A stretch of 64,000 nucleotides of DNA from assembly GCA_025558095.1 (NCBI GenBank), contig JAIVFI010000033.1, positions 1 to 64,000 on the forward strand, read 5' to 3'. Source of the DNA: Hyaloraphidium curvatum SAG 235-1 (Eukaryota; Fungi; Monoblepharomycota). Positions 1-64,000 of the stretch are shown one piece after another. The notes below the pieces were generated by a model that was not told the DNA's origin, made no database searches, and saw only the letters and a list, made by a program, of their open reading frames with translations. Within the stretch, counting starts at the first letter, position 1. Every line of letters begins with the position of its first letter. The translations under genes were made by a program, and so were the position numbers.

Positions 1-131
1 CGGGGCTGGCCTGCCCGGACGCGATCCGGCACGTGCTTCTCCCGCGTTCCCCCGCGCCCTCTTCGCGCGTTCTCCATCTGACTTTTCCCTCCCTCCCCCT
101 CCCTCCGGATTCTCTTCCTCCCCCGATCCAG

Positions 132-622
132 TCCCTCGCCCCGCCCAAGTCCGCCGACGCCGTCCCCGCACCCCCGCAGGCCGTCGCCTCGCTGATCGAC
201 ACATCCTTCGGCTCGTACGACAACTTCAGGCGCGAGTTCTCGGCCGCCGCCGCGGGCCACTTTGGTTCCGGGTGGGCGTGGCTGGTGCTGGACAAGAAGG
301 AGGGGAAGCTCAAGGTGACGCAGACGCACGACGCGGGGTCGGCCATCGAGGGTGGGGTCCAAAGGGCGGCGGATGAGACAACGGCTTCTCATCATAGTTT
401 CTCGAATGGTTCGCCACAGACCCCAACCACCACCCCCTGCTCACCTGCGACGTCTGGGAGCACGCCTACGTGGGTCCTCCCCCTCCCTCCTCCACCATTC
501 CACTTCTCACCCCTCCCTGCCAGTACATCGACTACCGCAACGCCCGCCCCACTTACATCGACAGCTGGTGGAAGCTCGTCAACTGGGAGTTTGCGGCCAA
601 GCAGCTCGCCGCGGCCAAGTAG
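132..622 (+). CDS. Fe/Mn superoxide dismutase, 3' part (exons 132-351, 420-469, 524-622; 5' end outside the window or unresolved)
   Basis: Spliced translation gives FGSGWAWLV and [11 protein letters not shown]|[18 protein letters not shown], the Fe/Mn-SOD C-terminal signature. GT-AG introns 352-419 and 470-523 restore the frame. Confidence 0.93.
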
Positions 623-829
623 GCCCGACGGTGGAGGTCATCCGGTCGGGAAGGGCAGGGGACGGGATGGGGAGGCCGATGCTTCTTGCGACACGATCTT
701 TGGCACCTTCCCATTCCCTTTTCCCCGGAGATTCCGTCCGTCGCGTCCTCCGCGGCCAGCGATTACCGATCCACCCGCCGAGCATCCATGACCAGCCCCC
801 CTCCACCTCCCCAAACCACGCATCCGCAC

Positions 830-3438
830 CTACCCCTCCCCAAGCTCCTCCCCGCTCTCCAGAAAGAGCCTGGCGTAGTAGTTCCCCACCCCACCCTCCC
901 TGGGCCCGGGCCCCGCCGGCCGCTCGCCGCCCTGGATGTCCGCGATCCCCGGCAGCGCCGGCGGCGCGGCGAGCCGGACGCCGGCGGCCACGACGGCCGC
1001 ACGGAACGCGTCGGCGACCTTGCGCGCTGCACGGCACGGAAAACACGCGGTCAGCTCCAAAGGTCCGGGTGCAGGCACGGGGGTCGGCAACCCACTCTGC
1101 GGGCCAAACTTCCTCCCCACCGCCTCGATGCACCTCGCCACCGCTTCCACCGCCGCCTCCGCGCGTCCCCGCATCCCCTCCAGCGCCTGCCGTGCCTCCC
1201 CCTCGGCGTGCTCGGCCCGCGCGCGCAGCCCGACCGCCGACGCCAGCGCCACGCGGCCGACGACGAACGCCGACGGGTGCATTAGGAAGTGGTGCCACCT
1301 GTACCACGGGTCCGCGGCGTACTGCGAGGAAAGGATGCCCGCGAACTGGCGCACGCACCGCGCGAGCAGGGGGGCCGCGCGGCCCTCGGCCAGCCGCGGG
1401 TCGGGGCCGCCGCCGCCGGTGGGGTTGGCGGGGAGGTAGTGCTCGGCGGACTGCGCGACGATGCACAGCAGGAAGCAGAGGAACATGTGCGCGTGCGCGG
1501 GTTCGGCGAAATGCCGGTCGGCGCGGAGGAGGAGCGGGGAGGCGTCGCCGGCCTCGAGGGCGGGGCCGAGGTCCGGGGGCAGGGAGGGGTAGATGGCGGA
1601 GGAGATTGATTCGTACTGCGCCACCTGATCCACGTAGGCGCGCTCGGCGGGGTCCAGCTCGTGCTCGGGCTTGTGGTAGCACGCCACGGGGTCGATCCCG
1701 CCCTCGACGGCCGCCCGCAGCAGCGCGTGGCGCTTCCACCGCAAAAAGTTGCGCAGCTGGAACAGCGCCATGATGCCGGCCTTGTACCGGAACACGGGCT
1801 CGGCGAACTGCGCGACCATCTCGTGCTCGCGCGCGGGGTGCACGTCCACGTAGGCCGGGCCGCCGCCCGCGGGGCCGAACAGGAGATCGTAGGCCACCTC
1901 CGGGGACGCGTGGTTGAAGTACAGCTCGTGCGAAGGGAGGCGCAGGCGGTGCGGGTCAAAGTACGAGAAGGCGGCGCGGGGCAGGTTGGCGTAGTAGGCC
2001 GAGCCGAGGTCGAACGCGGCCAGGCCGAACGCGATGCGGAGGACCATGTCCCCCTCGATCCACTCGACCGCGTTGCGGGGGTGCGCGGCGGCCGCGCGGG
2101 GGTACAGCCGCGCGAGGATGGCGACGCTGTGCCGCAGCAGGCCGATGGATTTGCCGGGGAGGGAGGCCTGCACGAGCAACTGGAGGAACATGACCAGGAC
2201 CTGCAGGGCTTCGAGATCGCCGATGGGAGGGGGCCGGTCCGAGGGGGCGTAAAAGTAGCCCGCGAGGAGGATGTCGCGGGAGCGCTCGCAGTAGTACCGG
2301 GCCAGGCGGGCCTTTTCGCCGTCCGAGAGGCCGTACCCGGACAGGCAGACGACGCCGGTGGCCGCGACGGCGTAAAAGAGCGCGAACGGGCGGTTGGGCC
2401 CGTAGATGGGGCTGCCGCCGGTGGCAAAGGCGGATTCGAAGGTCTGGCGGTGCAGCACGGGCATGAGCGGGTGGTAGTGCTCCCAGTACGCCGCGATGGC
2501 AGGCTGCAGGAGGTCTGCGAAACGGGCGAACGAGGACGGCGGTAAGGAAACGTACCGGTGAGCGCAGGGCACACGGTGCGGCGGCTTGCGGCACGGCACG
2601 TACCTGGCAGGTACCCGGGCGGAGGGTGGTACATGGTCGGCCCGGGCAGCGGCATCGTCCACGGCCCCGGCGGGGGCCCCGACAGCGGCACCATCTGCCC
2701 CGGCCCCGCGGCGCCCGGCGGCGGCGGAAATAGCGGCGGCAGCATCATCCCGCCCGGCTGGGGGATCAGCTGGCCCGCGGGGATCATGGGGGAGGGGGCA
2801 AAGGCGTAGGGGGCGGGCATGGCGGCCCAGGTGGAGGGCACGCCGGCCCAGGAGGAGGGGTAGAGGGGGATGCCGTCGGCCAGGCCGCCCGAGGGGAAGG
2901 TGCCCAGGGAAAAGACGGCGGGCGAGGGCGTGCCGTGCGGCGACGGGTGTGCGGGGTACAGCTGGCCCGAGGCGACGGAGCCCGATGCGGCCGACGTGTA
3001 GCCGTCTGCGGGCGGGGAGTGCGAGGGCTGCGGGGGCGAGTAGCCGCCGTCCGAGGGCGTGTTCGAGGGCGGCCGGTCGGGCGGCGGGGCGTCCTGCGCC
3101 CGCAGCGCCGCCTCCATCTGCTGCGCGCGCCACCGCTGCGCCCTTCGCAGCCGCTCCTTGCGGCGGCGCGACACGGAGAAGTCCTGCGGTGCGCACGGAC
3201 GTCCCAGCCGGGAGCAGCGGTCGCAGGGCGATGCCGGATCGGGGTCTCCGTAGGTGCACCGGCGTTCTGCGGCGGGGGTTGCGGTCAGCCGGGCGGGTCC
3301 GTGGGCGGCCGTCTGCCACCCACTCAGCCTGGAGCACGCCTCGCACGACGGCCGCGGCGCGTCCTCGGCGGCGGGCGCGTGGTGGGCGGCGTGCGCCCCG
3401 TTCGGGGCCGCGGCGTGCGGCGGCCCGCCGTCCCCCAT
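830..3438 (-). CDS. Zn2Cys6 fungal transcription factor with fungal-specific TF domain (multi-exon)
   Basis: After removing a short intron near 3270-3323: CEACSRLKRRC-x10-CDRCSRLGRPC. Pro-rich linker, then AYWEHYHPLMPVLHRQTF (Fungal_trans-type motif). Further introns near 2510-2590 and 1040-1095. Confidence 0.88.
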
Positions 3439-4309
3439 CGCTGCAATCGCCCGATCGCCCGATGGAGGAATTGCCGGTGCCGCGGGGAGTGGGCGGGAGA
3501 GGCCGGTCAGGGAGCGCGGGAGGGAGCGGGCCGCGCGAGACTCACCGCCGGCGTCGCCCTGCCCGCCACCGCCGGCCGCCGGGGACGGCGAGCGGCCGCC
3601 AACCGACCCCGACGGCGGCGACTCGGCCCCGCCCGGGCCCCCGCCTGCCGAGGCCATCTGCTGGTGCGATGCGACGGCTGGTGCAGACGGCCACCTCTTG
3701 CCGTGCGCCCGCCCGCCCGCCGATCGAACCGCCGCGGCCGCAACGCCCCGACACCGGGCACCTGCACTGCGCATCGGCCTTCTCGCATTACGGCTAGCAC
3801 CCCTGATGGGCCCGATCCCCCCGCATCCGCCCGGCTGCGGCCGCAATAGCCCCCTGCCTTGGCCCGAGCTGCCGCCGCCGAGGCCTCGGCCCGCAGCGGA
3901 GACCGAGCCGGCCAGGCGCCCGCTCCGCCCCGCTCGGCGCCTCACCTCGCCCCATCCGCGGACTCGCATCCGCATCCACCGTGTCCGGGGAACTCCGCGG
4001 CGCCGCATCCGCCTCCCCGCCGATCGACCCTCGGCCGACGGGGCCAGACCCGGCGATGCAACCCCCGGGATCGACGCCCGCATCGGCCACCGTCCCCGGG
4101 CTCCCCGTCCCATCGCGAACCGCCGCGGGTCTGCAGCGGATCACATCGGGGTGTCCGCTGCTTCCGCAAGCCGGGGACCGGGAGCCGCCCGCTTTTGCGC
4201 ACCGGCGGCCGGCCGTCGGGCAGATTTGCCCCGGGGTTGCCGCCGGGGACCGACCCTCATTACCTTCGACCCCAAAAATGGCATTGACAGACATCACGAA
4301 ACCAACGAG

Positions 4310-4932
4310 CTATAGCGCAGCATATGGCTGCTTTTTCGGCGGCGCCGCGACCGCGGGAATCGGCGGCTGTTTTTCGGATGGCATGCGCCTCGCCCGCGCG
4401 GGCGATGCGGTGGTGTCCCAAGCGTCCGAGCGTCCAAGCAGTCCCTCACACAGCATCCCACCACTCCGACGACGCAGCAGCGGTGCCCCTCCTCCCCACC
4501 CTGCCGCACTCAGAGCCTGCACCGCACCTCCCACCCCCCCCCCATCCCTCCCCTCCCTCCTCCGTGACCCCCCCTCACCAGCCCCGCCTCCCTCCCTCCC
4601 AGATGCACCACCTGCTCCGCGTTCCACACCTCCTCCCCCGTGTGCAGCCGCGCCCCCCTCCCGCGCTCGCACGGCAGCACCCGCGCGCCCAGCGCGTGCC
4701 ACGCTTGGAGGGTCGCCCAGACATCCGTGGCGAACCCCCGCAGGCGCCTGATATCCCGGAGCATCGCGGCAGCGGGCTCCAGGCCGCGCGGGGGGCGGGC
4801 GGCGTCGAACGCACCGGCGGCCGGGCGGAGGGCGGCGAGGGTGCCGCTGAGCGCCGCAAAGGCCAGTTCCCCGGCCTCGGGGGCTTCGCACGCGGCGCTG
4901 ATGGCGGAGACGAAGTGCTCGGCGGGCTCCAT
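4310..4932 (-). CDS. Hypothetical protein (probably 2 exons)
   Basis: ATG at 4932 opens protein-like MEPAEHFVSAISAACE...; probable intron gtgagg...gtgcag near 4518-4578; no recognisable domain. Confidence 0.4.
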
Positions 4933-5099
4933 GCGGGATTCGGGGGCGCGGGGAGCGGTGTTTGGGAGGTGTTTTTCTTCGCGGGGGGACACCAGCCCGG
5001 CATGCGGGGGGCAAGGGGCGGTGCGTGGCGTCGGCAAGACGGACGGACGGGCGTTCCCGGGCGATCGGTCGACACCTTTATCCGGCATCGGGTGGTTAA

Positions 5100-6282
5100 G
5101 CATATCGTGAGCCCAGCTCCAGCATCCCCCCCCCGCATCCCCGTCCGCCCGGCGGGGATCACCGCTTCTTGGTCGTGGTGCGCCTCTTCTTCGACGTCGT
5201 CCTGCGCCTGCTCGTCGTCTTTTTCCTCGCCGTCGTCTTTTTGGCCGCGGCGGCTTTGGTGGTCGCCTTGCGTGCGGTGGACTTTGCCGGCGGCGGCGGC
5301 GGCGGCGGCGGAGGTGGAGGGGGGGGCGGCGGTGGGGAGGCGGGGTAGCGCAGCGGGCTGGACGCTGTCGCCGACGTCGCGGAGGGCGACGATCAGCATC
5401 CGGCTGCGAGAAGAGGCGGCGGCGGTACCCACCCATTGACCCGCAGGTCGTCGCGACCGTCGACACCTCGTCGTGCTGGCATCGCTTGGCGCCCTCGCGG
5501 TCGGCCGTGCACCATCCGGCAAAGTGGTTAGCGGCCGAGGTCCTGTTCATCTGCCGCGCGGTGTCCCGGGTGAGGATGTTGCCGCTGGAGGCGAGGCGTG
5601 GGGGGTGACCCACCACCGAGAGCTGCGCCTGGTACAGCTCGCCGGCGGCCGCCGGCACCGGGCACGCCGCGGTATCGGCGCGCTGCCGGTAGTACAGCTT
5701 GTGCATGTCGACGTACCGGTCTGCCGACCCCCGCGGTCGTCAGCGGGAGCCCCCGAACCCGCGCCGCGGACCGCGACCCACAGTTGAGGATGTTGGCGGG
5801 CACCGAGTCCCCCGCCACCCACCCGACCACCCCTTCCCGCGACACGGGCAGCTCGTTGCCCACTTTGCAGGTGTAGAAGCGGGGGATGTCCCACCACCCG
5901 ATGTTGCAGCCCGTGAAGACGCCCTCGCAGCTGTCCTTGGTGTCGTCGATCCTGCGGGGAGGCGGGGGGGTTAGCGGGGTCCGGGCGGGGGGGGGCAAGG
6001 AGTGGCGCACCAGCTCTCCATCCAGAACTCGAAGGTGACGTCGTTTCCTGTTTGAACCCGGAAGGAGGACGGCCGGCGGGGCGCGGGCGGTCAGGCACCG
6101 CTCCGCCTCTTCAGCCCGGCGGCGGGCCCACCGATGGTCATGCACCGCGGGCCGACGTGGTAGAACACGGTGAACGTGCGGACGATGGCGGCGTCGGTTC
6201 CCCGGAGGGAGAGGAGGGCGAGGAGGGCCATGGCGGCGGCGGCGAGGCAGGCGCCGCTCCCGGGGCGTCGGGAGCCGGACAT
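5100..6282 (-). CDS. Putative secreted Cys-containing hypothetical protein (multi-exon, 3' end uncertain)
   Basis: Signal-like AAAAMALLALLSLRGTDAA, then protein-like segments in different frames (IDDTKDSCEGVFTGCNIGWWDIPRFYTC; HKLYYRQRADTAAC) separated by intron-like gaps. Confidence 0.4.
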
Positions 6283-6727
6283 CGCGGCCGGCATCCCCGA
6301 ACTCCGCACGTGGACAAGGCGATTCGCAGTTCGCCGCCGCGGAACGGTCCCCGGCAGGCGCGGCGGGGCGTTTGCCGCGGAGGGCGGAGCACTTGGCGGC
6401 TTGGCTGCCGCCGCGGCTCTGAACCCCGCGTCAGCTTCGATCGCGATCCCTGGGAGCACAGCTGTCGGCGCGCGCGCTTGGAGCCGCAAGGGAGGATGGG
6501 CGTGGTGGTTGGTGGTATTCATAGGATTTGTATCGGGGAGGCGCGTCAAGCCGACCGACAGGACGGGGGGCCGAGACGACAACGCCGCCTCATGGCAAAC
6601 AACTCAGCATCGTATAGGACGGCACAGCTACTCGATGGGCCCCCGTACTCAGATTTCCCCGCGCCGTCCCCCAACTGATCTATCGAACCCCCTGGCCGCG
6701 GAGCCGCACCGCCGTCCTGCATCCGTT

Positions 6728-8103
6728 TCACAGCTTCGCGCCCGCCGCGTTCTTCGCCGCCTCGTCCGGCGCCACCCAGTTGAACTTGTTGGCGTTGGTC
6801 TCGGGCTTGAACAGGTTCTGCCGGCAGGCGTGTGAGAGCGTCCGCGACCGCCGCCGACGGAACCCACCATCGCCCGCCGCGCCATCCACTCCCCGAATGT
6901 CGGCGGCAGCGCGCCGTCGTCGACCGGCACGCGCGGGTCGCGGAAGGTCGGCGCGAGCGCGGCGATCTTGGGGGAGAGCTCCGAGAGGGGGTAGAGGAGC
7001 TGGTCGTCGTTGGGCCGGGACTTCGCGAGCGTCAGCACGAAGCGCAACGGCGCATCGGATCGGACACCCACGAAGTAGACGAGGCTGTACCGCGTCTCCC
7101 CCCCCTGTCCCATCTCCTCGGGCGGCGCCACCACCCTGTGCCACGAGCTGCGCAGGTACCCGGCGGACCAGGCCTGCAGCGCGTCGCCGACGTTGACGAC
7201 GATCCCCGCGGGGTTGGGCCGGACAAACTGCCACGTCTGCGTCCGGGGGTGGAGGATCTGCAGGCCGGCGACGTGCTGGTTGAAGAGGAGGGTGAGGGTA
7301 CCGAACTGCGGAAGGGGGCTGGTCAGCGGAGGAAGGATGGGGAGGGACGGGGCGGCTCTTACGTCGGTGTGGGCGAGGATGCGGGTGGGGACAGAGTCGC
7401 TGCCGAGGGGGAGTTCGGGGAGCTCCGAGACGGGAGGGTACCTGCGAATTTCACCGTTTCGGGGGAGGCGCCACTCAGCACGAGCGAGAAGCGACCGCCC
7501 GGTGGAACTCGCCTGAGGAACCGCACGTGGTCCCCGCCCTTACGCTCATAGTCGTGCCTGGCGTCGAACCACCGTTCGTCCTCGAAGCCCAGCACGTCGG
7601 CAAACACCGACAGCAGGTCGTTGCAGAGCGCGTGCGAGCTCCGGCTGAAGCGCTCGATGTCGGCCGCGCGGCGCTCGTGCAGGGGGATGAGGGGGATGCG
7701 GTCGTGGGCGTTGAACTTGGGGATGTTGACTGCGGGGGTGGGCGGTGCCGGTGAGTCGAGTGGCGAGGCACGGAGGGCCGGGAAGGCGACACCGACAGTA
7801 CTCGTTGCCGCCCGTCAGCGGCTTCCACCCCATGTACACGCCGCTCTTTGTCACGTCCAGCTTCTGCCTGTCCTCTAGCGGCGTCGTGAAGCTCTCCTCG
7901 CACAGCCGGAACATGTCGTCTCGCTGCTCCTCCAGGCCGTGGTTCACGAGGAGAAAGAAACCAGGGCCTTTCGTGCACGCGCGCTCAAATTGCGCAGCGA
8001 GCTCGCGCTTCCGGGAGGGAAAGAGGCTCCAGTCGACGACTTCGAGGTCGCACCACTCGGTACGCGACGGCGGCGAGGGGGAGGCGTGCGCCTGGAGCGA
8101 CAT
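6728..8103 (-). CDS. 2OG-Fe(II) dioxygenase, isopenicillin N synthase/DIOX family (multi-exon)
   Basis: GFFLLVNHG (DIOX_N), HTD|FGTLTLLF..VAGLQI, VVNVGDALQAWSAGYLRSSWHRVV, RYSLVYF (HxD...H and RxS motifs). Ends in AKL. Confidence 0.92.
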
Positions 8104-8427
8104 GGCGGCGGGATGGGGAGCTAGGTGGCGGGGCGCGGGAGACAGGCAAAGGTGGGTTTCGGCCGCCCAGCGACGTGCGCAGGGCAGAGCGGAGAAGACC
8201 AAGAGAGTGCCTGCGGGCGAACGAGGCGGAGCAGCCGGCGGAAGGGTCTCGAGGTGTCGACGTGCGTAACTCGCGGGGACTGACCAGGGGTAAACAAACG
8301 CTAAGCAGGCGCCGTCGCTAAGCCTGGAGACTACAGAAAAACCCCGCCACGCAACCGCCTTCCTCGCGCGCGGCGAGCGATTTAGCTGCTCTCTTCACAC
8401 TCCTTCAATTTCCTACCCTTTCCTGGC

Positions 8428-9168
8428 ATGTCGGCCCCCCTCCTCGCCCCCGCCCCGCCGGGCCCCGCCGTCGTCACCCTCAACGACCTCCTCTTCTACG
8501 TCCTCGCCTTCTTCCTCCCCCCCGTCGCCGTGTGGGCCAAGCGGGGGTGCTGCTCCACGTGCTGCGGGTGCTGCGCGTGCTGCGGCGCGCCCGGGCTGGA
8601 GGAGGGCAGGCTGGACGACGGGAGGAGGGTCTATCTCCGGCGGAACGGGACGTCGTGGGACCTGTGCCTGAACCTGCTGCTGTGCCTGCTCGGGTGGATT
8701 CCAGGTCGGTGGACGTGCTTGCCGGCCCCCGCGATGCGCCACTGACAACATCGTTTCTCCCCTCGCTCCCGTTATCCTACCCGCCATCCTACCCGCCCCG
8801 TGCCAGCCCAAATCCACGCCATGTTCGTGGTCTACTGGAACCGCGAGCAGCTCCTCTACCCCGCCGAATTCCACGCACCCTTCTACCGCCCCTACGCCGT
8901 CTACACCTACTCCGCGATCCCGCCCCCCGGCGGCGCGTGGCCCGCGCCCGCACCGGCGCACGGTATCCCGCCGCCCGTGCCGCAGCAGCCCCGGCCGCAG
9001 CCCCAGCCGGAACCGTTCCCGCAGCCCGCGTATGCGGGGTACCCCGGGAACGTGTCGGGGGGGCCGCCGTCGGCGCCGGCCAAGGACGCGAAGGTGAAGC
9101 CGGATGAGCAGGGGCCGGCGCAGCCCCCCGACGAGGAGAGGCCGCCCCCGTACAACCCGGAATACTAG
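8428..9168 (+). CDS. Pmp3/YqaE (UPF0057) proteolipid with Cys-rich insert and Pro-rich tail (intron 8705-8806)
   Basis: LAFFLPPVAVW...LNLLLCLLGWIP|AQIHAMFVVY is the Pmp3 pattern. The tail ends PPPYNPEY. Confidence 0.8.
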
Positions 9169-9423
9169 GCGGAGGGAAGCGCTGCTATGGGAGGGCTATC
9201 GGTGCCGTGTTGCGCGGGGAAGAGGCGCGCGGTGGCTCGCAGCTGCAGGATTCAATTCTAGAGGAACGAGCTGATGTAGCGGTCCTGATTGCCATCTGCG
9301 TCCGGCATTCGTATGTTACTACCGTTGCTCGTAGATCCCAAGCACCGTCCTCCGGAATCACAGATGTCGAACGCGCTCGGGTCATCGGTGGCGCGGTTTC
9401 GTCGCTCCGCATCTCATCGCGAA

Positions 9424-9870
9424 ATGGCCACCGCCCCTGCCGACAACCGCGCCCAGCTCGTCCCCGCCTTCTCCCGTCTCCTCGCCTCCGATGGCCGGGT
9501 CGCGGCGTGGCCGGGGCGGAAGCACCGCCAGGCCCTGGAAGCGATGCTAGCTCCCTACGTGCACTCTCGGCTCCTCACCGCCCGCGCGCCGGGGACGCGG
9601 ATGTCGCAGGAGGAACTCACGGCGCTGATGGTGGAAAAGGCGGTGGCGAGCTCGCCGGCGGACGCGGTGCTGCTGCGGCGGGAGATGGTGGAGCGCGGGT
9701 TCCTGGGACGCGACGACCTCGGGGCCGAGTACTGGATCCAGGAGGGGGGCGGGAAGGGGAACCCATGGGCGAATGATCGGAGTTGGATCGCGGAGGTGGT
9801 TCCGCCTGCGGCCAAGCCGGCAAAGGACGCTACGGTGGAGGGTGGGAAGGCTGAGGAGACCGGGGAGTGA
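9424..9870 (+). CDS. DUF2087-like small protein
   Basis: MSQEEL...DAVLLRREMVERGFLGRDDLGAEYW resembles the DUF2087 D-x2-LRR-x-LV-x2-G-x-L-x-R-x3-G-x2-YW pattern. Single exon. Confidence 0.65.
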   Translation: MATAPADNRAQLVPAFSRLLASDGRVAAWPGRKHRQALEAMLAPYVHSRLLTARAPGTRMSQEELTALMVEKAVASSPADAVLLRREMVERGFLGRDDLGAEYWIQEGGGKGNPWANDRSWIAEVVPPAAKPAKDATVEGGKAEETGE

Positions 9871-10053
9871 AGAGGGCGTGTTTGACGATCCTGCGTACTT
9901 GGATCAGGGAGATGGGGGCACGATTAGCAAACATCTGTGCGTCATCCCAGCTGGTTTTCGAGAACCTTCGAAGGGCCAAGGCGGGGAATAAAGGGCGGCG
10001 TCGGGAGGCAGCAGGGCCCAGCGTCCCATTACCAAATACACCTAACCTTGACC

Positions 10054-12237
10054 ATGGCCACCCCGCAGCGCATCGCGCTCTCTGCCTACTCGCAGCTCGT
10101 TGCCGATGCCTGGAAGCGCAGCCCGGTGGCGCCGGCGGGCGCGGCGCCGTACGCGGGCCTCGTGGAGCGGGCGGCGAAGCTCCTCGCGCGCCAGGCCGCC
10201 CTGTCGGAGCCCGGATTCCGCCTGCCGAAGTCCGCCTCGACGGAGCAGCTGAGAGCACACGTGAAGCTGCTGATGACCGTGCGGGGTGCCGGCGAGCCCG
10301 GGGACGACGGCGAGGCCGAGGCGCGGGACGCCGTGAGCGAGCTCCTCGCGGCAGAGGCCGCCCAGCTGGCCTCCGAAGGGGCGCTCGTCGACGTGTCCAA
10401 CTTCACTCCCTTTGCCCTGGAAAAGGATCCGGAACGCCCGCCCTCCAGCTTGTCGGCCTTCGAGCGGCGGGCCTTCCTGCACCGCGGCGACATCACGCTG
10501 CTCTCGGACCTCCATTCGGCGCCCCGCCCGCCCTCGCTCGGCATAGTCAACGCCGCCAACTCGGCGCTGCTCGGCTGCTTCCGCCCGAATCACCCGTGCA
10601 TCGACAACGCCATCCACTGCGCCGCCGGGCCCGGCCTCCGGGACGCCTGCCACGCCTACATGGCCCGCTTCCGGACGCAGCCCGGGGGGGAGCCCGTGGG
10701 CACGGCCGTGGTGACGCCCGGGTTCTCGCTGCTACACCGGGGCATCTCGCACGTCGTGCACACGGTCGGGCCCCAGGTCCCCCAAGGGAGGCGGCCTTCG
10801 CCGGCAGACGCGGAGCTCCTCGCCTCGTGCTACCGCCACGCGCTCGATGCCGCCCTCGAGGCCGGCCTGCGGAACCTCGCCCTGTGCTCGATATCGACGG
10901 GTGTGTTTGGCTACCCCGTCGTCGAGGCCACCGAGATTGCGGTCAGCACCGTGCGCGACTGGGTCGAGGAGCGCGACCTGCCCGAGGGCGTGCTGGACCG
11001 AATCATCTTTGACGTCTTTTCAGAGAGGGATCTCGATGTCTACCGCCAGGCATTGTCGGCCCTCGATTCCGCGGCGGCTGTGGACGGCGAGGCTTCGCAC
11101 GGGGAGTCGGACCTCGATGAGCTGGATGAAGAACTCGAAGAAAGCGACGACGAGGGACACGAGCACGACCATGACCATGACGGGCACGATCACGACGGGC
11201 ACGACCACGGACACGACCACGCAGGACACATCCGCTACTTCGGCCAGGACTACGTCTCCTCGCTGCCGGCCGACAACCCCGCCAACATCGCCAAGGCGGT
11301 CGCGATCCTGCGCGAGGCCGACGCGGTCGTCATCGCCGCGGGCGCAGGGCTGTCGGCCGCCGCGGGGCTCGACTACACCAGCACCTCGGTGTTCAGGAAG
11401 CATTTCCCGGGGATGCTGCAGTACGGCTTCCGCAGGTTCTACGACTTCATCGGCTTCACGGACTGGCCCGAGGACGGCGGCCGCCTGCAGTGGGGTTACT
11501 TCCTCTCCCAGGTCGACCTCGCCGCCTACCGCTGGCCCCGCTCGCCCACCATCTACGGCAAGCTCTTCGACCTGGCCGCCGCCGTCCGCGGGGCCGAGTC
11601 GACCCCCGCCGGATCGCACCGCCCCTTCTTCGTCGTGACCACCAACGCCGACAACATGTTCCTGCAGAACGGCTTTCCGGAGGACCGCATCTTCACCCCC
11701 CAGGGCAGCTACCGCCTCCTGCAGTGCCTCAAGCCGTGCCGCCCCGACGCCCTCTTCCCCACCTCGGACTCCATCTCCGCCGCGCGCGTCCGCGAGGGCG
11801 GCGTGGACCCCTGGACGATGCAGCTCCGCGACCCCTCCGCCGTGCCAAAGTGCCCATTCTGCGGCGGCGAGGTGTTCATGAACGTGCGCGGGGGGAACTG
11901 GTTCCTGGAGGGGCACCTCGCCGCGCAGCGCGTGGCGTTCGCCGAGTTCGTGGAGCGCTTCAGGGAGGAGGGGAAGAAGCTCGCGGTGCTGGACATCGGG
12001 ACGGGGTTCAACACGCCCGGGGTGGTGCGGCTGCCGATGGAGCGGATCACGGCGGCGTGGGGGGACAAGGGATGGGCCAAGTTGATTCGGATCAACGCGG
12101 ACAGGTGGGAGGTTCCCAAGGGGTTGGCTCAGCGAGGCAGGGCGGTGGGGATCGGAGGGGATGGATGGGGGGCGGAGAGGGTGCTGGGGGAGTTGCACCG
12201 AGGTGTGCTTGGTGGGGAGGTGGAGGCGGAGAGCTGA
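10054..12237 (+). CDS. Zn-macrodomain + class M sirtuin (SirTM) fusion, Mfs1-like ADP-ribosylation enzyme
   Basis: Macro: GDIT, IVNAANSALLGCFRPNHPCIDNAIH (C-x4-H-x-C), VVHTVGP, ISTGVFGYP. Sirtuin: AGAGLS, TTNAD, PQG (Gln in place of the catalytic His), CLKPC/CPFC zinc ribbon, GTGFNTP. Single exon. Confidence 0.92.
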   Translation: MATPQRIALSAYSQLVADAWKRSPVAPAGAAPYAGLVERAAKLLARQAALSEPGFRLPKSASTEQLRAHVKLLMTVRGAGEPGDDGEAEARDAVSELLAAEAAQLASEGALVDVSNFTPFALEKDPERPPSSLSAFERRAFLHRGDITLLSDLHSAPRPPSLGIVNAANSALLGCFRPNHPCIDNAIHCAAGPGLRDACHAYMARFRTQPGGEPVGTAVVTPGFSLLHRGISHVVHTVGPQVPQGRRPSPADAELLASCYRHALDAALEAGLRNLALCSISTGVFGYPVVEATEIAVSTVRDWVEERDLPEGVLDRIIFDVFSERDLDVYRQALSALDSAAAVDGEASHGESDLDELDEELEESDDEGHEHDHDHDGHDHDGHDHGHDHAGHIRYFGQDYVSSLPADNPANIAKAVAILREADAVVIAAGAGLSAAAGLDYTSTSVFRKHFPGMLQYGFRRFYDFIGFTDWPEDGGRLQWGYFLSQVDLAAYRWPRSPTIYGKLFDLAAAVRGAESTPAGSHRPFFVVTTNADNMFLQNGFPEDRIFTPQGSYRLLQCLKPCRPDALFPTSDSISAARVREGGVDPWTMQLRDPSAVPKCPFCGGEVFMNVRGGNWFLEGHLAAQRVAFAEFVERFREEGKKLAVLDIGTGFNTPGVVRLPMERITAAWGDKGWAKLIRINADRWEVPKGLAQRGRAVGIGGDGWGAERVLGELHRGVLGGEVEAES

Positions 12238-12799
12238 GGCGCAGGTCGGCCCTTCGTTTGCTTGACTATACCTGGCCTGCAGCTGTAGATCTTGAATGTA
12301 TTGCCTTCGTGGCTGCTTTTTGCAGCTATAGATCAGTGACAATCTCATCCGAGCTTCCGACGTCGCGAACACTGCTTACACTCCGGAGCCACCTCGGGAA
12401 CCTGCTTTGTCCGTCCGCCAGTCCAAAAAGCAGGCAACTTCTTCGTTCCCCTCCGTTGTCCGACTTGGCCTGTGCCGCGGGATCCCTCGGGCCGACGTCA
12501 CAGCACGCCTGACGATTGAACTCGTCCTGATTTTGGAGGGGCGAGGTCACCGGTTTCACGGCAGCCTCCTTTCGAAGCAGTCGGACTCGAGAAGGGGAAC
12601 AATTGCCCCGCGCTACGATGTTCGCGGATCGCCGCTTACTTTCACGATCATCGCGCTCAGCGCCTGTGGTTAACAAGAGATATGATCGAGCTCCGGCGTC
12701 CCTAAGGACGCGAAGGGTCTTTTGAAGTGAACTCTTCTTCCGCTCACAACCCCACCTGCTCGACATAGAGACCGCGGACGCTTGGCCAACGTCCCCTCA

Positions 12800-14221
12800 A
12801 TGACTGATCTCGCGGCTGCCATGCCCTCCTGGGGCGGCGGCGCCGGACGAGCGTCGAGGACCGCCGACGTTCACCCCCTGGTGCGCCGCGTTGTCAGGGA
12901 CCCGACCTCAAATGCGTTACTCCTCGCCGTGGCGCTGGACCGGGCGGACATGTTGGAGAGCCTTATTGAAGCGGCGCCGGACGTCTACACCTCCGATGTG
13001 TTCAGGAGCGACCGGCAAGCCGTCGTCGACTCCGAGGAGGGCAGGCCCAACGTCAGGATCTTTACGTTGGAGCAATTCGCGGCGGAAGTCGGTTCCGTCG
13101 GCGTAATAAAGCTGCTCAAGAGCAGCTTCGGTCGGTTCGCCGACCCCGGGACGCTCCTTGTAAAGGCCTTGAACACCCTTCATTCCGTCGCGGTCGCCCT
13201 TTGGCTCCTCTCCGACGAAGATGTCGTTGAGCTGCTCGCACAGCATCAGATTGCCGCTGTCGAGGTTGTGTTCGCCGCCCTTCGCTGCATGTTGTTCATT
13301 GTGGACCTCGACGGAGCCCGGGCCCTGGCAAAGGCGTGCGTGCCGCTCGTTTCTTCCATCGCGGGATTTCCGCGAGCAGATGACTACACTACCTTGGGCT
13401 CGTACATTCGTATGTGCCCACCAGGACACCTACGCGCTGTTCTGCCGTCTCTTTGCAAAGATCTTCGGCTGGGGCCAAAGGCAACGTCAGAGAAGGACAT
13501 ATTCCCCGCTCTCCTGGACGAACCGTTTTCGGACGATCTTCAACTCAGCATGCAGCTACCACCGGAGAAACCCTTGATTGATCTGCTTCGCGACCGCTCC
13601 CGCGTCTTCCTCGCCCTGCTCGAAGCTCCCTCCCTTCGCGACGCCGAGCGCCGGATGATTGCCAAGCGGTACGCCGCCGCGTGCGAAGAACAGTTCAAGG
13701 ACCCCTCTTTCTTTGCCAGGCTCAGGTCTCTGGGGTTGTACGCGCCGACCGCCGGATCCCTGGCCCGCTTCCTCACCCGGCCGCGGTTCCGATACGGGGA
13801 GAACGTCCAGTTGCTGGGCTTTCTGAAAAGCGCCATGACGGAGCCCGAATCCCGGCGCGACTTTTTCCGCACCGTACGCTGGGCTCTGGAGAACCACCCT
13901 GCTCCGCCCGAATCGTCGCACATGGTTCTTGCCATCCACCAGCTTGCGCACAGGGACGGCTTCGAGGACCTGCTCCACTCCCTCCTCTGCCTCCTGATGT
14001 TCAAGGGGGCTGACTCGACGGACTACCTCCTTCGCGATGCCGTTCTTGGCACCGATACCTTGACCGGCCGGCTGCTTCCGGGCTTCGCGGATGATGTTAC
14101 CGAGGTCAAGCAATGGATGAGGTGGGTGCAGAACGGCCACATCGGCAAGTTACCTCCGGAGCTCGCGGAGATGGTGGCGATCCAGGTATGGGAGGACGCG
14201 GCGGCAGCGTGTGTACCTTGA
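12800..14221 (+). CDS. Hypothetical helical protein (weak ankyrin-like N-terminus; start may be 12821)
   Basis: Long ORF with normal amino-acid composition. LLLAVALDRADMLESLIE and FAAEVGSVGVIKLL are weakly ankyrin-like. C-terminal LPPELAEMV. Confidence 0.6.
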   Translation: MTDLAAAMPSWGGGAGRASRTADVHPLVRRVVRDPTSNALLLAVALDRADMLESLIEAAPDVYTSDVFRSDRQAVVDSEEGRPNVRIFTLEQFAAEVGSVGVIKLLKSSFGRFADPGTLLVKALNTLHSVAVALWLLSDEDVVELLAQHQIAAVEVVFAALRCMLFIVDLDGARALAKACVPLVSSIAGFPRADDYTTLGSYIRMCPPGHLRAVLPSLCKDLRLGPKATSEKDIFPALLDEPFSDDLQLSMQLPPEKPLIDLLRDRSRVFLALLEAPSLRDAERRMIAKRYAAACEEQFKDPSFFARLRSLGLYAPTAGSLARFLTRPRFRYGENVQLLGFLKSAMTEPESRRDFFRTVRWALENHPAPPESSHMVLAIHQLAHRDGFEDLLHSLLCLLMFKGADSTDYLLRDAVLGTDTLTGRLLPGFADDVTEVKQWMRWVQNGHIGKLPPELAEMVAIQVWEDAAAACVP

Positions 14222-14448
14222 CTTTGCGTTCTCACGGCTCCAAGAACGCTAGTGGAGCGCCTTGTACGTAGCTTGATCACAAAGTTGCCATCTTCAACAT
14301 CGTTGAGCTGTGCTCGATTGTCCTTTGTTCAACCTCGATCGAAAGGTGAGCAATCGTACTGACCGCCGGCGCGGCGCGTCACGTCGAGTTCGCGAGGGAC
14401 CATCTTTCCATCGCTGCCGGCGCGCTTTCGCGGCACGAAAGGCGCAAA

Positions 14449-16454
14449 ATGGCGTCGCCTTCGGACGCTCCGGCGACTTCGGAGTCGCTGGCCGTGCCGG
14501 TGGCGTCGGGCGGCGCGGACACGGCGGGCGGCACGGGGAGCGTGGCGACGCCGCTCCCGCCACGCTATTCGGTCGAGTTTGGGCGCCGAAACCCGCCGCC
14601 GACGCGGCGGCCGCCTGTCGCCGAAGAGCCAGCGTCGCCCACTGCCTCGGATGGGGACAACGGAGGGACAGCCGAGGAGGGAGCGGACGCGGCGGCGGCA
14701 GACGCGCCACCCGCCGCGGACGACGCCGGCTCGCAGTCGTCCTCGGAGCCGCTGCTGCCCTCGGACCTCGTTTTCTACGTGTCGCAGATGACTCTGATCC
14801 TGATCCCGGTGCTGTGGTGCATCGTGCTGTCGATCCTGTGGGTCAAGATTGCGCGGTCGCCGGACGCCGGGGGCTACGCGCCGTCCGCGATCAACTACGT
14901 GGGCGGCGGCACCATGGACGGCGGTACTGGGAGCCCGGTTGAAGGGCTCGTCAACGCCATGATTATTTTGAGCCAGGTGGGCCCCGTTGATGACGTGGTG
15001 GTCCGACAGCGAGCGTTGACCGCGTTCCTCTTGCCCAGGTCATTGTTGCGACAATCATTATCCTTATTCTGTTCAAGTACAACTGCATGAAGGTCAGAAA
15101 CCGGATCTGAACCGCCGTTTGCCTCGGAACCTGACGTCCGTTCGCCCTAGGTCCTGTTTGGCTTCTTTGCCCTCGTCGTGCTCGTCCTCCTCGGCCTCTT
15201 TGGCTACCTCCTCCTCGCCGCGATCCTCACCCGCCTCAACATCGGCATGGACTGGATCACCTTCGCCCTCTGCCTCTGGAACTTGGCCATGGTCGGCCTG
15301 GTCTCCATCTTCTACAAGGGCCCGCTGTGGATCCAGCAGGCCTACCTCGTGGTCATGTCGAGCCTCATGGCCTTCAGCTTCACGGGGCTGGACGAGTGGA
15401 CGACGTGGCTGCTGCTCGGGCTGCTCGCCATTTGGGACCTGGTCGCGGTGCTGGCCCCGTTCGGGCCGCTGAGGCTGCTGATCGAGAGCTCGAGGCAGAA
15501 CAACCGCGAGATCCCGGCGCTGCTCTACTCAGGTATGCCGTCGCGTTCGTCTGTCATCCTCACGGGCTCATTTCATCCTTCTCAGCTGCTGTATGGCTCA
15601 TGGCATCGCTGGGTTCGGACCCCGTTGAGGACGCGGACCCGTCGCCCGCACCGGCCGCCGCTGACCTCGGCGACGATTCCCCGTCGCCGGATCCCGCCTC
15701 GAACGCCGCCACGGTCTCGGCAGCAGGGGTCGACACCACCCTCCCCGCGCTTCTCAAGACCAACTCGGACATTTCCCTCGACTCGACCACTGAGCGCCAG
15801 ATCGCCGCCGAATCCTCCCCGACCACGGACCCCACCTCCGCTGTCCTCCTCCGCCCCATCCGCCCCGAATCCCCGGACCACCCCTCGGACGCCGGGTCGG
15901 CCAACAGCACCTCTCACCTCGCCCCCGAGCGCACCGTGTCGCGGGTGCATCCGCTCGAGGGGCTCGTCTCGGAGGAAGAACTCGAGGGCCGCGCGGGACA
16001 GGGCGAGTCGCTGCCCTCGTACAACGCCGCGGCACGGCAGCGCGGTCCCACGGACGGCCCCGCGGAGGAGGAGGACGAGGAGGACGCGGCAAGGTCGGGG
16101 CTCAAGCTCGGCCTGGGGGACTTTGTGTTTTACTCGGTGATGGTCTCGCGCGCCGCCATGAGGGACTGGGTGACCACCATCTGCGTCTCGCTGGCCGCCA
16201 TCTCCGGCCTCATCTCGACCATCTTCCTCCTCGTGCTGTTCCGCAAGGCCCTCCCGGCGCTGCCCATCTCGATCGCCCTGGGGATCATCTTCTACTTCGC
16301 TTCGACGGCCGTGGTCGTGCCATGGGTGCTCGAGGGATTCTATGGGGGGGTGCCGTGGAACGCGGGGATGGCCGAGGGGATGCGGAACCAGTGGGAGGCC
16401 GAGGGGGTGTCGCTGTTCCCGGGGATGTGGACGGGAGGGGTCGTGTATGCCTAA
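14449..16454 (+). CDS. Presenilin (gamma-secretase catalytic subunit, peptidase A22A); exons 14449-14976, 15039-15092, 15151-15532, 15586-16454
   Basis: LQQAYL-like WIQQAYL, LAIWDLVAVLAPFGPLRLLIE (first Asp), KLGLGDFVFYS (GxGD), KALPALPISI (PALP). Three GT-AG introns keep the frame. Confidence 0.95.
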
Positions 16455-16536
16455 TTCGCGGTGTGGATCTATCTCACTACATCGCGTCGCACATGAAGGT
16501 GCCCCTATCTTTTGCCTTCTTTGTCCAAGCTGCCTT

Positions 16537-17634
16537 CTAGAGCGAGATGCTCGCGCGAGCCCACGCTTCCTCGGCGAGCGCGTCCCAGAAGGGACGTTCG
16601 TTGTTCCAGTCCCGGGCGCCCCAGTAGTCCCCCTCGATCTTGATTTCGATAAGCCAAAGCTTGTCCATGCGTCGCAAGGCCGTGCGAAGCTGCTCTCTGG
16701 CGGCCTCCTGGCTGAGCGTCCACCCGGGATTGATGAGGTGCAGCTCCTCGACCGCCCCCGGAAGACCATGAAGCACGTGGCAGTCGGTGCGTATGTTCTC
16801 GAAAGAAACCGTGCGTAGCGAAGGCATGGCTTCGTAGATTTTCCACCAAGCGCCGAAATTGGTGTCCGCCAGACCATTGTTGAAGCAGCGAGCTTTTGTG
16901 ACAACCAGGTTCCGGAGCTTCAGCCCAGGAAGGACCGCCAGCGCCTCCAGAACACTCGGCCAGCCCTGAACACTGCTGAGCAAGCCAACGATCTTGGCGG
17001 GGAAGAGCTCGAGATGCATCGTCTCCACCCGCGGTCGATAGAAGCGGTGCTTGTAGGAGTCGACGGCGATGGTCCATTCCTGCAGGACAGCGGGTGCCCT
17101 CGAAGCCAAGTCCCACACTGCCGGTAGGTCATCAAAATCGGCGACGGCGAGCTCCAGCTTGCGGACTCCGACGGGGATCTCGATCCTTCGCACCGCGTTC
17201 TTGGATCCAGCGTCGCAGCGCAGCTCGAGGTAACGCAGGTTCTTGGCCTTCCCCATCGCGCGCACGATGGCCGTGCCAGAGCTGCCGCCGCAGATCCCGA
17301 CCGAGAGCTCCACGAGGTTGTGCGCGACAAGCTTGAGCAGATCCAGCTGCAGCTTGGCCGAGGTCTTTCCACCGCCCATGCTCAGCCCGAGCTGACGCAG
17401 CGCCGCCGCCTTGTCCGCGCCGTCCTTGCTTGTGAGAGATCGCAGCAGCCTGTCCGATGGCGTCTCGAGGCGGCGGTACAGCAGCGGCAACGCGGCGGCG
17501 CGGAGGGCACGGCACACGCGCGCGAGGCGAGCGAGGGACGCGCGGTCGCCGCCGGCGAGCAGCGCCTCGCCGATGGCAGAAAGGAGCTCGGCGGGCATGC
17601 TGGCGAGGGCGGGAACGGGCGCGGCGACGGACAT
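16537..17634 (-). CDS. F-box/RNI-like LRR protein
   Basis: N-terminal LASMPAELLSAIGEAL...LARVCRALRAAALPLLYR (F-box-like), then LxxLxL repeats (LRQLGL, LVELSV, LRYLEL, VEELHL). Confidence 0.75.
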   Translation of the reverse strand: MSVAAPVPALASMPAELLSAIGEALLAGGDRASLARLARVCRALRAAALPLLYRRLETPSDRLLRSLTSKDGADKAAALRQLGLSMGGGKTSAKLQLDLLKLVAHNLVELSVGICGGSSGTAIVRAMGKAKNLRYLELRCDAGSKNAVRRIEIPVGVRKLELAVADFDDLPAVWDLASRAPAVLQEWTIAVDSYKHRFYRPRVETMHLELFPAKIVGLLSSVQGWPSVLEALAVLPGLKLRNLVVTKARCFNNGLADTNFGAWWKIYEAMPSLRTVSFENIRTDCHVLHGLPGAVEELHLINPGWTLSQEAAREQLRTALRRMDKLWLIEIKIEGDYWGARDWNNERPFWDALAEEAWARASISL

Positions 17635-17914
17635 GGTGGGAGGTGGTGCGAGTGGGACTTCAGGCCCGTTTCGAGGCGAACCATGGATCCGCTCGAACAA
17701 GACCTGCTACATTTCATCAATCCGTTCAACTCAATCAGCTGATTACAAGACGCAAGAGCTCGCCCAGATCCGATCCCGACCCGTAGCCAAAAGACTCGCG
17801 ACTGCTACTCGCCCCCCGAAGACGTCCGCAGCACGGCTCCGATCTCCTCGATGCGGGTGGTGCCATGCACGTCCGGTCACGCGACTAGAGCGCGAGACTG
17901 GCCCGGTCCCAGGC

Positions 17915-18495
17915 TCACTGCGCCACGCCGCGCCAGAACGCCATCTCGCTCCCAGGATCGTCGTACGACGGAGCGCCCCGCGGCCAATTGATGTCCACCA
18001 ACCACAGCTTGTCCAAGACGAGCATCGCCGTGCGAACCTGCTCGCGCGTTTCTCCGACCCCAAGGCAGAACGTGGGATTGACGAGGTGGAGCTCCTCGAG
18101 CGCCGGAGGGAGCTGCTTCAGGACCGGCGAGACGAGCTTGCGCACGCTGCGAGGAATCTCCATCTTCCGCAGCACGTTGATGCATCCGAAATGGCAGACC
18201 AGCTCCAGGTAACGCAAGTTGGTCGTTCCCGAGCTCGGCGAGCACCGCCGCCCCGTCCTTGCCGCCACGGATGCCCACAGAAAGCTCCAGCAGGTTCGCT
18301 GCCACGAGGCCGAGGAGCTGGATCTGCACCCGCTTCGACGCGGACTGCTCCTTTTCGCCCCTCGTCTGGAGGCCCACCTGGCGCAGGGCCGCGGCTGCCT
18401 CCGCCCCCTTTGGCGAGGCCAGCCGGCGCAGCATATTGTAACTCGGCGTCTCGAGGCGGCGGAAGAGCACGGGGAGAACGGCGGCGCGCACTCGA
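17915..18495 (-). pseudogene. Degenerate tandem paralog of the F-box/LRR gene
   Basis: LPVLFRRLETPS..AAALRQVGL..LLELSVGIRGG, a frameshift, then NLRYLEL..EIPRSVRKL..LEELHLVNP..DKLWLVDI. Colinear with 16537-17634 but about 120 codons are missing and there is no in-strand F-box or start. Confidence 0.75.
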
Positions 18496-18610
18496 ATGGT
18501 AAAGAGTCGTTGCCGGCAGTGCCGCCCGAGATTCTCGGCCAAATCGCAGCCGTGCTCGCGACACGTCAGCGCCGCCGGACGCTCCTGGAGTTGATGCTGG
18601 CCTGCAAGCT
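18496..18610 (+). pseudogene. F-box fragment, opposite in orientation to the adjacent relic
   Basis: ESLPAVPPEILGQIAAVLATRQRRRTLLELMLACKL; no in-frame ATG nearby. Confidence 0.55.
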
Positions 18611-18985
18611 AGCAGTTCTTTGGTCTCAGGCACCCCTTTCCGCGCCCCTTAAGATTCTCGGTCCGGATCACGAGACAGACCGGACGGCGGCCGGCAAACT
18701 GCGCCTGCTCGCGACAGGGTACTCGATCTGCGAGGGGACGGAGGATGTTTCGTCCGGGCGGTTCACGTGCGGAGCGCGTCGCTCGTCCGGCGACGCAGAA
18801 ACATGCTGCCTACCGTTGCACGGGCCGCGGGGCGCGCTAAGGAGGTGATCATCAGCTTCTCGGATATAGTGGGCAGAATGGCCGGGCAGGACCATGAAGT
18901 GCTCCACAGAATCCTGCGTGGGGACAACGACATTGAATCTCTAACGCATCGGATTGATGCGTCCTGCATTTAGCAACTTTTCAAT

Positions 18986-21015
18986 TTAGCTCTGCAGAAC
19001 CCCAGCACAAAAAGCCGTGATCACGGCCGCAACCGGGACAGCGATCAACGCGCGGGCAGCCGATGTCGCAGCCGTTGGCCTTGCAACGATCGCGCTCCCC
19101 GTAGCCGACGAGCACGGCCGGTCCGCTGCCTCCGACCCGCTCAGCACGGCGACCGCCAGCGCGCACCAACCTTCTGCCCGTTCGGGACACACCATTCCGC
19201 CTCCATCGGCCTGGGGTTCCCCCGGGGCCAGGATGCTGCATGCCGCATCCGTGTACCAAGAGCATCTCTGTCCGTCGGGGCCGCGGCACTGCGCGACTCT
19301 GCCCGCGGCCCGCACGGCGACGAAGTTGCCATTGTCGTTGCAGGAGCGGACGCAGGTCCACGGGGGGGGTTGCGCCGCCGGGGTTGGGGAGGGAGGGGTG
19401 ATCGCAGTCGAGGCGGGCTGGGTCTGTTCCGGCGTGGGGGCGCCGTTGATAAAGTCCCATTCCGGGCGATGCAAGAACCAGGACTCGCTCAATGCGCAGC
19501 GCAGGGCAAGATCCTCACAGGGGAAAGGCAGATTGCCATCGCTGCCAGGAAAAGGCGTCTGCATGTCCGCCGGAATGCACACGTACCCTTCCGAGCCATC
19601 GTTCCGGCGAGTCGGGCACGATCTCCCACAACTGGCTTCCCTGATCGGCCCCGCACGTAACAACAAGTCTGGCTTCCGGGAGCCCTCGCTGCAACTCTCA
19701 TCCCCGTAGGCAAAGCAGCTCCCGGAGCCCTGGCCGAGGCACTGGTACGTGTCCCTTCCGTCGGCATCGACGTGACGGAACATCAAAAAAGTCTGCTTGC
19801 AGTATGCGTGGCCCAGGCAGTGCCAATCCGACTTTGGAGACACAGTGCGCGCCGGTCCCGGAGTGGTCGTCGTCGACGTGCGCGTCGGTGTCACGAATGG
19901 TCTGCCTGGGCAGTCGTAGCTCGGGTCCGCACCACGGAACGCTGCGTCGCCGGCGACCTTGCACCACCCCGAATTCGTCTGGGTGCACGTCATCCCGAGC
20001 TGCTCATCGCCGTTGTGCGGCACGTACGGCTCCGGTTCGCCCGGAGCGAGGATGGATAGGCCCACGTCCGTGTCTGCGGTGAGAAACATGTGAGCCTCGG
20101 ATGAGCAGTTGACGGAAGCTAAGGCACCCCACACCAGGAACACCGCGGCGGCGTTGCGCCATATTGCGTGCCAGGTCCGAGGCACTGAACCATGTCATAC
20201 CCGGCCCGCCGGATCGCGAGGTAGTTGCCGCCATCCTCGCAGGAGCGAATGGCGATCCAGGGCCCGTAGTACCTGGTGTCAATCGAGGTCTCGGTGACGT
20301 TTGGGCACGAAGCCGGCTTGAGCTGCTTCCAGAGGTAGCTCGCGACGTCGCCACACCATGCGGAATCGGACATAGAAGTCGAGTTCCACGTGATGTTTTC
20401 CAGGCCGGCCTCTGCCAGGGTGGTTCCCCCGGGCCTGTACCCCACGTCGTTGCGCCCCTGGCAGGATGCCCCACCTTTTTTCCTTTCCGGCTCCCCGTTC
20501 AAAGCGTTGGAGCAGAAAGGATCCGAGTAGAGGGTGCAGGTACCCGGCGCTGGCCCTATACAGCCCGTTTGGGCGTAGTACTCCGGCTGCGAAAAGGCCC
20601 CGCCCTTCACGAACTCGGTCACCCTGATCCAACGGCAACCGAGGGCGGGCGAGCGGACGCACGAGGTGCGCGGCCCTCCCGTGTCATTGTACTTGCCGCA
20701 GGCCGCGCCCCACGGCGACGCACGGCCCGCAAGGCGCCGCCGCCCGTAGTAGGACCCGTTGCCGTTGGAGCACCAGCCGACGCACTGCGAGACCTGAAGC
20801 TCGCCGTATGATGCAGTGCGCTCACTCCGGCAGACGAGGAAGCCGGTGGCGGGGTCGATGACCTCCCTCCATTTGGTAGCTGACCAGGAAGACGCAGCTC
20901 CGGGCCGACCAAGGAAGAGCAGGAGGAGGGCGAGCGCGACCGCCCCCGCGACCGTGAGGTCATGGCCGCGCCGCGCCGCAGCAGAGAAATTGGGGAGATG
21001 GGGTTTTGTCGCCAT
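18986..21015 (-). CDS. Secreted, probably GPI-anchored Cys-rich repeat protein (intron 20074-20132)
   Basis: Signal-like AVALALLLLFLG. About 4 repeats of W..R......QC.G....C..Y.D..CS....GEP. Hydrophobic C-terminus ALIAVPVAAVITAFCAGVLQS. Splicing gives RCSWYTD, matching the last repeat. Confidence 0.78.
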
Positions 21016-21149
21016 CTCGGGCGATATGGGTGTTCGCTTCAGTGGAGTCATTTCGGAGGGGGTGTGGGCGGAGCCACTTCTCCGGGATGGGCCTCGTCTC
21101 AACTCCCGTCTCCCACCGCCCGGCGATTTGCCGCCTTGCACGCACACCG

Positions 21150-22202
21150 ATGGCCCACTCGCTCGCGCTCGACCGCCTCGCGGCGTGGATGTCCACCGCC
21201 ACGCCCTCCCTCGGCGCGCCCGTGTCGGCGTCGCAGTTCACCTCGGGCGAGGGCAACCCGACGTTCCTGCTCGCGCTGTCGGACGGAACCCGCGCGGTGC
21301 TCCGCAAGCGCCCGCCCGGCACGACCTCCCGCGCGCTGCACCGCGTCGACCGCGAGTATTACATCCTGCGCGCGCTGGCGGGCCGCGGCGGGGTGCCCGT
21401 GCCGCGCCCGTTCGCCCTGTGCCTCGACGACCGCGTGGTCGGCACGCACTTCTTCCTGATGCAGTTCCTGGACGGCAAACCGGTGTTTGCCTCGCGCACG
21501 CTGGCGGAGGTCGCGGACGCGGGGGAGCGGTGGGGCTACTACCGTTCGGCAGTAAGGGCGCTGGCGGCGCTGCAGGCGGTCCCCTGGCGGGAGCTGGACC
21601 TGCCCGAATCGATCGCCTCAAAGGTTGGGGGCTTCTACGAGCGGCAGCTGGCCATGTGGGAGGTGCTCGCCCGGGAGCAGGCCGGGGGCCTTCCGCACCG
21701 CTTCGGGGACATGGTGGCGTGGATACGGGGACACCTCCCCGCAGACGAGACCTGCGTCGTGCAGGGAGATTTCACCCTGAACAACGTCATGTTTTCGCGG
21801 GAGGGCACCGATGTGCTCGGGATCCTGGACTGGGAGCGCTGGGCGCTCGGGCATCCCTACCACGACATCGCCGTGTTCGTCATGAGCAAGTACTGGAACG
21901 CCGACGCCCTGCGCGAAATCAACGCTACGGGAGGGGGGTCGGACCGGGGAATTCCGAATGGGGAGCAGCTGGAGCGGTGGTACTGCGAGGACACGGGGCG
22001 CGCCTACCCCCTCCCCGGCTTCGCGGGCGCACTGGCCTACGCCGCGTTCCAGATGCTCGTCGGTGCGCGGGAGGTGGCGGGCCGGGCGGCGGCCGGCACG
22101 GGGAACAGCCCGAGGGGCGCGGGGGTTTCGGCGTTCCTGCCGGAGCTGGAGAAGCTAGTGCTGCGGTTCGTGGACGGGGACGGGAAGCCGGCGAGATTGT
22201 AG
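21150..22202 (+). CDS. APH-family phosphotransferase (ACAD10/11 N-terminal kinase-like)
   Basis: QFTSGEGNPTFLL, VLRKRPPG, HRVDREY, QGDFTLNNVMF, ILDWE..LGHP..D. Ends in ARL. Confidence 0.88.
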   Translation: MAHSLALDRLAAWMSTATPSLGAPVSASQFTSGEGNPTFLLALSDGTRAVLRKRPPGTTSRALHRVDREYYILRALAGRGGVPVPRPFALCLDDRVVGTHFFLMQFLDGKPVFASRTLAEVADAGERWGYYRSAVRALAALQAVPWRELDLPESIASKVGGFYERQLAMWEVLAREQAGGLPHRFGDMVAWIRGHLPADETCVVQGDFTLNNVMFSREGTDVLGILDWERWALGHPYHDIAVFVMSKYWNADALREINATGGGSDRGIPNGEQLERWYCEDTGRAYPLPGFAGALAYAAFQMLVGAREVAGRAAAGTGNSPRGAGVSAFLPELEKLVLRFVDGDGKPARL

Positions 22203-22539
22203 GGCATCGCGCGGGTGCTGGGGACCGCACGTGCTGGAATCTGCGAACCGAACTGTCGACGAGGTGCGAAACAAGCAGGGGTGGCGGAGCGCGCGGGGGG
22301 ACGCGCAGATCAAGCTCAATTCGCGAGTCCGCCGTCCTCGGTGTGGACCCACAGGGCTGGCAGCGGCCGGGCCATGGCCTGTACGTGATGCGCGTTAAAA
22401 GCATGGAGCTCCGTCGGTTTTCGATCCAGCGCGAGCTTGGCATTGCTGTTTTCGATCGGCGGCGCAATTGTGCGACCGGCGGTGCAATTCTTCGCAAGGG
22501 CAGCATCACGAAACCGTCGAAATCGCCAGGACAAGCACC

Positions 22540-24048
22540 ATGGGATGCCTCGCGCTCGTGTTCACCGCGCTTGTAGCTGTGCTCGCTGCCGGTGCTGCCG
22601 CCGCCACGGGCGCCCCGCCCGCGTGGGCCGCTGGACCGCGATGGTGGATCCCCTCCCGCTCGGCACCGCTCGCTGCGCTGACGTCGCGCGCCGCAGCACT
22701 CCCGGCTTCGGCAACCCCGAAGGCTGCTGGTACGTTGCTCCACCGGCCGGTCCGCGGTGTACAGCCGCTCACCGACCGGCCTCCGCAGCTGCGGCCGGCC
22801 GAAGGGCGCCGCGGCATCAACCGTTTGGAGAACGCGGCTGACGACGCGCACGGTCGTGCGCACAAAGACCGTCGCCGTTCCGGCGAGGCTCAGGCGGGAC
22901 GAGACGTGGTCGGCCCCCGAGCCCGGCGCCGGCGCCCCTGGCATACAAGGGCCCGTGATCATGGCGCGGAGCGTCCTTGAGCCCAGTGAGCCCGAGGTCG
23001 ACAGCGCCGATGTTTCGGGCGAGCCTGCCGGCCCCGAGCTCCTCCCCCGGAACCTGTGCCCGGTCTGTCCTGCCGGCACGGTGCCGCCCGCAACGCGGAA
23101 CTCGAACGTCAGATACTGCTGCATCAGTCAGTCCATAGGCCGCTGCATCCGCTCCTGACAAGACCTCTGACCACTTTTCCTATCCGCTCAGCTCGTGCGC
23201 CGGCCAAGATCGTAACAGCAACGAAGGTTCTCACGGCAACGGTGGTGAAGACACGGACGGTCAAATCCTTGCGCAACCCCGGCGTCGCTTCGGGAGCAAC
23301 CACGACAGCCGCACGGACCTCCGTTGAAGTGCGCACAACGGAGAAGGTATCGTCGCTGGCTATCAACTCCACTCAGCCCACGACCGTCGAGGTGGGGGAG
23401 ATGTGCGCCGGCATGCCCGCCGCAACTAAGCGTACAAGACAGCCACCTCCAACTACGACTACTCAGCCGGAAACCCCGAACCCTACTACGACGACGGTCG
23501 CGGCCATCACTACAACGACCATGACGACCACCACCTCGGCGACTGCTACGCGCACGACGACAGCCCCGCAATGCGGCCTCCAAGGGGTATGCCCGGACGG
23601 CACAAACTGCGACAACGACCTTTGCACGTGTCCGGACGGCATCCCCGTGACCGGCGAGCGCGGCAACTTCCTCAGCGGTCGGTGCGGCGATCGCTTCGTC
23701 CACATCCAACGCAACGTCACGGTCGTGCGGTACGGCACCTTCAGCGGCACCTACACCCTCGCGTTCGACACCGGCAACATCCCCGACCGGTTCGTCGTCC
23801 GCACCAACAGCTCCTGCGGCCCCGTGCTCTACGACTCGGGCTGGCGGGGCGAAATCTCGGGCGGTTGCGCGGCCTCGGCACCCTGCTGCGCTTCGGGGCC
23901 GGGCTGCGTCGGGGGCTCGGGGCCGTGTCCAGACGGCGGCGGCGTCGGTCAGAGCCCCCCTATCGTGTTTGCCGGAGGCGTCCGGCTCTTTGTCATCGGT
24001 TACGGTGTTTGCGCCGACACCAACTTCGCCTTCACCCTGAGCTGTTGA
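22540..24048 (+). CDS. Secreted Thr-rich/Cys-rich protein (multi-exon)
   Basis: Signal MGCLALVFTALVAVLAAGAAAA, CPVCPAG..RYCC motif, Thr-rich stalk, and a C-terminal Cys-rich domain with GNIPDRFVV..LYDSGWRG. Confidence 0.62.
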
Positions 24049-24383
24049 AGTGCGGAGAACCTTGGCACCGCTCAACATCTTTGTTCCGCAGCTAGTTCTA
24101 TCAAAATTGGCGGATGAAACCAGACCTGTTTTGAAGCTGGCGCGTAATAGGTTCGCAATCCATTGAATAATTAGCTTCTTTGCTTCCCTAATCGAAGAAT
24201 TATGTGTCTTGAACCGCGATCGAGGCGCGATGAATAGCGGCGACTACTGGAGATGGAGCTGCCGTGATCACAACGCTGCCCTTGCCCCTAGTCCGAAGCG
24301 CACAGGTATACTTCCAGCACCGTGGCGCGTTCATGTTTGGCAAGTAGCGCAGGGGCGGATTGTCGGATCTCCCAGCGCAAGGT

Positions 24384-25421
24384 TCATTCCCGCGGCTCCA
24401 CCACACCGGTAGTGCGATTAAGCAGCCCGAGCACCGCTCCCCACGGAAAGGCCCGCAGCAGCCCTTCCCTCAACCCATCCAGCCCCGTCGGAAGCTGCCT
24501 CCCCCCAATCCTCAGCCCCTCTGCCAGCGACCGCGCCCCAGCCTCCCCCTCCCGCCCCGTGGAGGCGTAGTAGTCCGCGTACTTGTGCCCCTCCGACCCC
24601 AACGACGGGTACGCTACCAGGCGGGCGGGTATGCCGATGACCTCGGCGAGAATGAGGCCGTGTAGGGAGCACGAGAGGGCGAGGGAGCACGACGCCAGGG
24701 CGGCCATGAAGGGGCGCCAGCGCTGCCGCGGGTCCAGGAGGGTGACGGTGCCGGCGGGGAGCAGGGCTAGTTCGGCGAGCATCTCCGAGGAGTGGCGGCC
24801 GTGCGGGATGGCGCAGGGCGTCGTGCGATTGGCGGCGGGGAGGGCCCGGATCTCGGGGAAGAGGAGCGGCAGCAGGATCGCGGGGTCGCCGAACGCCGTC
24901 GGAGGATCGGAACGTCCGCAGCTCGTCTCCAGCCATCGTGCCGTTAGCGGCCCCCGCACGGCCGCGATCTCGACCGACGGCTGCGGGCACGTGCCCTTCG
25001 CGGGTCCGTACGCCCCCGAGCCCCACACTGCGTCCCCGGGGCGCACCTGGTGCAGCAGCGTGCCCGTGGCCCACAAACAAGGCGGGTCCCATTCTTTGTT
25101 TGCGTAATTCCCGGCGGCGTCGACGACCTGGATCCCCGGCGCCGCGCGGGCGACCACGGCCCGGAGCAGGTCGGGCACCATGTCGTCGCCGGCATTGAGA
25201 CCGCGCCACGGCTCCCCCGGCGGCGGGAGCCAGCGGCACACGCGCAGCGTGCCGCGTGCGGCCGCCGCGTCGGGCGGGACGGCGAGGCCGACGAGCGGAG
25301 GCGGCGCCGGACCGTCGTGTCGCGAGGCATCCGGACCCCGCGGGCCGGACAGCATGCCCGACGCGGAGTAGCCCCCGGCGGCGACCAGCGCGAGGAGCAG
25401 CGGGAAGGTGCGCCGCCGCAT
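24384..25421 (-). CDS. Polysaccharide pyruvyl transferase family protein (ExoV/GumL-like) with N-terminal anchor
   Basis: NAGD, ATGTLL, VWGSG, AVRGPLT, GDPAILLPLL, IPH, SCSLHGLILAEVIGIP, KYADYY. Single exon. Confidence 0.88.
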   Translation of the reverse strand: MRRRTFPLLLALVAAGGYSASGMLSGPRGPDASRHDGPAPPPLVGLAVPPDAAAARGTLRVCRWLPPPGEPWRGLNAGDDMVPDLLRAVVARAAPGIQVVDAAGNYANKEWDPPCLWATGTLLHQVRPGDAVWGSGAYGPAKGTCPQPSVEIAAVRGPLTARWLETSCGRSDPPTAFGDPAILLPLLFPEIRALPAANRTTPCAIPHGRHSSEMLAELALLPAGTVTLLDPRQRWRPFMAALASCSLALSCSLHGLILAEVIGIPARLVAYPSLGSEGHKYADYYASTGREGEAGARSLAEGLRIGGRQLPTGLDGLREGLLRAFPWGAVLGLLNRTTGVVEPRE

Positions 25422-25624
25422 TGCCCGCCGGATTCTGCCACAGTGGGTGAGGGAAGCGGTCGACTTCTGCGAAGCGTCCCTATCGCCCCCTGAGTGACTC
25501 GAGAGCCTCGCGCGATCTCTCCGACGTCCGAATCACCCGGCCACCTTTGACCGACGATCGACGAGAAAAGAGGATGAGCGCCGCTTCCGCGCATCAGATT
25601 CCCCGCCACAGCATCACGACAGCA

Positions 25625-27464
25625 TCACTTCCACGGCGCCCTCACCCCGCCCCACTCCCCCTCCTCGAACCACGGCGGCACGAGCACCTGCCCCCGCACC
25701 CCCGTCCCCTCGCACCACAGCGGCAGCCCGGGGATCACCTCCCCGTCGACGTCCAGGATCCCGGGCTTGGTCCCCGACCTGCCCTGCCGCCCCTCGGGGA
25801 CGAGCACGAAGGCGCGGCAGCGCACCCGCGAGATCCAGCCGTGCTTGGCGCCACCGACGCCCTCGGTGACGGATTCCCCGGCCGTGAGCACGCCGAGCAG
25901 CTTGCCCTTGTCCGTCTCGCCCGTGAAGGCCAGATGGGCGTAGCCGTCGTCCCACCGCGCCTCGGGGGCAAAGAGCGAGTCGGGAGAGGCCCAGGGGAGG
26001 TTCATCGCAGTGAAGAAGACGAACTTGGTGCCCGGGGGTGGGGAGCGCCAGCCATTGGAAGGGGTGAGGGCAGTCACGGGGAGGTGGGCGTAGCGGAGGG
26101 GGGGAAGGTTGGGCGGGGGGGCGTGAGGGGGGGGGTCGCCGGCGGCACAGGGGTTGGCGTCGGCCGGGTTGGGGTTCTGCTCCTTGTGCTGTCCGGTGGG
26201 GGTGAAGGTGAGCTGGTCGCAAGCGGGGTTTGACGACGGGACTGACCTCCTCGAGCCAATAGAGCCGCGCCGAGTACTCGCGCAGCCTGACCAGCCTGAC
26301 GAGCGCCTGCACAGTGACGCGCGCGTAACCGGCCCAGCGCTGCCGCTCGGACTCGATGTCGACGTCCGAGGCAAAGGCCCAGAGGAGCTCGAGGTGGGAG
26401 AACCACGTGACCGAGTGCGGCTTGCCGGGAGGGTGCTGGGTGAAGGCCAGGAAGGCGAGCGGGTGCGTTCGGCCTGCAGGCGCAATGGATGAGATTCGGG
26501 TTTGGAAGAAGGGCCCCACTTCGGGCAACGTACCGCCAATCACCGCCCGCACCATCCCCTCGATCCCGCTGCCCTCGCCCATGTTGCGCGCCATCGCGTT
26601 GGCGCTCCCACCCGGTACCACGCCGATCTTGACGTGCTCCATCACCTCCTTCCAGTCCGGGCGGGCAAACAGCCCCTGCACCATCTCGTGGAACAGCCCG
26701 TCCCCCGACACCGTCGCCAGCCTCGCGTACGGCGGCCTATCGGGGTCCACCGGCAGCAAATCCGACGCGGGCAAGTCCCGCGCGATCTCAATCGCGTGCT
26801 TGGCCCGCTGCGTCTCGAGCATGTGCGGCTCGAAGCCCGCCAGGCGGAGCATGGGCGCCACCACGTCGCGGTACCGCTTCGGGGCGGCCTTGGTGCCCGA
26901 GAAGGGGTTGACGAGCATGAAGGCGCGCGGGGCGCGCTCGGGGCCGTTGGTGGAGCGCGGGATGTCGTCGCCCCGGGCCAGGGTGCGCAGCACGCGGACC
27001 CATTCCGCGGCCTCGGGCGGTTCGTCGCACTCGAAGGCGTGCCACACCACGCGGTAGCCCTTCCTCAGCCTTGCCCCGGGGTCGTCGGAGCAGGCCAGAG
27101 AGTGGATCAGGAACATTTTCGTTGGGGATTTGGAAGCCCGTTGCTGCGCGACCAGCGGGGAGTGCGCGCCCGGCGGGGGCAGCGAGGCAGCGAACGACGC
27201 GCCAAACACGCGCGCGAGGCCAATCTCGCCCGCGGCGGGCGGCACTTTTCCCAGCAAGCGATTCCGCGGCGGCGGCGCGGCGGGCGAGGCGGCGATGGGC
27301 TTCCAATGCACCGCGTGCGCGAAGACGGGCGCCCCGCGCGGCGGTTCGCGCAGCTCGAACTCCACGCGCGGGCCATCGCGCAATATGCCGTCGGAAGAGC
27401 CGAAATAACGCGCCCGCCCGTACAGGGCGACCGGGCTGGGCGGCGGGGACGCGGGCTCCGCCAT
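25625..27464 (-). CDS. Sphingoid long-chain base (sphingosine) kinase, DAGK family (multi-exon)
   Basis: VNPFSG, SGDGLFHEMVQG, PGGSANAMA, SDVDIESE, DVDGE. Confidence 0.9.
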
Positions 27465-27689
27465 TGGAAACAGAAGCGGCCGGCGCCGGAAACCCCTTGG
27501 CCCTTCGCCGAGTCGGCCTGTCGTCGACCGGATTGAAGCCTGTGTCGCGTTTTCATCGAGAAGTAGTTCCTCGGCATGCCTTCCGGGCGCCAGCTTCATC
27601 CCGACACCGTGGCACTGCTGGCCAACCCGCTTTCGCGGCGGATGGTGCAGCCTTTCGAGCTCGGCCGCACGCTGACGCACGATCTGCTC

Positions 27690-27810
27690 ATACCACCGCG
27701 GAAGGGTGCGAGGCGGCGTGCGCGGCGAGGACGGGGTGCAACCACTTCGATTTTGGGGGCGGAACGTGCGTCACGATGCTGGAATGCCAGACCGCGCTGT
27801 CGGACGGGGG
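27690..27810 (+). pseudogene. PAN/apple-like domain fragment
   Basis: TAEGCEAACAARTGCNHFDFGGGTC has PAN-like C-x3-C-x5-C-x2-F-x-F-x4-C spacing. No clear start or signal peptide. Confidence 0.35.
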
Positions 27811-28495
27811 GTTACGTGCTGTACGGCAGGACGGGGACGGCGTGCCCGACCGTGACCTTTTGAGGTGGGAACGACGCAGGAAGGCGGGTTGGCGATCTTA
27901 CTATGGCCTCCAGCTGCGAACAAGTCGGCGATGGCGTACTTACGCGTTAGAGCAGTGAGGACGGACGTGCGAGACCATAGAAGGAGACCGTGGGACCCAG
28001 TCATTCGCACCCCGACACCGGCTAACTCGGGTGGTCGAATACCTGTCCTCCACCACAATTGTTGACTTCAGGCTGCGGCCAACCTAGATTTCGGGGTGGC
28101 CTCGTCCCATTCACCGTACGGAGCGTGGCCGAAACGTCGCCCGAAATCGCCGAGTTCAACGGAAATTGCAACCATCCCTTTCGAGCCAGATGATCTCCCG
28201 AACGATCCCCGTTGCGTTGGCGCAACCGGAGCTAACTGACAAGATACGACGGCGCCTGGGAGCGATTTGGGCTAAAGCAAGCCATACGCACGCCTCCGCC
28301 CAAGCCCGGCTGCGTTCCAGCGCCCATCTACTCCACTCCTGGAATGTGGGTTCCCGAGATCCACGATAGTCCATCCGCTGGCGCCGGGTTGTGCTGCGTC
28401 AACGTTGCGCGATCGGCGATGAGGGGCGGCGGCGGCGGCCGGGGGGGCTGAAAGGCTCGGGCCGAGGCACAAGCCGCGGGCCCACCGGACCCGCC

Positions 28496-30394
28496 ATGGC
28501 GCCTTCCGCGGCGTGCGCGGCGTGCGCGACGACGGGGCTTCCGTGCGATGGCGGGCGGCCGCGGTGCCGCAACTGCCTGCTGGCGGGTCGCACCTGTTCT
28601 CCGCTGGGCGTGCTCCCCGCGGTGCCGCCGCCGCGGACGGCCCCGGGGTCGCCGCCGCCGGTCTCCACGCCCTCGCCGCAATCGCCCGACTCGCCGGCGT
28701 CGGCGACGTCTCAGCACTCGCTGGGCAGCGTGCCGCTCAGCAGCCTGCCTGTGGTGCCGCTCCCGGCGCCGCCGCTCTCGCCCATAGCCAGCGGCCTCGG
28801 CCTCGCGCCCGGCGCGTTCCCCGTGCTCGTGGACTTGTTCTTTTCCGGCAACGCTTTTTCCCTGATGCACCGCGGGATTTTCCAGCTGTCGAACGGGTCG
28901 CCGGGCGCCGCGGTGCTCGCGCCAAAGGGCGTCGGCCGCGCCTACCGCCACCCGCTGGTGCTGCTCGTCGTCGCGTGGATCGGCTGCCGCACCGCCGCAG
29001 TTGGCAGGGACGATTCGGCTGGGGAGGCATCGCTGGTCGACGGCTCGCTGGGCGCGCTGGCCAATCGCCTCCGGGCCGCCGTCGAGCGCGAGATGGAGGC
29101 GCAGTTCCGCCGCATCTTTGCCGAGGTGCGCACCGCCGGCGTGCGGGGGCGGGCGGCCATGACGCCGGACAATTTGGCGGTGGTGCTGGCCGCGCTGCTG
29201 TCCCTGCGGGCGTTCCGGCTGGACCGCTCGGGGCCCTTCACGAGCTTCCTGCCCTTCCTTGTCACCGTGCTGAACCTCATCCGCGAGATGGGCGTGGTGG
29301 CGGAGCTCGCGGCCGCGCGGAACCGGCCGGCGGACCCCGAGACCTTCGTGCTGGACCAGGAGTGGCTCTCGGCGCTGTGGGCCGCCGTGGTCTTTGACCT
29401 GAACACCTTTTCGGGCAAGCTCAAGGGCGAGGTGGTCATCCCCTGGGCCGAGATCAACCAGCTGCAGTTCCCGGCCGCGCCCAAGGTGGTCGAAGGCGCC
29501 GCGCACCTCTGCGCCGCCCCGGACTCGGGCCTGCTCATCGACGCGCACTCGTCCGCCCCCGCGGTGGCCGAGCGGATCGCCGACGTGGTCGCCACCGCCT
29601 CCCCCCGTCCTTACTCGTTCGCCGCCTCGGGCCTCCCCGCGTTCGCGTTCGCCGTCGCCGCGCTCCGCGCGCGCGTGCGCTCCCTCGAGGCCACGTTGGC
29701 CGGCGCCGCGCTCTCCATGGCGGACCTCGCGATCGTGGAGGACCACGTCCGCCGCGGTGCCGTGGCTCCCAACCCCGCCGTCGCGGGCCACCCCGACATC
29801 CACCGTCTCCTGCGCCGCCGGCGTGAACTGCTGGACGTCGTCGCCGCCCTGCGCTCCGCCCTCCCCAAGGACCTTGCCGCGATGCACTCCCGCGGCTCCG
29901 TCCCCGAGATCCTCGCGTACTCCCTCCGCACCTTCTCCGACCCGCGCACCTACGACCTCTGGACCCTCCTCCTCTTTTTCGCCTACACCGAGACCGTCCT
30001 CCTCGGCCAATCGCACGAGGTACACCCCCGCGCCATGCCCGACCCCATGGGATGGGACGGGCTGTACGCGCTCACCCCCGACTTTCTGTCGTCGGTGGAG
30101 CTCGTGGGCACCGCCTCCTCCTACGCCCGCTCGCTCATCTCGCACCGCCGCGCCGCCGGCGCCGTCCTGCCGCCCATCGCCACCTCGTCGTGGATCGCCT
30201 GCGCGGGCTTCTCCCTGGGCCTGGCGCAGTGGGTCCGGCTGCGGTTCCCGCGGAGCGAGGCGAACGCGGGGATCGCGGGCGGGTTGCTGGATTGCGCCGA
30301 GGGGTGCCTGGCGGGGGTGCGCAGCGCGGGGAGGTGGCATCCGAGGACGGAGGTGCTGGAGGGGGAGGTGGAGCGGGAGAGGGGGCTGGGTTGA
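28496..30394 (+). CDS. Zn2Cys6 fungal transcription factor
   Basis: ACAACATTGLPCDGGRPRCRNCLLAGRTC; LVDLFF..FSLMHRG middle region. Single ORF. Confidence 0.85.
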   Translation: MAPSAACAACATTGLPCDGGRPRCRNCLLAGRTCSPLGVLPAVPPPRTAPGSPPPVSTPSPQSPDSPASATSQHSLGSVPLSSLPVVPLPAPPLSPIASGLGLAPGAFPVLVDLFFSGNAFSLMHRGIFQLSNGSPGAAVLAPKGVGRAYRHPLVLLVVAWIGCRTAAVGRDDSAGEASLVDGSLGALANRLRAAVEREMEAQFRRIFAEVRTAGVRGRAAMTPDNLAVVLAALLSLRAFRLDRSGPFTSFLPFLVTVLNLIREMGVVAELAAARNRPADPETFVLDQEWLSALWAAVVFDLNTFSGKLKGEVVIPWAEINQLQFPAAPKVVEGAAHLCAAPDSGLLIDAHSSAPAVAERIADVVATASPRPYSFAASGLPAFAFAVAALRARVRSLEATLAGAALSMADLAIVEDHVRRGAVAPNPAVAGHPDIHRLLRRRRELLDVVAALRSALPKDLAAMHSRGSVPEILAYSLRTFSDPRTYDLWTLLLFFAYTETVLLGQSHEVHPRAMPDPMGWDGLYALTPDFLSSVELVGTASSYARSLISHRRAAGAVLPPIATSSWIACAGFSLGLAQWVRLRFPRSEANAGIAGGLLDCAEGCLAGVRSAGRWHPRTEVLEGEVERERGLG

Positions 30395-30479
30395 GGCGGG
30401 GACGGTCGGATGTGGCTCGGTCGGACACACGGTCTTCTGTCGCGGCCATTCTTTCCGACGTCTCTGCTTTCCACGTGCA

Positions 30480-31089
30480 CTCCGCGCTCCCGCAGTGAGG
30501 GGTGCAAAGCACGTAGAGCATGCGGTTCCTTGGGCCCACGGCTCCGTCCGGATCTTGGCCGCGTGCCCCGCGCCGCAAACCGCGCACTTCCACTGCCTCG
30601 AGTCCACCGCGCTGCGCTCCAATCCTCAATGTCCGGAAAGTCCCGCAGAAGGGTGGCATTCTCGAGAGAACGCGCTAGGTCAGCGGCTGGCAGCACGAAC
30701 GACGTTGGAATGCCATGGGCGTGCCGACAGGGTGGAAGACCATCAGAAGCGCGTCGCAGTGCTGCATGAAGGCAGACGTTCGACGCGAGCGCGCAAGTGC
30801 TGTCGAGAGAGAACCACCGGTTTGCGACGATGGTGACCTCCACGTCATTCACTCAATCTCTGAAAGCTCCACTAGCGAATTCCATCCGGATCCGGCACAC
30901 AATGTCGTGAACTGTCTGTCTGAGGTCCACTTGCACGTCTACATTGCTGATGTGTTTCGCAAAGGCTGCCCTGTCCATGGCGGACCAGAGTGGGCGCTCG
31001 GCCTCCAGGGGGGAAAGCTGCGATACGTCGATGACGGCATCGGAGGGAAACATGGGATTGCGCGGGTCGAAGACGTCTTTCGCCGCCAT
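30480..31089 (-). pseudogene. Interrupted hypothetical gene with a GATA-spaced C4 finger
   Basis: Protein-like segments separated by a stop (30853) and a frame change (about 30620). CAVC-x18-CSTC at 30509-30586. Confidence 0.3.
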
Positions 31090-31347
31090 GTTGTGCGTTT
31101 CTGTTGTTCTGTCGGGGGCGATGACATCGCCGGCCCAGGTGCACACCCCAATCACCACAAGAAAGACACGAGGCCGGCACGGGATGCTTCGAAAAGGAGT
31201 AATCTCTTGAGAGTGGAGTGGAATGGCTGAGCCGGACTTCGTAACCGAGGGAAAGAACGAGAGACCAAGCAGACCCAGTCACGAACGACCATTCATTCAG
31301 CCCGGCCCGCAACACAAGCGGCGGCCACATACAAGGCCCCCGGCCCC

Positions 31348-34179
31348 TTACGTTATGCACCCGTACTCCGCCAGCAGCCCCTCTATCCGCTCCTTCCCGA
31401 ACGGCTTGGAGATGGCCCCGTCCGCCCCGCACCGCGCCCACTCCTGCTCCGGCCCCGCGCCCACCTGGTTCGCCGTGGTGATCACCACCGGCATCTCGTG
31501 GTACGCCTTCCCACCGGGTCCCACCAGCGTCCCGGCGCTCGGCGCGTTGCTCGCCGCGGGCAGCCTCGCCGAACCCTCGGCGAGCAGCCCCCTGATCTCG
31601 CGGGTGGCAGCGTACCCGTCCATCACCGGCATCACAATGTCCATCAGCAGCAGCGCGTACTCCCTCCCCCCCTCCGCATCCCTTCGCACCGCGTCCACCG
31701 CCTCTCGGCCGTTCTCCGCCTCGTCCACGCGCCACTCGTCCACCCGCGCGCCGCGGCGGTCGAGGATCGAGCGCAGCATGCGGACGAGGATGCGGCGGTT
31801 GATGGCCGAGTCGTCCGTGACGAGGATGCGGCGCACGCGGGGGGGAGGGGCGTCGGCGTCGTCCTCCGGCGTGGCGGGTTCGGGCTCCGCTGCCGCCGCG
31901 ACCGCCGACACCGGCGCCTCCCCCGGTCCCGGTTCCGCCCGCGCGAGCTGCACCATCTCCGGCGCAGCCACCATCTCTCGCTCCCCATCAGCGGGTTCCG
32001 GTTCCGCGCACTCCCTCAGGGGTATCCAGAACGCAAACTCGGTCCCCACCCCCACCTCGCTCTCGGCCCCGATCTCGCCCCCCATCAGCGCCACGATCTG
32101 CGCCGCGATCGCCAGCCCGAGCCCGGACCCGCCGTAGTCCCTCGCGGTGCTCGCCGAGGCCTGCGTCCAGGGCTGGAACAGCGTGCCGAGGACGTCGGGG
32201 CGGATGCCGATGCCCGTGTCGCGGCACGAGATGCGGAGGCAGTCCCGCGGGGGTTCGTCGACGGCGACGAGGGTCGAGTCCGAGGGCGGTTTGCGCGGGG
32301 GCATGGGTTGCCGCGCCACGGTCAATGAAACGGAGCCGCCGGGCTTGGTGAACTTGAACCCGTTTGAGAGGAGGTTGTTGACGACCTGCTGCAGACGGAG
32401 GGGGTCGCAGAGCACGTGGCTGGGCACGTCGGGCGCGACGGAGAAGGAGAAGCGGATGCCCTGGGTGCGGGAGGTCTCGCCGGCCATGGTGGCCACGGTC
32501 TCGAGGAGCGCGCGCAGGTCGACGGGCAGGCTTTCGAGCTTGACGGCGCCGGATTCGAAGCGCCCGGCGTCGAGGACGTCCGAGAGGAGGGCGAGCATGT
32601 AGGTCGTGCATAGGTGGATGGCGCGGAGCGGGTCCGCGTCCTCGTCGGTGCGCGCAACCAGCTCCGACGCGTCCACGTCGCGCGGGAAGCCGGTCGGCGA
32701 TTCGAGGGGCAGCGACGACGCGGGCCGCACGGGGAGCAGCGCCGCGCGCTCCTCCATGAGCGTGTCCGCAAGGTTGCTCACCGCATGCAAGGGGTTGCGC
32801 AGCTCGTGGCACAGGAACCCGATGAAGTTGGCCTTGTCTCTGTCCGCACGCTCGGCGGCCAGCCTGGCCTCGCGGAGCTGCGCCGTGCGCACGCGGACCT
32901 GCTCCTCGATGCTCTCCCGCGCACGCCGCACGGCGGCGAGCATGTCGCAGAAGACGAGGGCGGTGAAGACGCTGACGGCCACGCAGACCTGCGTCCAGAC
33001 GAGGTGGTCGACGAGGGCGTTGAGAGGCGGGCGCGGGGTGAGGTTGGCGTTGGTGAGAGGGATGACTGGAAAGGGGGAGCATGAGGACCGCTTCCCGCGC
33101 GGCGGCCCACAGCATTGGTACGCACCGGTGATGGAAATCACGCCCAGCACCATGCAGCAGAACGTCGCCCCACGTATGCCCGTGATCCATGCGGCCAGGA
33201 GGATGAGCGGCTGGCTCAGGAACAGCCCGACGATGGTCGCGAGGATGATAAAGTCGTGTATGTACAGGCTCATGAGCAGCGGTACCGCAACGAGCAGCAC
33301 GACGATGAGCGCCGACCCCGCCGTGCGCCACGGGTGGCGAGTGAAGGTGCGGAGGGTGGGGGGCACCCGCACGACGGTCATGACGAAGGGGGCGAATGCG
33401 ACGACGGGCCCGATGTCGAGCCAGCGCAGGAACATCGACTGGTACGTGGTCGTGTCCTGCATGTTGCGCAGGACGAGCATGACCTGGGCGTAGAGCGCGT
33501 TGCACGGCCAGACGAACGCCGTGCCGATGGCGAAGGCGGCCACGTGCCACGCCTTGGACAGGTCCACGGGGACGCCCGGCCGGCGCGAAAAGACCGAGGC
33601 GCAGAAGAGGGTTGTGTGCGCGACGAGGAGGATTTCGAGGAGGTTCACGCCGGCCAGGCCGGCGGCCAGGGTGGCAGCCTTGCCGCCGATGTAGTACGAG
33701 GCGACGAAGTTGGTGAGGTAGGTCGCCGGCGGCAGCAGCAGCCTCGCGCGCCACGACAGGCCGCACACGGCGCCGATCATGATGCCGTTGGGCAGCCAGG
33801 CGCCGGAGAACTCGAACTCTGCGTAGAAGCGGCGGTTCACGGCGACGCAGGCGGCGAACAGGCAGCAGAAGAAGACGGTGGCGGCGGCGGCCTTGAGCCA
33901 CTCTGTGCGGCGCGCCGGCGGGGAGGGCGTGCCGGTGCCGGGCGGGGGGGCGAGGCCGAGGCACGCGGCGACGGTGCGGGCGGTCCACGCGATGGGCGGC
34001 GGCTTCTCCCTCGAGAGCGGCCCCTCCTCGCCGAGCGACACCAGCGAGTCGCTGTCCCACACGCGCGACGACGTGACCGAGCCGGAGAGCCGCGGCTCCG
34101 TGGGCGGCGCGCCGGCGGGCGCGGGCGGTGCCGCGGGGGCCGCGCCGGCCGGCCGCGCCGCGCCGCCGTCCGCGCCCAT
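31348..34179 (-). CDS. Membrane hybrid histidine kinase (MASE1-like sensor, HisKA, HATPase, receiver)
   Basis: WLPNG plus many TM segments; CHELRNPL; DPLRLQQVVNNLLSNGFKFT; DTGIGI; GGSGLGL; receiver ILVTDD..LMDIVMPVMDG..TA..KP. Probable in-frame intron near 33075-33120. Confidence 0.93.
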   Translation of the reverse strand: MGADGGAARPAGAAPAAPPAPAGAPPTEPRLSGSVTSSRVWDSDSLVSLGEEGPLSREKPPPIAWTARTVAACLGLAPPPGTGTPSPPARRTEWLKAAAATVFFCCLFAACVAVNRRFYAEFEFSGAWLPNGIMIGAVCGLSWRARLLLPPATYLTNFVASYYIGGKAATLAAGLAGVNLLEILLVAHTTLFCASVFSRRPGVPVDLSKAWHVAAFAIGTAFVWPCNALYAQVMLVLRNMQDTTTYQSMFLRWLDIGPVVAFAPFVMTVVRVPPTLRTFTRHPWRTAGSALIVVLLVAVPLLMSLYIHDFIILATIVGLFLSQPLILLAAWITGIRGATFCCMVLGVISITGAYQCCGPPRGKRSSCSPFPVIPLTNANLTPRPPLNALVDHLVWTQVCVAVSVFTALVFCDMLAAVRRARESIEEQVRVRTAQLREARLAAERADRDKANFIGFLCHELRNPLHAVSNLADTLMEERAALLPVRPASSLPLESPTGFPRDVDASELVARTDEDADPLRAIHLCTTYMLALLSDVLDAGRFESGAVKLESLPVDLRALLETVATMAGETSRTQGIRFSFSVAPDVPSHVLCDPLRLQQVVNNLLSNGFKFTKPGGSVSLTVARQPMPPRKPPSDSTLVAVDEPPRDCLRISCRDTGIGIRPDVLGTLFQPWTQASASTARDYGGSGLGLAIAAQIVALMGGEIGAESEVGVGTEFAFWIPLRECAEPEPADGEREMVAAPEMVQLARAEPGPGEAPVSAVAAAAEPEPATPEDDADAPPPRVRRILVTDDSAINRRILVRMLRSILDRRGARVDEWRVDEAENGREAVDAVRRDAEGGREYALLLMDIVMPVMDGYAATREIRGLLAEGSARLPAASNAPSAGTLVGPGGKAYHEMPVVITTANQVGAGPEQEWARCGADGAISKPFGKERIEGLLAEYGCIT

Positions 34180-35246
34180 CGCGGTGCGAGAAGCGAGCTG
34201 CGTCTGCGCGAGCGCCGTGCCCGTCCGCCGGGGATGGCCGGTGGCCAGGTGCGGAGGAGGACGGCCGGCCGATCTGGCTCCCGCGGCCCGGATTACGTCA
34301 GGCGCAAAGCCTACCGCCCGCGACAGCTGATTGCCGCGCCGGACGCCTTGTCGCGAGGCCGAAAAGCGGCGGAGTGAGGTGGATCGGCGGCCAACCAGAT
34401 TTGCCGATGGCCTCCGCGGCCCCGCGCCGGGGACGGAGGCGGAGGACGCTGACCTAGGGACCTTTGCGCAGCGATCGGGGAAGGACATCAAGGACACTGC
34501 ACAGCAGCACAAAAAGGTCTGCCTTCCGGGGCGGGCTCGCTGGGGAGGATCCATCGGCCGCCACGGGGACCTCCGAGGCAGAGCGACGGGCGCCGCGCTT
34601 GGGCTTGCACGGCTGTAGGAGCCGGACGTCGCAAAGCCGCCGGTCGCTACGGGATCGACGGCCCTTCTTCCGTCCGACGATGGTCCCTGTACGTCACGCA
34701 GACGCGCAGATCGATCTAGTTTGGTGGCCCGCCACCCGCACCGGCACTCCGCACAACCAGAAACGCCGACGCACAACCCACCCCTGGTCAAATTCCGCTC
34801 ATGAAGTCTCGAGTCCAATCGCACGGATCGCCCCGAAGCGGCACCCCTCCCGAGTTTCCAGTTATCTCCGACGACAGGCCGAAGAAAGCTTCGGCGGAGC
34901 AAGAAGCACCTGGCGTTCGCCCGCGAGGACCGGGGACGCAAGGATGGTGACGGTGGCCAAGACCCCTTCGGACAAAAGAGCGGGGCGCAACGCGATGGCG
35001 CAGATCCGGCGCGTCGTTGGGGGGCTTTCCGGATGACTGAAGCGCGGGCTGTGATGCAATATACCCTTCATCGACCATCCACGTCACTTTCGCACGTCAG
35101 AAACCCGAGAGCGCCCCATATGCCCGTGTCCCTAGCCTTGCCGGGGACAATCTTGCCGGTAGTTAAAAGGTGATGCTTTGCGATATTTGATACGTGGCGA
35201 CTTATAATGATGACCTTCCCTCCGAACTCAGGAGCTCCCCAATGAT

Positions 35247-35952
35247 CTACGAAGGGCTGATGCACGCGCCCATGTCGCACGTGAGCTGGCCGTCGCACAC
35301 GTCTCCGGGACAGCACGACTGGTCCTCCGCGCCGCACGCCACGCAGACAAAGGAAGCGCACTGGCTACCCGGGTTGCACCTGTTCCCCGTGCAGCACGCC
35401 TGGCCGTCGTTCCCGCAAGCCCTGCACAGGTTCCCTGCCAGGCAGTCGAGCCCGAACGTGCAGGCGTCCCCCGAGGTGCAGCACGGCTCGGATTCACCGC
35501 CGCAGGTGGCGCAGAGCCCTTCGTAGCAGGCGGCGGTCTCGGAGCTGCATTTCGTCGTCCCGGTGCAGCACGCCTCGCCGAGGGCACCGCACGGAACCGG
35601 GTCGGAGGAGGTGTAGCGGCGGTACAGGCCGGGTTGGCCGTCGGAGTAGTACACGCACGATACGGGGCCATCGGTCACGCCGTACTCGCTGCAGTCGAGT
35701 GTCAGGAGCGCTGTCATCGGAGAACACCCCGCTGCTGCTCACCAGTAGGCCTCCACCGGGCAGTCCGCGCAGCTTTCGGCGCGCATCGTCGTAACGTTGC
35801 GCCCGCGAAGGAGATTCGGTGCGGGCCTGGAGAGGGCGCATCGTCAGAGGCCGGTGGCACGGGGGACCGGAAACCGGGGACACCCACGCGGCCTGGACGC
35901 TGGTGCCGGCGAGCGCGAGGGCGAGGAGGAGGACGGTGGCGATGCAGATCAT
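35247..35952 (-). CDS. Small secreted protein with 4 tandem Cys-rich repeats (multi-exon)
   Basis: Signal MICIATVLLLALALAG. Repeats CG..x..CC...C.....C....C: CGALGEACC, CGGESEPCC, CGNDGQACC, CGAEDQSCC. Confidence 0.72.
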
Positions 35953-36530
35953 TGCTTGCTTGCTGTCGTGCTTCTCGTTTCTTCTGCTTTCTTGCGGGCA
36001 GTGTTTCTCGAAACCTGGTGTGGCGGTGATCCCCTGAGGACATGCGGACGGCAAGGAAGCGGCCCGCACGGTGGCCAAGCTCGGCCATCCCTCTGATCCC
36101 CGAATCCCCCCTGCATCCCTGGGCGCGCCGCATCGCACCATAACCAGGACAATGCAGGCAGCGAAATCATCAGCACGAACAATCTGCGTTCCGGAAGTTC
36201 CGAGGGCCGCTGCCTGTGCTTCGGGGCAGGATACTGCGTGGGCCGGAAAATCGGAAGCGCAATATGCGCAATATGCGGCGTCCCTCCGCGGGCTTGCCAC
36301 TGGGACACCGCAGGCGGCGAGGAGCCTAAAATAGAGCACAACCGGTGGCAAATCGACAATGCAGTACCGCAGCAAATCACATCCGGTTGCATTACAACAA
36401 CCCCCGCCCCATCCGCCGTCCGTCTTCCGCGACACCAGCGATCTCGTCTCCACCCGTCCATGTGCCACCTATCCCTCCCAATCACGCCTTCGTCCTGCCG
36501 ACGTAGCTGCCCTCCGGCGTGAAGCTCCGT

Positions 36531-37807
36531 CTACTTCTTCTTATCCGAAGTCACGTTGAACTGAAAATGCACAATGTCCCCGCTCTGCACCACGTACGCC
36601 TTGCCCTCGATCCTGTATTTCCCGGCGGCCTTGACCGCCGCCATCGACTTTTGCCCTCCAGAGAGGTCCTTGAAGTCCTGGAACGCGCACACCTCCGCCT
36701 TGATGAAGCCGCGTTCGAAATCAGAGTGGATGCACTGCAAGACACGGAACTATGTAAGGAGAGCGCAGACGCGAGAGGACGGCGAAAGCAACGCACCCCA
36801 GCCGCCTCAGGTGCGGTCGCGCCGTTATACACCGTCCATGCGCGCACCTCCTTCTCGCCCGCGGTGAAGAAGTAGATTAGGTTGAGGACCGAGAAGCCGA
36901 CGGTCACCATCCGCGGGATCATGCTCGCGGCCGGAGCCCCGACGCCCTGCGCGACGAGGGCCGCGGTCCCCTCGGCATCGCCGCGGAGGTTCCACAGCTC
37001 CTGCTCGAACTCGATGGAGAAGGGGAGCATCGTGGCGCCGGGGTCCTTCTCGTCGATCCACGCCTTGATTTTCGGCAGCCACTTGTTCTTTTTCCGCAGG
37101 AAATCGTCCTTGGAGAGGTTGACGAGGTACACGCAGGGCTTCGTCGTGATGAAGCGCATCTTCTCGTTGATGAGCTCGACCTCGCCCGTGTTCCATTCGC
37201 CCGCGCGCACGGGGACGTTCTTTTCCAGCATCGACAGCACCTTCTCCTTGACGTCGAGGAAGGTCGGGGACAGCTTGAACTTGCCCTGCGACTTCTTGAC
37301 CGCCACCTCCTCGGCTTCTATCGCCTTCTTCGCCGTCTCCAGGTCCTTCAGGCACAGCTCCGTCTGGATCGTGTCGAGGTCCCTGACCGGGTCCACGGTA
37401 TCGTCCACGTGAACCACCTCGGAGTTGTCGAACGCGCGCACGACGTGGAAGTAGCCGTCGACGGCCTGGATGTGCGACAGGAACGCATTGCCCAGCCCCG
37501 CACCCGTCGAGGCCCCCCTGATCAGCCCGGCGATGTCGGTGACGTGAAGGTAGGGCGGGTAGGTCGACGGCGGCTTCCAGAGCTCGCAGAGGTAGTCGTA
37601 TCGGGCGTCGGGCACGGGGCAGCGCGACTCGTTGGGGTCGATCGTGCAGAAGGGGAAGTTGGAAGCGGCCGCCGACTGGTCGCAGAGCAGGTTGAAGAGC
37701 GAGGATTTGCCGACGTTGGGCAGCCCGACGACGCCCATCCGCAGGTTGGACCGCACGCGCCCGAACCGCGCCGCGGGCGGCGCCGGCCCGGCCTTTTTCG
37801 GCGGCAT
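36531..37807 (-). CDS. OLA1: Obg-like ATPase Ola1/YchF (intron 36735-36796)
   Basis: [52 protein letters not shown]|[27 protein letters not shown]. Confidence 0.95.
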
Positions 37808-38124
37808 TCAAGAGACGGGTCGGAGGTGAAGGATGGTGCGAGGGACGGCCAGAGGACCGGCACGTCTTTGAATGAGAAGGCGGTGTGGGGTTGTTTATTG
37901 TGGCGTCGAGTGGCGCCGCTGGATCCGCCTGAGGCGTCTGCCTCGGCAGAGGAATGCGAGAAAACCGCACCTCTGAACTGCAGCAGGCATGGGAATATGA
38001 CCGCGCGCGTGGCTGGTCGGTGGTCCTTTGACGCGGGGATCAGGAGATCAAGGAGCGTCCCTCTTTTGGCCATCGATGCCAAACTACAGGCCTCACTGCC
38101 GACCGGAAGCGCTCCCGCCACATG

Positions 38125-39233
38125 TCATTGGTGGATCCCGCCATTCTCCCCCGCCGCATGTCCGTTCCCGTTGGCCAGCGCCGCGGCCTCGGCGGCCTTG
38201 ACCTTCGGCAGGTCCGCGAGGTCGAACGGGGTCCCCTGGTACACCTCGTTGAGCCAGTTCCCGAAGAACAGGAACCCGTGGCTCCTCCACCGGTTCGGCG
38301 GCGTCCTCTTGGGGTCGTCCCCCGGGTAGTAGTTCGCCGGCAGGGCGATGTCCTTCCCCTGGTCCGCGTCCCGGCGGTACTCGTCCCCCAGCGTGTTCCA
38401 GTCGTACTCGAGGTGGTTGAAAACGTACACGTCCTTGGTCACCGCGTCGACGACGGCGCCGACGCCCGTCTGCTCCGACTCGAACAGCACGCGCAGGCGG
38501 GGCACGCGGTCCAGGTCCTCCCGGCGCACCTCGGTGTGCCGCGACACGGGGACCGGCACCTCGTCGTCGAACCCGCGGAGCAGCGGGTCCGCGGGGTCCA
38601 GCACGCGGTGGGAAAACACCCCGAACGCCTTTGCGGGGAGCGGGTGCTTGGGGATCCCAAAGTGGTGGTACAGCCCCGCCTGCGCGCCCCAGCAGATGAA
38701 CAGGGTGCGGAACACCGACGTGCGCGCCCAGTCCATGATGTCCGCGAGCTCGGGCCAGTACTGTACCTCCTCGAACCTCATGTGCTCCACCGGCGCGCCC
38801 GTGACGATCAGGCCGTCGAAGCGCATGTGGCGGACCTGTGCCCAGGGCTTGTAGAAGGCGGCCATGTGTTCGGGAGGGGTGTTGCGGGGGACGTAGCTGC
38901 CCGTGGCGACGAGGGTCACCTCGACCTGCAGCGGGCCGGCGCCGAGGACGCGGGCCAGCTGCGTCTCGGTGGGCGCTTTCAGCGGCATCAGGTTGACTGG
39001 AAGTCGTAAAGCAGATGGCAAACAGTCCAAATAAGATGAAATCGAGGCAAATGTCGGGGACAGCGGGGTATCAAGGTCAGCGGAGACCGACAGCCGGCCC
39101 GGCCGCACCCACGGATGGCGATCCTCATCGGCCTGATGTCCTGCCGCACCGCATGCCGCTCGCCCATCACCACCACGCCCTCCTGCTCCAGCACGCGCGC
39201 CGCGGGCAGGTCGTCGGGCACCTTGATCGGCAT
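38125..39233 (-). CDS. metA: Bacterial-type MetA (HTS family) homoserine O-acyltransferase, probably acetyl-specific (intron 38997-39112)
   Basis: [22 protein letters not shown]|NLMP.K..TETQL; [12 protein letters not shown]; ICWGAQA (catalytic Cys); SRH; HLEY; NYYP.DDP...P.NRWRSH. Confidence 0.95.
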
Positions 39234-39605
39234 CGCGGGCGCCGGGGCCGGGGAGCGCGGAGGGAGGTGGGGAGGGAGCGGGGGGGCCGGGGAGCGGGCC
39301 GGCCCGCGCGGGGGCGAAAAAGGGCGGTTAAAGAAGAGGGCGCCGCGGGCCGGGAACGGCGGAGCGGCTGGCAGAGGTGCGCGGTGTTCCGGGGTCTGTT
39401 TGGAAAATCCCAGCGGCGCGGTTGAAGCTGTCCGCCAGATCTCCATTCGGCACCCCTGCAGCACAGCCTTTTGCAAGGAACACGCGACATACAGCACGGA
39501 CTAATAACAGGTGTATGATCAGCTTTGAATGCAGCCGACCAGGTGGCCTGCCAGCGTCCATCATTGCCCATTCCGTGGGAGCCAAGGTGGCAAATTTGCG
39601 ACGCA

Positions 39606-40532
39606 TCAGATCCGCTGATCCGTCTCCTCGACCACCTCCCTGCCCTCGAAGAAGCAGAGCTGCGCCCTCTGCGTCCTCTCCGGGGTCCTCAGCCCCCCGC
39701 ACACGAACCTCGCCGCCTCCCTCGGCGCCCGGTCCCCCTCCGCGCACTCGATCAGCATCGCGACCAATTTCCAGCCCGTCTGCGCGACCACAGAGGCCTG
39801 CGCGGACCCCAGGAATGTCAGGCGGGGCGACATCCAGTTCGCGGGGTCCCGGGCGAGCGTGGCCTTGAGGTCCAGCGCGAAGCCGCCGCTGTGGCAGCTG
39901 TCCGTCACGACAAACACCTCGCCGCAGCATCGTGCGAGCAGGGCTGCGATATCGGCGCCGCCCGTTGCGCCGTACGAGCCCAGCGACCAGTGCGAGTTGC
40001 CGTCCGCGGGGTGCCCGTGCCCTCCCAAGTAGAGGAACAGAACCTGCCCCGGTCCCACCGTCTCGACGCAGTCGGCCAGGGTCGCCAGGATCGCCCGCGA
40101 GGTACACTGCCGCTCCAGTAGCATGTACACGTTCTCCTGCGGTATGCCGTGCCGCCGCATCAGCCCTTCGACGAAGCGGATGTCGTTCCGCTGCGCCGGG
40201 TCCGCGGGGCCGGCGAGGCACGCCACGTAGACGAAGATGTCCTTGCCCTTGCGCCCTCCGAAAAAGCCACTGCGGTCGCCCAGGGCCGCGTCGGGACAGG
40301 GGCACGTCCGGACGCAGCGCTTCCGCCCCCTGCACGCCGCGGTGCCGCAACCCCCCGGCCCGTCCGCGGGGTGCTTCCCGCGACAGGCGGGATGGGCGTG
40401 TCCGGGACAGCCCGGGCAGTCGGCCACGCAGAGGTCCAGCCCGCGGCACGGCTCGTTGCCGCAGCCCTTCTTGCCGTCTACAGGGTGGTCGCCGCGGCAT
40501 AACGGGCTCGCGGTGCCGTTCACCGGGGCCAT
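39606..40532 (-). CDS. Caspase-clan (CD; C14/C13-like) cysteine peptidase with N-terminal tandem Cys/His repeats
   Basis: LFLYLGGHG and VFVVTDSCHSGG give the His-Cys dyad; HGIPQENVYML..CTSRAIL precedes them. Single exon. Confidence 0.8.
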   Translation of the reverse strand: MAPVNGTASPLCRGDHPVDGKKGCGNEPCRGLDLCVADCPGCPGHAHPACRGKHPADGPGGCGTAACRGRKRCVRTCPCPDAALGDRSGFFGGRKGKDIFVYVACLAGPADPAQRNDIRFVEGLMRRHGIPQENVYMLLERQCTSRAILATLADCVETVGPGQVLFLYLGGHGHPADGNSHWSLGSYGATGGADIAALLARCCGEVFVVTDSCHSGGFALDLKATLARDPANWMSPRLTFLGSAQASVVAQTGWKLVAMLIECAEGDRAPREAARFVCGGLRTPERTQRAQLCFFEGREVVEETDQRI

Positions 40533-40735
40533 GTTAGCCCGCGACGGGTTTCAGGAGCTAGAGGAATCAGTCCACGGAAGGTTTACGGAAGCGCAGTTGG
40601 AGGGTCTAGCGCGGAGGGAGAGCGTTGGTCGCCGCGTTCGACGCGACTCCTATCTCCGCGCTGTCCCCCACGGCGATTATCGCGTCCTCGGACCACCATC
40701 GCTATCCTTCAAACAGCAGTCCATCCATTATCGTT

Positions 40736-42073
40736 ATGCCGACCCAGGACGAGCCCGATGAGCCGGAGCGCGAGGACCCCGACGCCGAGAACATATTCTC
40801 CACTCTCAACGCGATGATGGGGCTCTTCATGAACGGCAGCGCCTATTCGCAGGCAATGGGCGAGATGCTGCTGGACGAGGTGGAATCAGGCCGCAGGGAG
40901 AGGCGCAAGGGCGATGCGAGCCCCGTGGCCGTGGACGCGTCACCGCTCCCGGAAATCGCGGTGCCCGGATTGGCGGGCTCGGACTGGGAGGCCCTAGACG
41001 CCAAGAAGCTGGCCGACACCGTCGTCGCCGCCTTGGCCGAGTGCGTGTCGCTGTACCCAAAGACCCTGGGGAGGCTGGCAACGCCGCCGGACGACGACTC
41101 GCTGCTGCGGAGGGCCGAAGCGTACGGCCACCGCCTCGCCCTGGCCTATGCCCCGCTGGCCTACCTCTGCTCCCCATCGGATCAGTCACACGACGACGCC
41201 CTCAAACCCTTCATCGACCCCGTGCCCGCCGCCCCCTGCCCCGCGATCGCATTCGCCGCGATCGCCGGCCTCGTCTTCCCCCGCGCCTTCCCCCTCCTGC
41301 GCCGCCTCGTCTCGGACTTCATCGACCCATCCCGCCGCGAGGCCTGGCGCGCGATCGACGTGACCGACGTCGATTTCGCCCAGCGCATGCCCCCCGCGAT
41401 GCCCGCGTCCACGACCAAGTTCATCGAGCACCACTGGCCCGCCGCCTCGCGCGCCCTGGCCATGCTTTCCCTCCTGTCGACCTCGCGTCCCGCCCGCCGT
41501 CGCCTGGCCTCGGACACCCTCCTCCTCGATAATGCGATTGTGGCCTCGTACTGCGGACCCCGCATCTGGCAGCACGCCTACCTCGACCCCTCCCTCTCAC
41601 GCGCGACGGAAGCCGACCAGCTCGCCATGCGCTCCGAGCTCCTCGCCATCTTCTCCCCCGCCCGCCGCGCGCTCCTCGAATCCCCCTCGGCATGGCGCGA
41701 CCACGCCAAGGGGCTCAACTCTGCCGCCGCCTCCTTCGGCGCCAACATGTCCTCCCTCGCGCGCCAGCCGCGGTGCCACCCGGCCCTCGCGCAGGCCATC
41801 GAGGACGGTCTAACCCTTCTCGGCACCGTGCGCCGGGGCGGCCCGCTGGGCTGGATGCCACGGATGCCCGAAGGCGAGCTCGGCGCGGCGCGCAAGGGGG
41901 CCAAGGCCGAGGGCAGCGTGCCCGACCCGTGCGACGCGTGCGGCAAGGGGGAGGCGGGGAACAGGTGCTCCAGGTGCAGGGTGGCAAGGTACTGCACGGC
42001 CGAGTGCCAGAAGATGGCGTGGGGGGGCCACAAGGTCGCGTGCAGGGAGCCGAGGAAGCTGATCACGCCGTGA
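40736..42073 (+). CDS. MYND zinc-finger protein
   Basis: C-terminal CDAC-x8-CSRC-x5-C-x3-CQKMAWGGHKVAC. Confidence 0.88.
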   Translation: MPTQDEPDEPEREDPDAENIFSTLNAMMGLFMNGSAYSQAMGEMLLDEVESGRRERRKGDASPVAVDASPLPEIAVPGLAGSDWEALDAKKLADTVVAALAECVSLYPKTLGRLATPPDDDSLLRRAEAYGHRLALAYAPLAYLCSPSDQSHDDALKPFIDPVPAAPCPAIAFAAIAGLVFPRAFPLLRRLVSDFIDPSRREAWRAIDVTDVDFAQRMPPAMPASTTKFIEHHWPAASRALAMLSLLSTSRPARRRLASDTLLLDNAIVASYCGPRIWQHAYLDPSLSRATEADQLAMRSELLAIFSPARRALLESPSAWRDHAKGLNSAAASFGANMSSLARQPRCHPALAQAIEDGLTLLGTVRRGGPLGWMPRMPEGELGAARKGAKAEGSVPDPCDACGKGEAGNRCSRCRVARYCTAECQKMAWGGHKVACREPRKLITP

Positions 42074-42258
42074 TGGACGATGGAAGGGGGGGTTGTGGGC
42101 GATGGACGTCAAGGGTAGGGCCAATAGGTATGATTCTTCGGGTACTACATAGTTGCGCCGCGCGGGTGTCCACCGTACTCAACCTCTGCTTGTCCGTTGG
42201 GCGACACAGTGTCCGAGCGCCGGTGGCGATCGCCGACGAAACCGAGTTCGAGTCCCAC

Positions 42259-42756
42259 TCAGAGGGGCAGGGTGTACTCCCCCGTCAGGTCCGCGTAGAA
42301 CTCTTCGCGGACCTGGAAGTAATCGTCCGGCTTGTACCCCGCGTCGGCCGGCACCGTGACCGAGTCCCTCGTCCCCGCGACGGCGAAGTGCTTCACCTTG
42401 GCCTCGAGCCCCAGCGTCGCCTTGCCGCCGTCGACCTCGAACTTGGTCACCTCGACGCCCTCGCGGAAGGACGACACGGGCACCATGCTCCTCGTGGTCC
42501 ACCCCTCGACGGCCAGTCCGGGGGTCCCGAGCTCCGGCGCGATGTACCGCAGCTTCGCGGCGACCGTGGCCGCGGTGTCGTCCGCCTCCAGGGGGGCGGA
42601 GAAGCCCACGGCCATGCCCTTGGCGCCGTACGAGACGGGCTTGCCGCCGCCGTGCGCGGGGTGCGCAGTCAGGGCGAGCGTCTGGGACGCCGGGAAGGTC
42701 TTGTTGGGGAGGGAGGCGAGCCACGCCCGGGCGGCGTCGGCGGCGGCGGCAGACAT
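42259..42756 (-). CDS. Hypothetical protein (about 165 aa)
   Basis: ATG 42756 opens a beta-rich protein-like sequence with strong GC3 codon bias; no family recognised. Confidence 0.65.
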   Translation of the reverse strand: MSAAAADAARAWLASLPNKTFPASQTLALTAHPAHGGGKPVSYGAKGMAVGFSAPLEADDTAATVAAKLRYIAPELGTPGLAVEGWTTRSMVPVSSFREGVEVTKFEVDGGKATLGLEAKVKHFAVAGTRDSVTVPADAGYKPDDYFQVREEFYADLTGEYTLPL

Positions 42757-42926
42757 GGTTCGGAGGCGATTTGCGGTGCGATGCGGAAGGAATGCGGCTC
42801 GAATGCGGTTCTGCAGCGAGATGTGCGGTGGCGGGCAGGGCCCTGAGCGACTTCTTGTATTTGCCCTTGACCGTGGCTGAGCACCACGCTTTCCTAAGCA
42901 GATCCAAGTGGGAGGCCCACGATCCA

Positions 42927-43608
42927 TCAGACGACCGCGGCGCCCACAGGCACCTCCGTCTGCTGCGTCGGGGCCCGCCGCGACTTTCCAGCTTGCCAAC
43001 TGCCCAGCATTCTCAGCCATTCGTACCCCTCCGACTGAATGTCCAGGGAGACGATCCGCTTGATCTTGCCGTCGGCGTTGAAGACGAGGCTGAGGAAGGA
43101 CGTCGGAGGCCCTGGGAAAGCGTCGTGAATGGGGACGATCTTTCCCGCCACCGCGGGGGTGTGCACCTTGCCGCCCACGACGTCGAGACCTTGCAGGCCC
43201 AGGGAGAACCACTCCCGTATGACGTGTGCGATCGGATCTGTGGATGCTTCGCAGCTTAGCATCCATCGTTAACTCACTTCGGGTTCGGGAGCGGCACAGA
43301 CCTTTCCCGATGAGGCCATTTCCCGACGAGCCGTAGTGCTCGGCTGCAGGTACAGAACCGGGAAAAGATCAGAAGCAGAAGCGGGCATGGCCATGGACCC
43401 ACCGTCGTCGGCGAGCAGCTCCGCAAACGCCTCCGGCCCCTTCTCCAGCGCCGTGCGCACCCTTTCGAACCCCCTCCTTCGCAGCAGGATGTCCGTCGGG
43501 GGGAACCTGCGAGACCTTGGCCTTGTGCTCGCGCAGGGCGTCCGCCCATTTCCTTGTGCCCAGCGCGTCCGGGAATGCCTTGATCTCGTCCTTGAGCGCG
43601 TTGCTCAT
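42927..43608 (-). CDS. Hypothetical protein, weakly NTF2/SnoaL-like (about 3 exons)
   Basis: Segments MSNALKDEIKAF.., ALEKGPEAFAELLADDG.. and SFLSLVFNADGKIKRIVS are separated by intron-like gaps. Confidence 0.45.
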
Positions 43609-43860
43609 GCGGCCGAGCCGAGCTGCGTGCCGCGTCAGCGACCTGAAACACGACATGACAGCAAACGGAGCCCACCCCAGCAATCCGCATTCAGACCACG
43701 CGGGCAACAATGGTGCACGTGGAATGAACAGCTTTGTCAGGGTCCAGACTCGTTTCGCCGAGGTCGAGTCGGTGGCGGAGATCGGGATGGTGGGAGACGG
43801 CGGGGACCGAGTGCGGAATGTTCGAGCGCCGCCCGCGCTCACCCCACTCCGATCCCATAG

Positions 43861-44687
43861 CGGTCGGCTGCAAGCGCATCTGCGTGGACACCAACTACTA
43901 CGAGACCTGTGGGCCCCCTGTTACCGCCGCAGGGATGCCTCCCTGACTCGCTTGTGGCCGCAGACAACCTCCCCCACGTCAAGCTCGTTTCGGTCAAATC
44001 CAACGCCATCACCGACGTCGGCGGCCCCTCGGGCCTGATCACCCTGGCCGACGGCACCACCTACGGCCCCTTCGACGTGATCGTCTCCGCGACGGGCTTC
44101 GACGCCCTCACCGGCGCCATCATGCGGATCAACATCACCGGCCGGGACGGGCTGACGATCAAGGAGGCGTGGGAGGCAGGGCCGGTCAACTACCTTGGCC
44201 TTTTCGTCCGCGGGTTCCACAACATGTTTATCGTCACGGTGGGTTCTGGGCGGGGATGCGGGCCGGCGTGCGGGTGCTGATTGGCGCGCGCGCTGGACGG
44301 CAGGGTCCCGGATCCCCTGGCGTGCTCACCTGCATGATCAACTCGATCGAGCATCACTCGGAATGGATCCTCAGCAGGTGCATCCTCGACATGGAACGCG
44401 ACGGTGTTGCGCGGATCGAGGCGACACAGGAGGCCCAGGACGGCTGGGTCGGCCACGTGAACGCCGTCGCGGACGGGACCCTGTTCCGGTCGTGCGCGAG
44501 CTGGCATTTAGGGGCCAACGTAGCAGGCAAGCCGAGGGTCTTTAGTGGGTGCTCATCCCGCCTGCGATGGAAGTGAATTTGACTCGACTCGCGATCAGTG
44601 CCCCTGATCGGGCTTCCGGACTACGTCGTGCGGTGTGCCGAGGTGCAGGAGAACGGGTACAAATGCCTCGAGCTGACTGCCGCCTAG
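43861..44687 (+). pseudogene. 3' half of a Baeyer-Villiger monooxygenase (CHMO/PAMO type), 5'-truncated
   Basis: GCKRICVDTNYYET, ATGFDALTG, T|GPGSPGVL, SWHLGANVAGKPRVF|MP, with three introns. No N-terminal FAD motif or FxGxxxH fingerprint upstream, and the next gene is about 250 bp away. Confidence 0.75.
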
Positions 44688-44895
44688 AATGTTTCCGTTG
44701 CGCAATAGATCTCACAGCCTCAAAACCACCGCAGTTTGCAAGATGTTGATCCGGCGCCGCCGAAGCGCGAGTAGGCGAAGGCAACCTATGACTGGAGGCA
44801 ATGAAAAAGCCGAGCAACTACCGGGGCCTCAAAAAGCTTACACTAGGCAACGGCAATGACGGTATGGGCTAGGCCGGGTTGGGAGACGCGCAGCC

Positions 44896-45140
44896 AGGGG
44901 GTGTACCGGACCATGCAGAGCATAAGCCCGGCAACTGGGTGACGCGGCGGCGCCGGGTGCGCGCGCGATCGGCGGGACGGGCTGTTGTTGATAGTGTCGA
45001 AGAATCGATGGCTTTTGTAGGACTGTAGCTCGATGCCACCAGGTGGCGCATCTGGGATCGATGCTGGGAGCGCCGCGGCGCCCGAGCTTGCCGCTCTGGT
45101 TACACACGGCCTTTGCGCTACCTCGTGCTCGATCCGCCGG
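44896..45140 (+). repeat. Direct repeat copy 1 (about 240 bp) of 46909-47150
   Basis: Visibly near-identical to the last codons and 3' flank of the 45457-46953 gene (ggtgtacc..accatgcagagcat..gcgctacctcgtgctcgatccgcc). Confidence 0.92.
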
Positions 45141-45456
45141 CGAACACAATGGAAACCCCCGATGGAAGCCAAGGGCTGCCGGTGCAGGATGACAAGACCG
45201 ACCCGGGGCCGTTCCCCTCGTCCAACTTCCCCCTCTGCCTCTGCCTATGGTAGGCATCGTGGTCGCACGAGGGTTGTTCTCCGTAGAATCGTGAGGCGAC
45301 AGGGGACGTAACTCAGATCTCTATCACAGGCGCGACGAGTCATCCGGCCCCGCCGAAGCCCGAGAGAAGGCAACGACCACCTAAGACCGGAGGCAATGAA
45401 AAGATCTTGGAACGCGCGGCAACAGCGATTACCAGGACGCTCGGCGCGGGAGACAA

Positions 45457-46953
45457 ATGGCGCTGTCCGACAAGACGGTGGACCGCACGGCCCTTGCGGC
45501 GCTCCTGCCGGAGGCGGCGTGGCTGGCCGTCCTCCCGCGGGCGCCGCCGGGCCCTGGGCCACGAGGCACGGCGGTGCGCGACCCCGCGGGGCCTGCGCGC
45601 GCCGACGCGCCGATGACCGCCCCGGTGCTGCTCGCCGGGCTGTCGGAATCCTCTCCGATCCTCGCCGCCGCCGCACGGGTGCAGCTTTTCCTGGCGCCGT
45701 TCGCGAGGCACACCATTGCGCGCAATGCTGCGTGGTTCGTCTCCTTCATCCCGCTGCTTGCCCTACCGTGGGTGTTCAACGACGGGTCTTTTGGCACAAA
45801 GGAGCTCGCCGTCGGCACCGCCACCGTGTGCTTCGGGATGCTTGGAGCTACTATGGGGCTTGCCATCTTTGCCGCCTACGGGGCGTCGCTGAGCGTGGCC
45901 CCGGATTACTCGACCCACGCGGCCGCAGGCCTGGTCCGCTGGGTCCAGATGACGAAAGGAAGGATGCCGACGGACCACGGCTTTATCGATCTCCCCCTGT
46001 CGCCCTTGCTCGAGCATCAGGACGGCGATCCGCACTGTCCGTGCAGCAAACAGTCCTGCGCGGGCGGGATTCCGGTTCGGGCCGGGTGGCTGCTCGGCTT
46101 CGAGATCGGGTTCAAGCTTTGCTACACGCTGGCAAATGTGCTCCTCATCAGCTGGACACCGCTGGCGTACCCAAATATCGCGCGTTCGGTGTGGACGACG
46201 CCGTGGCCTGCTTTCTTCGGCGCCTTATACTGGGCTGTGGGTATCTTCGCCATAGTTGCGCCCGTATGCCTCGTCAGGTTTTCCCACAACGTGGCCATGC
46301 TCCGCCTCGCGGAACGCGTTGAGTCCCATGCCATGAACCTCGCCCTGGACTCGATGCTGTCGCCCTACCGGACCGCCGCGGCTTCCGGCCCCTCACACTT
46401 CGACGCCGATGCGCTCCCGCCCCGCCCCGCCGCTTTCGACCTGTACGCCCTCTTTGCTGCGGAATGGCAGCGCCGCGTCCGCCAATTCAACGCCTCCTCC
46501 CCCATGATCGTCTCCACCTCGTGCATGCTTGTCGGCGCGATCCTGAACCCCATTTTCTGTTCCTGCATCCCGGCCCTCTACCTCATGTACATCGGCTACA
46601 ACGGCCTCATGCAGCTCATCGACCTCGTCAACGTGGCCGCGGCCAACGCGACTATCGACCGCATCCGCGGGCAGCTCCTCGACGCCCTCCGCGAACTCCG
46701 GGAGCTGCGCCGGGAGCTCGTCCGCACCGCGCCGCCCGCGCTCCTGGCCCTGCTCGACTCGGACGCCGACGCGCTGGCGCCCTTCCTGGACGTCGAGCGG
46801 TTTCGCGCGAGGCTGTTGGGGATCCCGGTGGTCTACGGCGTGGTGCGGACGCTGCTGGTGACCGTTTTCACGCTTGCCGTGGGGCTGTGGTCCATTCTGA
46901 GGGGACTGGGGGTGTACCTGACCATGCAGAGCATATGCCCGGCAACGGGGTGA
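45457..46953 (+). CDS. Seven-transmembrane protein, candidate gustatory-receptor-like (7TMIC) channel
   Basis: Single 498-aa ORF with seven hydrophobic segments and C-terminal FRARLLGIPVVYGVVRTLLVTVFTLAVGLWSIL. The CDS is well supported; the family call is inference. Confidence 0.75.
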   Translation: MALSDKTVDRTALAALLPEAAWLAVLPRAPPGPGPRGTAVRDPAGPARADAPMTAPVLLAGLSESSPILAAAARVQLFLAPFARHTIARNAAWFVSFIPLLALPWVFNDGSFGTKELAVGTATVCFGMLGATMGLAIFAAYGASLSVAPDYSTHAAAGLVRWVQMTKGRMPTDHGFIDLPLSPLLEHQDGDPHCPCSKQSCAGGIPVRAGWLLGFEIGFKLCYTLANVLLISWTPLAYPNIARSVWTTPWPAFFGALYWAVGIFAIVAPVCLVRFSHNVAMLRLAERVESHAMNLALDSMLSPYRTAAASGPSHFDADALPPRPAAFDLYALFAAEWQRRVRQFNASSPMIVSTSCMLVGAILNPIFCSCIPALYLMYIGYNGLMQLIDLVNVAAANATIDRIRGQLLDALRELRELRRELVRTAPPALLALLDSDADALAPFLDVERFRARLLGIPVVYGVVRTLLVTVFTLAVGLWSILRGLGVYLTMQSICPATG

Positions 46954-47150
46954 CGCGGCGGCCCCGGAAGTGCGCGCGATCGGCGGGACGGGCTGTTGTT
47001 GATAGCCGAGGAATCGATGGCTTTTGCGGAACTGAAGCTCGATGCCGCCAGGTGGAGCATGTGGGATCGATGCTGGGAGCGCCGCCGCGCCCGAGCTTGC
47101 CGCTCTGGTTCCACACGACCTTTGCGCTACCTCGTGCTCGATCCGCCAGC
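46909..47150 (+). repeat. Direct repeat copy 2 (3' end of the 7-TM gene plus 3' flank)
   Basis: Matches 44896-45140. Confidence 0.92.
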
Positions 47151-47172
47151 ATTCCGCCTGCCGCCCGTCCGG

Positions 47173-48327
47173 TCACACGGTCTGCAGCGCCGCCAGCAAC
47201 CCGTCCATCGCCGCCCTCGCCCTTTCCACCGCCTCCTCCCACCACACCCCCGGATGCTCCGGCTCCTTCCCGTGCGGCCCCGAGACGAGGACCAGCTCCC
47301 CGTCCGCGTTCAGGTCCACGTACTGCCCGCTTTCGACCCGCGCGGCGGAGTGGTCCGCGTCCGCGGGGGCAAGGAAGGGCTGTTCGAGGGCTTCGCGGGC
47401 GGTTATGCGGGTTTCGGGGTGCGGGTCCAGGGTGGCGCGGAGGAACGCGCGGGCGGCGGGGGACAGCGCCGCGGGGAGGTCCAGCGCGCCGCCGGCGATC
47501 CGGTTGTAGAGCTCCAGCAGGCTCGCCGAGTCGGAAAAGGGGGTCCGTCCCGTGAGGAGGAAGTGCGCGGTACAGCCGGCCGCCCAGACGTCCGCGCCGG
47601 GGCCGTACGGGAGGCCCAACACGAGCTCGGGGGAGAGGAAGTACGGCGTTCCGGTGAATGTGGAGCGGGAAATGGGGGCGGGGGGCGGGAACGCGCCGCG
47701 GGGGGAGGTTGCGACGAGCGTCTGCTCCGATTCGAGGCGCTCCGAGGGGAGCTTGCCGTCGTCAGGGGGCGGCAGCGGGCCGACGTGGGCCGAGCCAAAG
47801 TCGCCGAGGCAGAGGGAGGAGGCAGGGTGGCGGGCGTCGCGGATCAGGATGTTTGCGGGCTTGAGGTCGCGGTGGGCGACGCCCGCGGCGTGCAGGCCGG
47901 CCAGGGCGGAGAACACCGAGACGAGGATGGCCGACGCCTCGGGCTCGGGGAGCGCGCCGCCCCTGCTCGCCACGTACTGCGCCAGGTCCATCCCGCAGTG
48001 CTCGAACACGAGGTAGTGCGACGAGGGCGTCTCGAAGTCGTCCACGAGCGGCAGCACGAGGTGCCGCCAGCCGTCCGCGCCGGGCAGCTCCGCCACGCGC
48101 CGCCGCACCGCGAGCTCCGCCGCCACGCCGACCGCCGCCGCGCCGGGCGACGCCGGCCCCGCTCCGCCCCCCGCCCGCTCGCACTTCTTCACTGCCCGGA
48201 GCCGCGCGGTTGGAACATGGAGCGCCAGCCTCACCGTCCCCTGCGCGCCGCCCCCGAGCACGCCGAAAAACAGGTATTCCCGACGTTTCGCCCGCCCTTC
48301 GGCAAAGGGATCGGCGCCGATGGGCAT
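47173..48327 (-). CDS. Ser/Thr protein kinase
   Basis: LGGGAQGTV, AVK, HRDLKPANIL, DFG, GTPYFLSPE, DVWAAG. The start is approximate. Confidence 0.9.
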   Translation of the reverse strand: MPIGADPFAEGRAKRREYLFFGVLGGGAQGTVRLALHVPTARLRAVKKCERAGGGAGPASPGAAAVGVAAELAVRRRVAELPGADGWRHLVLPLVDDFETPSSHYLVFEHCGMDLAQYVASRGGALPEPEASAILVSVFSALAGLHAAGVAHRDLKPANILIRDARHPASSLCLGDFGSAHVGPLPPPDDGKLPSERLESEQTLVATSPRGAFPPPAPISRSTFTGTPYFLSPELVLGLPYGPGADVWAAGCTAHFLLTGRTPFSDSASLLELYNRIAGGALDLPAALSPAARAFLRATLDPHPETRITAREALEQPFLAPADADHSAARVESGQYVDLNADGELVLVSGPHGKEPEHPGVWWEEAVERARAAMDGLLAALQTV

Positions 48328-48627
48328 CGCTTGGCGGGCGGGTTGCGGTTGGCCGGTCGTCACGAGCCGCCGGCCGGCCAAGGCCTCGACTTGCCGCAAA
48401 ACACGGCGGCCGATGTCGAGGTCTGCGAGGTCCGCAGGTGGCCGCGGCGGCGGATCGGTGTCGGACCGCGTCGGAATCCGCCGGATCGGGGGCTCCGCGC
48501 CGGAATCGGTGCGTCGGCCTGGCACTGGACCCGTTTGCCGCTTCACCGCCTCGGACTCGAACGCCGTCCGATTCGATCGTGTTGGACGGAGCAGGATCGA
48601 GTAGAGCCGGAAGCAGCGAGCACCGCG

Positions 48628-50055
48628 TCACGTCGTCTGACCGCCGTTGTCGTACAGCTCCCCGAGCCCCGGCGGCATCTCCCCACCAAAGAACCCCCCC
48701 CAATCGACCCTCTTCCGCCCCTCCGGCCCGTTGCCCCCGGCCCCGACGACCCCGGGATACACCCTCCTCGCACGCGGGTGCCTCCCCGCGGCGAACCTCT
48801 GCGCGGCGACCCACCTCTGCACCACCCCGCGGCCGTACGCGCGCACCGAGTCCCCGTACATCGCCGCGGCGATCGACTCCCTCCCCCGCGCGGCGATCCG
48901 CCCCGCGAGCCCGGGATTGCCGCGGAGCATCCGCACCGTCGGGGCGAGCGCGTCCAGGCGGCCGTCGCAGGGGACGTAGTCCCGCCAGGGGACGAGGAAA
49001 TGGTCGTACCATTCGCGGCACGGGGAGAGCTGCCTCACCGTGCAGGTGCCCAGGGCCAGGAGGAGGCGGAGGCGGTCCGCCCAGCCGCAGTTGCCTTCCA
49101 CGTGGAGCGCGATGCGGTACGAGGCGAAGCGCGAGGCGGGCATGGATTCCGGGGGGGTGCCGCGGTACCTTTCCGGGGCAGTTGCGTTGGGAAGGGAGGG
49201 GAAGATGAGGGGGAAGCCGCGGAGGTTGACGTCCAGGGAGGAGGGGTCCGCGAGGGCGAGTGCGAGGAGGCGCTGCCGGCCGGCGATGCGGGGGAAGTTC
49301 TCCGGGGTGATGGCGACGGCGGCCGGGGCGGCGCCGCCGCAGGAGGAGGGGTGGGCGAGAAGCGCGGCGACGTCGGAGGAGGAAGCCAGGTGCGCCAGGG
49401 TAGCGTTGATGTCCGTGGCCGTGCCCCCCTCGCCGCAGCCGAAGCTCGTCCTCCCTGCGGGGGTGCCCCGGAAGACGGCCCTGTTTGCCCGCTCCTCCCA
49501 GGGCGGCGGCGGAATCTCCAGGGCCGGCGGCCTCCACTGCTCGCCCGGCCGCGGCACCGCGCCGTCGACGGCGTGCCTGAAGACGGCCACGGGCACCGAC
49601 AGGTTCGAGCGCCCGCAGGCGACGAGCGAGAGCACCGGGCCCGCGGCCTCGTCGCAGTCGCCCATGCCGAAGCGCATGTCGGCGTCGGGCTCGCCCGGCC
49701 CGTCGGGGAGCGCCAGCAGCGCGTTCGCGAGCCGGACGAGCGCCGGCGGCCACCTCCACGGCGACGTTGCCGAGAGGAGCTGGTCCGCGGGCGGGACGAC
49801 GAGGTGCCACGCGCCGCCGAGGCGCTGCACGCGGAACGCCTCGCGGCCGTCGTCAAAGTCGGACGGCCGGATCCCCCGGGCGGAGATGGCGGCAAAGTGC
49901 GCGTCGAGGACCGCGGAGATGGCCTCGGCGGGGAGCCGCGGGGGGCGCGTGCGTGCGGGCGGCGGCGGGGGCACCGGCAGCGCGGGCAGCGCAACAAACA
50001 GCAAGAGCAGCAGGCAGGCAATCGCGCGGGCTGTCCGCCAGTACACATCTGGCAT
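48628..50055 (-). CDS. Glycosyltransferase family 90 (CAP10/Cxt1/POGLUT-like)
   Basis: Type II anchor; PPWEERANRAVFRG; YRIALHVEGNCGWADRLRLLL; EWYDHFLVPWRDYVP; IAARG. Confidence 0.88.
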   Translation of the reverse strand: MPDVYWRTARAIACLLLLLFVALPALPVPPPPPARTRPPRLPAEAISAVLDAHFAAISARGIRPSDFDDGREAFRVQRLGGAWHLVVPPADQLLSATSPWRWPPALVRLANALLALPDGPGEPDADMRFGMGDCDEAAGPVLSLVACGRSNLSVPVAVFRHAVDGAVPRPGEQWRPPALEIPPPPWEERANRAVFRGTPAGRTSFGCGEGGTATDINATLAHLASSSDVAALLAHPSSCGGAAPAAVAITPENFPRIAGRQRLLALALADPSSLDVNLRGFPLIFPSLPNATAPERYRGTPPESMPASRFASYRIALHVEGNCGWADRLRLLLALGTCTVRQLSPCREWYDHFLVPWRDYVPCDGRLDALAPTVRMLRGNPGLAGRIAARGRESIAAAMYGDSVRAYGRGVVQRWVAAQRFAAGRHPRARRVYPGVVGAGGNGPEGRKRVDWGGFFGGEMPPGLGELYDNGGQTT

Positions 50056-50181
50056 TTTGGTGGGACCGCGGGTGCGGGTTGCGGGAGCGGGCCGTCTGTT
50101 GGCTATCGTAGTTGCAAGAAGGGGCGGCCGACATCGATTAGACCATCCAGACATCGAGTCCATCGAAGCAGGCCCGCATCC

Positions 50182-51657
50182 TCATCCCCCTCCCTCCACC
50201 GCCCGCCCCACCTCCTCCCACAGCGCCCCCCACTCCTCCACCCTCGCGCTCGTACCAGCCTCCCCCTCCAGCCTCCTCACCCTGCCCACCGCCCCCTCGT
50301 CCACGACCGCGCAGTGCTCCCCGTCGGCCCTCCTCTCCCACGCCACCGGCTCGTCCACCCACGCCTCGAACGGCCCCGCCCCCGCGCGGGAGGACGGGCC
50401 CCAGGGCGCGAACCCCCCGTTCCAGTACAGCAGCCGCGGCGCCCCCTCCCCGGGCACCGCCGCCAGATGCGCCTGCTTGGCCGCGCTGCACAGCCGCGGG
50501 GCATCCTGCGCCGGTGCGGGCAGGGCGGGGCGGCACGGGTCCCCCGCCCTGGGGGAGCGCGGCCGCGAGGAGAAGCTCCCGATCGCGGCGATGGGGTGCG
50601 GGGAAAACGCGTAGCTCGCGTTGGCCGAGACGGCGCCGGCGAGGTGCCATCCCATCCACCACGCCTCCTTGTCGCCGTGGGTATGCGCCAAAAGGCCGTG
50701 CCGCGCGCGGGTGGACGCCAGCGCGGCGGCGCCGACGAGGCCGCGCAGCACGGCGGGGCGGCGCAGGTCCAGGAGCACGGCGGAGGACGACATGTCGTGA
50801 AAGGATGCGCCCGTTGCGAGGGGGCGGCGGAGGAGGGCGGCGCGTTCCGCGGGGGAGGGGTTGGGGGGGAGGAGGGAGCGGAGGAAGGCGCGTTGGTGGG
50901 GGCGGCCGCGGCACATTGCGTGGCGGTCCCGCTGGAAGAGGGTGCCTGATTCGGTGTAGAGGGGGTCGGAGAAGAGGAGGGCGGGGGTCAGGAGGAAGAC
51001 GCTGTCGGCGTCGAGCACGAGGACCTCGGCAAAGGAGGAGGCGAGGGCGGCAAAGATCTTGGCGCCGAAGCGCCTGCCCACCGACGCCGGGGCGATGCCC
51101 GTTGGGTCGAAGACGTCCGCGAGCGAGCGCACGTCCAGCGTCAGGTTGAGCTTTGCCGCGGCGCCCTTCAGGTTTCCGACGTCCAGCTCGCCGCCGCCGA
51201 GGTGCCACATCTCGAGCGGCAGGTCCGTCAGCCTCCCGAGGTGCGCGGCCAGAAACAGCGCGTGCCGCAAGTGCCGGTCCGCCAGCGGCACCACGATGCC
51301 GCGTTTGCTGCGCCGGGTGGGGTCCAGCAGCCCGCCGAGGCCGCTTTCTGGCCCGAGGAACGGCAGCAGCACGCGGGCTTCCGCCTCGCGGCCGGCCAGC
51401 CCCGCTGTCCGCCCGCCGTGTGCCGCTCCCCGCCCGCCCTCCCAGCCGTCCAGCAGCGCCCGCAGCCGCACCCCCAGAGCCGCGTGGTGCGCCAGCGGCT
51501 CCCCCTCGGGCGTCAGCGGCGGTGGGGCGACCCCGACCCCGACCACTCCGCCTTCCCCGGCCCCGCCCCCGCCGTCCCGCCCCCGCGACATCAGCCCGAG
51601 CCACGCGAGCAGCACGCAGGCCGCGTGGAATGCCGCGCGGAGGACGGGCGGCCGCAT
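50182..51657 (-). CDS. Glycosyltransferase family 71 (Mnn1/Mnn2-like alpha-mannosyltransferase)
   Basis: Type II anchor; RGIVV; LPLEMWH; AKIFAALASSFAEVLVLDADS (DxD); P..LF..Y...GTLF..D; HGDKEAWW. Confidence 0.9.
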   Translation of the reverse strand: MRPPVLRAAFHAACVLLAWLGLMSRGRDGGGGAGEGGVVGVGVAPPPLTPEGEPLAHHAALGVRLRALLDGWEGGRGAAHGGRTAGLAGREAEARVLLPFLGPESGLGGLLDPTRRSKRGIVVPLADRHLRHALFLAAHLGRLTDLPLEMWHLGGGELDVGNLKGAAAKLNLTLDVRSLADVFDPTGIAPASVGRRFGAKIFAALASSFAEVLVLDADSVFLLTPALLFSDPLYTESGTLFQRDRHAMCRGRPHQRAFLRSLLPPNPSPAERAALLRRPLATGASFHDMSSSAVLLDLRRPAVLRGLVGAAALASTRARHGLLAHTHGDKEAWWMGWHLAGAVSANASYAFSPHPIAAIGSFSSRPRSPRAGDPCRPALPAPAQDAPRLCSAAKQAHLAAVPGEGAPRLLYWNGGFAPWGPSSRAGAGPFEAWVDEPVAWERRADGEHCAVVDEGAVGRVRRLEGEAGTSARVEEWGALWEEVGRAVEGGG

Positions 51658-51797
51658 GGGTGCGTGCTGGCGTCGCACAAACAAGAGGCGGCCCAGCCGC
51701 CAAGGGCTGGAGCCCCAGGACCCAGGCAAGCACCAACGGCCCAATGAGGAACGGCAAGGCCGTCGGCCGCAAAAGAACTTCGGCATCGTGGACACGG

Positions 51798-52462
51798 ACT
51801 GCAAAGCGAAATTGCGGCGCACATTGCGACCCCGTGGTTCGACAAACGCGCTCCTGACTCGGCCGGCCTTTGAAGCCTCGTCGAGTCCACCTTGGACAGC
51901 GGCGCCTCGCATGCCCCCCCATCCTCACCCGTTCTCGGGCGCCGGCAGGTACCCCCACCCCTTCACCGTCCACAGCATGCGCCCCGGGCACGCGGCCCAG
52001 CCCACCTCCCTCGCGCGCTGCGAAAAGGTGCTCCGCCGCGTCGCCAGCGCCCTCGCCGCGCACCCCAGGAGGAGCTGGTCGAGCACCGACGCCGCCGCGT
52101 GGTCGCGCTGGATCGCGGCGTTCCGCTTCATGTTGGCGGGGGCGGTCGGGGGTGGGGAGGAGAAGATCGGGGAGAGGAGGGGGTGCGACCGGAGGCGCGG
52201 GAGGAAGAGCACCGCGGGCGGCGGGTCGGGGGGCGAAAGCCGTGCGAGGTCGGCGCGGAGGAGGTCCCACGTGGAATGTCGGGCATCGCCGCCGATCAGG
52301 AGCACCGCGCGCTCGCGGGGAGTACGACGCCGCCAGGCCTCGGCGGCGGGGAAGGTGCCGGGGACGAAGAGGTCCACGTCGCAGCCGGGCTTGTCTTTGC
52401 CGACCGCCTTGCGGGTGACTTCGCAGGTGTCTCAAAGTCTGCGGAGCAGACGTGCGCGGAGA
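51798..52462 (-). pseudogene. Partial duplicate (about 665 bp) of the 3' end and 3' flank of the O-fucosyltransferase gene (55356-56031)
   Basis: Near-identical DNA encoding AVLLIGGDA...DQLLLGC...RRSTFSQR...PAPENG*. It has a 1-nt indel near 52430 and no 5' part. Confidence 0.9.
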
Positions 52463-52648
52463 CGTGCTGCGCGAGCCCGGCTCGGAAAAAGCGGTCGCGT
52501 GGGCGGGCAGCGCCTCACGCATCGGTGGCCCCCGCCCTCGCCGTCCTCGCATTCGCTGCCGGAATCGTCGAAATTTTCGGCCATCGCGTTGTGGGGGGTG
52601 ATGATGTGGCGATCCCAACGCGCGTCCCCGAAACGACGTGAACAAGCC

Positions 52649-53274
52649 ATGGCTGCCACTATCAGGCTTGCGTGGGCCTCTGCCTTCTCCTACGAAGTCA
52701 ATGCCCCGACTGTGGCGGCGCTTCGGCACTGCGCGGTCCTCATCGATCCGCTCGCCGCACGAGCAGACGTTTTCGTCTCGAACGGGCCTGCGGCAACCGA
52801 TGCGGCCGGTGGTCCTCTCGAAGATTCGGAGGTTGTGAACAGTGGCAGCTACGAGTTGCGCACGAGGGCGGGTGCTTGAGAACCGGAGGCGCAGAGCTGC
52901 TCAGGATCAAGTAGGTCGCCACGTACGAGCAGCTCGCGACCATTGCCCCTTTCAGCAGCGACTGGTGGTTTCACGCCGCCTACAGGAGCGCAAAGGACGA
53001 GCTTTCCATGTGGGAATCCAAGGCCGCCGAGGACGCTGCCCGACAAGCATCGGTGGAGACCCTCCAGGCCGCCGTCAACAGCATGGAGAAGCGCGGAAAA
53101 GCCGATCTCAAATGGACAATTGGCCCGCAGCTCGTTTCTCTCGTAGGAACGGCTCTCACCGTCGGGGATCCTTGGGCGAACAATTTGGTGCTTGCCGGGG
53201 CGGTACTGCAGATTGGGGCGATAGTGGCCACTCTGGTCTTCGTTGGCGTGCGATTGTGGCAGAGCTGGCAGTAG
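52649..53274 (+). CDS. Hypothetical protein with C-terminal TM segments (probably 2 exons)
   Basis: MAATIRLAWASAFSYEVNAPTVAALR.. then, in another frame, LWESKAAEDAARQ..LVLAGAVLQIGAIVATLVFVGV**. The splice is not resolved. Confidence 0.4.
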
Positions 53275-53482
53275 TAAACGAAGAAGTGTCTCTTTTGTGG
53301 TAAAGCATACCTCTTTCACGACGGTTTCCCCGGAATGCGAATACCGGAGTCTGCCTGCAAGGCGCTTCGCAGTCACGAAGGCAGCGTCCTCACTACGCGC
53401 GTGATCAAATTTACACGAAAAGCGAAGCCCTCACTACCCACAGTCTCCACGAACACGGCAGCCTAGGTCGGCCGTGACCAAG

Positions 53483-54216
53483 ATGGCCCCGCAGCGGATG
53501 GCGGACAGCGACCCCTACGCACCGATAGCGTACGTCTGCGTGCCGCAGCGCAGCTGGCGGTGGCACGCCATCGACCTGCGCGGCGTGGCGACCGTCGCGG
53601 ACCTCCGCGAGCAGGTTGCCGCGGCGGTCGGCCACATGCCGCCGCCGCTCAGCAGCGGCCTGGAGCTGCGCAACGCGGGCCCGCTGCCGCCCGACGACCC
53701 GGCGTCCGACGGCGTGTGGGCCGCCGCGGCAACGGTCGACTCGGTCGCCGCGCTGGCCGGCTGCCACCTCGTCGGCCGCACGCCGCTGTTCGGCCTGTTC
53801 CCCCTGGCGGCCCGGCACGAGGCGCCGGCGACGCTGCGGCCGTCGGACCCGCGGGCGGAGCGCAGGCGCAGGCTGGGGACGGGAGGCCCGCCGCCGCGCC
53901 GCCGCCGCCACCGGGCCCGCACGTGCGCGTCGCGCTGGGCGACAGGGAGCGCGACGTGGCCGTCGGGGACGTTACATCGGGGGCCGGGCTCGCGGCGCGT
54001 GTCAGGGAGGCGTTCGGGCTCGCCTCGAAGGAGTACGGGGACCTGGTTCTCTTGGACGCGGACGGACAGCCGGTGCTGCCGGCGGACGCGTTCCCGGACC
54101 CGGACAGGGGGCTTGCGCCGGGCTGCGATATCCGGGCGGGGTTTTGCGCCCCTGGGTTGAAGGAAGCGGGGCCGCTGGTGCTGCTCGGGAGGTGGTGGGG
54201 CGCCGTCGCCGGTTGA
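53483..54216 (+). CDS. Hypothetical protein with two ubiquitin-like-looking segments (frame change near 53870)
   Basis: ATVADLREQVAAA and GLAARVREAFGL..LVLLDADG segments lie in different frames. Confidence 0.35.
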
Positions 54217-54327
54217 GGCTGGACGGAGCCCTTCGGATGCTGCTGCATGGACTTTGGCGGACCTTTTTCATGGGGAAGTGTTTTACTTTGGCAATGTGGC
54301 CTTATCTTCGGCAGTACAGGAACGACG

Positions 54328-54763
54328 TTACCTGTTTCCTTGGAGGAGTGCCAGCACGTCCCTTGCCGTGTCCTCCACGAGCGCCACCAGCTCCTCCACC
54401 GCCTCCCCGAAACCTTGTTCCGCATACGGCTCCAGCACTGCCGCGAGCTTCCTGATCCACCCCGCGACCTCCTCCAGCGCCAGCGGCCCCTCGAACGCCC
54501 GCGCGATCATGCCACGGAGCCCTTCCACTAAACGGCTGCGCCTCGGGCGCGTGCCGCCTGTCAAGCGGCGTCTTGCCTTTGTGGAAGGTGCTGAAGGTGA
54601 AGTATTTGTCGAACGTGATGAAAGCCTGCCTGGCCGCATGCAGGAGCTCAGGCACAACGTCTTTCGGCACGCGATCCAGAGCAACGGCAGGAAGGCACTG
54701 GAGCTCGTGGTTCGCAAGTCTGAGATGCTGCTCCTCTCGATCCGACGCCGTGTTCGAGACCAA
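54328..54763 (-). pseudogene. Helical gene fragment
   Basis: Two protein-like frames joined by a possible short intron near 54537-54586; start not found. Confidence 0.3.
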
Positions 54764-55492
54764 ATCTCAACCTCATGACGGGACCGCTACACCGTGCAAG
54801 CGCGTGCTGCGGACACGCACTTTGGCACGGCGGAAATCGCCAGCCTCGTGTGCGGCTTCACGCACGTGTTCCCTGATGCCGCACGTCAAGATGCAAGCCA
54901 CCGCGCGGACTGCTCGCTGTCCCGGACCTCGCCGCTGCGGTTGGTCCCGGCCGCCTTCACTTGCTCCGCCACCGTCGTGCACTTCGCGAAGCGGACCTCC
55001 GCTCACGGGCGCGATCGATCTCTTCAGCCTTGAGATGCAGTTGCCGCGCCCGCCCGAACCGAGCGACCGCCGGGTTGCTTGTGCAAGGGGTGCGGGGAGC
55101 AAAGGTGGGAATCTTCTTCACCAGCTAGCAGCCAACAGGGGTTTCAAGCGAGACGTCCTGGCAGTGAAGTCACAGTTGCCGTCATGCAAGACGCCTCCCT
55201 ATGGGTGGCCACCCCGACGGAACACGCTGCTCACCCACGGTTGGCCACTACCGGGGGGCCCCTCGCATCTCGGATGGGCCGCTCACACCGGGGGTGGGCC
55301 CCCGCGTCAGCAAAAGAGGTCCGGCAGCGATTCGGAAAAAGTGCGGCAGGCATGTACTGCAAGGCGAAATTGCGGCGCACATTGCGACCCCGTGGTTCGA
55401 CAGACGCGCTCCTGACTCGGCTAGCCTTTGAAGCCTCGTCGAGTCCACCTTGGAAATCGGCGCCTCGCATGCCCGCCCTCCCTCCCCCATCC

Positions 55493-56962
55493 TCACCCGT
55501 TCTCGGGCGCCGGCAGGTACCCCCACCCCTCCACCGTCCACAGCATGCGCCCCGGGCACGCTGCCCAGCCCACCTCCCTCGCGCGCTGCGAAAAGGTGCT
55601 CCGCCGCGTCGCCACGAGCCTCGCGCCGCACCCTAGGAGGAGCTGGTCCAGCACCGACGCCGCCGCGTGGTCGCGCTGGATCGCGGCGTCGGTGGTCATG
55701 TTGGTGGGGGCGGTCGGGGGCGGGGAGGAGAAGATGGGGGAGAGGAGGGGGTGCGACCGGAGGCGCGGGAGGAAGAGCACCCCGGGCGGCGGGTCGGGGG
55801 GCAAAAGCCGTGCGAGGTCGGCGCGGAGGAGGTCCCACGTGGAACGCGGGGCGTCGCCGCCGATCAGGAGCACCGCGCGCTCGCCGCGGCGGAAGTGCGC
55901 GCGGGCCTCGGCGGCGAGAAAGGCGCCCAGGGCCGCGAGGTCCACGCCGCAGCCGGGCTTGTCCTTGCCGACCGCCTTGCGGGTTGCCTCGCAAGTCTGC
56001 TCAAAGTCTGCGGAGCGCACGTGCGCGGAGAGGTACCGCGGGAGCGCGGCCTCGGAGAACTCGGGTGCGGGAGAGGGCAGCGCCGCGGGCCCACCCTTGC
56101 TCCACGCCCCCGGGCCCTCGGGATGCAGCATCACCGCCGCTAGAACCCTCTTCGCGCGGTCCACGAGCCACTCCTTGGGCTTCAATATCCGCGCGGCCTC
56201 CTCGCCGAGCATGACAAACTCTCCCCCCGCCGCGTTCAAGACAGGCGGCCGCAGCCACGCCGGCAGCCTGAACGGAAACGGCACGCCGAAGGTGCCCCGC
56301 AGCGAGCCGTGGTTTGTCCGCGGGGGGTCGATCGGCGTCACGGCGGCGCAGCGGAACGGCCGCGACGGGTAGTGCTCCGGCGGCTCGCGCCCCCTCCCGA
56401 GCGAAAACGCGTCGACGAGGCACGGCACCTCCAACCGCGGCAACCCCGCCGGCTCCTCCATCCTCGCGTCGAGCTCGGGCGGGCCCAGTTCGGCGAACCC
56501 CGGCACGCCGCCGAGCAGCGCCCAGTCGACGTCGTACAGCTCGTCCGGGTCCACCGCGCCCCTGGTCCATTCCGGCCACTGGCAAAAGTACGGGCGCGCC
56601 ACGCGGCAATTGAGGATTTTGTGCGCGACCCAGAGCAGCCGCGCGAGGCCGAGGGCCTGGTTCGAGTGCGCCGCGCGGCCGGTCGAGCAGAGGTGGGCTA
56701 TGAGGGTGCAGCGAGGAGGGATCGGGTGCGGCAGCGGAGGCGGCGGGTACGGCCACTCGGGCGGCAGGGGCGCAGCGGCGTCGAACTCCGGCACGGAGAC
56801 GTTGTGCCACGAGGCGGGGTCCGCGGCGTCCACTCGGAAGGGCGGCGGCGCCACGGTCGGAAAGCGGCCCGACGGCGACGCGCCGAGCAGCAGCAGTGCA
56901 GCGGCCGCCGCTGCAGCCGCCGCAAGGAGAACGCGCAGCCGCGGGACGCCGGCGCGGCACAT
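55493..56962 (-). CDS. GDP-fucose O-fucosyltransferase-family protein (O-FucT fold)
   Basis: Type II anchor; GRAAHSNQ; YLSAHVRSADF (HxR..D motif I); VLDQLLL; RSTFS (motif III). Single exon. Confidence 0.82.
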   Translation of the reverse strand: MCRAGVPRLRVLLAAAAAAAAALLLLGASPSGRFPTVAPPPFRVDAADPASWHNVSVPEFDAAAPLPPEWPYPPPPLPHPIPPRCTLIAHLCSTGRAAHSNQALGLARLLWVAHKILNCRVARPYFCQWPEWTRGAVDPDELYDVDWALLGGVPGFAELGPPELDARMEEPAGLPRLEVPCLVDAFSLGRGREPPEHYPSRPFRCAAVTPIDPPRTNHGSLRGTFGVPFPFRLPAWLRPPVLNAAGGEFVMLGEEAARILKPKEWLVDRAKRVLAAVMLHPEGPGAWSKGGPAALPSPAPEFSEAALPRYLSAHVRSADFEQTCEATRKAVGKDKPGCGVDLAALGAFLAAEARAHFRRGERAVLLIGGDAPRSTWDLLRADLARLLPPDPPPGVLFLPRLRSHPLLSPIFSSPPPTAPTNMTTDAAIQRDHAAASVLDQLLLGCGARLVATRRSTFSQRAREVGWAACPGRMLWTVEGWGYLPAPENG

Positions 56963-57206
56963 TTTATTGGCGACCCGATCGCCCGCGGGGCGGCGTCCTT
57001 CCGTTTCCCTGGGACTCGCATCCCTCCACCGATCACCTGCAATATCTACTTGTAAACGTCGGCGGGAGAACGGGAGAGTGAAGCCGGTTGGCCGCAGGCC
57101 GGGAGCCGTCCATCCCTCGGGACTTGCCCTTTTCCTGGGGAGTTGGCCCAAGGCCTCGCCCACCACCGGCCCGAATTCGGCGGCGAGCCGGCCACTAGCC
57201 CGGACG

Positions 57207-58769
57207 ATGCCGCCGCGCCGCCGGGAGCTGTTATATGGGATTGCCGGCGCGTGCCTGCTCGCGGTGTGGCTCGCCGCGGGGCTGGCGCTGCGGGGGCGAA
57301 CTCCGACCGCGCCGGCGACTCGGCCCCCGGATGCCGCGGACGCGTCCCCGGGGCCGCCCGACGCCGACCCCCAACCGGGCGGTTCCGGGCTCCCCGTGCC
57401 GCCCATCGACGCGTGGTCGCTGAGGGAGAGCGTGCCCCCGCCCCGGCCCGCCGCACCACAACCCCCCGCGCTGCCGCCGCGCACCCCCGGGCCGCCCGGC
57501 ACGGAGCACCTCGACTTTGCCCACGCCGTGCTCCCCAAAATGCCCCTGCCCTCCGTCGAGGAGCTTGCGGAGCACGGCACGCCACCAAACGCCTCGCTGC
57601 TGCCGCCGATGGCCTGGGTCGTCACCGCCACCTTCTCGTACATCCTCAGGCACAGCTACCTCCTCCCGCACGCCGCGTGCTACTCGGCCCTCCGCAACCT
57701 GCCCTTCTACCTGCTGCCGTACGCGGAGGACCACGAGGCCCCGCTGGACTCCCTCCCCATGAAGCTGGCGCCCATCATTCCACTCCTCCCCAAATTCCGC
57801 TGGCTCCTCTTCACCGACGCCGACACCATCGTCGCCGACTCGCGCGCCGACATCTTCCGCTCCTTTGCGGCCCCCGAGGAGCTCCTCGGCCCCCTCGGCG
57901 CCGACGTCGTCTTCCCCGACCGCGACAACGGCGAGCTGTGCTCGTGCTCCTTCCTCGTGCGCAACTCCCCCGGCGGCCGCGCGTTCCTGCGGGCATGGTA
58001 CGGGTGGTGGGGCGACCCGGCGCTCGCGGGGCGCGCGGGCACAGGGACCGACGACGGGATGGGCGGCGACCTGCAGGGCGAACGGCCCCGCTACCGCAAC
58101 GGCAGGATCGGGGACCAGGGCGACCTCCTCGAGCTGGTCCTCTCGGCCGCCGGGCTGGGCGGGTGGACCCCCGTTCCTGACGCCGCGCGCGCGCCGGACC
58201 CGCGGTGGCCCTTCCGGATGCAGGCCCTGCACGCCTCGGGCTTCCCCTCGGGCGACGACGCGCTCCCCTCCCCCGCCTCCCCCGTCCCCGTCCCCCTCCT
58301 CCCGTTCCAACCCCCCGGCAGCGAAAAGGGGAACCTCACCATCTGCAGCAACGCCTTCCACCCCTCGGCATCCACCTCCGCCTTCCTCGCCTGCTCCCGC
58401 GCCGCCCTTGCCCCGCTGCGCTCGGCATCCCCGCGCTCCCCCTCGTACGCCCTGGACCTCCGCCTGCCCGGCGGCCACCGCGCAAGGCTCCGCGCATACA
58501 AGGTCTTTGCCTCGTGGATCCGCTGGGCCGACGGCCGCATGCGGTGCCGCGGGGATTACACCGGCTACCCGTGGTGCCGCGCGGTTCCCGGGGACGCGAT
58601 GCTGGCGGGCAAGGGACTGCACCGGTTCCTCGGCGCGGGGGTGATGGCGTGCGGGGGCGAGTGGACGGTCGCGCCGCGGATGGGGGTGCGGGAGGCGAGG
58701 GGGCTGTTGAAGGGGCTGGGGTGGGAGGCGTATGCGGGGTGCTGGGAGGAGGGGGAGTACGTGTGCTAG
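57207..58769 (+). CDS. GT34 (Gma12/Mnn10)-like galactosyl/mannosyltransferase
   Basis: Type II anchor, Pro-rich stem, WLLFTDADTIV (DxD), SFLVRNSPGGRAFLRAW, DQGDL. Single exon. Confidence 0.78.
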   Translation: MPPRRRELLYGIAGACLLAVWLAAGLALRGRTPTAPATRPPDAADASPGPPDADPQPGGSGLPVPPIDAWSLRESVPPPRPAAPQPPALPPRTPGPPGTEHLDFAHAVLPKMPLPSVEELAEHGTPPNASLLPPMAWVVTATFSYILRHSYLLPHAACYSALRNLPFYLLPYAEDHEAPLDSLPMKLAPIIPLLPKFRWLLFTDADTIVADSRADIFRSFAAPEELLGPLGADVVFPDRDNGELCSCSFLVRNSPGGRAFLRAWYGWWGDPALAGRAGTGTDDGMGGDLQGERPRYRNGRIGDQGDLLELVLSAAGLGGWTPVPDAARAPDPRWPFRMQALHASGFPSGDDALPSPASPVPVPLLPFQPPGSEKGNLTICSNAFHPSASTSAFLACSRAALAPLRSASPRSPSYALDLRLPGGHRARLRAYKVFASWIRWADGRMRCRGDYTGYPWCRAVPGDAMLAGKGLHRFLGAGVMACGGEWTVAPRMGVREARGLLKGLGWEAYAGCWEEGEYVC

Positions 58770-58887
58770 GGCCTGCGTGGCGGGCTGCGGTCGGCGCGGT
58801 GGACGGCGGGCACGGGGAGTCCCAGGAATGCGGTATGGTTGACCAGCTACAATGCCTCCACGAGACCTTTTTCGCCCCTGTCGTTGC

Positions 58888-59865
58888 TCAAAACACTACG
58901 CGGTAGTCCACCATCCTCAAAAACTCGACCTCCATCCTCCGCAGCGCCGCCTCGGGGATCCCGCTCGCGTCGCTCCACCGCGATATCGAGTGCCGCGAGT
59001 CGTCGAGCACCTTTGTGCTCAGCAGGAGGGAGACGGCGGTGACGGCGTAGTGGCTTCCCCACGCGAAGCTGTCCTGCGTGCTGACCCGCGCACGCAGGGC
59101 GCGGACGAGGTCCGACGCCCGCGCGACGGCGTACGGCGGCGGGTGCATCAAAGTGAGCAGCCGCCGTAGGTAGGAAGCAAAGTGCGGGCTGTCCTGCGAG
59201 AAGAGCGTCGCCGCCCTCGCGTGCGGCCCGGGGCCGGCGCTGAACGGCGACGGCGTGGGCGGCTGCGGGTACCACGCCGTGTACGCGGTCGAGGCGCACA
59301 TGGAGACGAGCAGGTCCACGGGGTAGGGGTCGCCGTCGGCCACGTCCCAGAACACGGACGAAGTTTGGGTGCCGGGAGTCGAGGGGGAGCGGTCCGGGGG
59401 TGTGGGCGAGGAGAAGTATGTGCCCGAGGATGCGCGCGAGGCGAGGGTGCGGCCCATGTCGCAGGTGGAGGCGGCGAGGGTCGATGTGGGCGAGGCGCCG
59501 GTCAGGGCGGACCAGTCGAATGCGTCGGCGAGGTCGTCCGCGGGGCGCCTGCCCCCGGAGCAGTCTGGTTTGGTTGCCGGCAGGACGCCGGACGCCCTCG
59601 AAGCGGGCCTCAGGGGGGCCGAGCCGGGGCCGCCGAGCCTCCTTCTGGGGCTGCCCTTTGCCGCGCCCGCCGACTCGGTGCGCCGCCTGCGCCGCGGCGA
59701 GCGCCCGTCGGCCTTGTGCGCTTCGACGACGGGGAGTCCATAGGACGGCGCGGCAGCCCTGGGCGGCCCGCGCCGGTCCTGTTCAGGCGGGCGGCTCGCC
59801 GCGGGGTGCACCGCCCACGCGAACGGCGCCGGCGGCGGAAACACGGCACACTGCGCGGCGGCCAT
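58888..59865 (-). CDS. PHO80/PCL-family cyclin
   Basis: YLRRL; SLLLSTKVLDDSRHSISRWS..SGI....LRRMEVEFL..VDY. Confidence 0.85.
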   Translation of the reverse strand: MAAAQCAVFPPPAPFAWAVHPAASRPPEQDRRGPPRAAAPSYGLPVVEAHKADGRSPRRRRRTESAGAAKGSPRRRLGGPGSAPLRPASRASGVLPATKPDCSGGRRPADDLADAFDWSALTGASPTSTLAASTCDMGRTLASRASSGTYFSSPTPPDRSPSTPGTQTSSVFWDVADGDPYPVDLLVSMCASTAYTAWYPQPPTPSPFSAGPGPHARAATLFSQDSPHFASYLRRLLTLMHPPPYAVARASDLVRALRARVSTQDSFAWGSHYAVTAVSLLLSTKVLDDSRHSISRWSDASGIPEAALRRMEVEFLRMVDYRVVF

Positions 59866-60818
59866 CGTCGGGAAGGCGCGCGCAGTCCACCCTCGCTAGA
59901 GGACCGCCGGTCCGGTCGCGCCCTCGTTTGCGGTTGGTGGGGGAGGCCTGGCCGGCGGGGACACCGCCGCCGACGCGCGATCCTCATTCGATCGAGGCAG
60001 CCGAAAACGAACGGGGATCGAACGCCACTGATCCGCGAAAAATGCATGGATCCGCGCCGGCGCTGGCGATACATCTTCCTTTTGCCTCATAAACTGCATC
60101 GCGGGCCTCGAGGTGCGCCTCGCTGCCCCGTCCTTGCGGATCGGGGCGGGCGGCCTTCCATCGCCCCCCCAGCCCGGCCGCCATCGGCAGGTTCCCTCCT
60201 GCGGGTCCAGATCCGCAACCGCCCCCATCGGCCCTCGGACCGCGTCCCCCGATCAGAAACAAGGCCGCCGTATCGAACGGTTCCCGCAGCCAAACTCTGC
60301 GGACGCGCCCTCGGCTGCCCCGCGATCGATCGGGACGCAAGGGCGTGACCGCAGCCGAGTCACCCCGGCCCCGGACCCAGGCCTGCCTCCCCGCTCCGGA
60401 CTCACCCCAACCCCGCCCGCCGATCTGACCGCCCGCCGCCTGCGGCGGGAACCTTCGGACGCATCGGGGGACCCCTGCGGTTTTGCGCTGGCCGGCCGGG
60501 GTGCCGACCAGGCTCGCCACCCTGCGCAAGGGCGGGCCGCCGCATTGCCGCCGCGCCCTCGAAATGCGCGACTCGATCGCGCGATGAGGGATCGGGCGGT
60601 GCTTAGGGGACGGGTAGGACGCACGGCCTGGATCGGGCTCGCTTGCTCATTTGCGGTCCTCGATGGGCAAGGGCACCGCGCCGCACGTGCTCGAGGACAT
60701 ACAATGGGATCGAGCCCATAGGGGGGATTTCGGGCTGCACAACAGATTCCCGCGCCCTCCACAAAGCGATGTGACGCAACTGGCCTCCAAATCCTGCGGA
60801 ACCGAAAACCCCCCGCCC

Positions 60819-63050
60819 TCAGAGCACAATCTCCGACGCCGGCACCTCCACAACCTTCCCGTCCCTCCAAGCCCTCCAGATGAGCTCGTCCTTGGGCATC
60901 GTCCTCATCGTCTCGATGAAGCTCGCCGTGTCCCCGGGCCAAACTCCCGACACCCTTATTCCATCCTTCGACTTGTACCAAGCTATCCGCCCGCCCGTCA
61001 GCCACCCGCCCGCATGGCCGCCCGAAAAGGGGACCCACCGTTGCACCGGTCGTACGACACCGTGCCCTTGAGGTACTCCTGGCACGCGACCATCTGCTCC
61101 GCGACCTTGTCCGCGCGGGGCTCGATCGAGTGGAGGTCGTAGACCTGCATGCGCTGGACCATGTAGAAGATCGAGTCCAGGACCTCCTCGAAGAGGGGGA
61201 GGAGGGAGTTGTGGATCGTGGGCCAGTTCTGGGGCGGGAGACGGGGGTCAGCTGATCTACGGGAGGGTGGGGAGGGAACGCACGGGGCCGCAGGTGATGT
61301 AGCTAGTGAGGAAACGCGAAGGGTCAGCGGAGCCTCAGCGGAGCGCGGATCCGGACCCACAAGTTGGGCATGTACGGCGCCATGACGGACTTCCAGTTGT
61401 CCGGGTAGTCCGCCCACATCTCCTGGATGACCTTGCCCTCGCGGCCGACCATCTTCCAGTTCGGCTGCCGACAAGAGTTAGACCGCCCCTGACGTCCGCC
61501 CCGCCGCGACCGAAACGCACCGTGAACGAGGTATCGAACCCCGTCGCGCAGACCAGCACGTCCGCCTTGTACTCCTTCCCGTCGACGGTGACGATCCCCT
61601 CGCGGGTGATGTGGCTGATCTTGTCGAAGACGATCTCGGCGTTGGGCGCCTGGATGGCCTCGAGGTACGTATCCGACGGGGTCACGCGGCGGCAGCCGAC
61701 GCGGAAGTCGGGCATGAGCTTGGCGCGGAGCACGGGGTCCTTGATGCGCTCCTCTGGGGTCGGGAGGGCGGGGTCAGACCTCGCTAACGCAATCCGGGCC
61801 CGTTCGCGAGCCCACCGTACTCCTGCTTGACCATGGCGTTCATTGCCTCCTGCGCCGGCGATCCGTTGACCCAGGCCGGGTACATGCTCTCGAGCTGGTC
61901 CCACAGCATGTGCCTGTAGCTGTCCAGGTACTCCCTGTCCGACTCGAACTTCTTGATCTCCTCCTCGGAGTAGTACACCGGCATGCGCTTGCGCAGGATC
62001 CACACGGGGCTGCGCTGGAACACGGTGATCTTGCTCACCACGGGCTGCATCGAGGGCACGATCTGCACCGCCGAGGCGCCGGTGCCGATGACGAGGACCG
62101 ACTTGCCGGTGTAGTCGTAGGACTGGTCCCAGCGCGCAGAGTGCATGAGCTTGCCCCGGAACTCGTCGAGGCCCTTGATCTCCGGCCAGCGCCAGTTGTT
62201 CATAATCCCGCTGGAAGAGAAGGAATTCGAGTTGGAGACGGGTTGCGAGGGGTTCGGCGAGTTGGCAAGAAGTCGCCGGGGAACCCGTAGAAATCGTCAC
62301 TTACGCGCCGTGGACGAGGACGTCGCACTCGTCCTCGAAAGGCTGGTTCGTGTTCAGATCCGTCATGAGGACCTTCGGGCGCGTTTGGTTCGATCAGCCG
62401 GTTCCGCACGTCAATGCCACCATACCCCACCTTCCACTTGCCGGTCTCGTCGTTCCAGACGCACTCGTTGACGCGCGTGCTGTACTTGACGAACTTCTCC
62501 ACGTTGTACTTCTTGTAGATCTTGTCGAAGTATTCCCAAATCTTGAAAATGAGAGAATCAAGGTCACAAGGGGCCGGGGGGGAGGCGGGCGACCGAACCT
62601 CGGGAGAGTCGGAGTACGTCTTCGTCCAAGAGGGGTTTGGATCAAAGCTCCAGCAGTAGAGGTGGCTAGGGACATCGCAGCCGCATCCAGGGTCTGGGAG
62701 AAGCGGAAAGGCGCGATGGGCAAGGCACATGACACGAGCAGAGTGAGCTGCCAGAGCTCGGGGAAGCGTACGAGAGAACTTACAGCGATTTTCGAGCCAT
62801 GTCCCGCCATGTTGCGGATTCTTGTCGTAGCACATCAGCTCCACGTTGTCCATGGCCTTGTGGTTCCGTGCGAGCCCTTGGACCCGAATGGCAGAGTAGG
62901 AGGCACAGGCGGCGCCGCCGATGTGGACGACCCGGATCCTCCGGTGTTTTGGGGCATCCTGCGAGGCGAGGAATCTCAGCGGAGCTTCCCGGAACAAGTA
63001 GTAAGGCCGACCTCCAAGGCCTGGTTGATGAGCGGGTCCGGGAAGGGCAT
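60819..63050 (-). CDS. Flavin-binding monooxygenase (BVMO/FMO-like, multi-exon)
   Basis: GGTWLENR|YPGCGCDVPSHLY; FRGKLMHSARW (FxGxxxHxxxW); VIGTGASAVQ; GCRRVTP; ATGFD; WYK...GVWPG. Confidence 0.92.
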
Positions 63051-63431
63051 CTTGGTTGCAGGTGCGAGCAGGGCCGCTTGCTGTGAGCCGCGGCGGCAGT
63101 ATTCGAGATTGCAACCAACGACCACAGAGCCGCAAAGTCCGAGGGGGCGAGCGGCCGGTTGGTGTCGATCGCAGAACAACCGTCCGGAGCGACCACAACG
63201 CAGAGCCGCACGGTCCGGTGCAAAAAGCAATCAGTGGCTGTAGAAAAAGGAGTTCCTTGAACGGCGCTCACGCAGGATTGGCTCGGTGCGAGTGAAGTCC
63301 GCGTGGGAGACGCGGCGCGCGCCTTTGGCGGTTTGCCGCCTGCGGCGGGCCGCCGCTCATCCGTTGCCACACCCCCGATTCGGCTTCACGGAACGACCCA
63401 AGTTGGGTATTGAATACATTTGCCCTGCTCT

Positions 63432-64000
63432 TCACTTGGATCCGGCGGCGATTGCGGCCCCGAGGACCCCGGCAGCCGCGCCCAGCCGCCCTGGCTTCAC
63501 GGAAACACCGATCGGAGCCAACGAGGCGTCGATGCCCGCCCGCACGGCGTCCCAGTAACCATCTGCAATGCCGCCCAGCACATGCAGCATGCTAGGGCGG
63601 AACGACTCGGCGAAGCCGCGGAGATAGTCGCCGAGAGTCGCGGCGAAAAGCTCCAGAGCCTCGCGCCCCGCGACGGGATCCAGATCACGAACGGCATCGG
63701 CGTCAACCACTTCAGGCGACGCCAAACCCGCGCTGCGCAGCAACGTCGCCAGACCGCGCACGCTCCAGGTGTCGTCGGCGATAACCGTTCCGCCATGGCT
63801 CTTGCGATCCAGCTCGGCTCCCCAGGCACCGATCATGCCCGCTTTCTTTATCCATGCCGCGGTGTCGACAATGCCCGAGTAGATCCACCCATTTTCTGGC
63901 ACCCCAGCCCCGCTGGAGAGCACTTTGCCGGCTTGGACGAAGCACGAGCCGAGCCCGGTTCCGAGGGTGATGGCCATCGCCTTTTGGGACCCGCCCAGAC
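63432..64000 (-). CDS. ROK-family sugar kinase, C-terminal part (5' end outside the window)
   Basis: AITLGTGLGSCFV; SVRGL; F.P..LHVLGGIA; AGVLGAA. Confidence 0.82.
   Translation of the reverse strand, partial: LGGSQKAMAITLGTGLGSCFVQAGKVLSSGAGVPENGWIYSGIVDTAAWIKKAGMIGAWGAELDRKSHGGTVIADDTWSVRGLATLLRSAGLASPEVVDADAVRDLDPVAGREALELFAATLGDYLRGFAESFRPSMLHVLGGIADGYWDAVRAGIDASLAPIGVSVKPGRLGAAAGVLGAAIAAGSK

Follow-up and report, generated by a model that had tools for sequence, protein, structure and literature searches.

A 64,000-nucleotide window of the Hyaloraphidium curvatum genome (the whole stretch of DNA analyzed) contains a single-exon gene for a membrane protein with the predicted 7TMIC fold of insect gustatory and odorant receptors (GRs and ORs), which has at least 24 divergent copies in this fungus. 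By analogy with the insect receptors, the protein is probably one subunit of a tetrameric ligand-gated channel, its many paralogs being tuned to different ligands. The reading frame runs without an internal stop and holds all peptides quoted in an earlier note on this DNA, which had already drawn attention to it; its GC content by codon position is 0.66/0.51/0.85. The features of the protein are as follows.

45457..46953, + strand: ORF (P0001), 498 aa, single exon, predicted 7TMIC-fold membrane protein (translation, model, Foldseek)
45712..45774, + strand: TM1, residues 86-106 (hydropathy, model)
45796..45870, + strand: TM2, residues 114-138 (hydropathy, model)
46015..46059, + strand: H187/C194/C196/C201 (with D191) in the cytoplasmic loop IL1, putative zinc site (conservation)
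46081..46155, + strand: TM3, residues 209-233 (hydropathy, model)
46207..46272, + strand: TM4, residues 251-272, followed by a cytoplasmic helix, 279-310 (hydropathy, model)
46429..46560, + strand: TM5 long helix, residues 325-368, membrane part about 348-368 (hydropathy, model)
46561..46572, + strand: EL3, four extracellular residues with the invariant C370, modeled as a strand (model, conservation)
46573..46719, + strand: TM6 long helix, residues 373-421, anchor-domain extension with the invariant N397 (model, conservation)
46735..46788, + strand: TM7a, residues 427-444, cytoplasmic (model)
46810..46827, + strand: beta-hairpin around G455 (98% conserved), splitting TM7 (model, conservation)
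46834..46905, + strand: TM7b, predicted pore helix (model, conservation)
46906..46950, + strand: extracellular tail with a strand at 487-489 and C494 (46936-46938) (model, conservation)

We compared the sequence, its structural model and an alignment of relatives with the properties of 7TMICs. Seven hydrophobic segments are present in the query and appear again when hydropathy is averaged over 124 aligned relatives, and the model likewise contains seven, the count on which the earlier note had made its reading depend. The absence of a signal peptide is in line with hydropathy, the first 35 residues being non-hydrophobic throughout the family (windowed mean at most 0.34). The TM5-TM6 loop, described before as very short, has four residues. 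In the model, TM6 lies in a continuous helix (373-421), and two strands (452-457 around G455) form the anticipated hairpin between helices 427-444 and 460-483, splitting TM7 into TM7a, hairpin and TM7b. TM4 to TM6 are long and project into the cytoplasm, with TM4 (approximately 249-272 plus 279-310) broken by a short loop. Among 97 near-full-length members, loops on the N-terminal side have median lengths of 73, 75 and 66 residues and those on the opposite side 7, 15 and 4; in 95 of the 97, Lys and Arg are denser on the N-terminal side. This positive-inside bias predicts the N-in topology that had been expected, with an intracellular N terminus, an extracellular C terminus and intracellular loops longer than the extracellular ones, as in 7TMICs. 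A GPCR- or rhodopsin-like protein was also considered and rejected, as neither an N-out topology nor GPCR helix packing was found. Together, the model supports the proposed 7TMIC-like architecture. In Foldseek local alignments to known 7TMICs, the TM-score is at most 0.47, the value that an accepted member also reaches. Helices 55-65 and 67-83 fall within the ranges aligned to GR/OR N termini (the TM0 region, as judged from alignment ranges with coordinates uninspected). A tetramer prediction with four copies of residues 250-498 scored 0.06; the alignment was unused in this run, the subunit fold itself was uncertain, and the result is neutral as to assembly.

Sequence searches of Pfam and PDB do not reach the known families. 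The query has no Pfam match at E<=1 and no match in a PDB sequence search at E<=10; a PDB search with the family profile returned four matches, none significant. None of the 97 members matches 7tm_7, 7tm_6, Trehalose_recp or DUF3537 (PF12056) in Pfam, which gave just seven single-member, chance-level matches. The Atlas neighbors of the query, at low recognition, include ciliate clusters (0.92), TMEM39B (0.91 and 0.86) and DUF3537 (0.88); given this low recognition, TMEM39 is a lead only as a candidate for a 7TMIC-like fold. A BFVD search of the model gave full-length, non-significant matches to uncharacterised giant-virus proteins of 440-580 aa, from Catovirus CTV1 (A0A1V0SCD1; E 0.078, probability 0.98, TM 0.35), Edafosvirus (A0A3G4ZRZ0), Yasminevirus (A0A5K0UB49) and Mimivirus LCMiAC02 (A0A4D5XEV6). 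Their scores resemble the Foldseek scores of insect GRs, and the model comparison suggests that there may be viral 7TMICs; the accessible text of the Himmel et al. preprint (10.1101/2023.08.30.555482) makes no mention of viruses.

The predicted pore helix is more conserved than the N-terminal helices, with a column entropy across the 97 members of 1.7 bits in TM7b versus 3.0-3.1 bits in TM1-4. Variable N-terminal helices with a conserved C terminus are a 7TMIC pattern according to the available text of Himmel et al. (10.1101/2023.08.30.555482). TM7b is the only helix in which Ser, Thr or Gly make up 60% or more at five positions (465, 469, 472, 476 and 479). In the query these are T465, T469, T472, G476 and S479, a stripe within an 80-degree arc; the hydrophobic moment of TM7b by itself is not significant (p 0.11). 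Arginines are found at both ends of the helix (R464, 94%; R482, 90%), and an influence of these on ion selectivity is speculation. In BmGr9, hydroxyl rings are made by T429 and T436, the gates are I440 and F444, and Q443 swings inward when the channel opens (PMC11100771, in the part available). The seven-residue spacing of T465 and T472 equals that of T429 and T436, and the outer gate would correspond to I480 or L481, alignment end points placing it within one residue. In the BmGr9 register, the family retains the Thr (T472, 98%), has Val or Leu at the Tyr position, Gly or Ala at the inner gate, Ser, Gly or Thr at the Gln position and Val, Ile or Leu at the Phe position. The TYhhhhhQF motif, previously described as only partly matched, is thus reduced to its Thr across the 97 members, and since the Tyr, Gln and Phe positions are substituted, the strict insect-GR motif is absent.

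Two sets of residues are special to the family. The earlier note had singled out an HCPCSKQSC motif in the TM2-TM3 loop. Its three cysteines are indeed invariant in near-full-length members and lie in IL1, but the family alignment rules out H193 as the conserved histidine, which is H187 instead. The complete set of H187, C194, C196 and C201 is found in 121 of 124 aligned sequences and in all 97 near-full-length members (132 of 151 proteins have the pattern if fragments are counted). Given this His-Cys3 ligand set, the site likely binds zinc. C370 and C494, both on the outer face, are present together in 116 of the 124 sequences, and short strands are modeled at 370-372 and 487-489; the two cysteines likely form an extracellular disulfide. 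Such a bond would join the pore helix, at its end, to the TM5-TM6 loop; in insect GRs, coupling of S5 to S7b in this place drives gating (PMC11100771, PMC12635824, in the portions available). A mutual-information analysis was uninformative for the disulfide and the zinc site, as N-terminal pairs, probably gap artefacts, dominate it. In the anchor region, family columns 326, 330, 337 and 436 (query numbering) are mostly Tyr, His, Trp and His, against Ala, Tyr, Trp and Asp in the query; this is possibly a second metal or assembly site lost by the query paralog.

We determined the extent of the family with HMMER. Among 1.84 billion representatives, 324 clusters (50% identity) match at E<=0.001 and 78 at E<=1e-30, and the similarity is therefore not due to chance. 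The closest relatives of the query are hypothetical proteins of H. curvatum, and all members looked up are labeled as hypothetical. Thirty were looked up among the best 150 of the 324 matches: 24 are named H. curvatum proteins, including this locus, spread over at least 19 contigs, and six come from metagenome or sequencing-run records. One look-up batch, picked for atypical composition or short length, held all six of these metagenome or sequencing-run sequences among its nine listed matches. Of the listed matches, 116 span 380 or more positions of the profile; 22 of these were looked up and 21 belong to H. curvatum, from which a Wilson lower bound gives approximately 90 genes. The count of paralogs, proposed as a check in the earlier note, is thus at least 24 among the matches listed and, on these sequence matches, likely over 90; a range of 90-300 is only an estimate, because the sample was not random and 174 matches lie beyond the best 150. 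With a median pairwise identity of 27% and a maximum of 66%, these are paralogs and not alleles. In a quick tree made with FastTree from all 152 proteins, with supports unexamined, four non-H. curvatum relatives fall inside the clade of the query. A word-seeded homolog search returned two, three and zero proteins, far fewer than HMMER, and is thus uninformative on family range; metagenome DNA scans with P0002 and P0154 found no locus. Six members (P0027, P0044, P0084, P0095, P0106 and P0121) are longer, at 634-788 aa, carry additional or repeated segments that the profile does not cover, and may be fusions or merged gene models. The family profile detects no second full paralog inside the 64-kb window, in which a decayed tandem copy lies directly upstream of the gene.

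44749..44807, + strand: decayed copy, 5' piece, matching 45342-45402, ahead of the start codon, at 82% identity
44897..45141, + strand: decayed copy, 3' piece, matching 46908-47150 (final codons, stop codon and 3' flank) at 91% identity

The coding region between the two pieces is missing, and the codon equivalent to C494 encodes Ser. This decayed neighbor is consistent with birth-and-death turnover.

In the ligand-gated channel that we consider probable, the N terminus would be inside, the long TM4-6 together with TM7a would form the anchor, and TM7 would be split. Four TM7b helices would, by analogy, line a central pore through their Thr/Gly/Ser stripe, with closure near I480/L481. A small-molecule ligand would be held among the variable TM1-TM6 helices and shift TM5, and this movement would be passed to the coupled TM7b, whose end the C370-C494 disulfide would tie to the TM5-TM6 loop. 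Zinc would be held in the cytoplasm by H187, C194, C196 and C201, and ligand specificity would differ between paralogs. More tentatively, and with some doubt on our part, H. curvatum could have independently expanded its 7TMICs to an insect-sized set of 100-300 receptors, a distinct subfamily with a zinc site, a disulfide and an Arg-capped Thr/Gly pore, which may gate or select ions unlike the insect receptors.

A non-chemoreceptor or organelle role is possible for PHTF- and DUF3537-type 7TMICs. It is conceivable, though unlikely, that the H. curvatum proteins also have the fold but serve as a pore that is constitutively open or under internal control, or as an organelle protein; redox or metal status could be what the zinc site senses. 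Small residues take the place of the hydrophobic inner gate and the gating Gln, the 73-residue IL1 is a trait of Class-B/PHTF 7TMICs (in the available text of 10.1101/2023.08.30.555482), and ciliate clusters and TMEM39B rank above DUF3537 among the low-recognition Atlas neighbors, all of which would suit such a role. The host, moreover, is non-motile: according to the accessible parts of two reports, it has no flagellum or rhizoids and forms 4-8 spores inside the mother cell (PMC6899921, PMC8371127). A housekeeping pore would, however, leave unexplained why there are dozens of paralogs, at 27% identity, that vary in TM1-4 and conserve TM7b. The outer-face cysteine pair fits the secretory pathway or the cell surface and does not discriminate between sensory and non-sensory readings. 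We consider it very unlikely that an unrelated seven-helix family has converged with 7TMICs on a long three-helix bundle. Foldseek matches to GRs and ORs cover all seven helices (297-342 residues), versus 132-161 residues for matches to three-helix bundles. The split TM7, the hairpin glycine, the loop lengths, the topology and the Thr rings match in order, and the hairpin of Spizellomyces GRL1, in the sequence portion available, looks by eye like family positions 453-459.

One of the matches, a 143-aa protein (P0008), is recreated exactly from the window by starting at 45838 and removing one segment, and is therefore the public gene model of this locus.

46189..46255, + strand: GT..AG intron assumed by the public model, 67 nt, frameshifting (splicing not seen)

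Its removal shifts the frame and deletes residues 245-267, the conserved EL2-TM4 stretch. A contig of run X1 spans 45642-48073 without a joint, the supposed intron being unspliced, and the same run splices four introns of the upstream gene. X1 is taken as RNA-type because of these spliced joints (none of the listed runs is recorded as RNA); its contigs are given without strand or expression level and with rare forms dropped, and the 45642-48073 contig also includes the convergent kinase gene. The query matches the family profile with 500 bits over positions 11-492 of 505, and the 498-aa product thus appears much the better reading. It departs from the family at seven of 52 conserved columns, which is also the family median, and deviates at R291 (97% conserved), Y326 and H330. 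That the locus yields just the truncated product or is itself a decaying copy, as the public GT..AG model, these three deviations and the adjoining dead copy might suggest, is highly improbable in view of the open frame, the profile match, the unspliced contig and the ordinary number of departures.

The surroundings of the gene in the window are as follows.

31348-34554, - strand: hybrid histidine kinase ORF, another sensory gene (HisKA, HATPase_c, receiver)
39606-40532, - strand: 308-aa ORF with a cysteine-rich repeated N terminus and His-Gly and Asp-Ser-Cys-His motifs (no Pfam match)
43500-44714, + strand: upstream gene with four introns seen spliced in X1, one exon resembling Baeyer-Villiger/flavin monooxygenases (E 5e-17)
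47173-48327, - strand: convergent protein kinase gene (PF00069, E 3.6e-37)
48628-51912, - strand: pair of neighboring glycosyltransferase genes, one of family 90 (PF05686), the other a mannosyltransferase (PF11051)

One joint of the upstream gene is CT..AC as placed by the tool. The 3' end of the kinase gene lies approximately 220 bases from the receptor stop, and one RNA-type contig covers both. The motifs in the 308-aa ORF are reminiscent of caspase-like peptidases.

7TMICs occur across life, and to our knowledge their function is known almost only in insects. The fungal 7TMICs described first are single genes, and dozens to hundreds of divergent copies form the pattern of a ligand-diversified sensor. 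If this holds, no large family of chemoreceptor-type ion channels would have been described in fungi before this one, within the literature searched. The role of non-animal 7TMICs can now be tested in an organism that is in culture and offers many natural variants, the His-Cys3 site, the cysteine pair and the altered pore stripe are direct targets for mutagenesis, and the question is raised of what a non-motile cell senses with so many channels.

We compared the family to known 7TMICs, quoting the literature from the text available. Fungal members have been reported in Chytridiomycota and Blastocladiomycota by Himmel et al. (10.1101/2023.08.30.555482), whose main text, in the part accessible, does not name Hyaloraphidium, Monoblepharids, Gonapodya or zinc; the sequences may already be within the supplement. 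A literature search by listings and the openings of abstracts, covering few subscription papers, found no paper on the H. curvatum family or on a fungal 7TMIC expansion. The fold is known; neither the expansion nor the added sites seem to have been described. Plant DUF3537 (PF12056) and PHTF-like Class-B 7TMICs (Himmel et al. 2023) share the superfamily fold, and the latter also the long IL1 (10.1101/2023.08.30.555482). DUF3537 and 7tm_7 clusters are weak Atlas neighbors of the query (0.83-0.88), but the H. curvatum family lacks a Pfam match. Plant families have 4-12 members (PMC7746228). Spizellomyces punctatus SpunGRL1 and S. palustris SpalGRL1 (Benton et al. 2020, PMC7746228) likewise come from early-diverging fungi, have 7TMIC topology and largely fail the GR TM7 motif, keeping one of four positions as our family does; the hairpin likeness noted above is to Spizellomyces GRL1. 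They differ in number, each genome having a single gene where H. curvatum has at least 24, and the His-Cys3 loop motif is not visible by eye in the printed first 400 of approximately 425 GRL residues. The insect receptors Gr43a, BmGr9, MhOR5, AaegOR10, AgamOR28 and Orco resemble the family in predicted fold, with seven helices, N-in topology, short outer loops, long TM4-6, a hairpin-split TM7 and Thr rings on the pore helix, and also in a conserved C terminus, variable N-terminal helices and a large, divergent gene family. Sequence identity to them, however, is 5-12%, and the query is approximately 100 residues longer than the solved insect chains. The H. curvatum family lacks the Tyr, Gln and Phe of the TM7 motif and has Gly/Ala at the inner gate, Arg at both ends of TM7b, a 73-residue IL1 with His-Cys3 and a 15-residue outer tail with a conserved Cys.

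Follow-up and report, generated by a model that had tools for sequence, protein, structure and literature searches.

Four intronless glycosyltransferase genes from four unrelated families lie within about 10 kb (positions 48628-58769) of the 64,000-nucleotide stretch analysed here, the window, from the GC-rich genome of Hyaloraphidium curvatum. They form a non-random cluster, linked more tightly than chance allows. The explanation that we favour, tentatively and at only a little under an even chance, is that the cluster is real in a functional sense as well and that its four enzymes act in turn on one lineage-specific secretory-pathway glycan. The argument for a joint pathway is only a statistical one, and the pathway is best regarded as a well-founded hypothesis.

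The cluster and its genes

The four genes, their spacers and the two flanking genes are as follows.

47173..48327, minus strand: Ser/Thr protein kinase, left flank (Pkinase PF00069, E 9e-37; start chosen at Met 48327)
48628..50055, minus strand: GT90 / CAP10-type glycosyltransferase, 475 aa, single exon, N-terminal anchor (PF05686)
50056..50181, minus strand: GT90-GT71 spacer, 126 bp, from the GT71 stop to the GT90 ATG
50182..51657, minus strand: GT71 / Mannosyl_trans3, 491 aa, single exon (PF11051; DxD motif LDAD)
55493..56962, minus strand: POFUT-like gene of the GT-B fucosyltransferase superfamily, 489 aa, single exon, N-terminal anchor (from structure and motifs)
56963..57206, no strand: divergent intergenic region of the head-to-head pair, 244 bp, candidate bidirectional promoter
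57207..58769, plus strand: DUF273/GT34-like GT-A glycosyltransferase, 520 aa, single exon, N-terminal anchor (from homologues, profile and fold)
58888..59865, minus strand: PCL-type cyclin, right flank (PF08613 Cyclin, E 1.5e-6)

The order is thus GT34-like, diverging from POFUT-like, followed by GT71 and then GT90. A first-pass annotation had placed the four genes at these positions as single-exon genes with N-terminal anchors, with a gap of about 126 bp between GT90 and GT71 and about 245 bp between the head-to-head pair. This picture is borne out: every gene consists of a single unbroken ORF whose GC3 is about 0.9, the hydrophobicity profile of each protein has a single hydrophobic segment, and the gaps measure 126 bp and 244 bp. 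All four proteins have a short basic tail, then the one N-terminal hydrophobic segment (residues 12-28 in the GT90 protein, Kyte-Doolittle hydrophobicity 2.76) and then a Pro-rich stem, and they are presumably located in the Golgi. The ORFs are free of interruption (475-520 codons each), and the base composition and GC3 of the cluster genes are those of neighbouring host genes. NCBIfam offered no name for any of the four proteins.

The kinase, GT90, GT71 and a gene relic described below share one frame, which prompted consideration of an alternative genetic code or a fused polycistronic ORF. This can be ruled out, as every gene has its own Met and anchor and GC3 drops between genes. A subtelomeric location was likewise considered and dropped, since the window has no telomere repeat and the start of the contig falls inside an ordinary gene. 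The first-pass annotation left it undecided whether the flanking kinase and cyclin belong to the cluster; their membership is not supported. No genes for precursor or sugar-activating enzymes, nucleotide-sugar transporters or regulators were found within 47-60 kb. A weak match to a PMI-cupin and ROK fusion lies 4.7 kb beyond the cluster region, and a weak pyruvyltransferase match lies 23 kb away.

Clustering versus chance

Are four such genes in 10 kb surprising? The first-pass annotation had named genome-wide expansion of these families as what would make the cluster expected by chance. The expansion is moderate, with about 12 GT90, 8 GT71 and about 15 GT34 loci and 6 plus 6 of the O-FucT type. 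When 72 glycosyltransferase loci in nine classes were placed randomly in the genome, four families fell within 10 kb in none of 20,000 trials, a result to be read knowing that the cluster was chosen post hoc from a large scan. The analytic expectation for at least four families in 10 kb is about 1e-4, rising to about 8e-3 for a supposed total of 200 glycosyltransferases in the genome, and even a 10-fold regional concentration keeps it below about 0.1. The locus is the only four-family cluster in the genome among the nine classes tested. Outside it, two cross-family pairs within 10 kb were observed against about 1.4 expected, so linkage of these families is not a general rule in this genome.

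Identity of the four enzymes

The family calls of the first-pass annotation stand at the level of fold or superfamily. GT90 and GT71 pass their Pfam cut-offs, whereas the O-FucT and GT34-like assignments fall below Pfam thresholds. The GT90 protein scores 43.9 bits against PF05686 (cut-off 24, E 1.9e-11; 41.9 bits in the genome scan), which makes it the second-weakest of 12 genomic matches. Its alignment is confined to model positions 174-342 of 396, with a divergent N-terminal half in an ORF that is nonetheless continuous. GT71, or Mannosyl_trans3, is the Mnn-type alpha-mannosyltransferase family. The GT71 protein scores 70.9 bits against PF11051 (cut-off 22) over model positions 2-258 of 273. 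Its 491-aa gene model is identical to database entry P0042, and the DxD metal/nucleotide-sugar motif, as read from the sequence only, lies within VLVLDADSVF. A scan of metagenomes with the GT71 protein found no relative.

The POFUT-like protein matches no Pfam model. PF10250 does not detect it even at E<=10, nor its five paralogues at E<=1. The genome does hold six PF10250 matches, and the cluster gene is outside that set. Protein and profile searches against solved structures at the sequence level gave chance-level matches only. One clue to its identity is a language-model search (Atlas features), which returned O-FucT at 0.96. Others come from a structure model, whose mean pLDDT is only 56. 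With this model the Foldseek top 12 are all fucosyltransferases (E 1e-3 to 1.5e-2), an Atlas shape search ranks POFUT2 first, and the best six matches in VIA-align are fucosyltransferases throughout, led by POFUT2 (Z 11.3 over 249 residues) and CePOFUT2 (11.1), with further Z values of 9.9 for FUT8, 9.9 for POFUT1, 8.8 for NodZ and 8.3 for AtFUT1. The protein is therefore predicted to adopt a GT-B fucosyltransferase fold. It carries the motifs HSNQ, YLSAHVR (HxR) and D-x15-STFS, the last two of which are kept in four of the five paralogues; the C25 paralogue, closest to the cluster gene, has lost HxR and STF. In POFUT2 the catalytic Arg and the GDP-fucose-binding residues are R294, D371 and S387-F389 (PMC10481521), and the D-x15-S-T-F spacing in the cluster protein equals that of D371/S387-F389, a likeness of motif spacing rather than of a residue-level alignment. 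As for the donor, GDP-mannose dehydratase (GMD) exons summing to about 466 bits are present at C18:323759-325065. This makes GDP-fucose plausible as a donor, and the fungus can probably synthesize it, judging from this gene.

The five paralogues that complete this six-member family are intronless as well. The family is fast-evolving; dN/dS among its young duplicates is 0.4-0.5. The surroundings of the five paralogues contain no recognisable glycosyltransferase; the adjoining genes encode an amine oxidase, an MFS transporter, a kinase and unknowns. No relatives outside this genome were found in word-index and metagenome searches, the latter made with a two-sequence alignment, and an exact database look-up of the window's own protein gave no record. 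Word-index searches with the POFUT-like, GT71 and GT34-like proteins each returned only the query, probably because low-complexity Pro/Ala words swamped other candidates; self-only results of this kind are thus no evidence of absence.

The GT34-like protein is sub-threshold against PF05637 (13.2 bits, cut-off 23, E 0.073), went undetected when the genome was scanned with PF05637 at E<=0.1 and does not itself match DUF273 (PF03314). Its relatives are more informative, although there are only 27 among 1.8 billion representatives. DUF273 was detected in 21 of 21 homologues and GT34 in 8 of the 21. A profile of the family (alignment A2) matches the solved structures of A64R (E 2.9e-4) and XXT1 (E 2.3e-3), and Foldseek with the structure model (pLDDT 70) finds XXT1 (E 1.3e-6) and PBCV-1 A64R (E 1.2e-5). 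D204 and D206 of the DxD motif (TDAD) are invariant in 22 sequences. The protein is predicted to be a GT-A enzyme with a DxD motif. No paralogues were found in the genome.

Direct repeats and an inserted block

The cluster is interrupted by an unrelated block of about 2.9 kb that is flanked by 0.72-kb direct repeats, a feature absent from the first-pass annotation.

51793..52514, no strand: direct repeat R1, fucosyltransferase relic and about 130 bp of downstream sequence
51928-52431, minus strand: fucosyltransferase relic in R1, the last 168 codons of the POFUT-like gene, truncated
52515..55350, no strand: inserted or segmentally duplicated block, a small gene and non-coding DNA
53474-54216, plus strand: small GC3-rich gene in the block, no Pfam match
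55351..56084, no strand: direct repeat R2, 3' end of the intact POFUT-like gene and downstream sequence

The two repeats are 84-93% identical (repeat families D1, D3 and D5). The relic shares 84% amino-acid identity with the POFUT-like gene (tblastn), with dN/dS of 0.51 and dS of 0.16; it lacks the N-terminal part and has one TGA upstream. The block is collinear with C21:78936-80960 (81% and 68% identity) and was copied to or from contig C21; C4 carries partial copies. The repeat structure shows that GT71 formerly had the POFUT-like gene as its immediate upstream neighbour. The ancestral cluster was about 7 kb long and was later split by a 2.9-kb segmental insertion, which left a second copy of 0.72 kb from the 3' end of the fucosyltransferase gene. 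A second repeat pair (44897-45141 and 46908-47150) lies beside a neighbouring 7-TM gene.

Comparison with known systems

The galactosaminogalactan (GAG) cluster of Aspergillus fumigatus consists of linked, co-regulated, non-homologous genes for one carbohydrate product, namely an epimerase, a large multi-pass synthase, a deacetylase and hydrolases. The present locus is similar to it, and to other fungal metabolic gene clusters, in that non-homologous carbohydrate genes are physically linked in a fungus. It differs in holding type II Golgi-type transferases only; genes for precursor supply, transport, modification or regulation are missing, and its co-regulation is putative. Sequential Golgi action on mannan and capsule glycans is familiar from Cap10/Cxt1 of Cryptococcus (GT90) and from Mnn1/Mnn2/Mnn5 (GT71) and Mnn10/Mnn11 (GT34) of yeast. 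These enzymes share families and type II architecture with those in the window, but their genes are dispersed, and the window proteins resemble them only remotely (44 and 71 bits in Pfam, or sub-threshold).

Clusters of putative Golgi glycosyltransferases from different CAZy families, DUF273 genes included, have been described in Caenorhabditis elegans (PMC7614267). There too, single-pass putative glycosyltransferases of different families adjoin, with a DUF273-type protein among them. However, the nematode clusters contain many same-family paralogues in an operon-rich animal genome, whereas here there are four single members in a fungus. Fungal O-FucT subfamilies have also been described (PMC10481521). 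The window protein resembles POFUT1, POFUT2 and plant O-FucT in that the GT-B fold is its best structural match and HxR and D-x15-S-T-F are present, but unlike them neither it nor its five paralogues match the PF10250 HMM.

The closest named homologue of the GT34-like protein (GFZ52422.1, Saitozyma sp. JCM 24511) is also encoded among glycosyltransferase-type genes, namely a TPT-GT15 fusion, a weak GT47 match and a faint GT_PLOD match. The partner families are different, and GT90, GT71 and POFUT-like genes are absent there. Identity is only 37-39%, which makes orthology doubtful. This was the one GT-rich context among the five examined for distant DUF273 homologues, and in none of the five was the homologue beside a GT90, GT71 or POFUT-like gene.

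One glycan or several?

If the four enzymes do work successively on a single glycan, the product might be, for instance, a mannose backbone or branch that carries fucose together with one or two additional sugars. The common 244-bp divergent region, which presumably acts as a promoter, and the 126-bp tandem spacer would favour co-regulation. The spacing is far below chance expectation, and on this ground one surface glycan may be the joint product; the step from linkage to a joint polymer is unproven. We infer the donor sugars, the co-expression and the common product, and the sugars named in the first-pass annotation (Xyl/Glc, Man, Fuc and Gal/Man) are family-level guesses. One sequencing run, X1, was rejected as RNA evidence. 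Its depth is flat at about 20 in coding and non-coding stretches alike, and its contigs track the assembly, repeat included, so it is read as DNA. There are also points against joint function. The only common promoter word is a single 7-mer, GGACTCG, in three promoters, which is not significant (shuffled sequences share 0.9 such words on average and up to 8); the cluster has put up with an unrelated block at its centre; and the POFUT-like paralogues have no recognisable glycosyltransferase neighbours. Further points on this side are that no transporter, sugar-activating enzyme or regulator is encoded in the 10 kb, that four of the five contexts of distant DUF273 homologues are not GT-rich, that cross-family pairs elsewhere in the genome are about as frequent as expected, that the POFUT-like family evolves fast and that the cluster was chosen post hoc.

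What if the linkage is real and the pathway is not common? The stretch could be one prone to rearrangement, in which local duplications, ectopic insertions and a relaxation of constraint have let divergent, lineage-specific secretory-pathway genes build up, with every enzyme working on a glycan of its own. We consider this a serious possibility, credible but short of even. Young rearrangements do crowd 12 kb here (the 0.72-kb repeats with their relic, the C21 block and the second repeat pair), and the genes have the look of divergence: two of the four are beyond the Pfam models, the GT90 gene is near the bottom of its family's scores and the POFUT-like family evolves fast. The lack of a significant promoter word and the existence of POFUT-like paralogues outside clusters fit as well. 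What such a history does not readily supply is four families almost in succession, which random or region-enriched placement rarely yields (the 0/20,000 trials, and an expectation under about 0.1 at 10-fold concentration). Nor are there tandem duplicates among the four, and co-regulated pairs typically show the head-to-head and tight tandem arrangements seen here.

Decay or loss of catalysis in at least one of the genes, which would make the cluster a remnant and not a working unit, is improbable. The dead POFUT-like fragment within the cluster, the motif losses in the C25 paralogue and the two genes below Pfam thresholds would suit such decay, but the long uninterrupted ORFs with host-like GC3, the intact DxD and GDP-fucose-type motifs of the window copies and the recovery of full GT-A and GT-B folds in the predicted models argue against it. 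Joint horizontal transfer of the four genes, with another eukaryote or a giant virus bearing a glycosylation gene set as conceivable donors, is less probable still. The intronless state of the cluster genes might suggest it, as other glycosyltransferase genes and GMD in this genome match piecewise, consistent with introns; so might the nearness of the GT34-like fold to chlorovirus A64R and the very few homologues found. Against this, the composition is that of the host neighbours, the genome has many GT71 and CAP10-type GT90 paralogues and five of the POFUT-like gene, these last being intronless too, and no donor-like sequence appeared in the searches run. Returning to a shared glycan, we think it rather doubtful that the genes form a co-regulated operon-like module making a lineage-specific, fucosylated and xylosylated or galactosylated mannan-type surface glycan in this early-diverging fungus, perhaps fed by the nearby PMI-like/ROK fusion.

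Significance

To our knowledge, eukaryotic Golgi glycosyltransferase genes are almost always scattered, and assigning the enzymes to glycans therefore needs laborious genetics. Linkage of unrelated Golgi-type glycosyltransferases in a fungal genome would, like the polysaccharide loci of bacteria, let gene position hint at the pathway to which an enzyme belongs. The cluster would also point to a fucose-containing surface glycan, not yet described, in a little-studied lineage of fungi, and would give a first genomic context for two orphan groups, the Pfam-invisible POFUT-like family and the fungal DUF273 branch. If the operon-like module were true, gene position would predict which Golgi glycosyltransferases of this genome serve the same glycan. 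There would then be two new fungal subfamilies, POFUT-like and DUF273-like, and DUF273 would gain its first functional context.

Gene layout

The assembly surveyed comprises 31.9 Mb in 55 contigs (designated C4, C5 and so on), and the window is the initial 64 kb of the 564-kb contig C33. Window GC content is 62-76%, and genuine reading frames are marked by a GC3 of ~0.9. The first-pass annotation placed four glycosyltransferase (GT) genes within about 10 kb at 48628-58769, and the gene models and family or fold assignments bear this out. The features concerned are:

833-3541, Fungal_trans domain, which like the GT71 and PCL-cyclin families indicates a fungus
24387-25532, minus strand, polysaccharide pyruvyl transferase-like ORF, 23 kb from the cluster (PF04230 borderline, 26 bits against 25.3)
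48628-50055, minus strand, GT90/CAP10 gene, 475 aa (PF05686, 43.9 bits against a cut-off of 24)
50182-51657, minus strand, GT71/Mannosyl_trans3 gene, 491 aa (PF11051, 70.9 bits against 22 over almost the entire model)
53474-54216, plus strand, small GC3-rich gene in an inserted block (copies at C21:79966-80960, 81% identical, and C4:553010-553330, partial)
55493-56962, minus strand, POFUT-like gene, 489 aa
57207-58769, plus strand, GT34/DUF273-like gene, 520 aa
63432-64000 and on to C33:65264 (cut-out locus L008:4432-6264), minus strand, 610-aa ORF with PMI cupin and ROK matches

The GT71 gene model is database protein entry P0042. In-frame ATGs at 50163 and 51912, offered by the ORF finder as GT90 and GT71 starts, were rejected because GC3 is low where they lie and the Met preceding the anchor comes only after them. 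The starts are therefore placed at 50055 and 51657, which leaves a spacer of 126 bp. The POFUT-like and GT34-like genes are head to head with 244 bp between start codons. Both gaps agree with those first proposed (about 126 and 245 bp). The only public sequencing run found, which behaves like genomic DNA, has no contig across the candidate divergent promoter (window 56900-57300) and covers both sides; this is maybe a filter or an assembly gap.

Each of the four proteins begins with a short basic tail, followed by one hydrophobic segment within residues 4-30 and then a Pro-rich stem, in agreement with the N-terminal type II anchors reported at first. This is the usual layout of type II Golgi transferases, and on that basis the four proteins are predicted to reside in the Golgi.

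Family assignments

A Pfam search with the POFUT-like protein and its five paralogues gave no match, the six PF10250 matches found by whole-genome family scan exclude its gene, and a word-index protein search and a PDB sequence search with the protein found nothing. Language-model features place O-FucT clusters first (0.96, 204/256 features shared), and the ten best named matches all belong to one clan. The paralogue alignment yielded an AlphaFold model of only moderate quality (pLDDT 56; C-terminal half 70-80). In a Foldseek search of the PDB its first 12 matches are NodZ, POFUT2 and POFUT1, with FUT8 just below. VIA-align, which is independent of Foldseek, gives as its six best matches POFUT2 (Z 11.3, 249 residues), CePOFUT2, FUT8, POFUT1, NodZ and plant FUT1, and the Atlas shape search puts POFUT2 first. 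The paralogue alignment contains 'HSNQ' towards the N-terminus, then 'YLSAHVR', and towards the C-terminus 'D-x15-S-T-F-S'. Mapped by inspection rather than alignment, the latter two motifs agree in pattern and spacing with POFUT2's catalytic Arg and with its Asp and Ser-Thr-Phe that bind GDP-fucose, as listed in PMC10481521. Features, the moderate fold model and motifs therefore agree in pointing to a fucosyltransferase-type GT-B enzyme. The original label 'O-FucT' holds for fold and features but not for PF10250 membership, and the gene is filed at superfamily level, outside that family.

The family has six members in the genome, on C33, C25, C28 and C35 and as an inverted pair on C14. Three of the paralogues are:

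C14:43400-44917 (plus strand) and 49334-50839 (minus strand), cut-out locus L002, inverted pair in divergent, head-to-head orientation with 4.4 kb between the copies; dS 0.15, dN/dS 0.42
C25:425572-426894 (cut-out locus L001:4270-5733), minus strand, closest paralogue, 41% identity

In the paralogue alignment the C25 copy lacks the HxR and S-T-F motifs and is probably not an active fucosyltransferase.

The GT34-like protein scores 13.2 bits with PF05637, under the cut-off of 23, and a search of the genome found no paralogue. An exhaustive search of 1.8 billion representatives returned only 27 relatives, the best 36% identical over part of its length. DUF273 (PF03314) is found in 21 of the 21 aligned homologues and GT34 also in eight, and the DxD aspartates are invariant. 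Among GT34 structures the homologue profile matches A64R (E 3e-4) and XXT1 (E 2e-3), and the best structural matches of the model (pLDDT 70) are XXT1 (E 1.3e-6) and A64R. Profile and model place the protein on the DUF273/GT34 branch as a predicted GT-A enzyme. The name 'GT34-like' is fair as far as homologues, profile and fold go, but the PF05637 cut-off is missed and 'DUF273-like' is closer.

Chance linkage

Is such a cluster expected by chance? GT loci were counted across the entire genome by scanning all six frames for each family.

Loci per class in the whole-genome scan (lower bounds)
GT90: 12
GT71: 8
GT34: 15
PF10250 (O-FucT): 6
POFUT-like: 6
DUF273-like: 1
GT8: 7
GT32: 7
GT47: 10

When these 72 loci were placed uniformly, a null that ignores variation in gene density and is applied to a locus picked after the fact, at least four classes fell within 10 kb in 0 of 20,000 trials and at least three in 1%. 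The analytic expectation of a four-class cluster is ~1e-4, and near 8e-3 even with 200 GT genes. Because of these figures chance linkage of the four families is rejected, and the first description's own ground for refutation, families so expanded that four in 10 kb would be expected by chance, does not hold.

Outside the cluster, two cross-family pairs among the nine classes lie within 10 kb, against ~1.4 expected; therefore no genome-wide linkage rule is shown for these families. One joins GT34 and GT32 (Gly_transf_sug) in one 722-aa open frame (C5:195189-196307, plus strand) and may be a glycosyltransferase fusion with two domains. In the other, on C6, an O-FucT gene adjoins GT32. Matches of equal score and length, each time on one large and one small contig, were seen at C21:180450-180980 and C49:26103-26633, and at C33:155529-155900 and C53:1460-1831, which suggests that C49 and C53 represent duplications or haplotigs within the assembly.

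Interruption and history

The cluster is compact in that four genes share 10 kb, but its first description overlooked a 2.9-kb block and a relic that interrupt it. The block separates direct repeats at 51793-52514 and 55351-56084 (84-93% identity). The right repeat is the 3' end of the live POFUT-like gene plus ~140 bp downstream. In the left repeat, just upstream of GT71, the final 168 codons survive as a relic (84% amino-acid identity), with a stop upstream and no N-terminal part. Relic and intact gene differ by dS 0.16 with dN/dS 0.51, as expected for drift of one copy. By dS (0.15 vs 0.16) the C14 pair and the relic duplication would be of about equal age.

Over about 2.1 kb the block and C21:78936-80960 are collinear (81% and 68% identity), and C4 carries pieces of it. 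A Pfam search with its small gene found no match. The gene seemingly consists of two similar halves, and a 2-bp indel within a GC-rich low-complexity run puts its two full copies (window and C21) in different frames mid-gene.

In the repeat unit the fucosyltransferase 3' end adjoins the region upstream of GT71. Therefore, the simplest history would be a contiguous ancestral array of ~7 kb (GT34-like <-> POFUT-like -> GT71 -> GT90) that a segmental insertion later split, duplicating its flank. A second pair of direct repeats (44897-45141 and 46908-47150; 92-93% identity, 2.0 kb apart) flanks a 7-TM gene left of the kinase, and shows that the neighbourhood underwent several recent local duplications.

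Possible joint function

Co-function of the four genes is plausible, at a little under an even chance. It is favoured by the geometry (a candidate shared divergent promoter and the 126-bp tandem spacer) and by four different chemistries, at family level, with intact motifs. GMD exons at C18:323759-325065 total ~466 bits against a cut-off of 415, with another copy on C24; GDP-fucose supply is therefore probable, which also counts in favour. The genes might instead be linked without a shared pathway, which is about equally probable. On the side against co-function, no significant promoter word is common to the cluster genes, and no transporter, precursor enzyme or regulator gene was found inside the cluster. 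The five POFUT-like paralogues have no GT neighbours. Five contexts of distant DUF273 homologues revealed no detectable conserved linkage, and 0 of 5 had a GT90, GT71 or POFUT-like neighbour; only that from Saitozyma sp. JCM 24511 is GT-rich. No search of the available databases brought up a close relative. Neither the kinase (47173-48327) nor the PCL cyclin (58888-59865) shows any link to glycosylation.

The 610-aa ORF sits 4.7 kb beyond the cluster. Its matches to mannose-6-phosphate-isomerase cupin (24.8 bits, below cut-off) and ROK sugar-kinase (E 1.4e-7) are both weak, and its product could supply Man-6-P for making GDP-Man or GDP-Fuc.

In Saitozyma (BCLC01000030.1:52691-75416) the DUF273 homologue GFZ52422.1 lies among GT-type genes: a nucleotide-sugar-transporter (TPT)-GT15 fusion, a DUF7402 gene, a weak GT47 match and a faint GT_PLOD match. 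Possibly this basidiomycete yeast has a GT cluster of its own at this locus.

Comparison with known systems

Fungi have carbohydrate clusters, for instance that for GAG in A. fumigatus, in which different enzyme types are combined, whereas the cluster described here consists of Golgi-type transferases only. In yeast and Cryptococcus, members of GT71, GT34 and GT90 work one after another on mannan or capsule, yet their genes are dispersed, whereas genes of the corresponding families are clustered here. In C. elegans putative Golgi GTs, DUF273 genes among them, form unexplained clusters (PMC7614267), just as this cluster includes a DUF273-like gene. A compact cluster composed solely of one member each from four Golgi-type families is a variant of such known systems.
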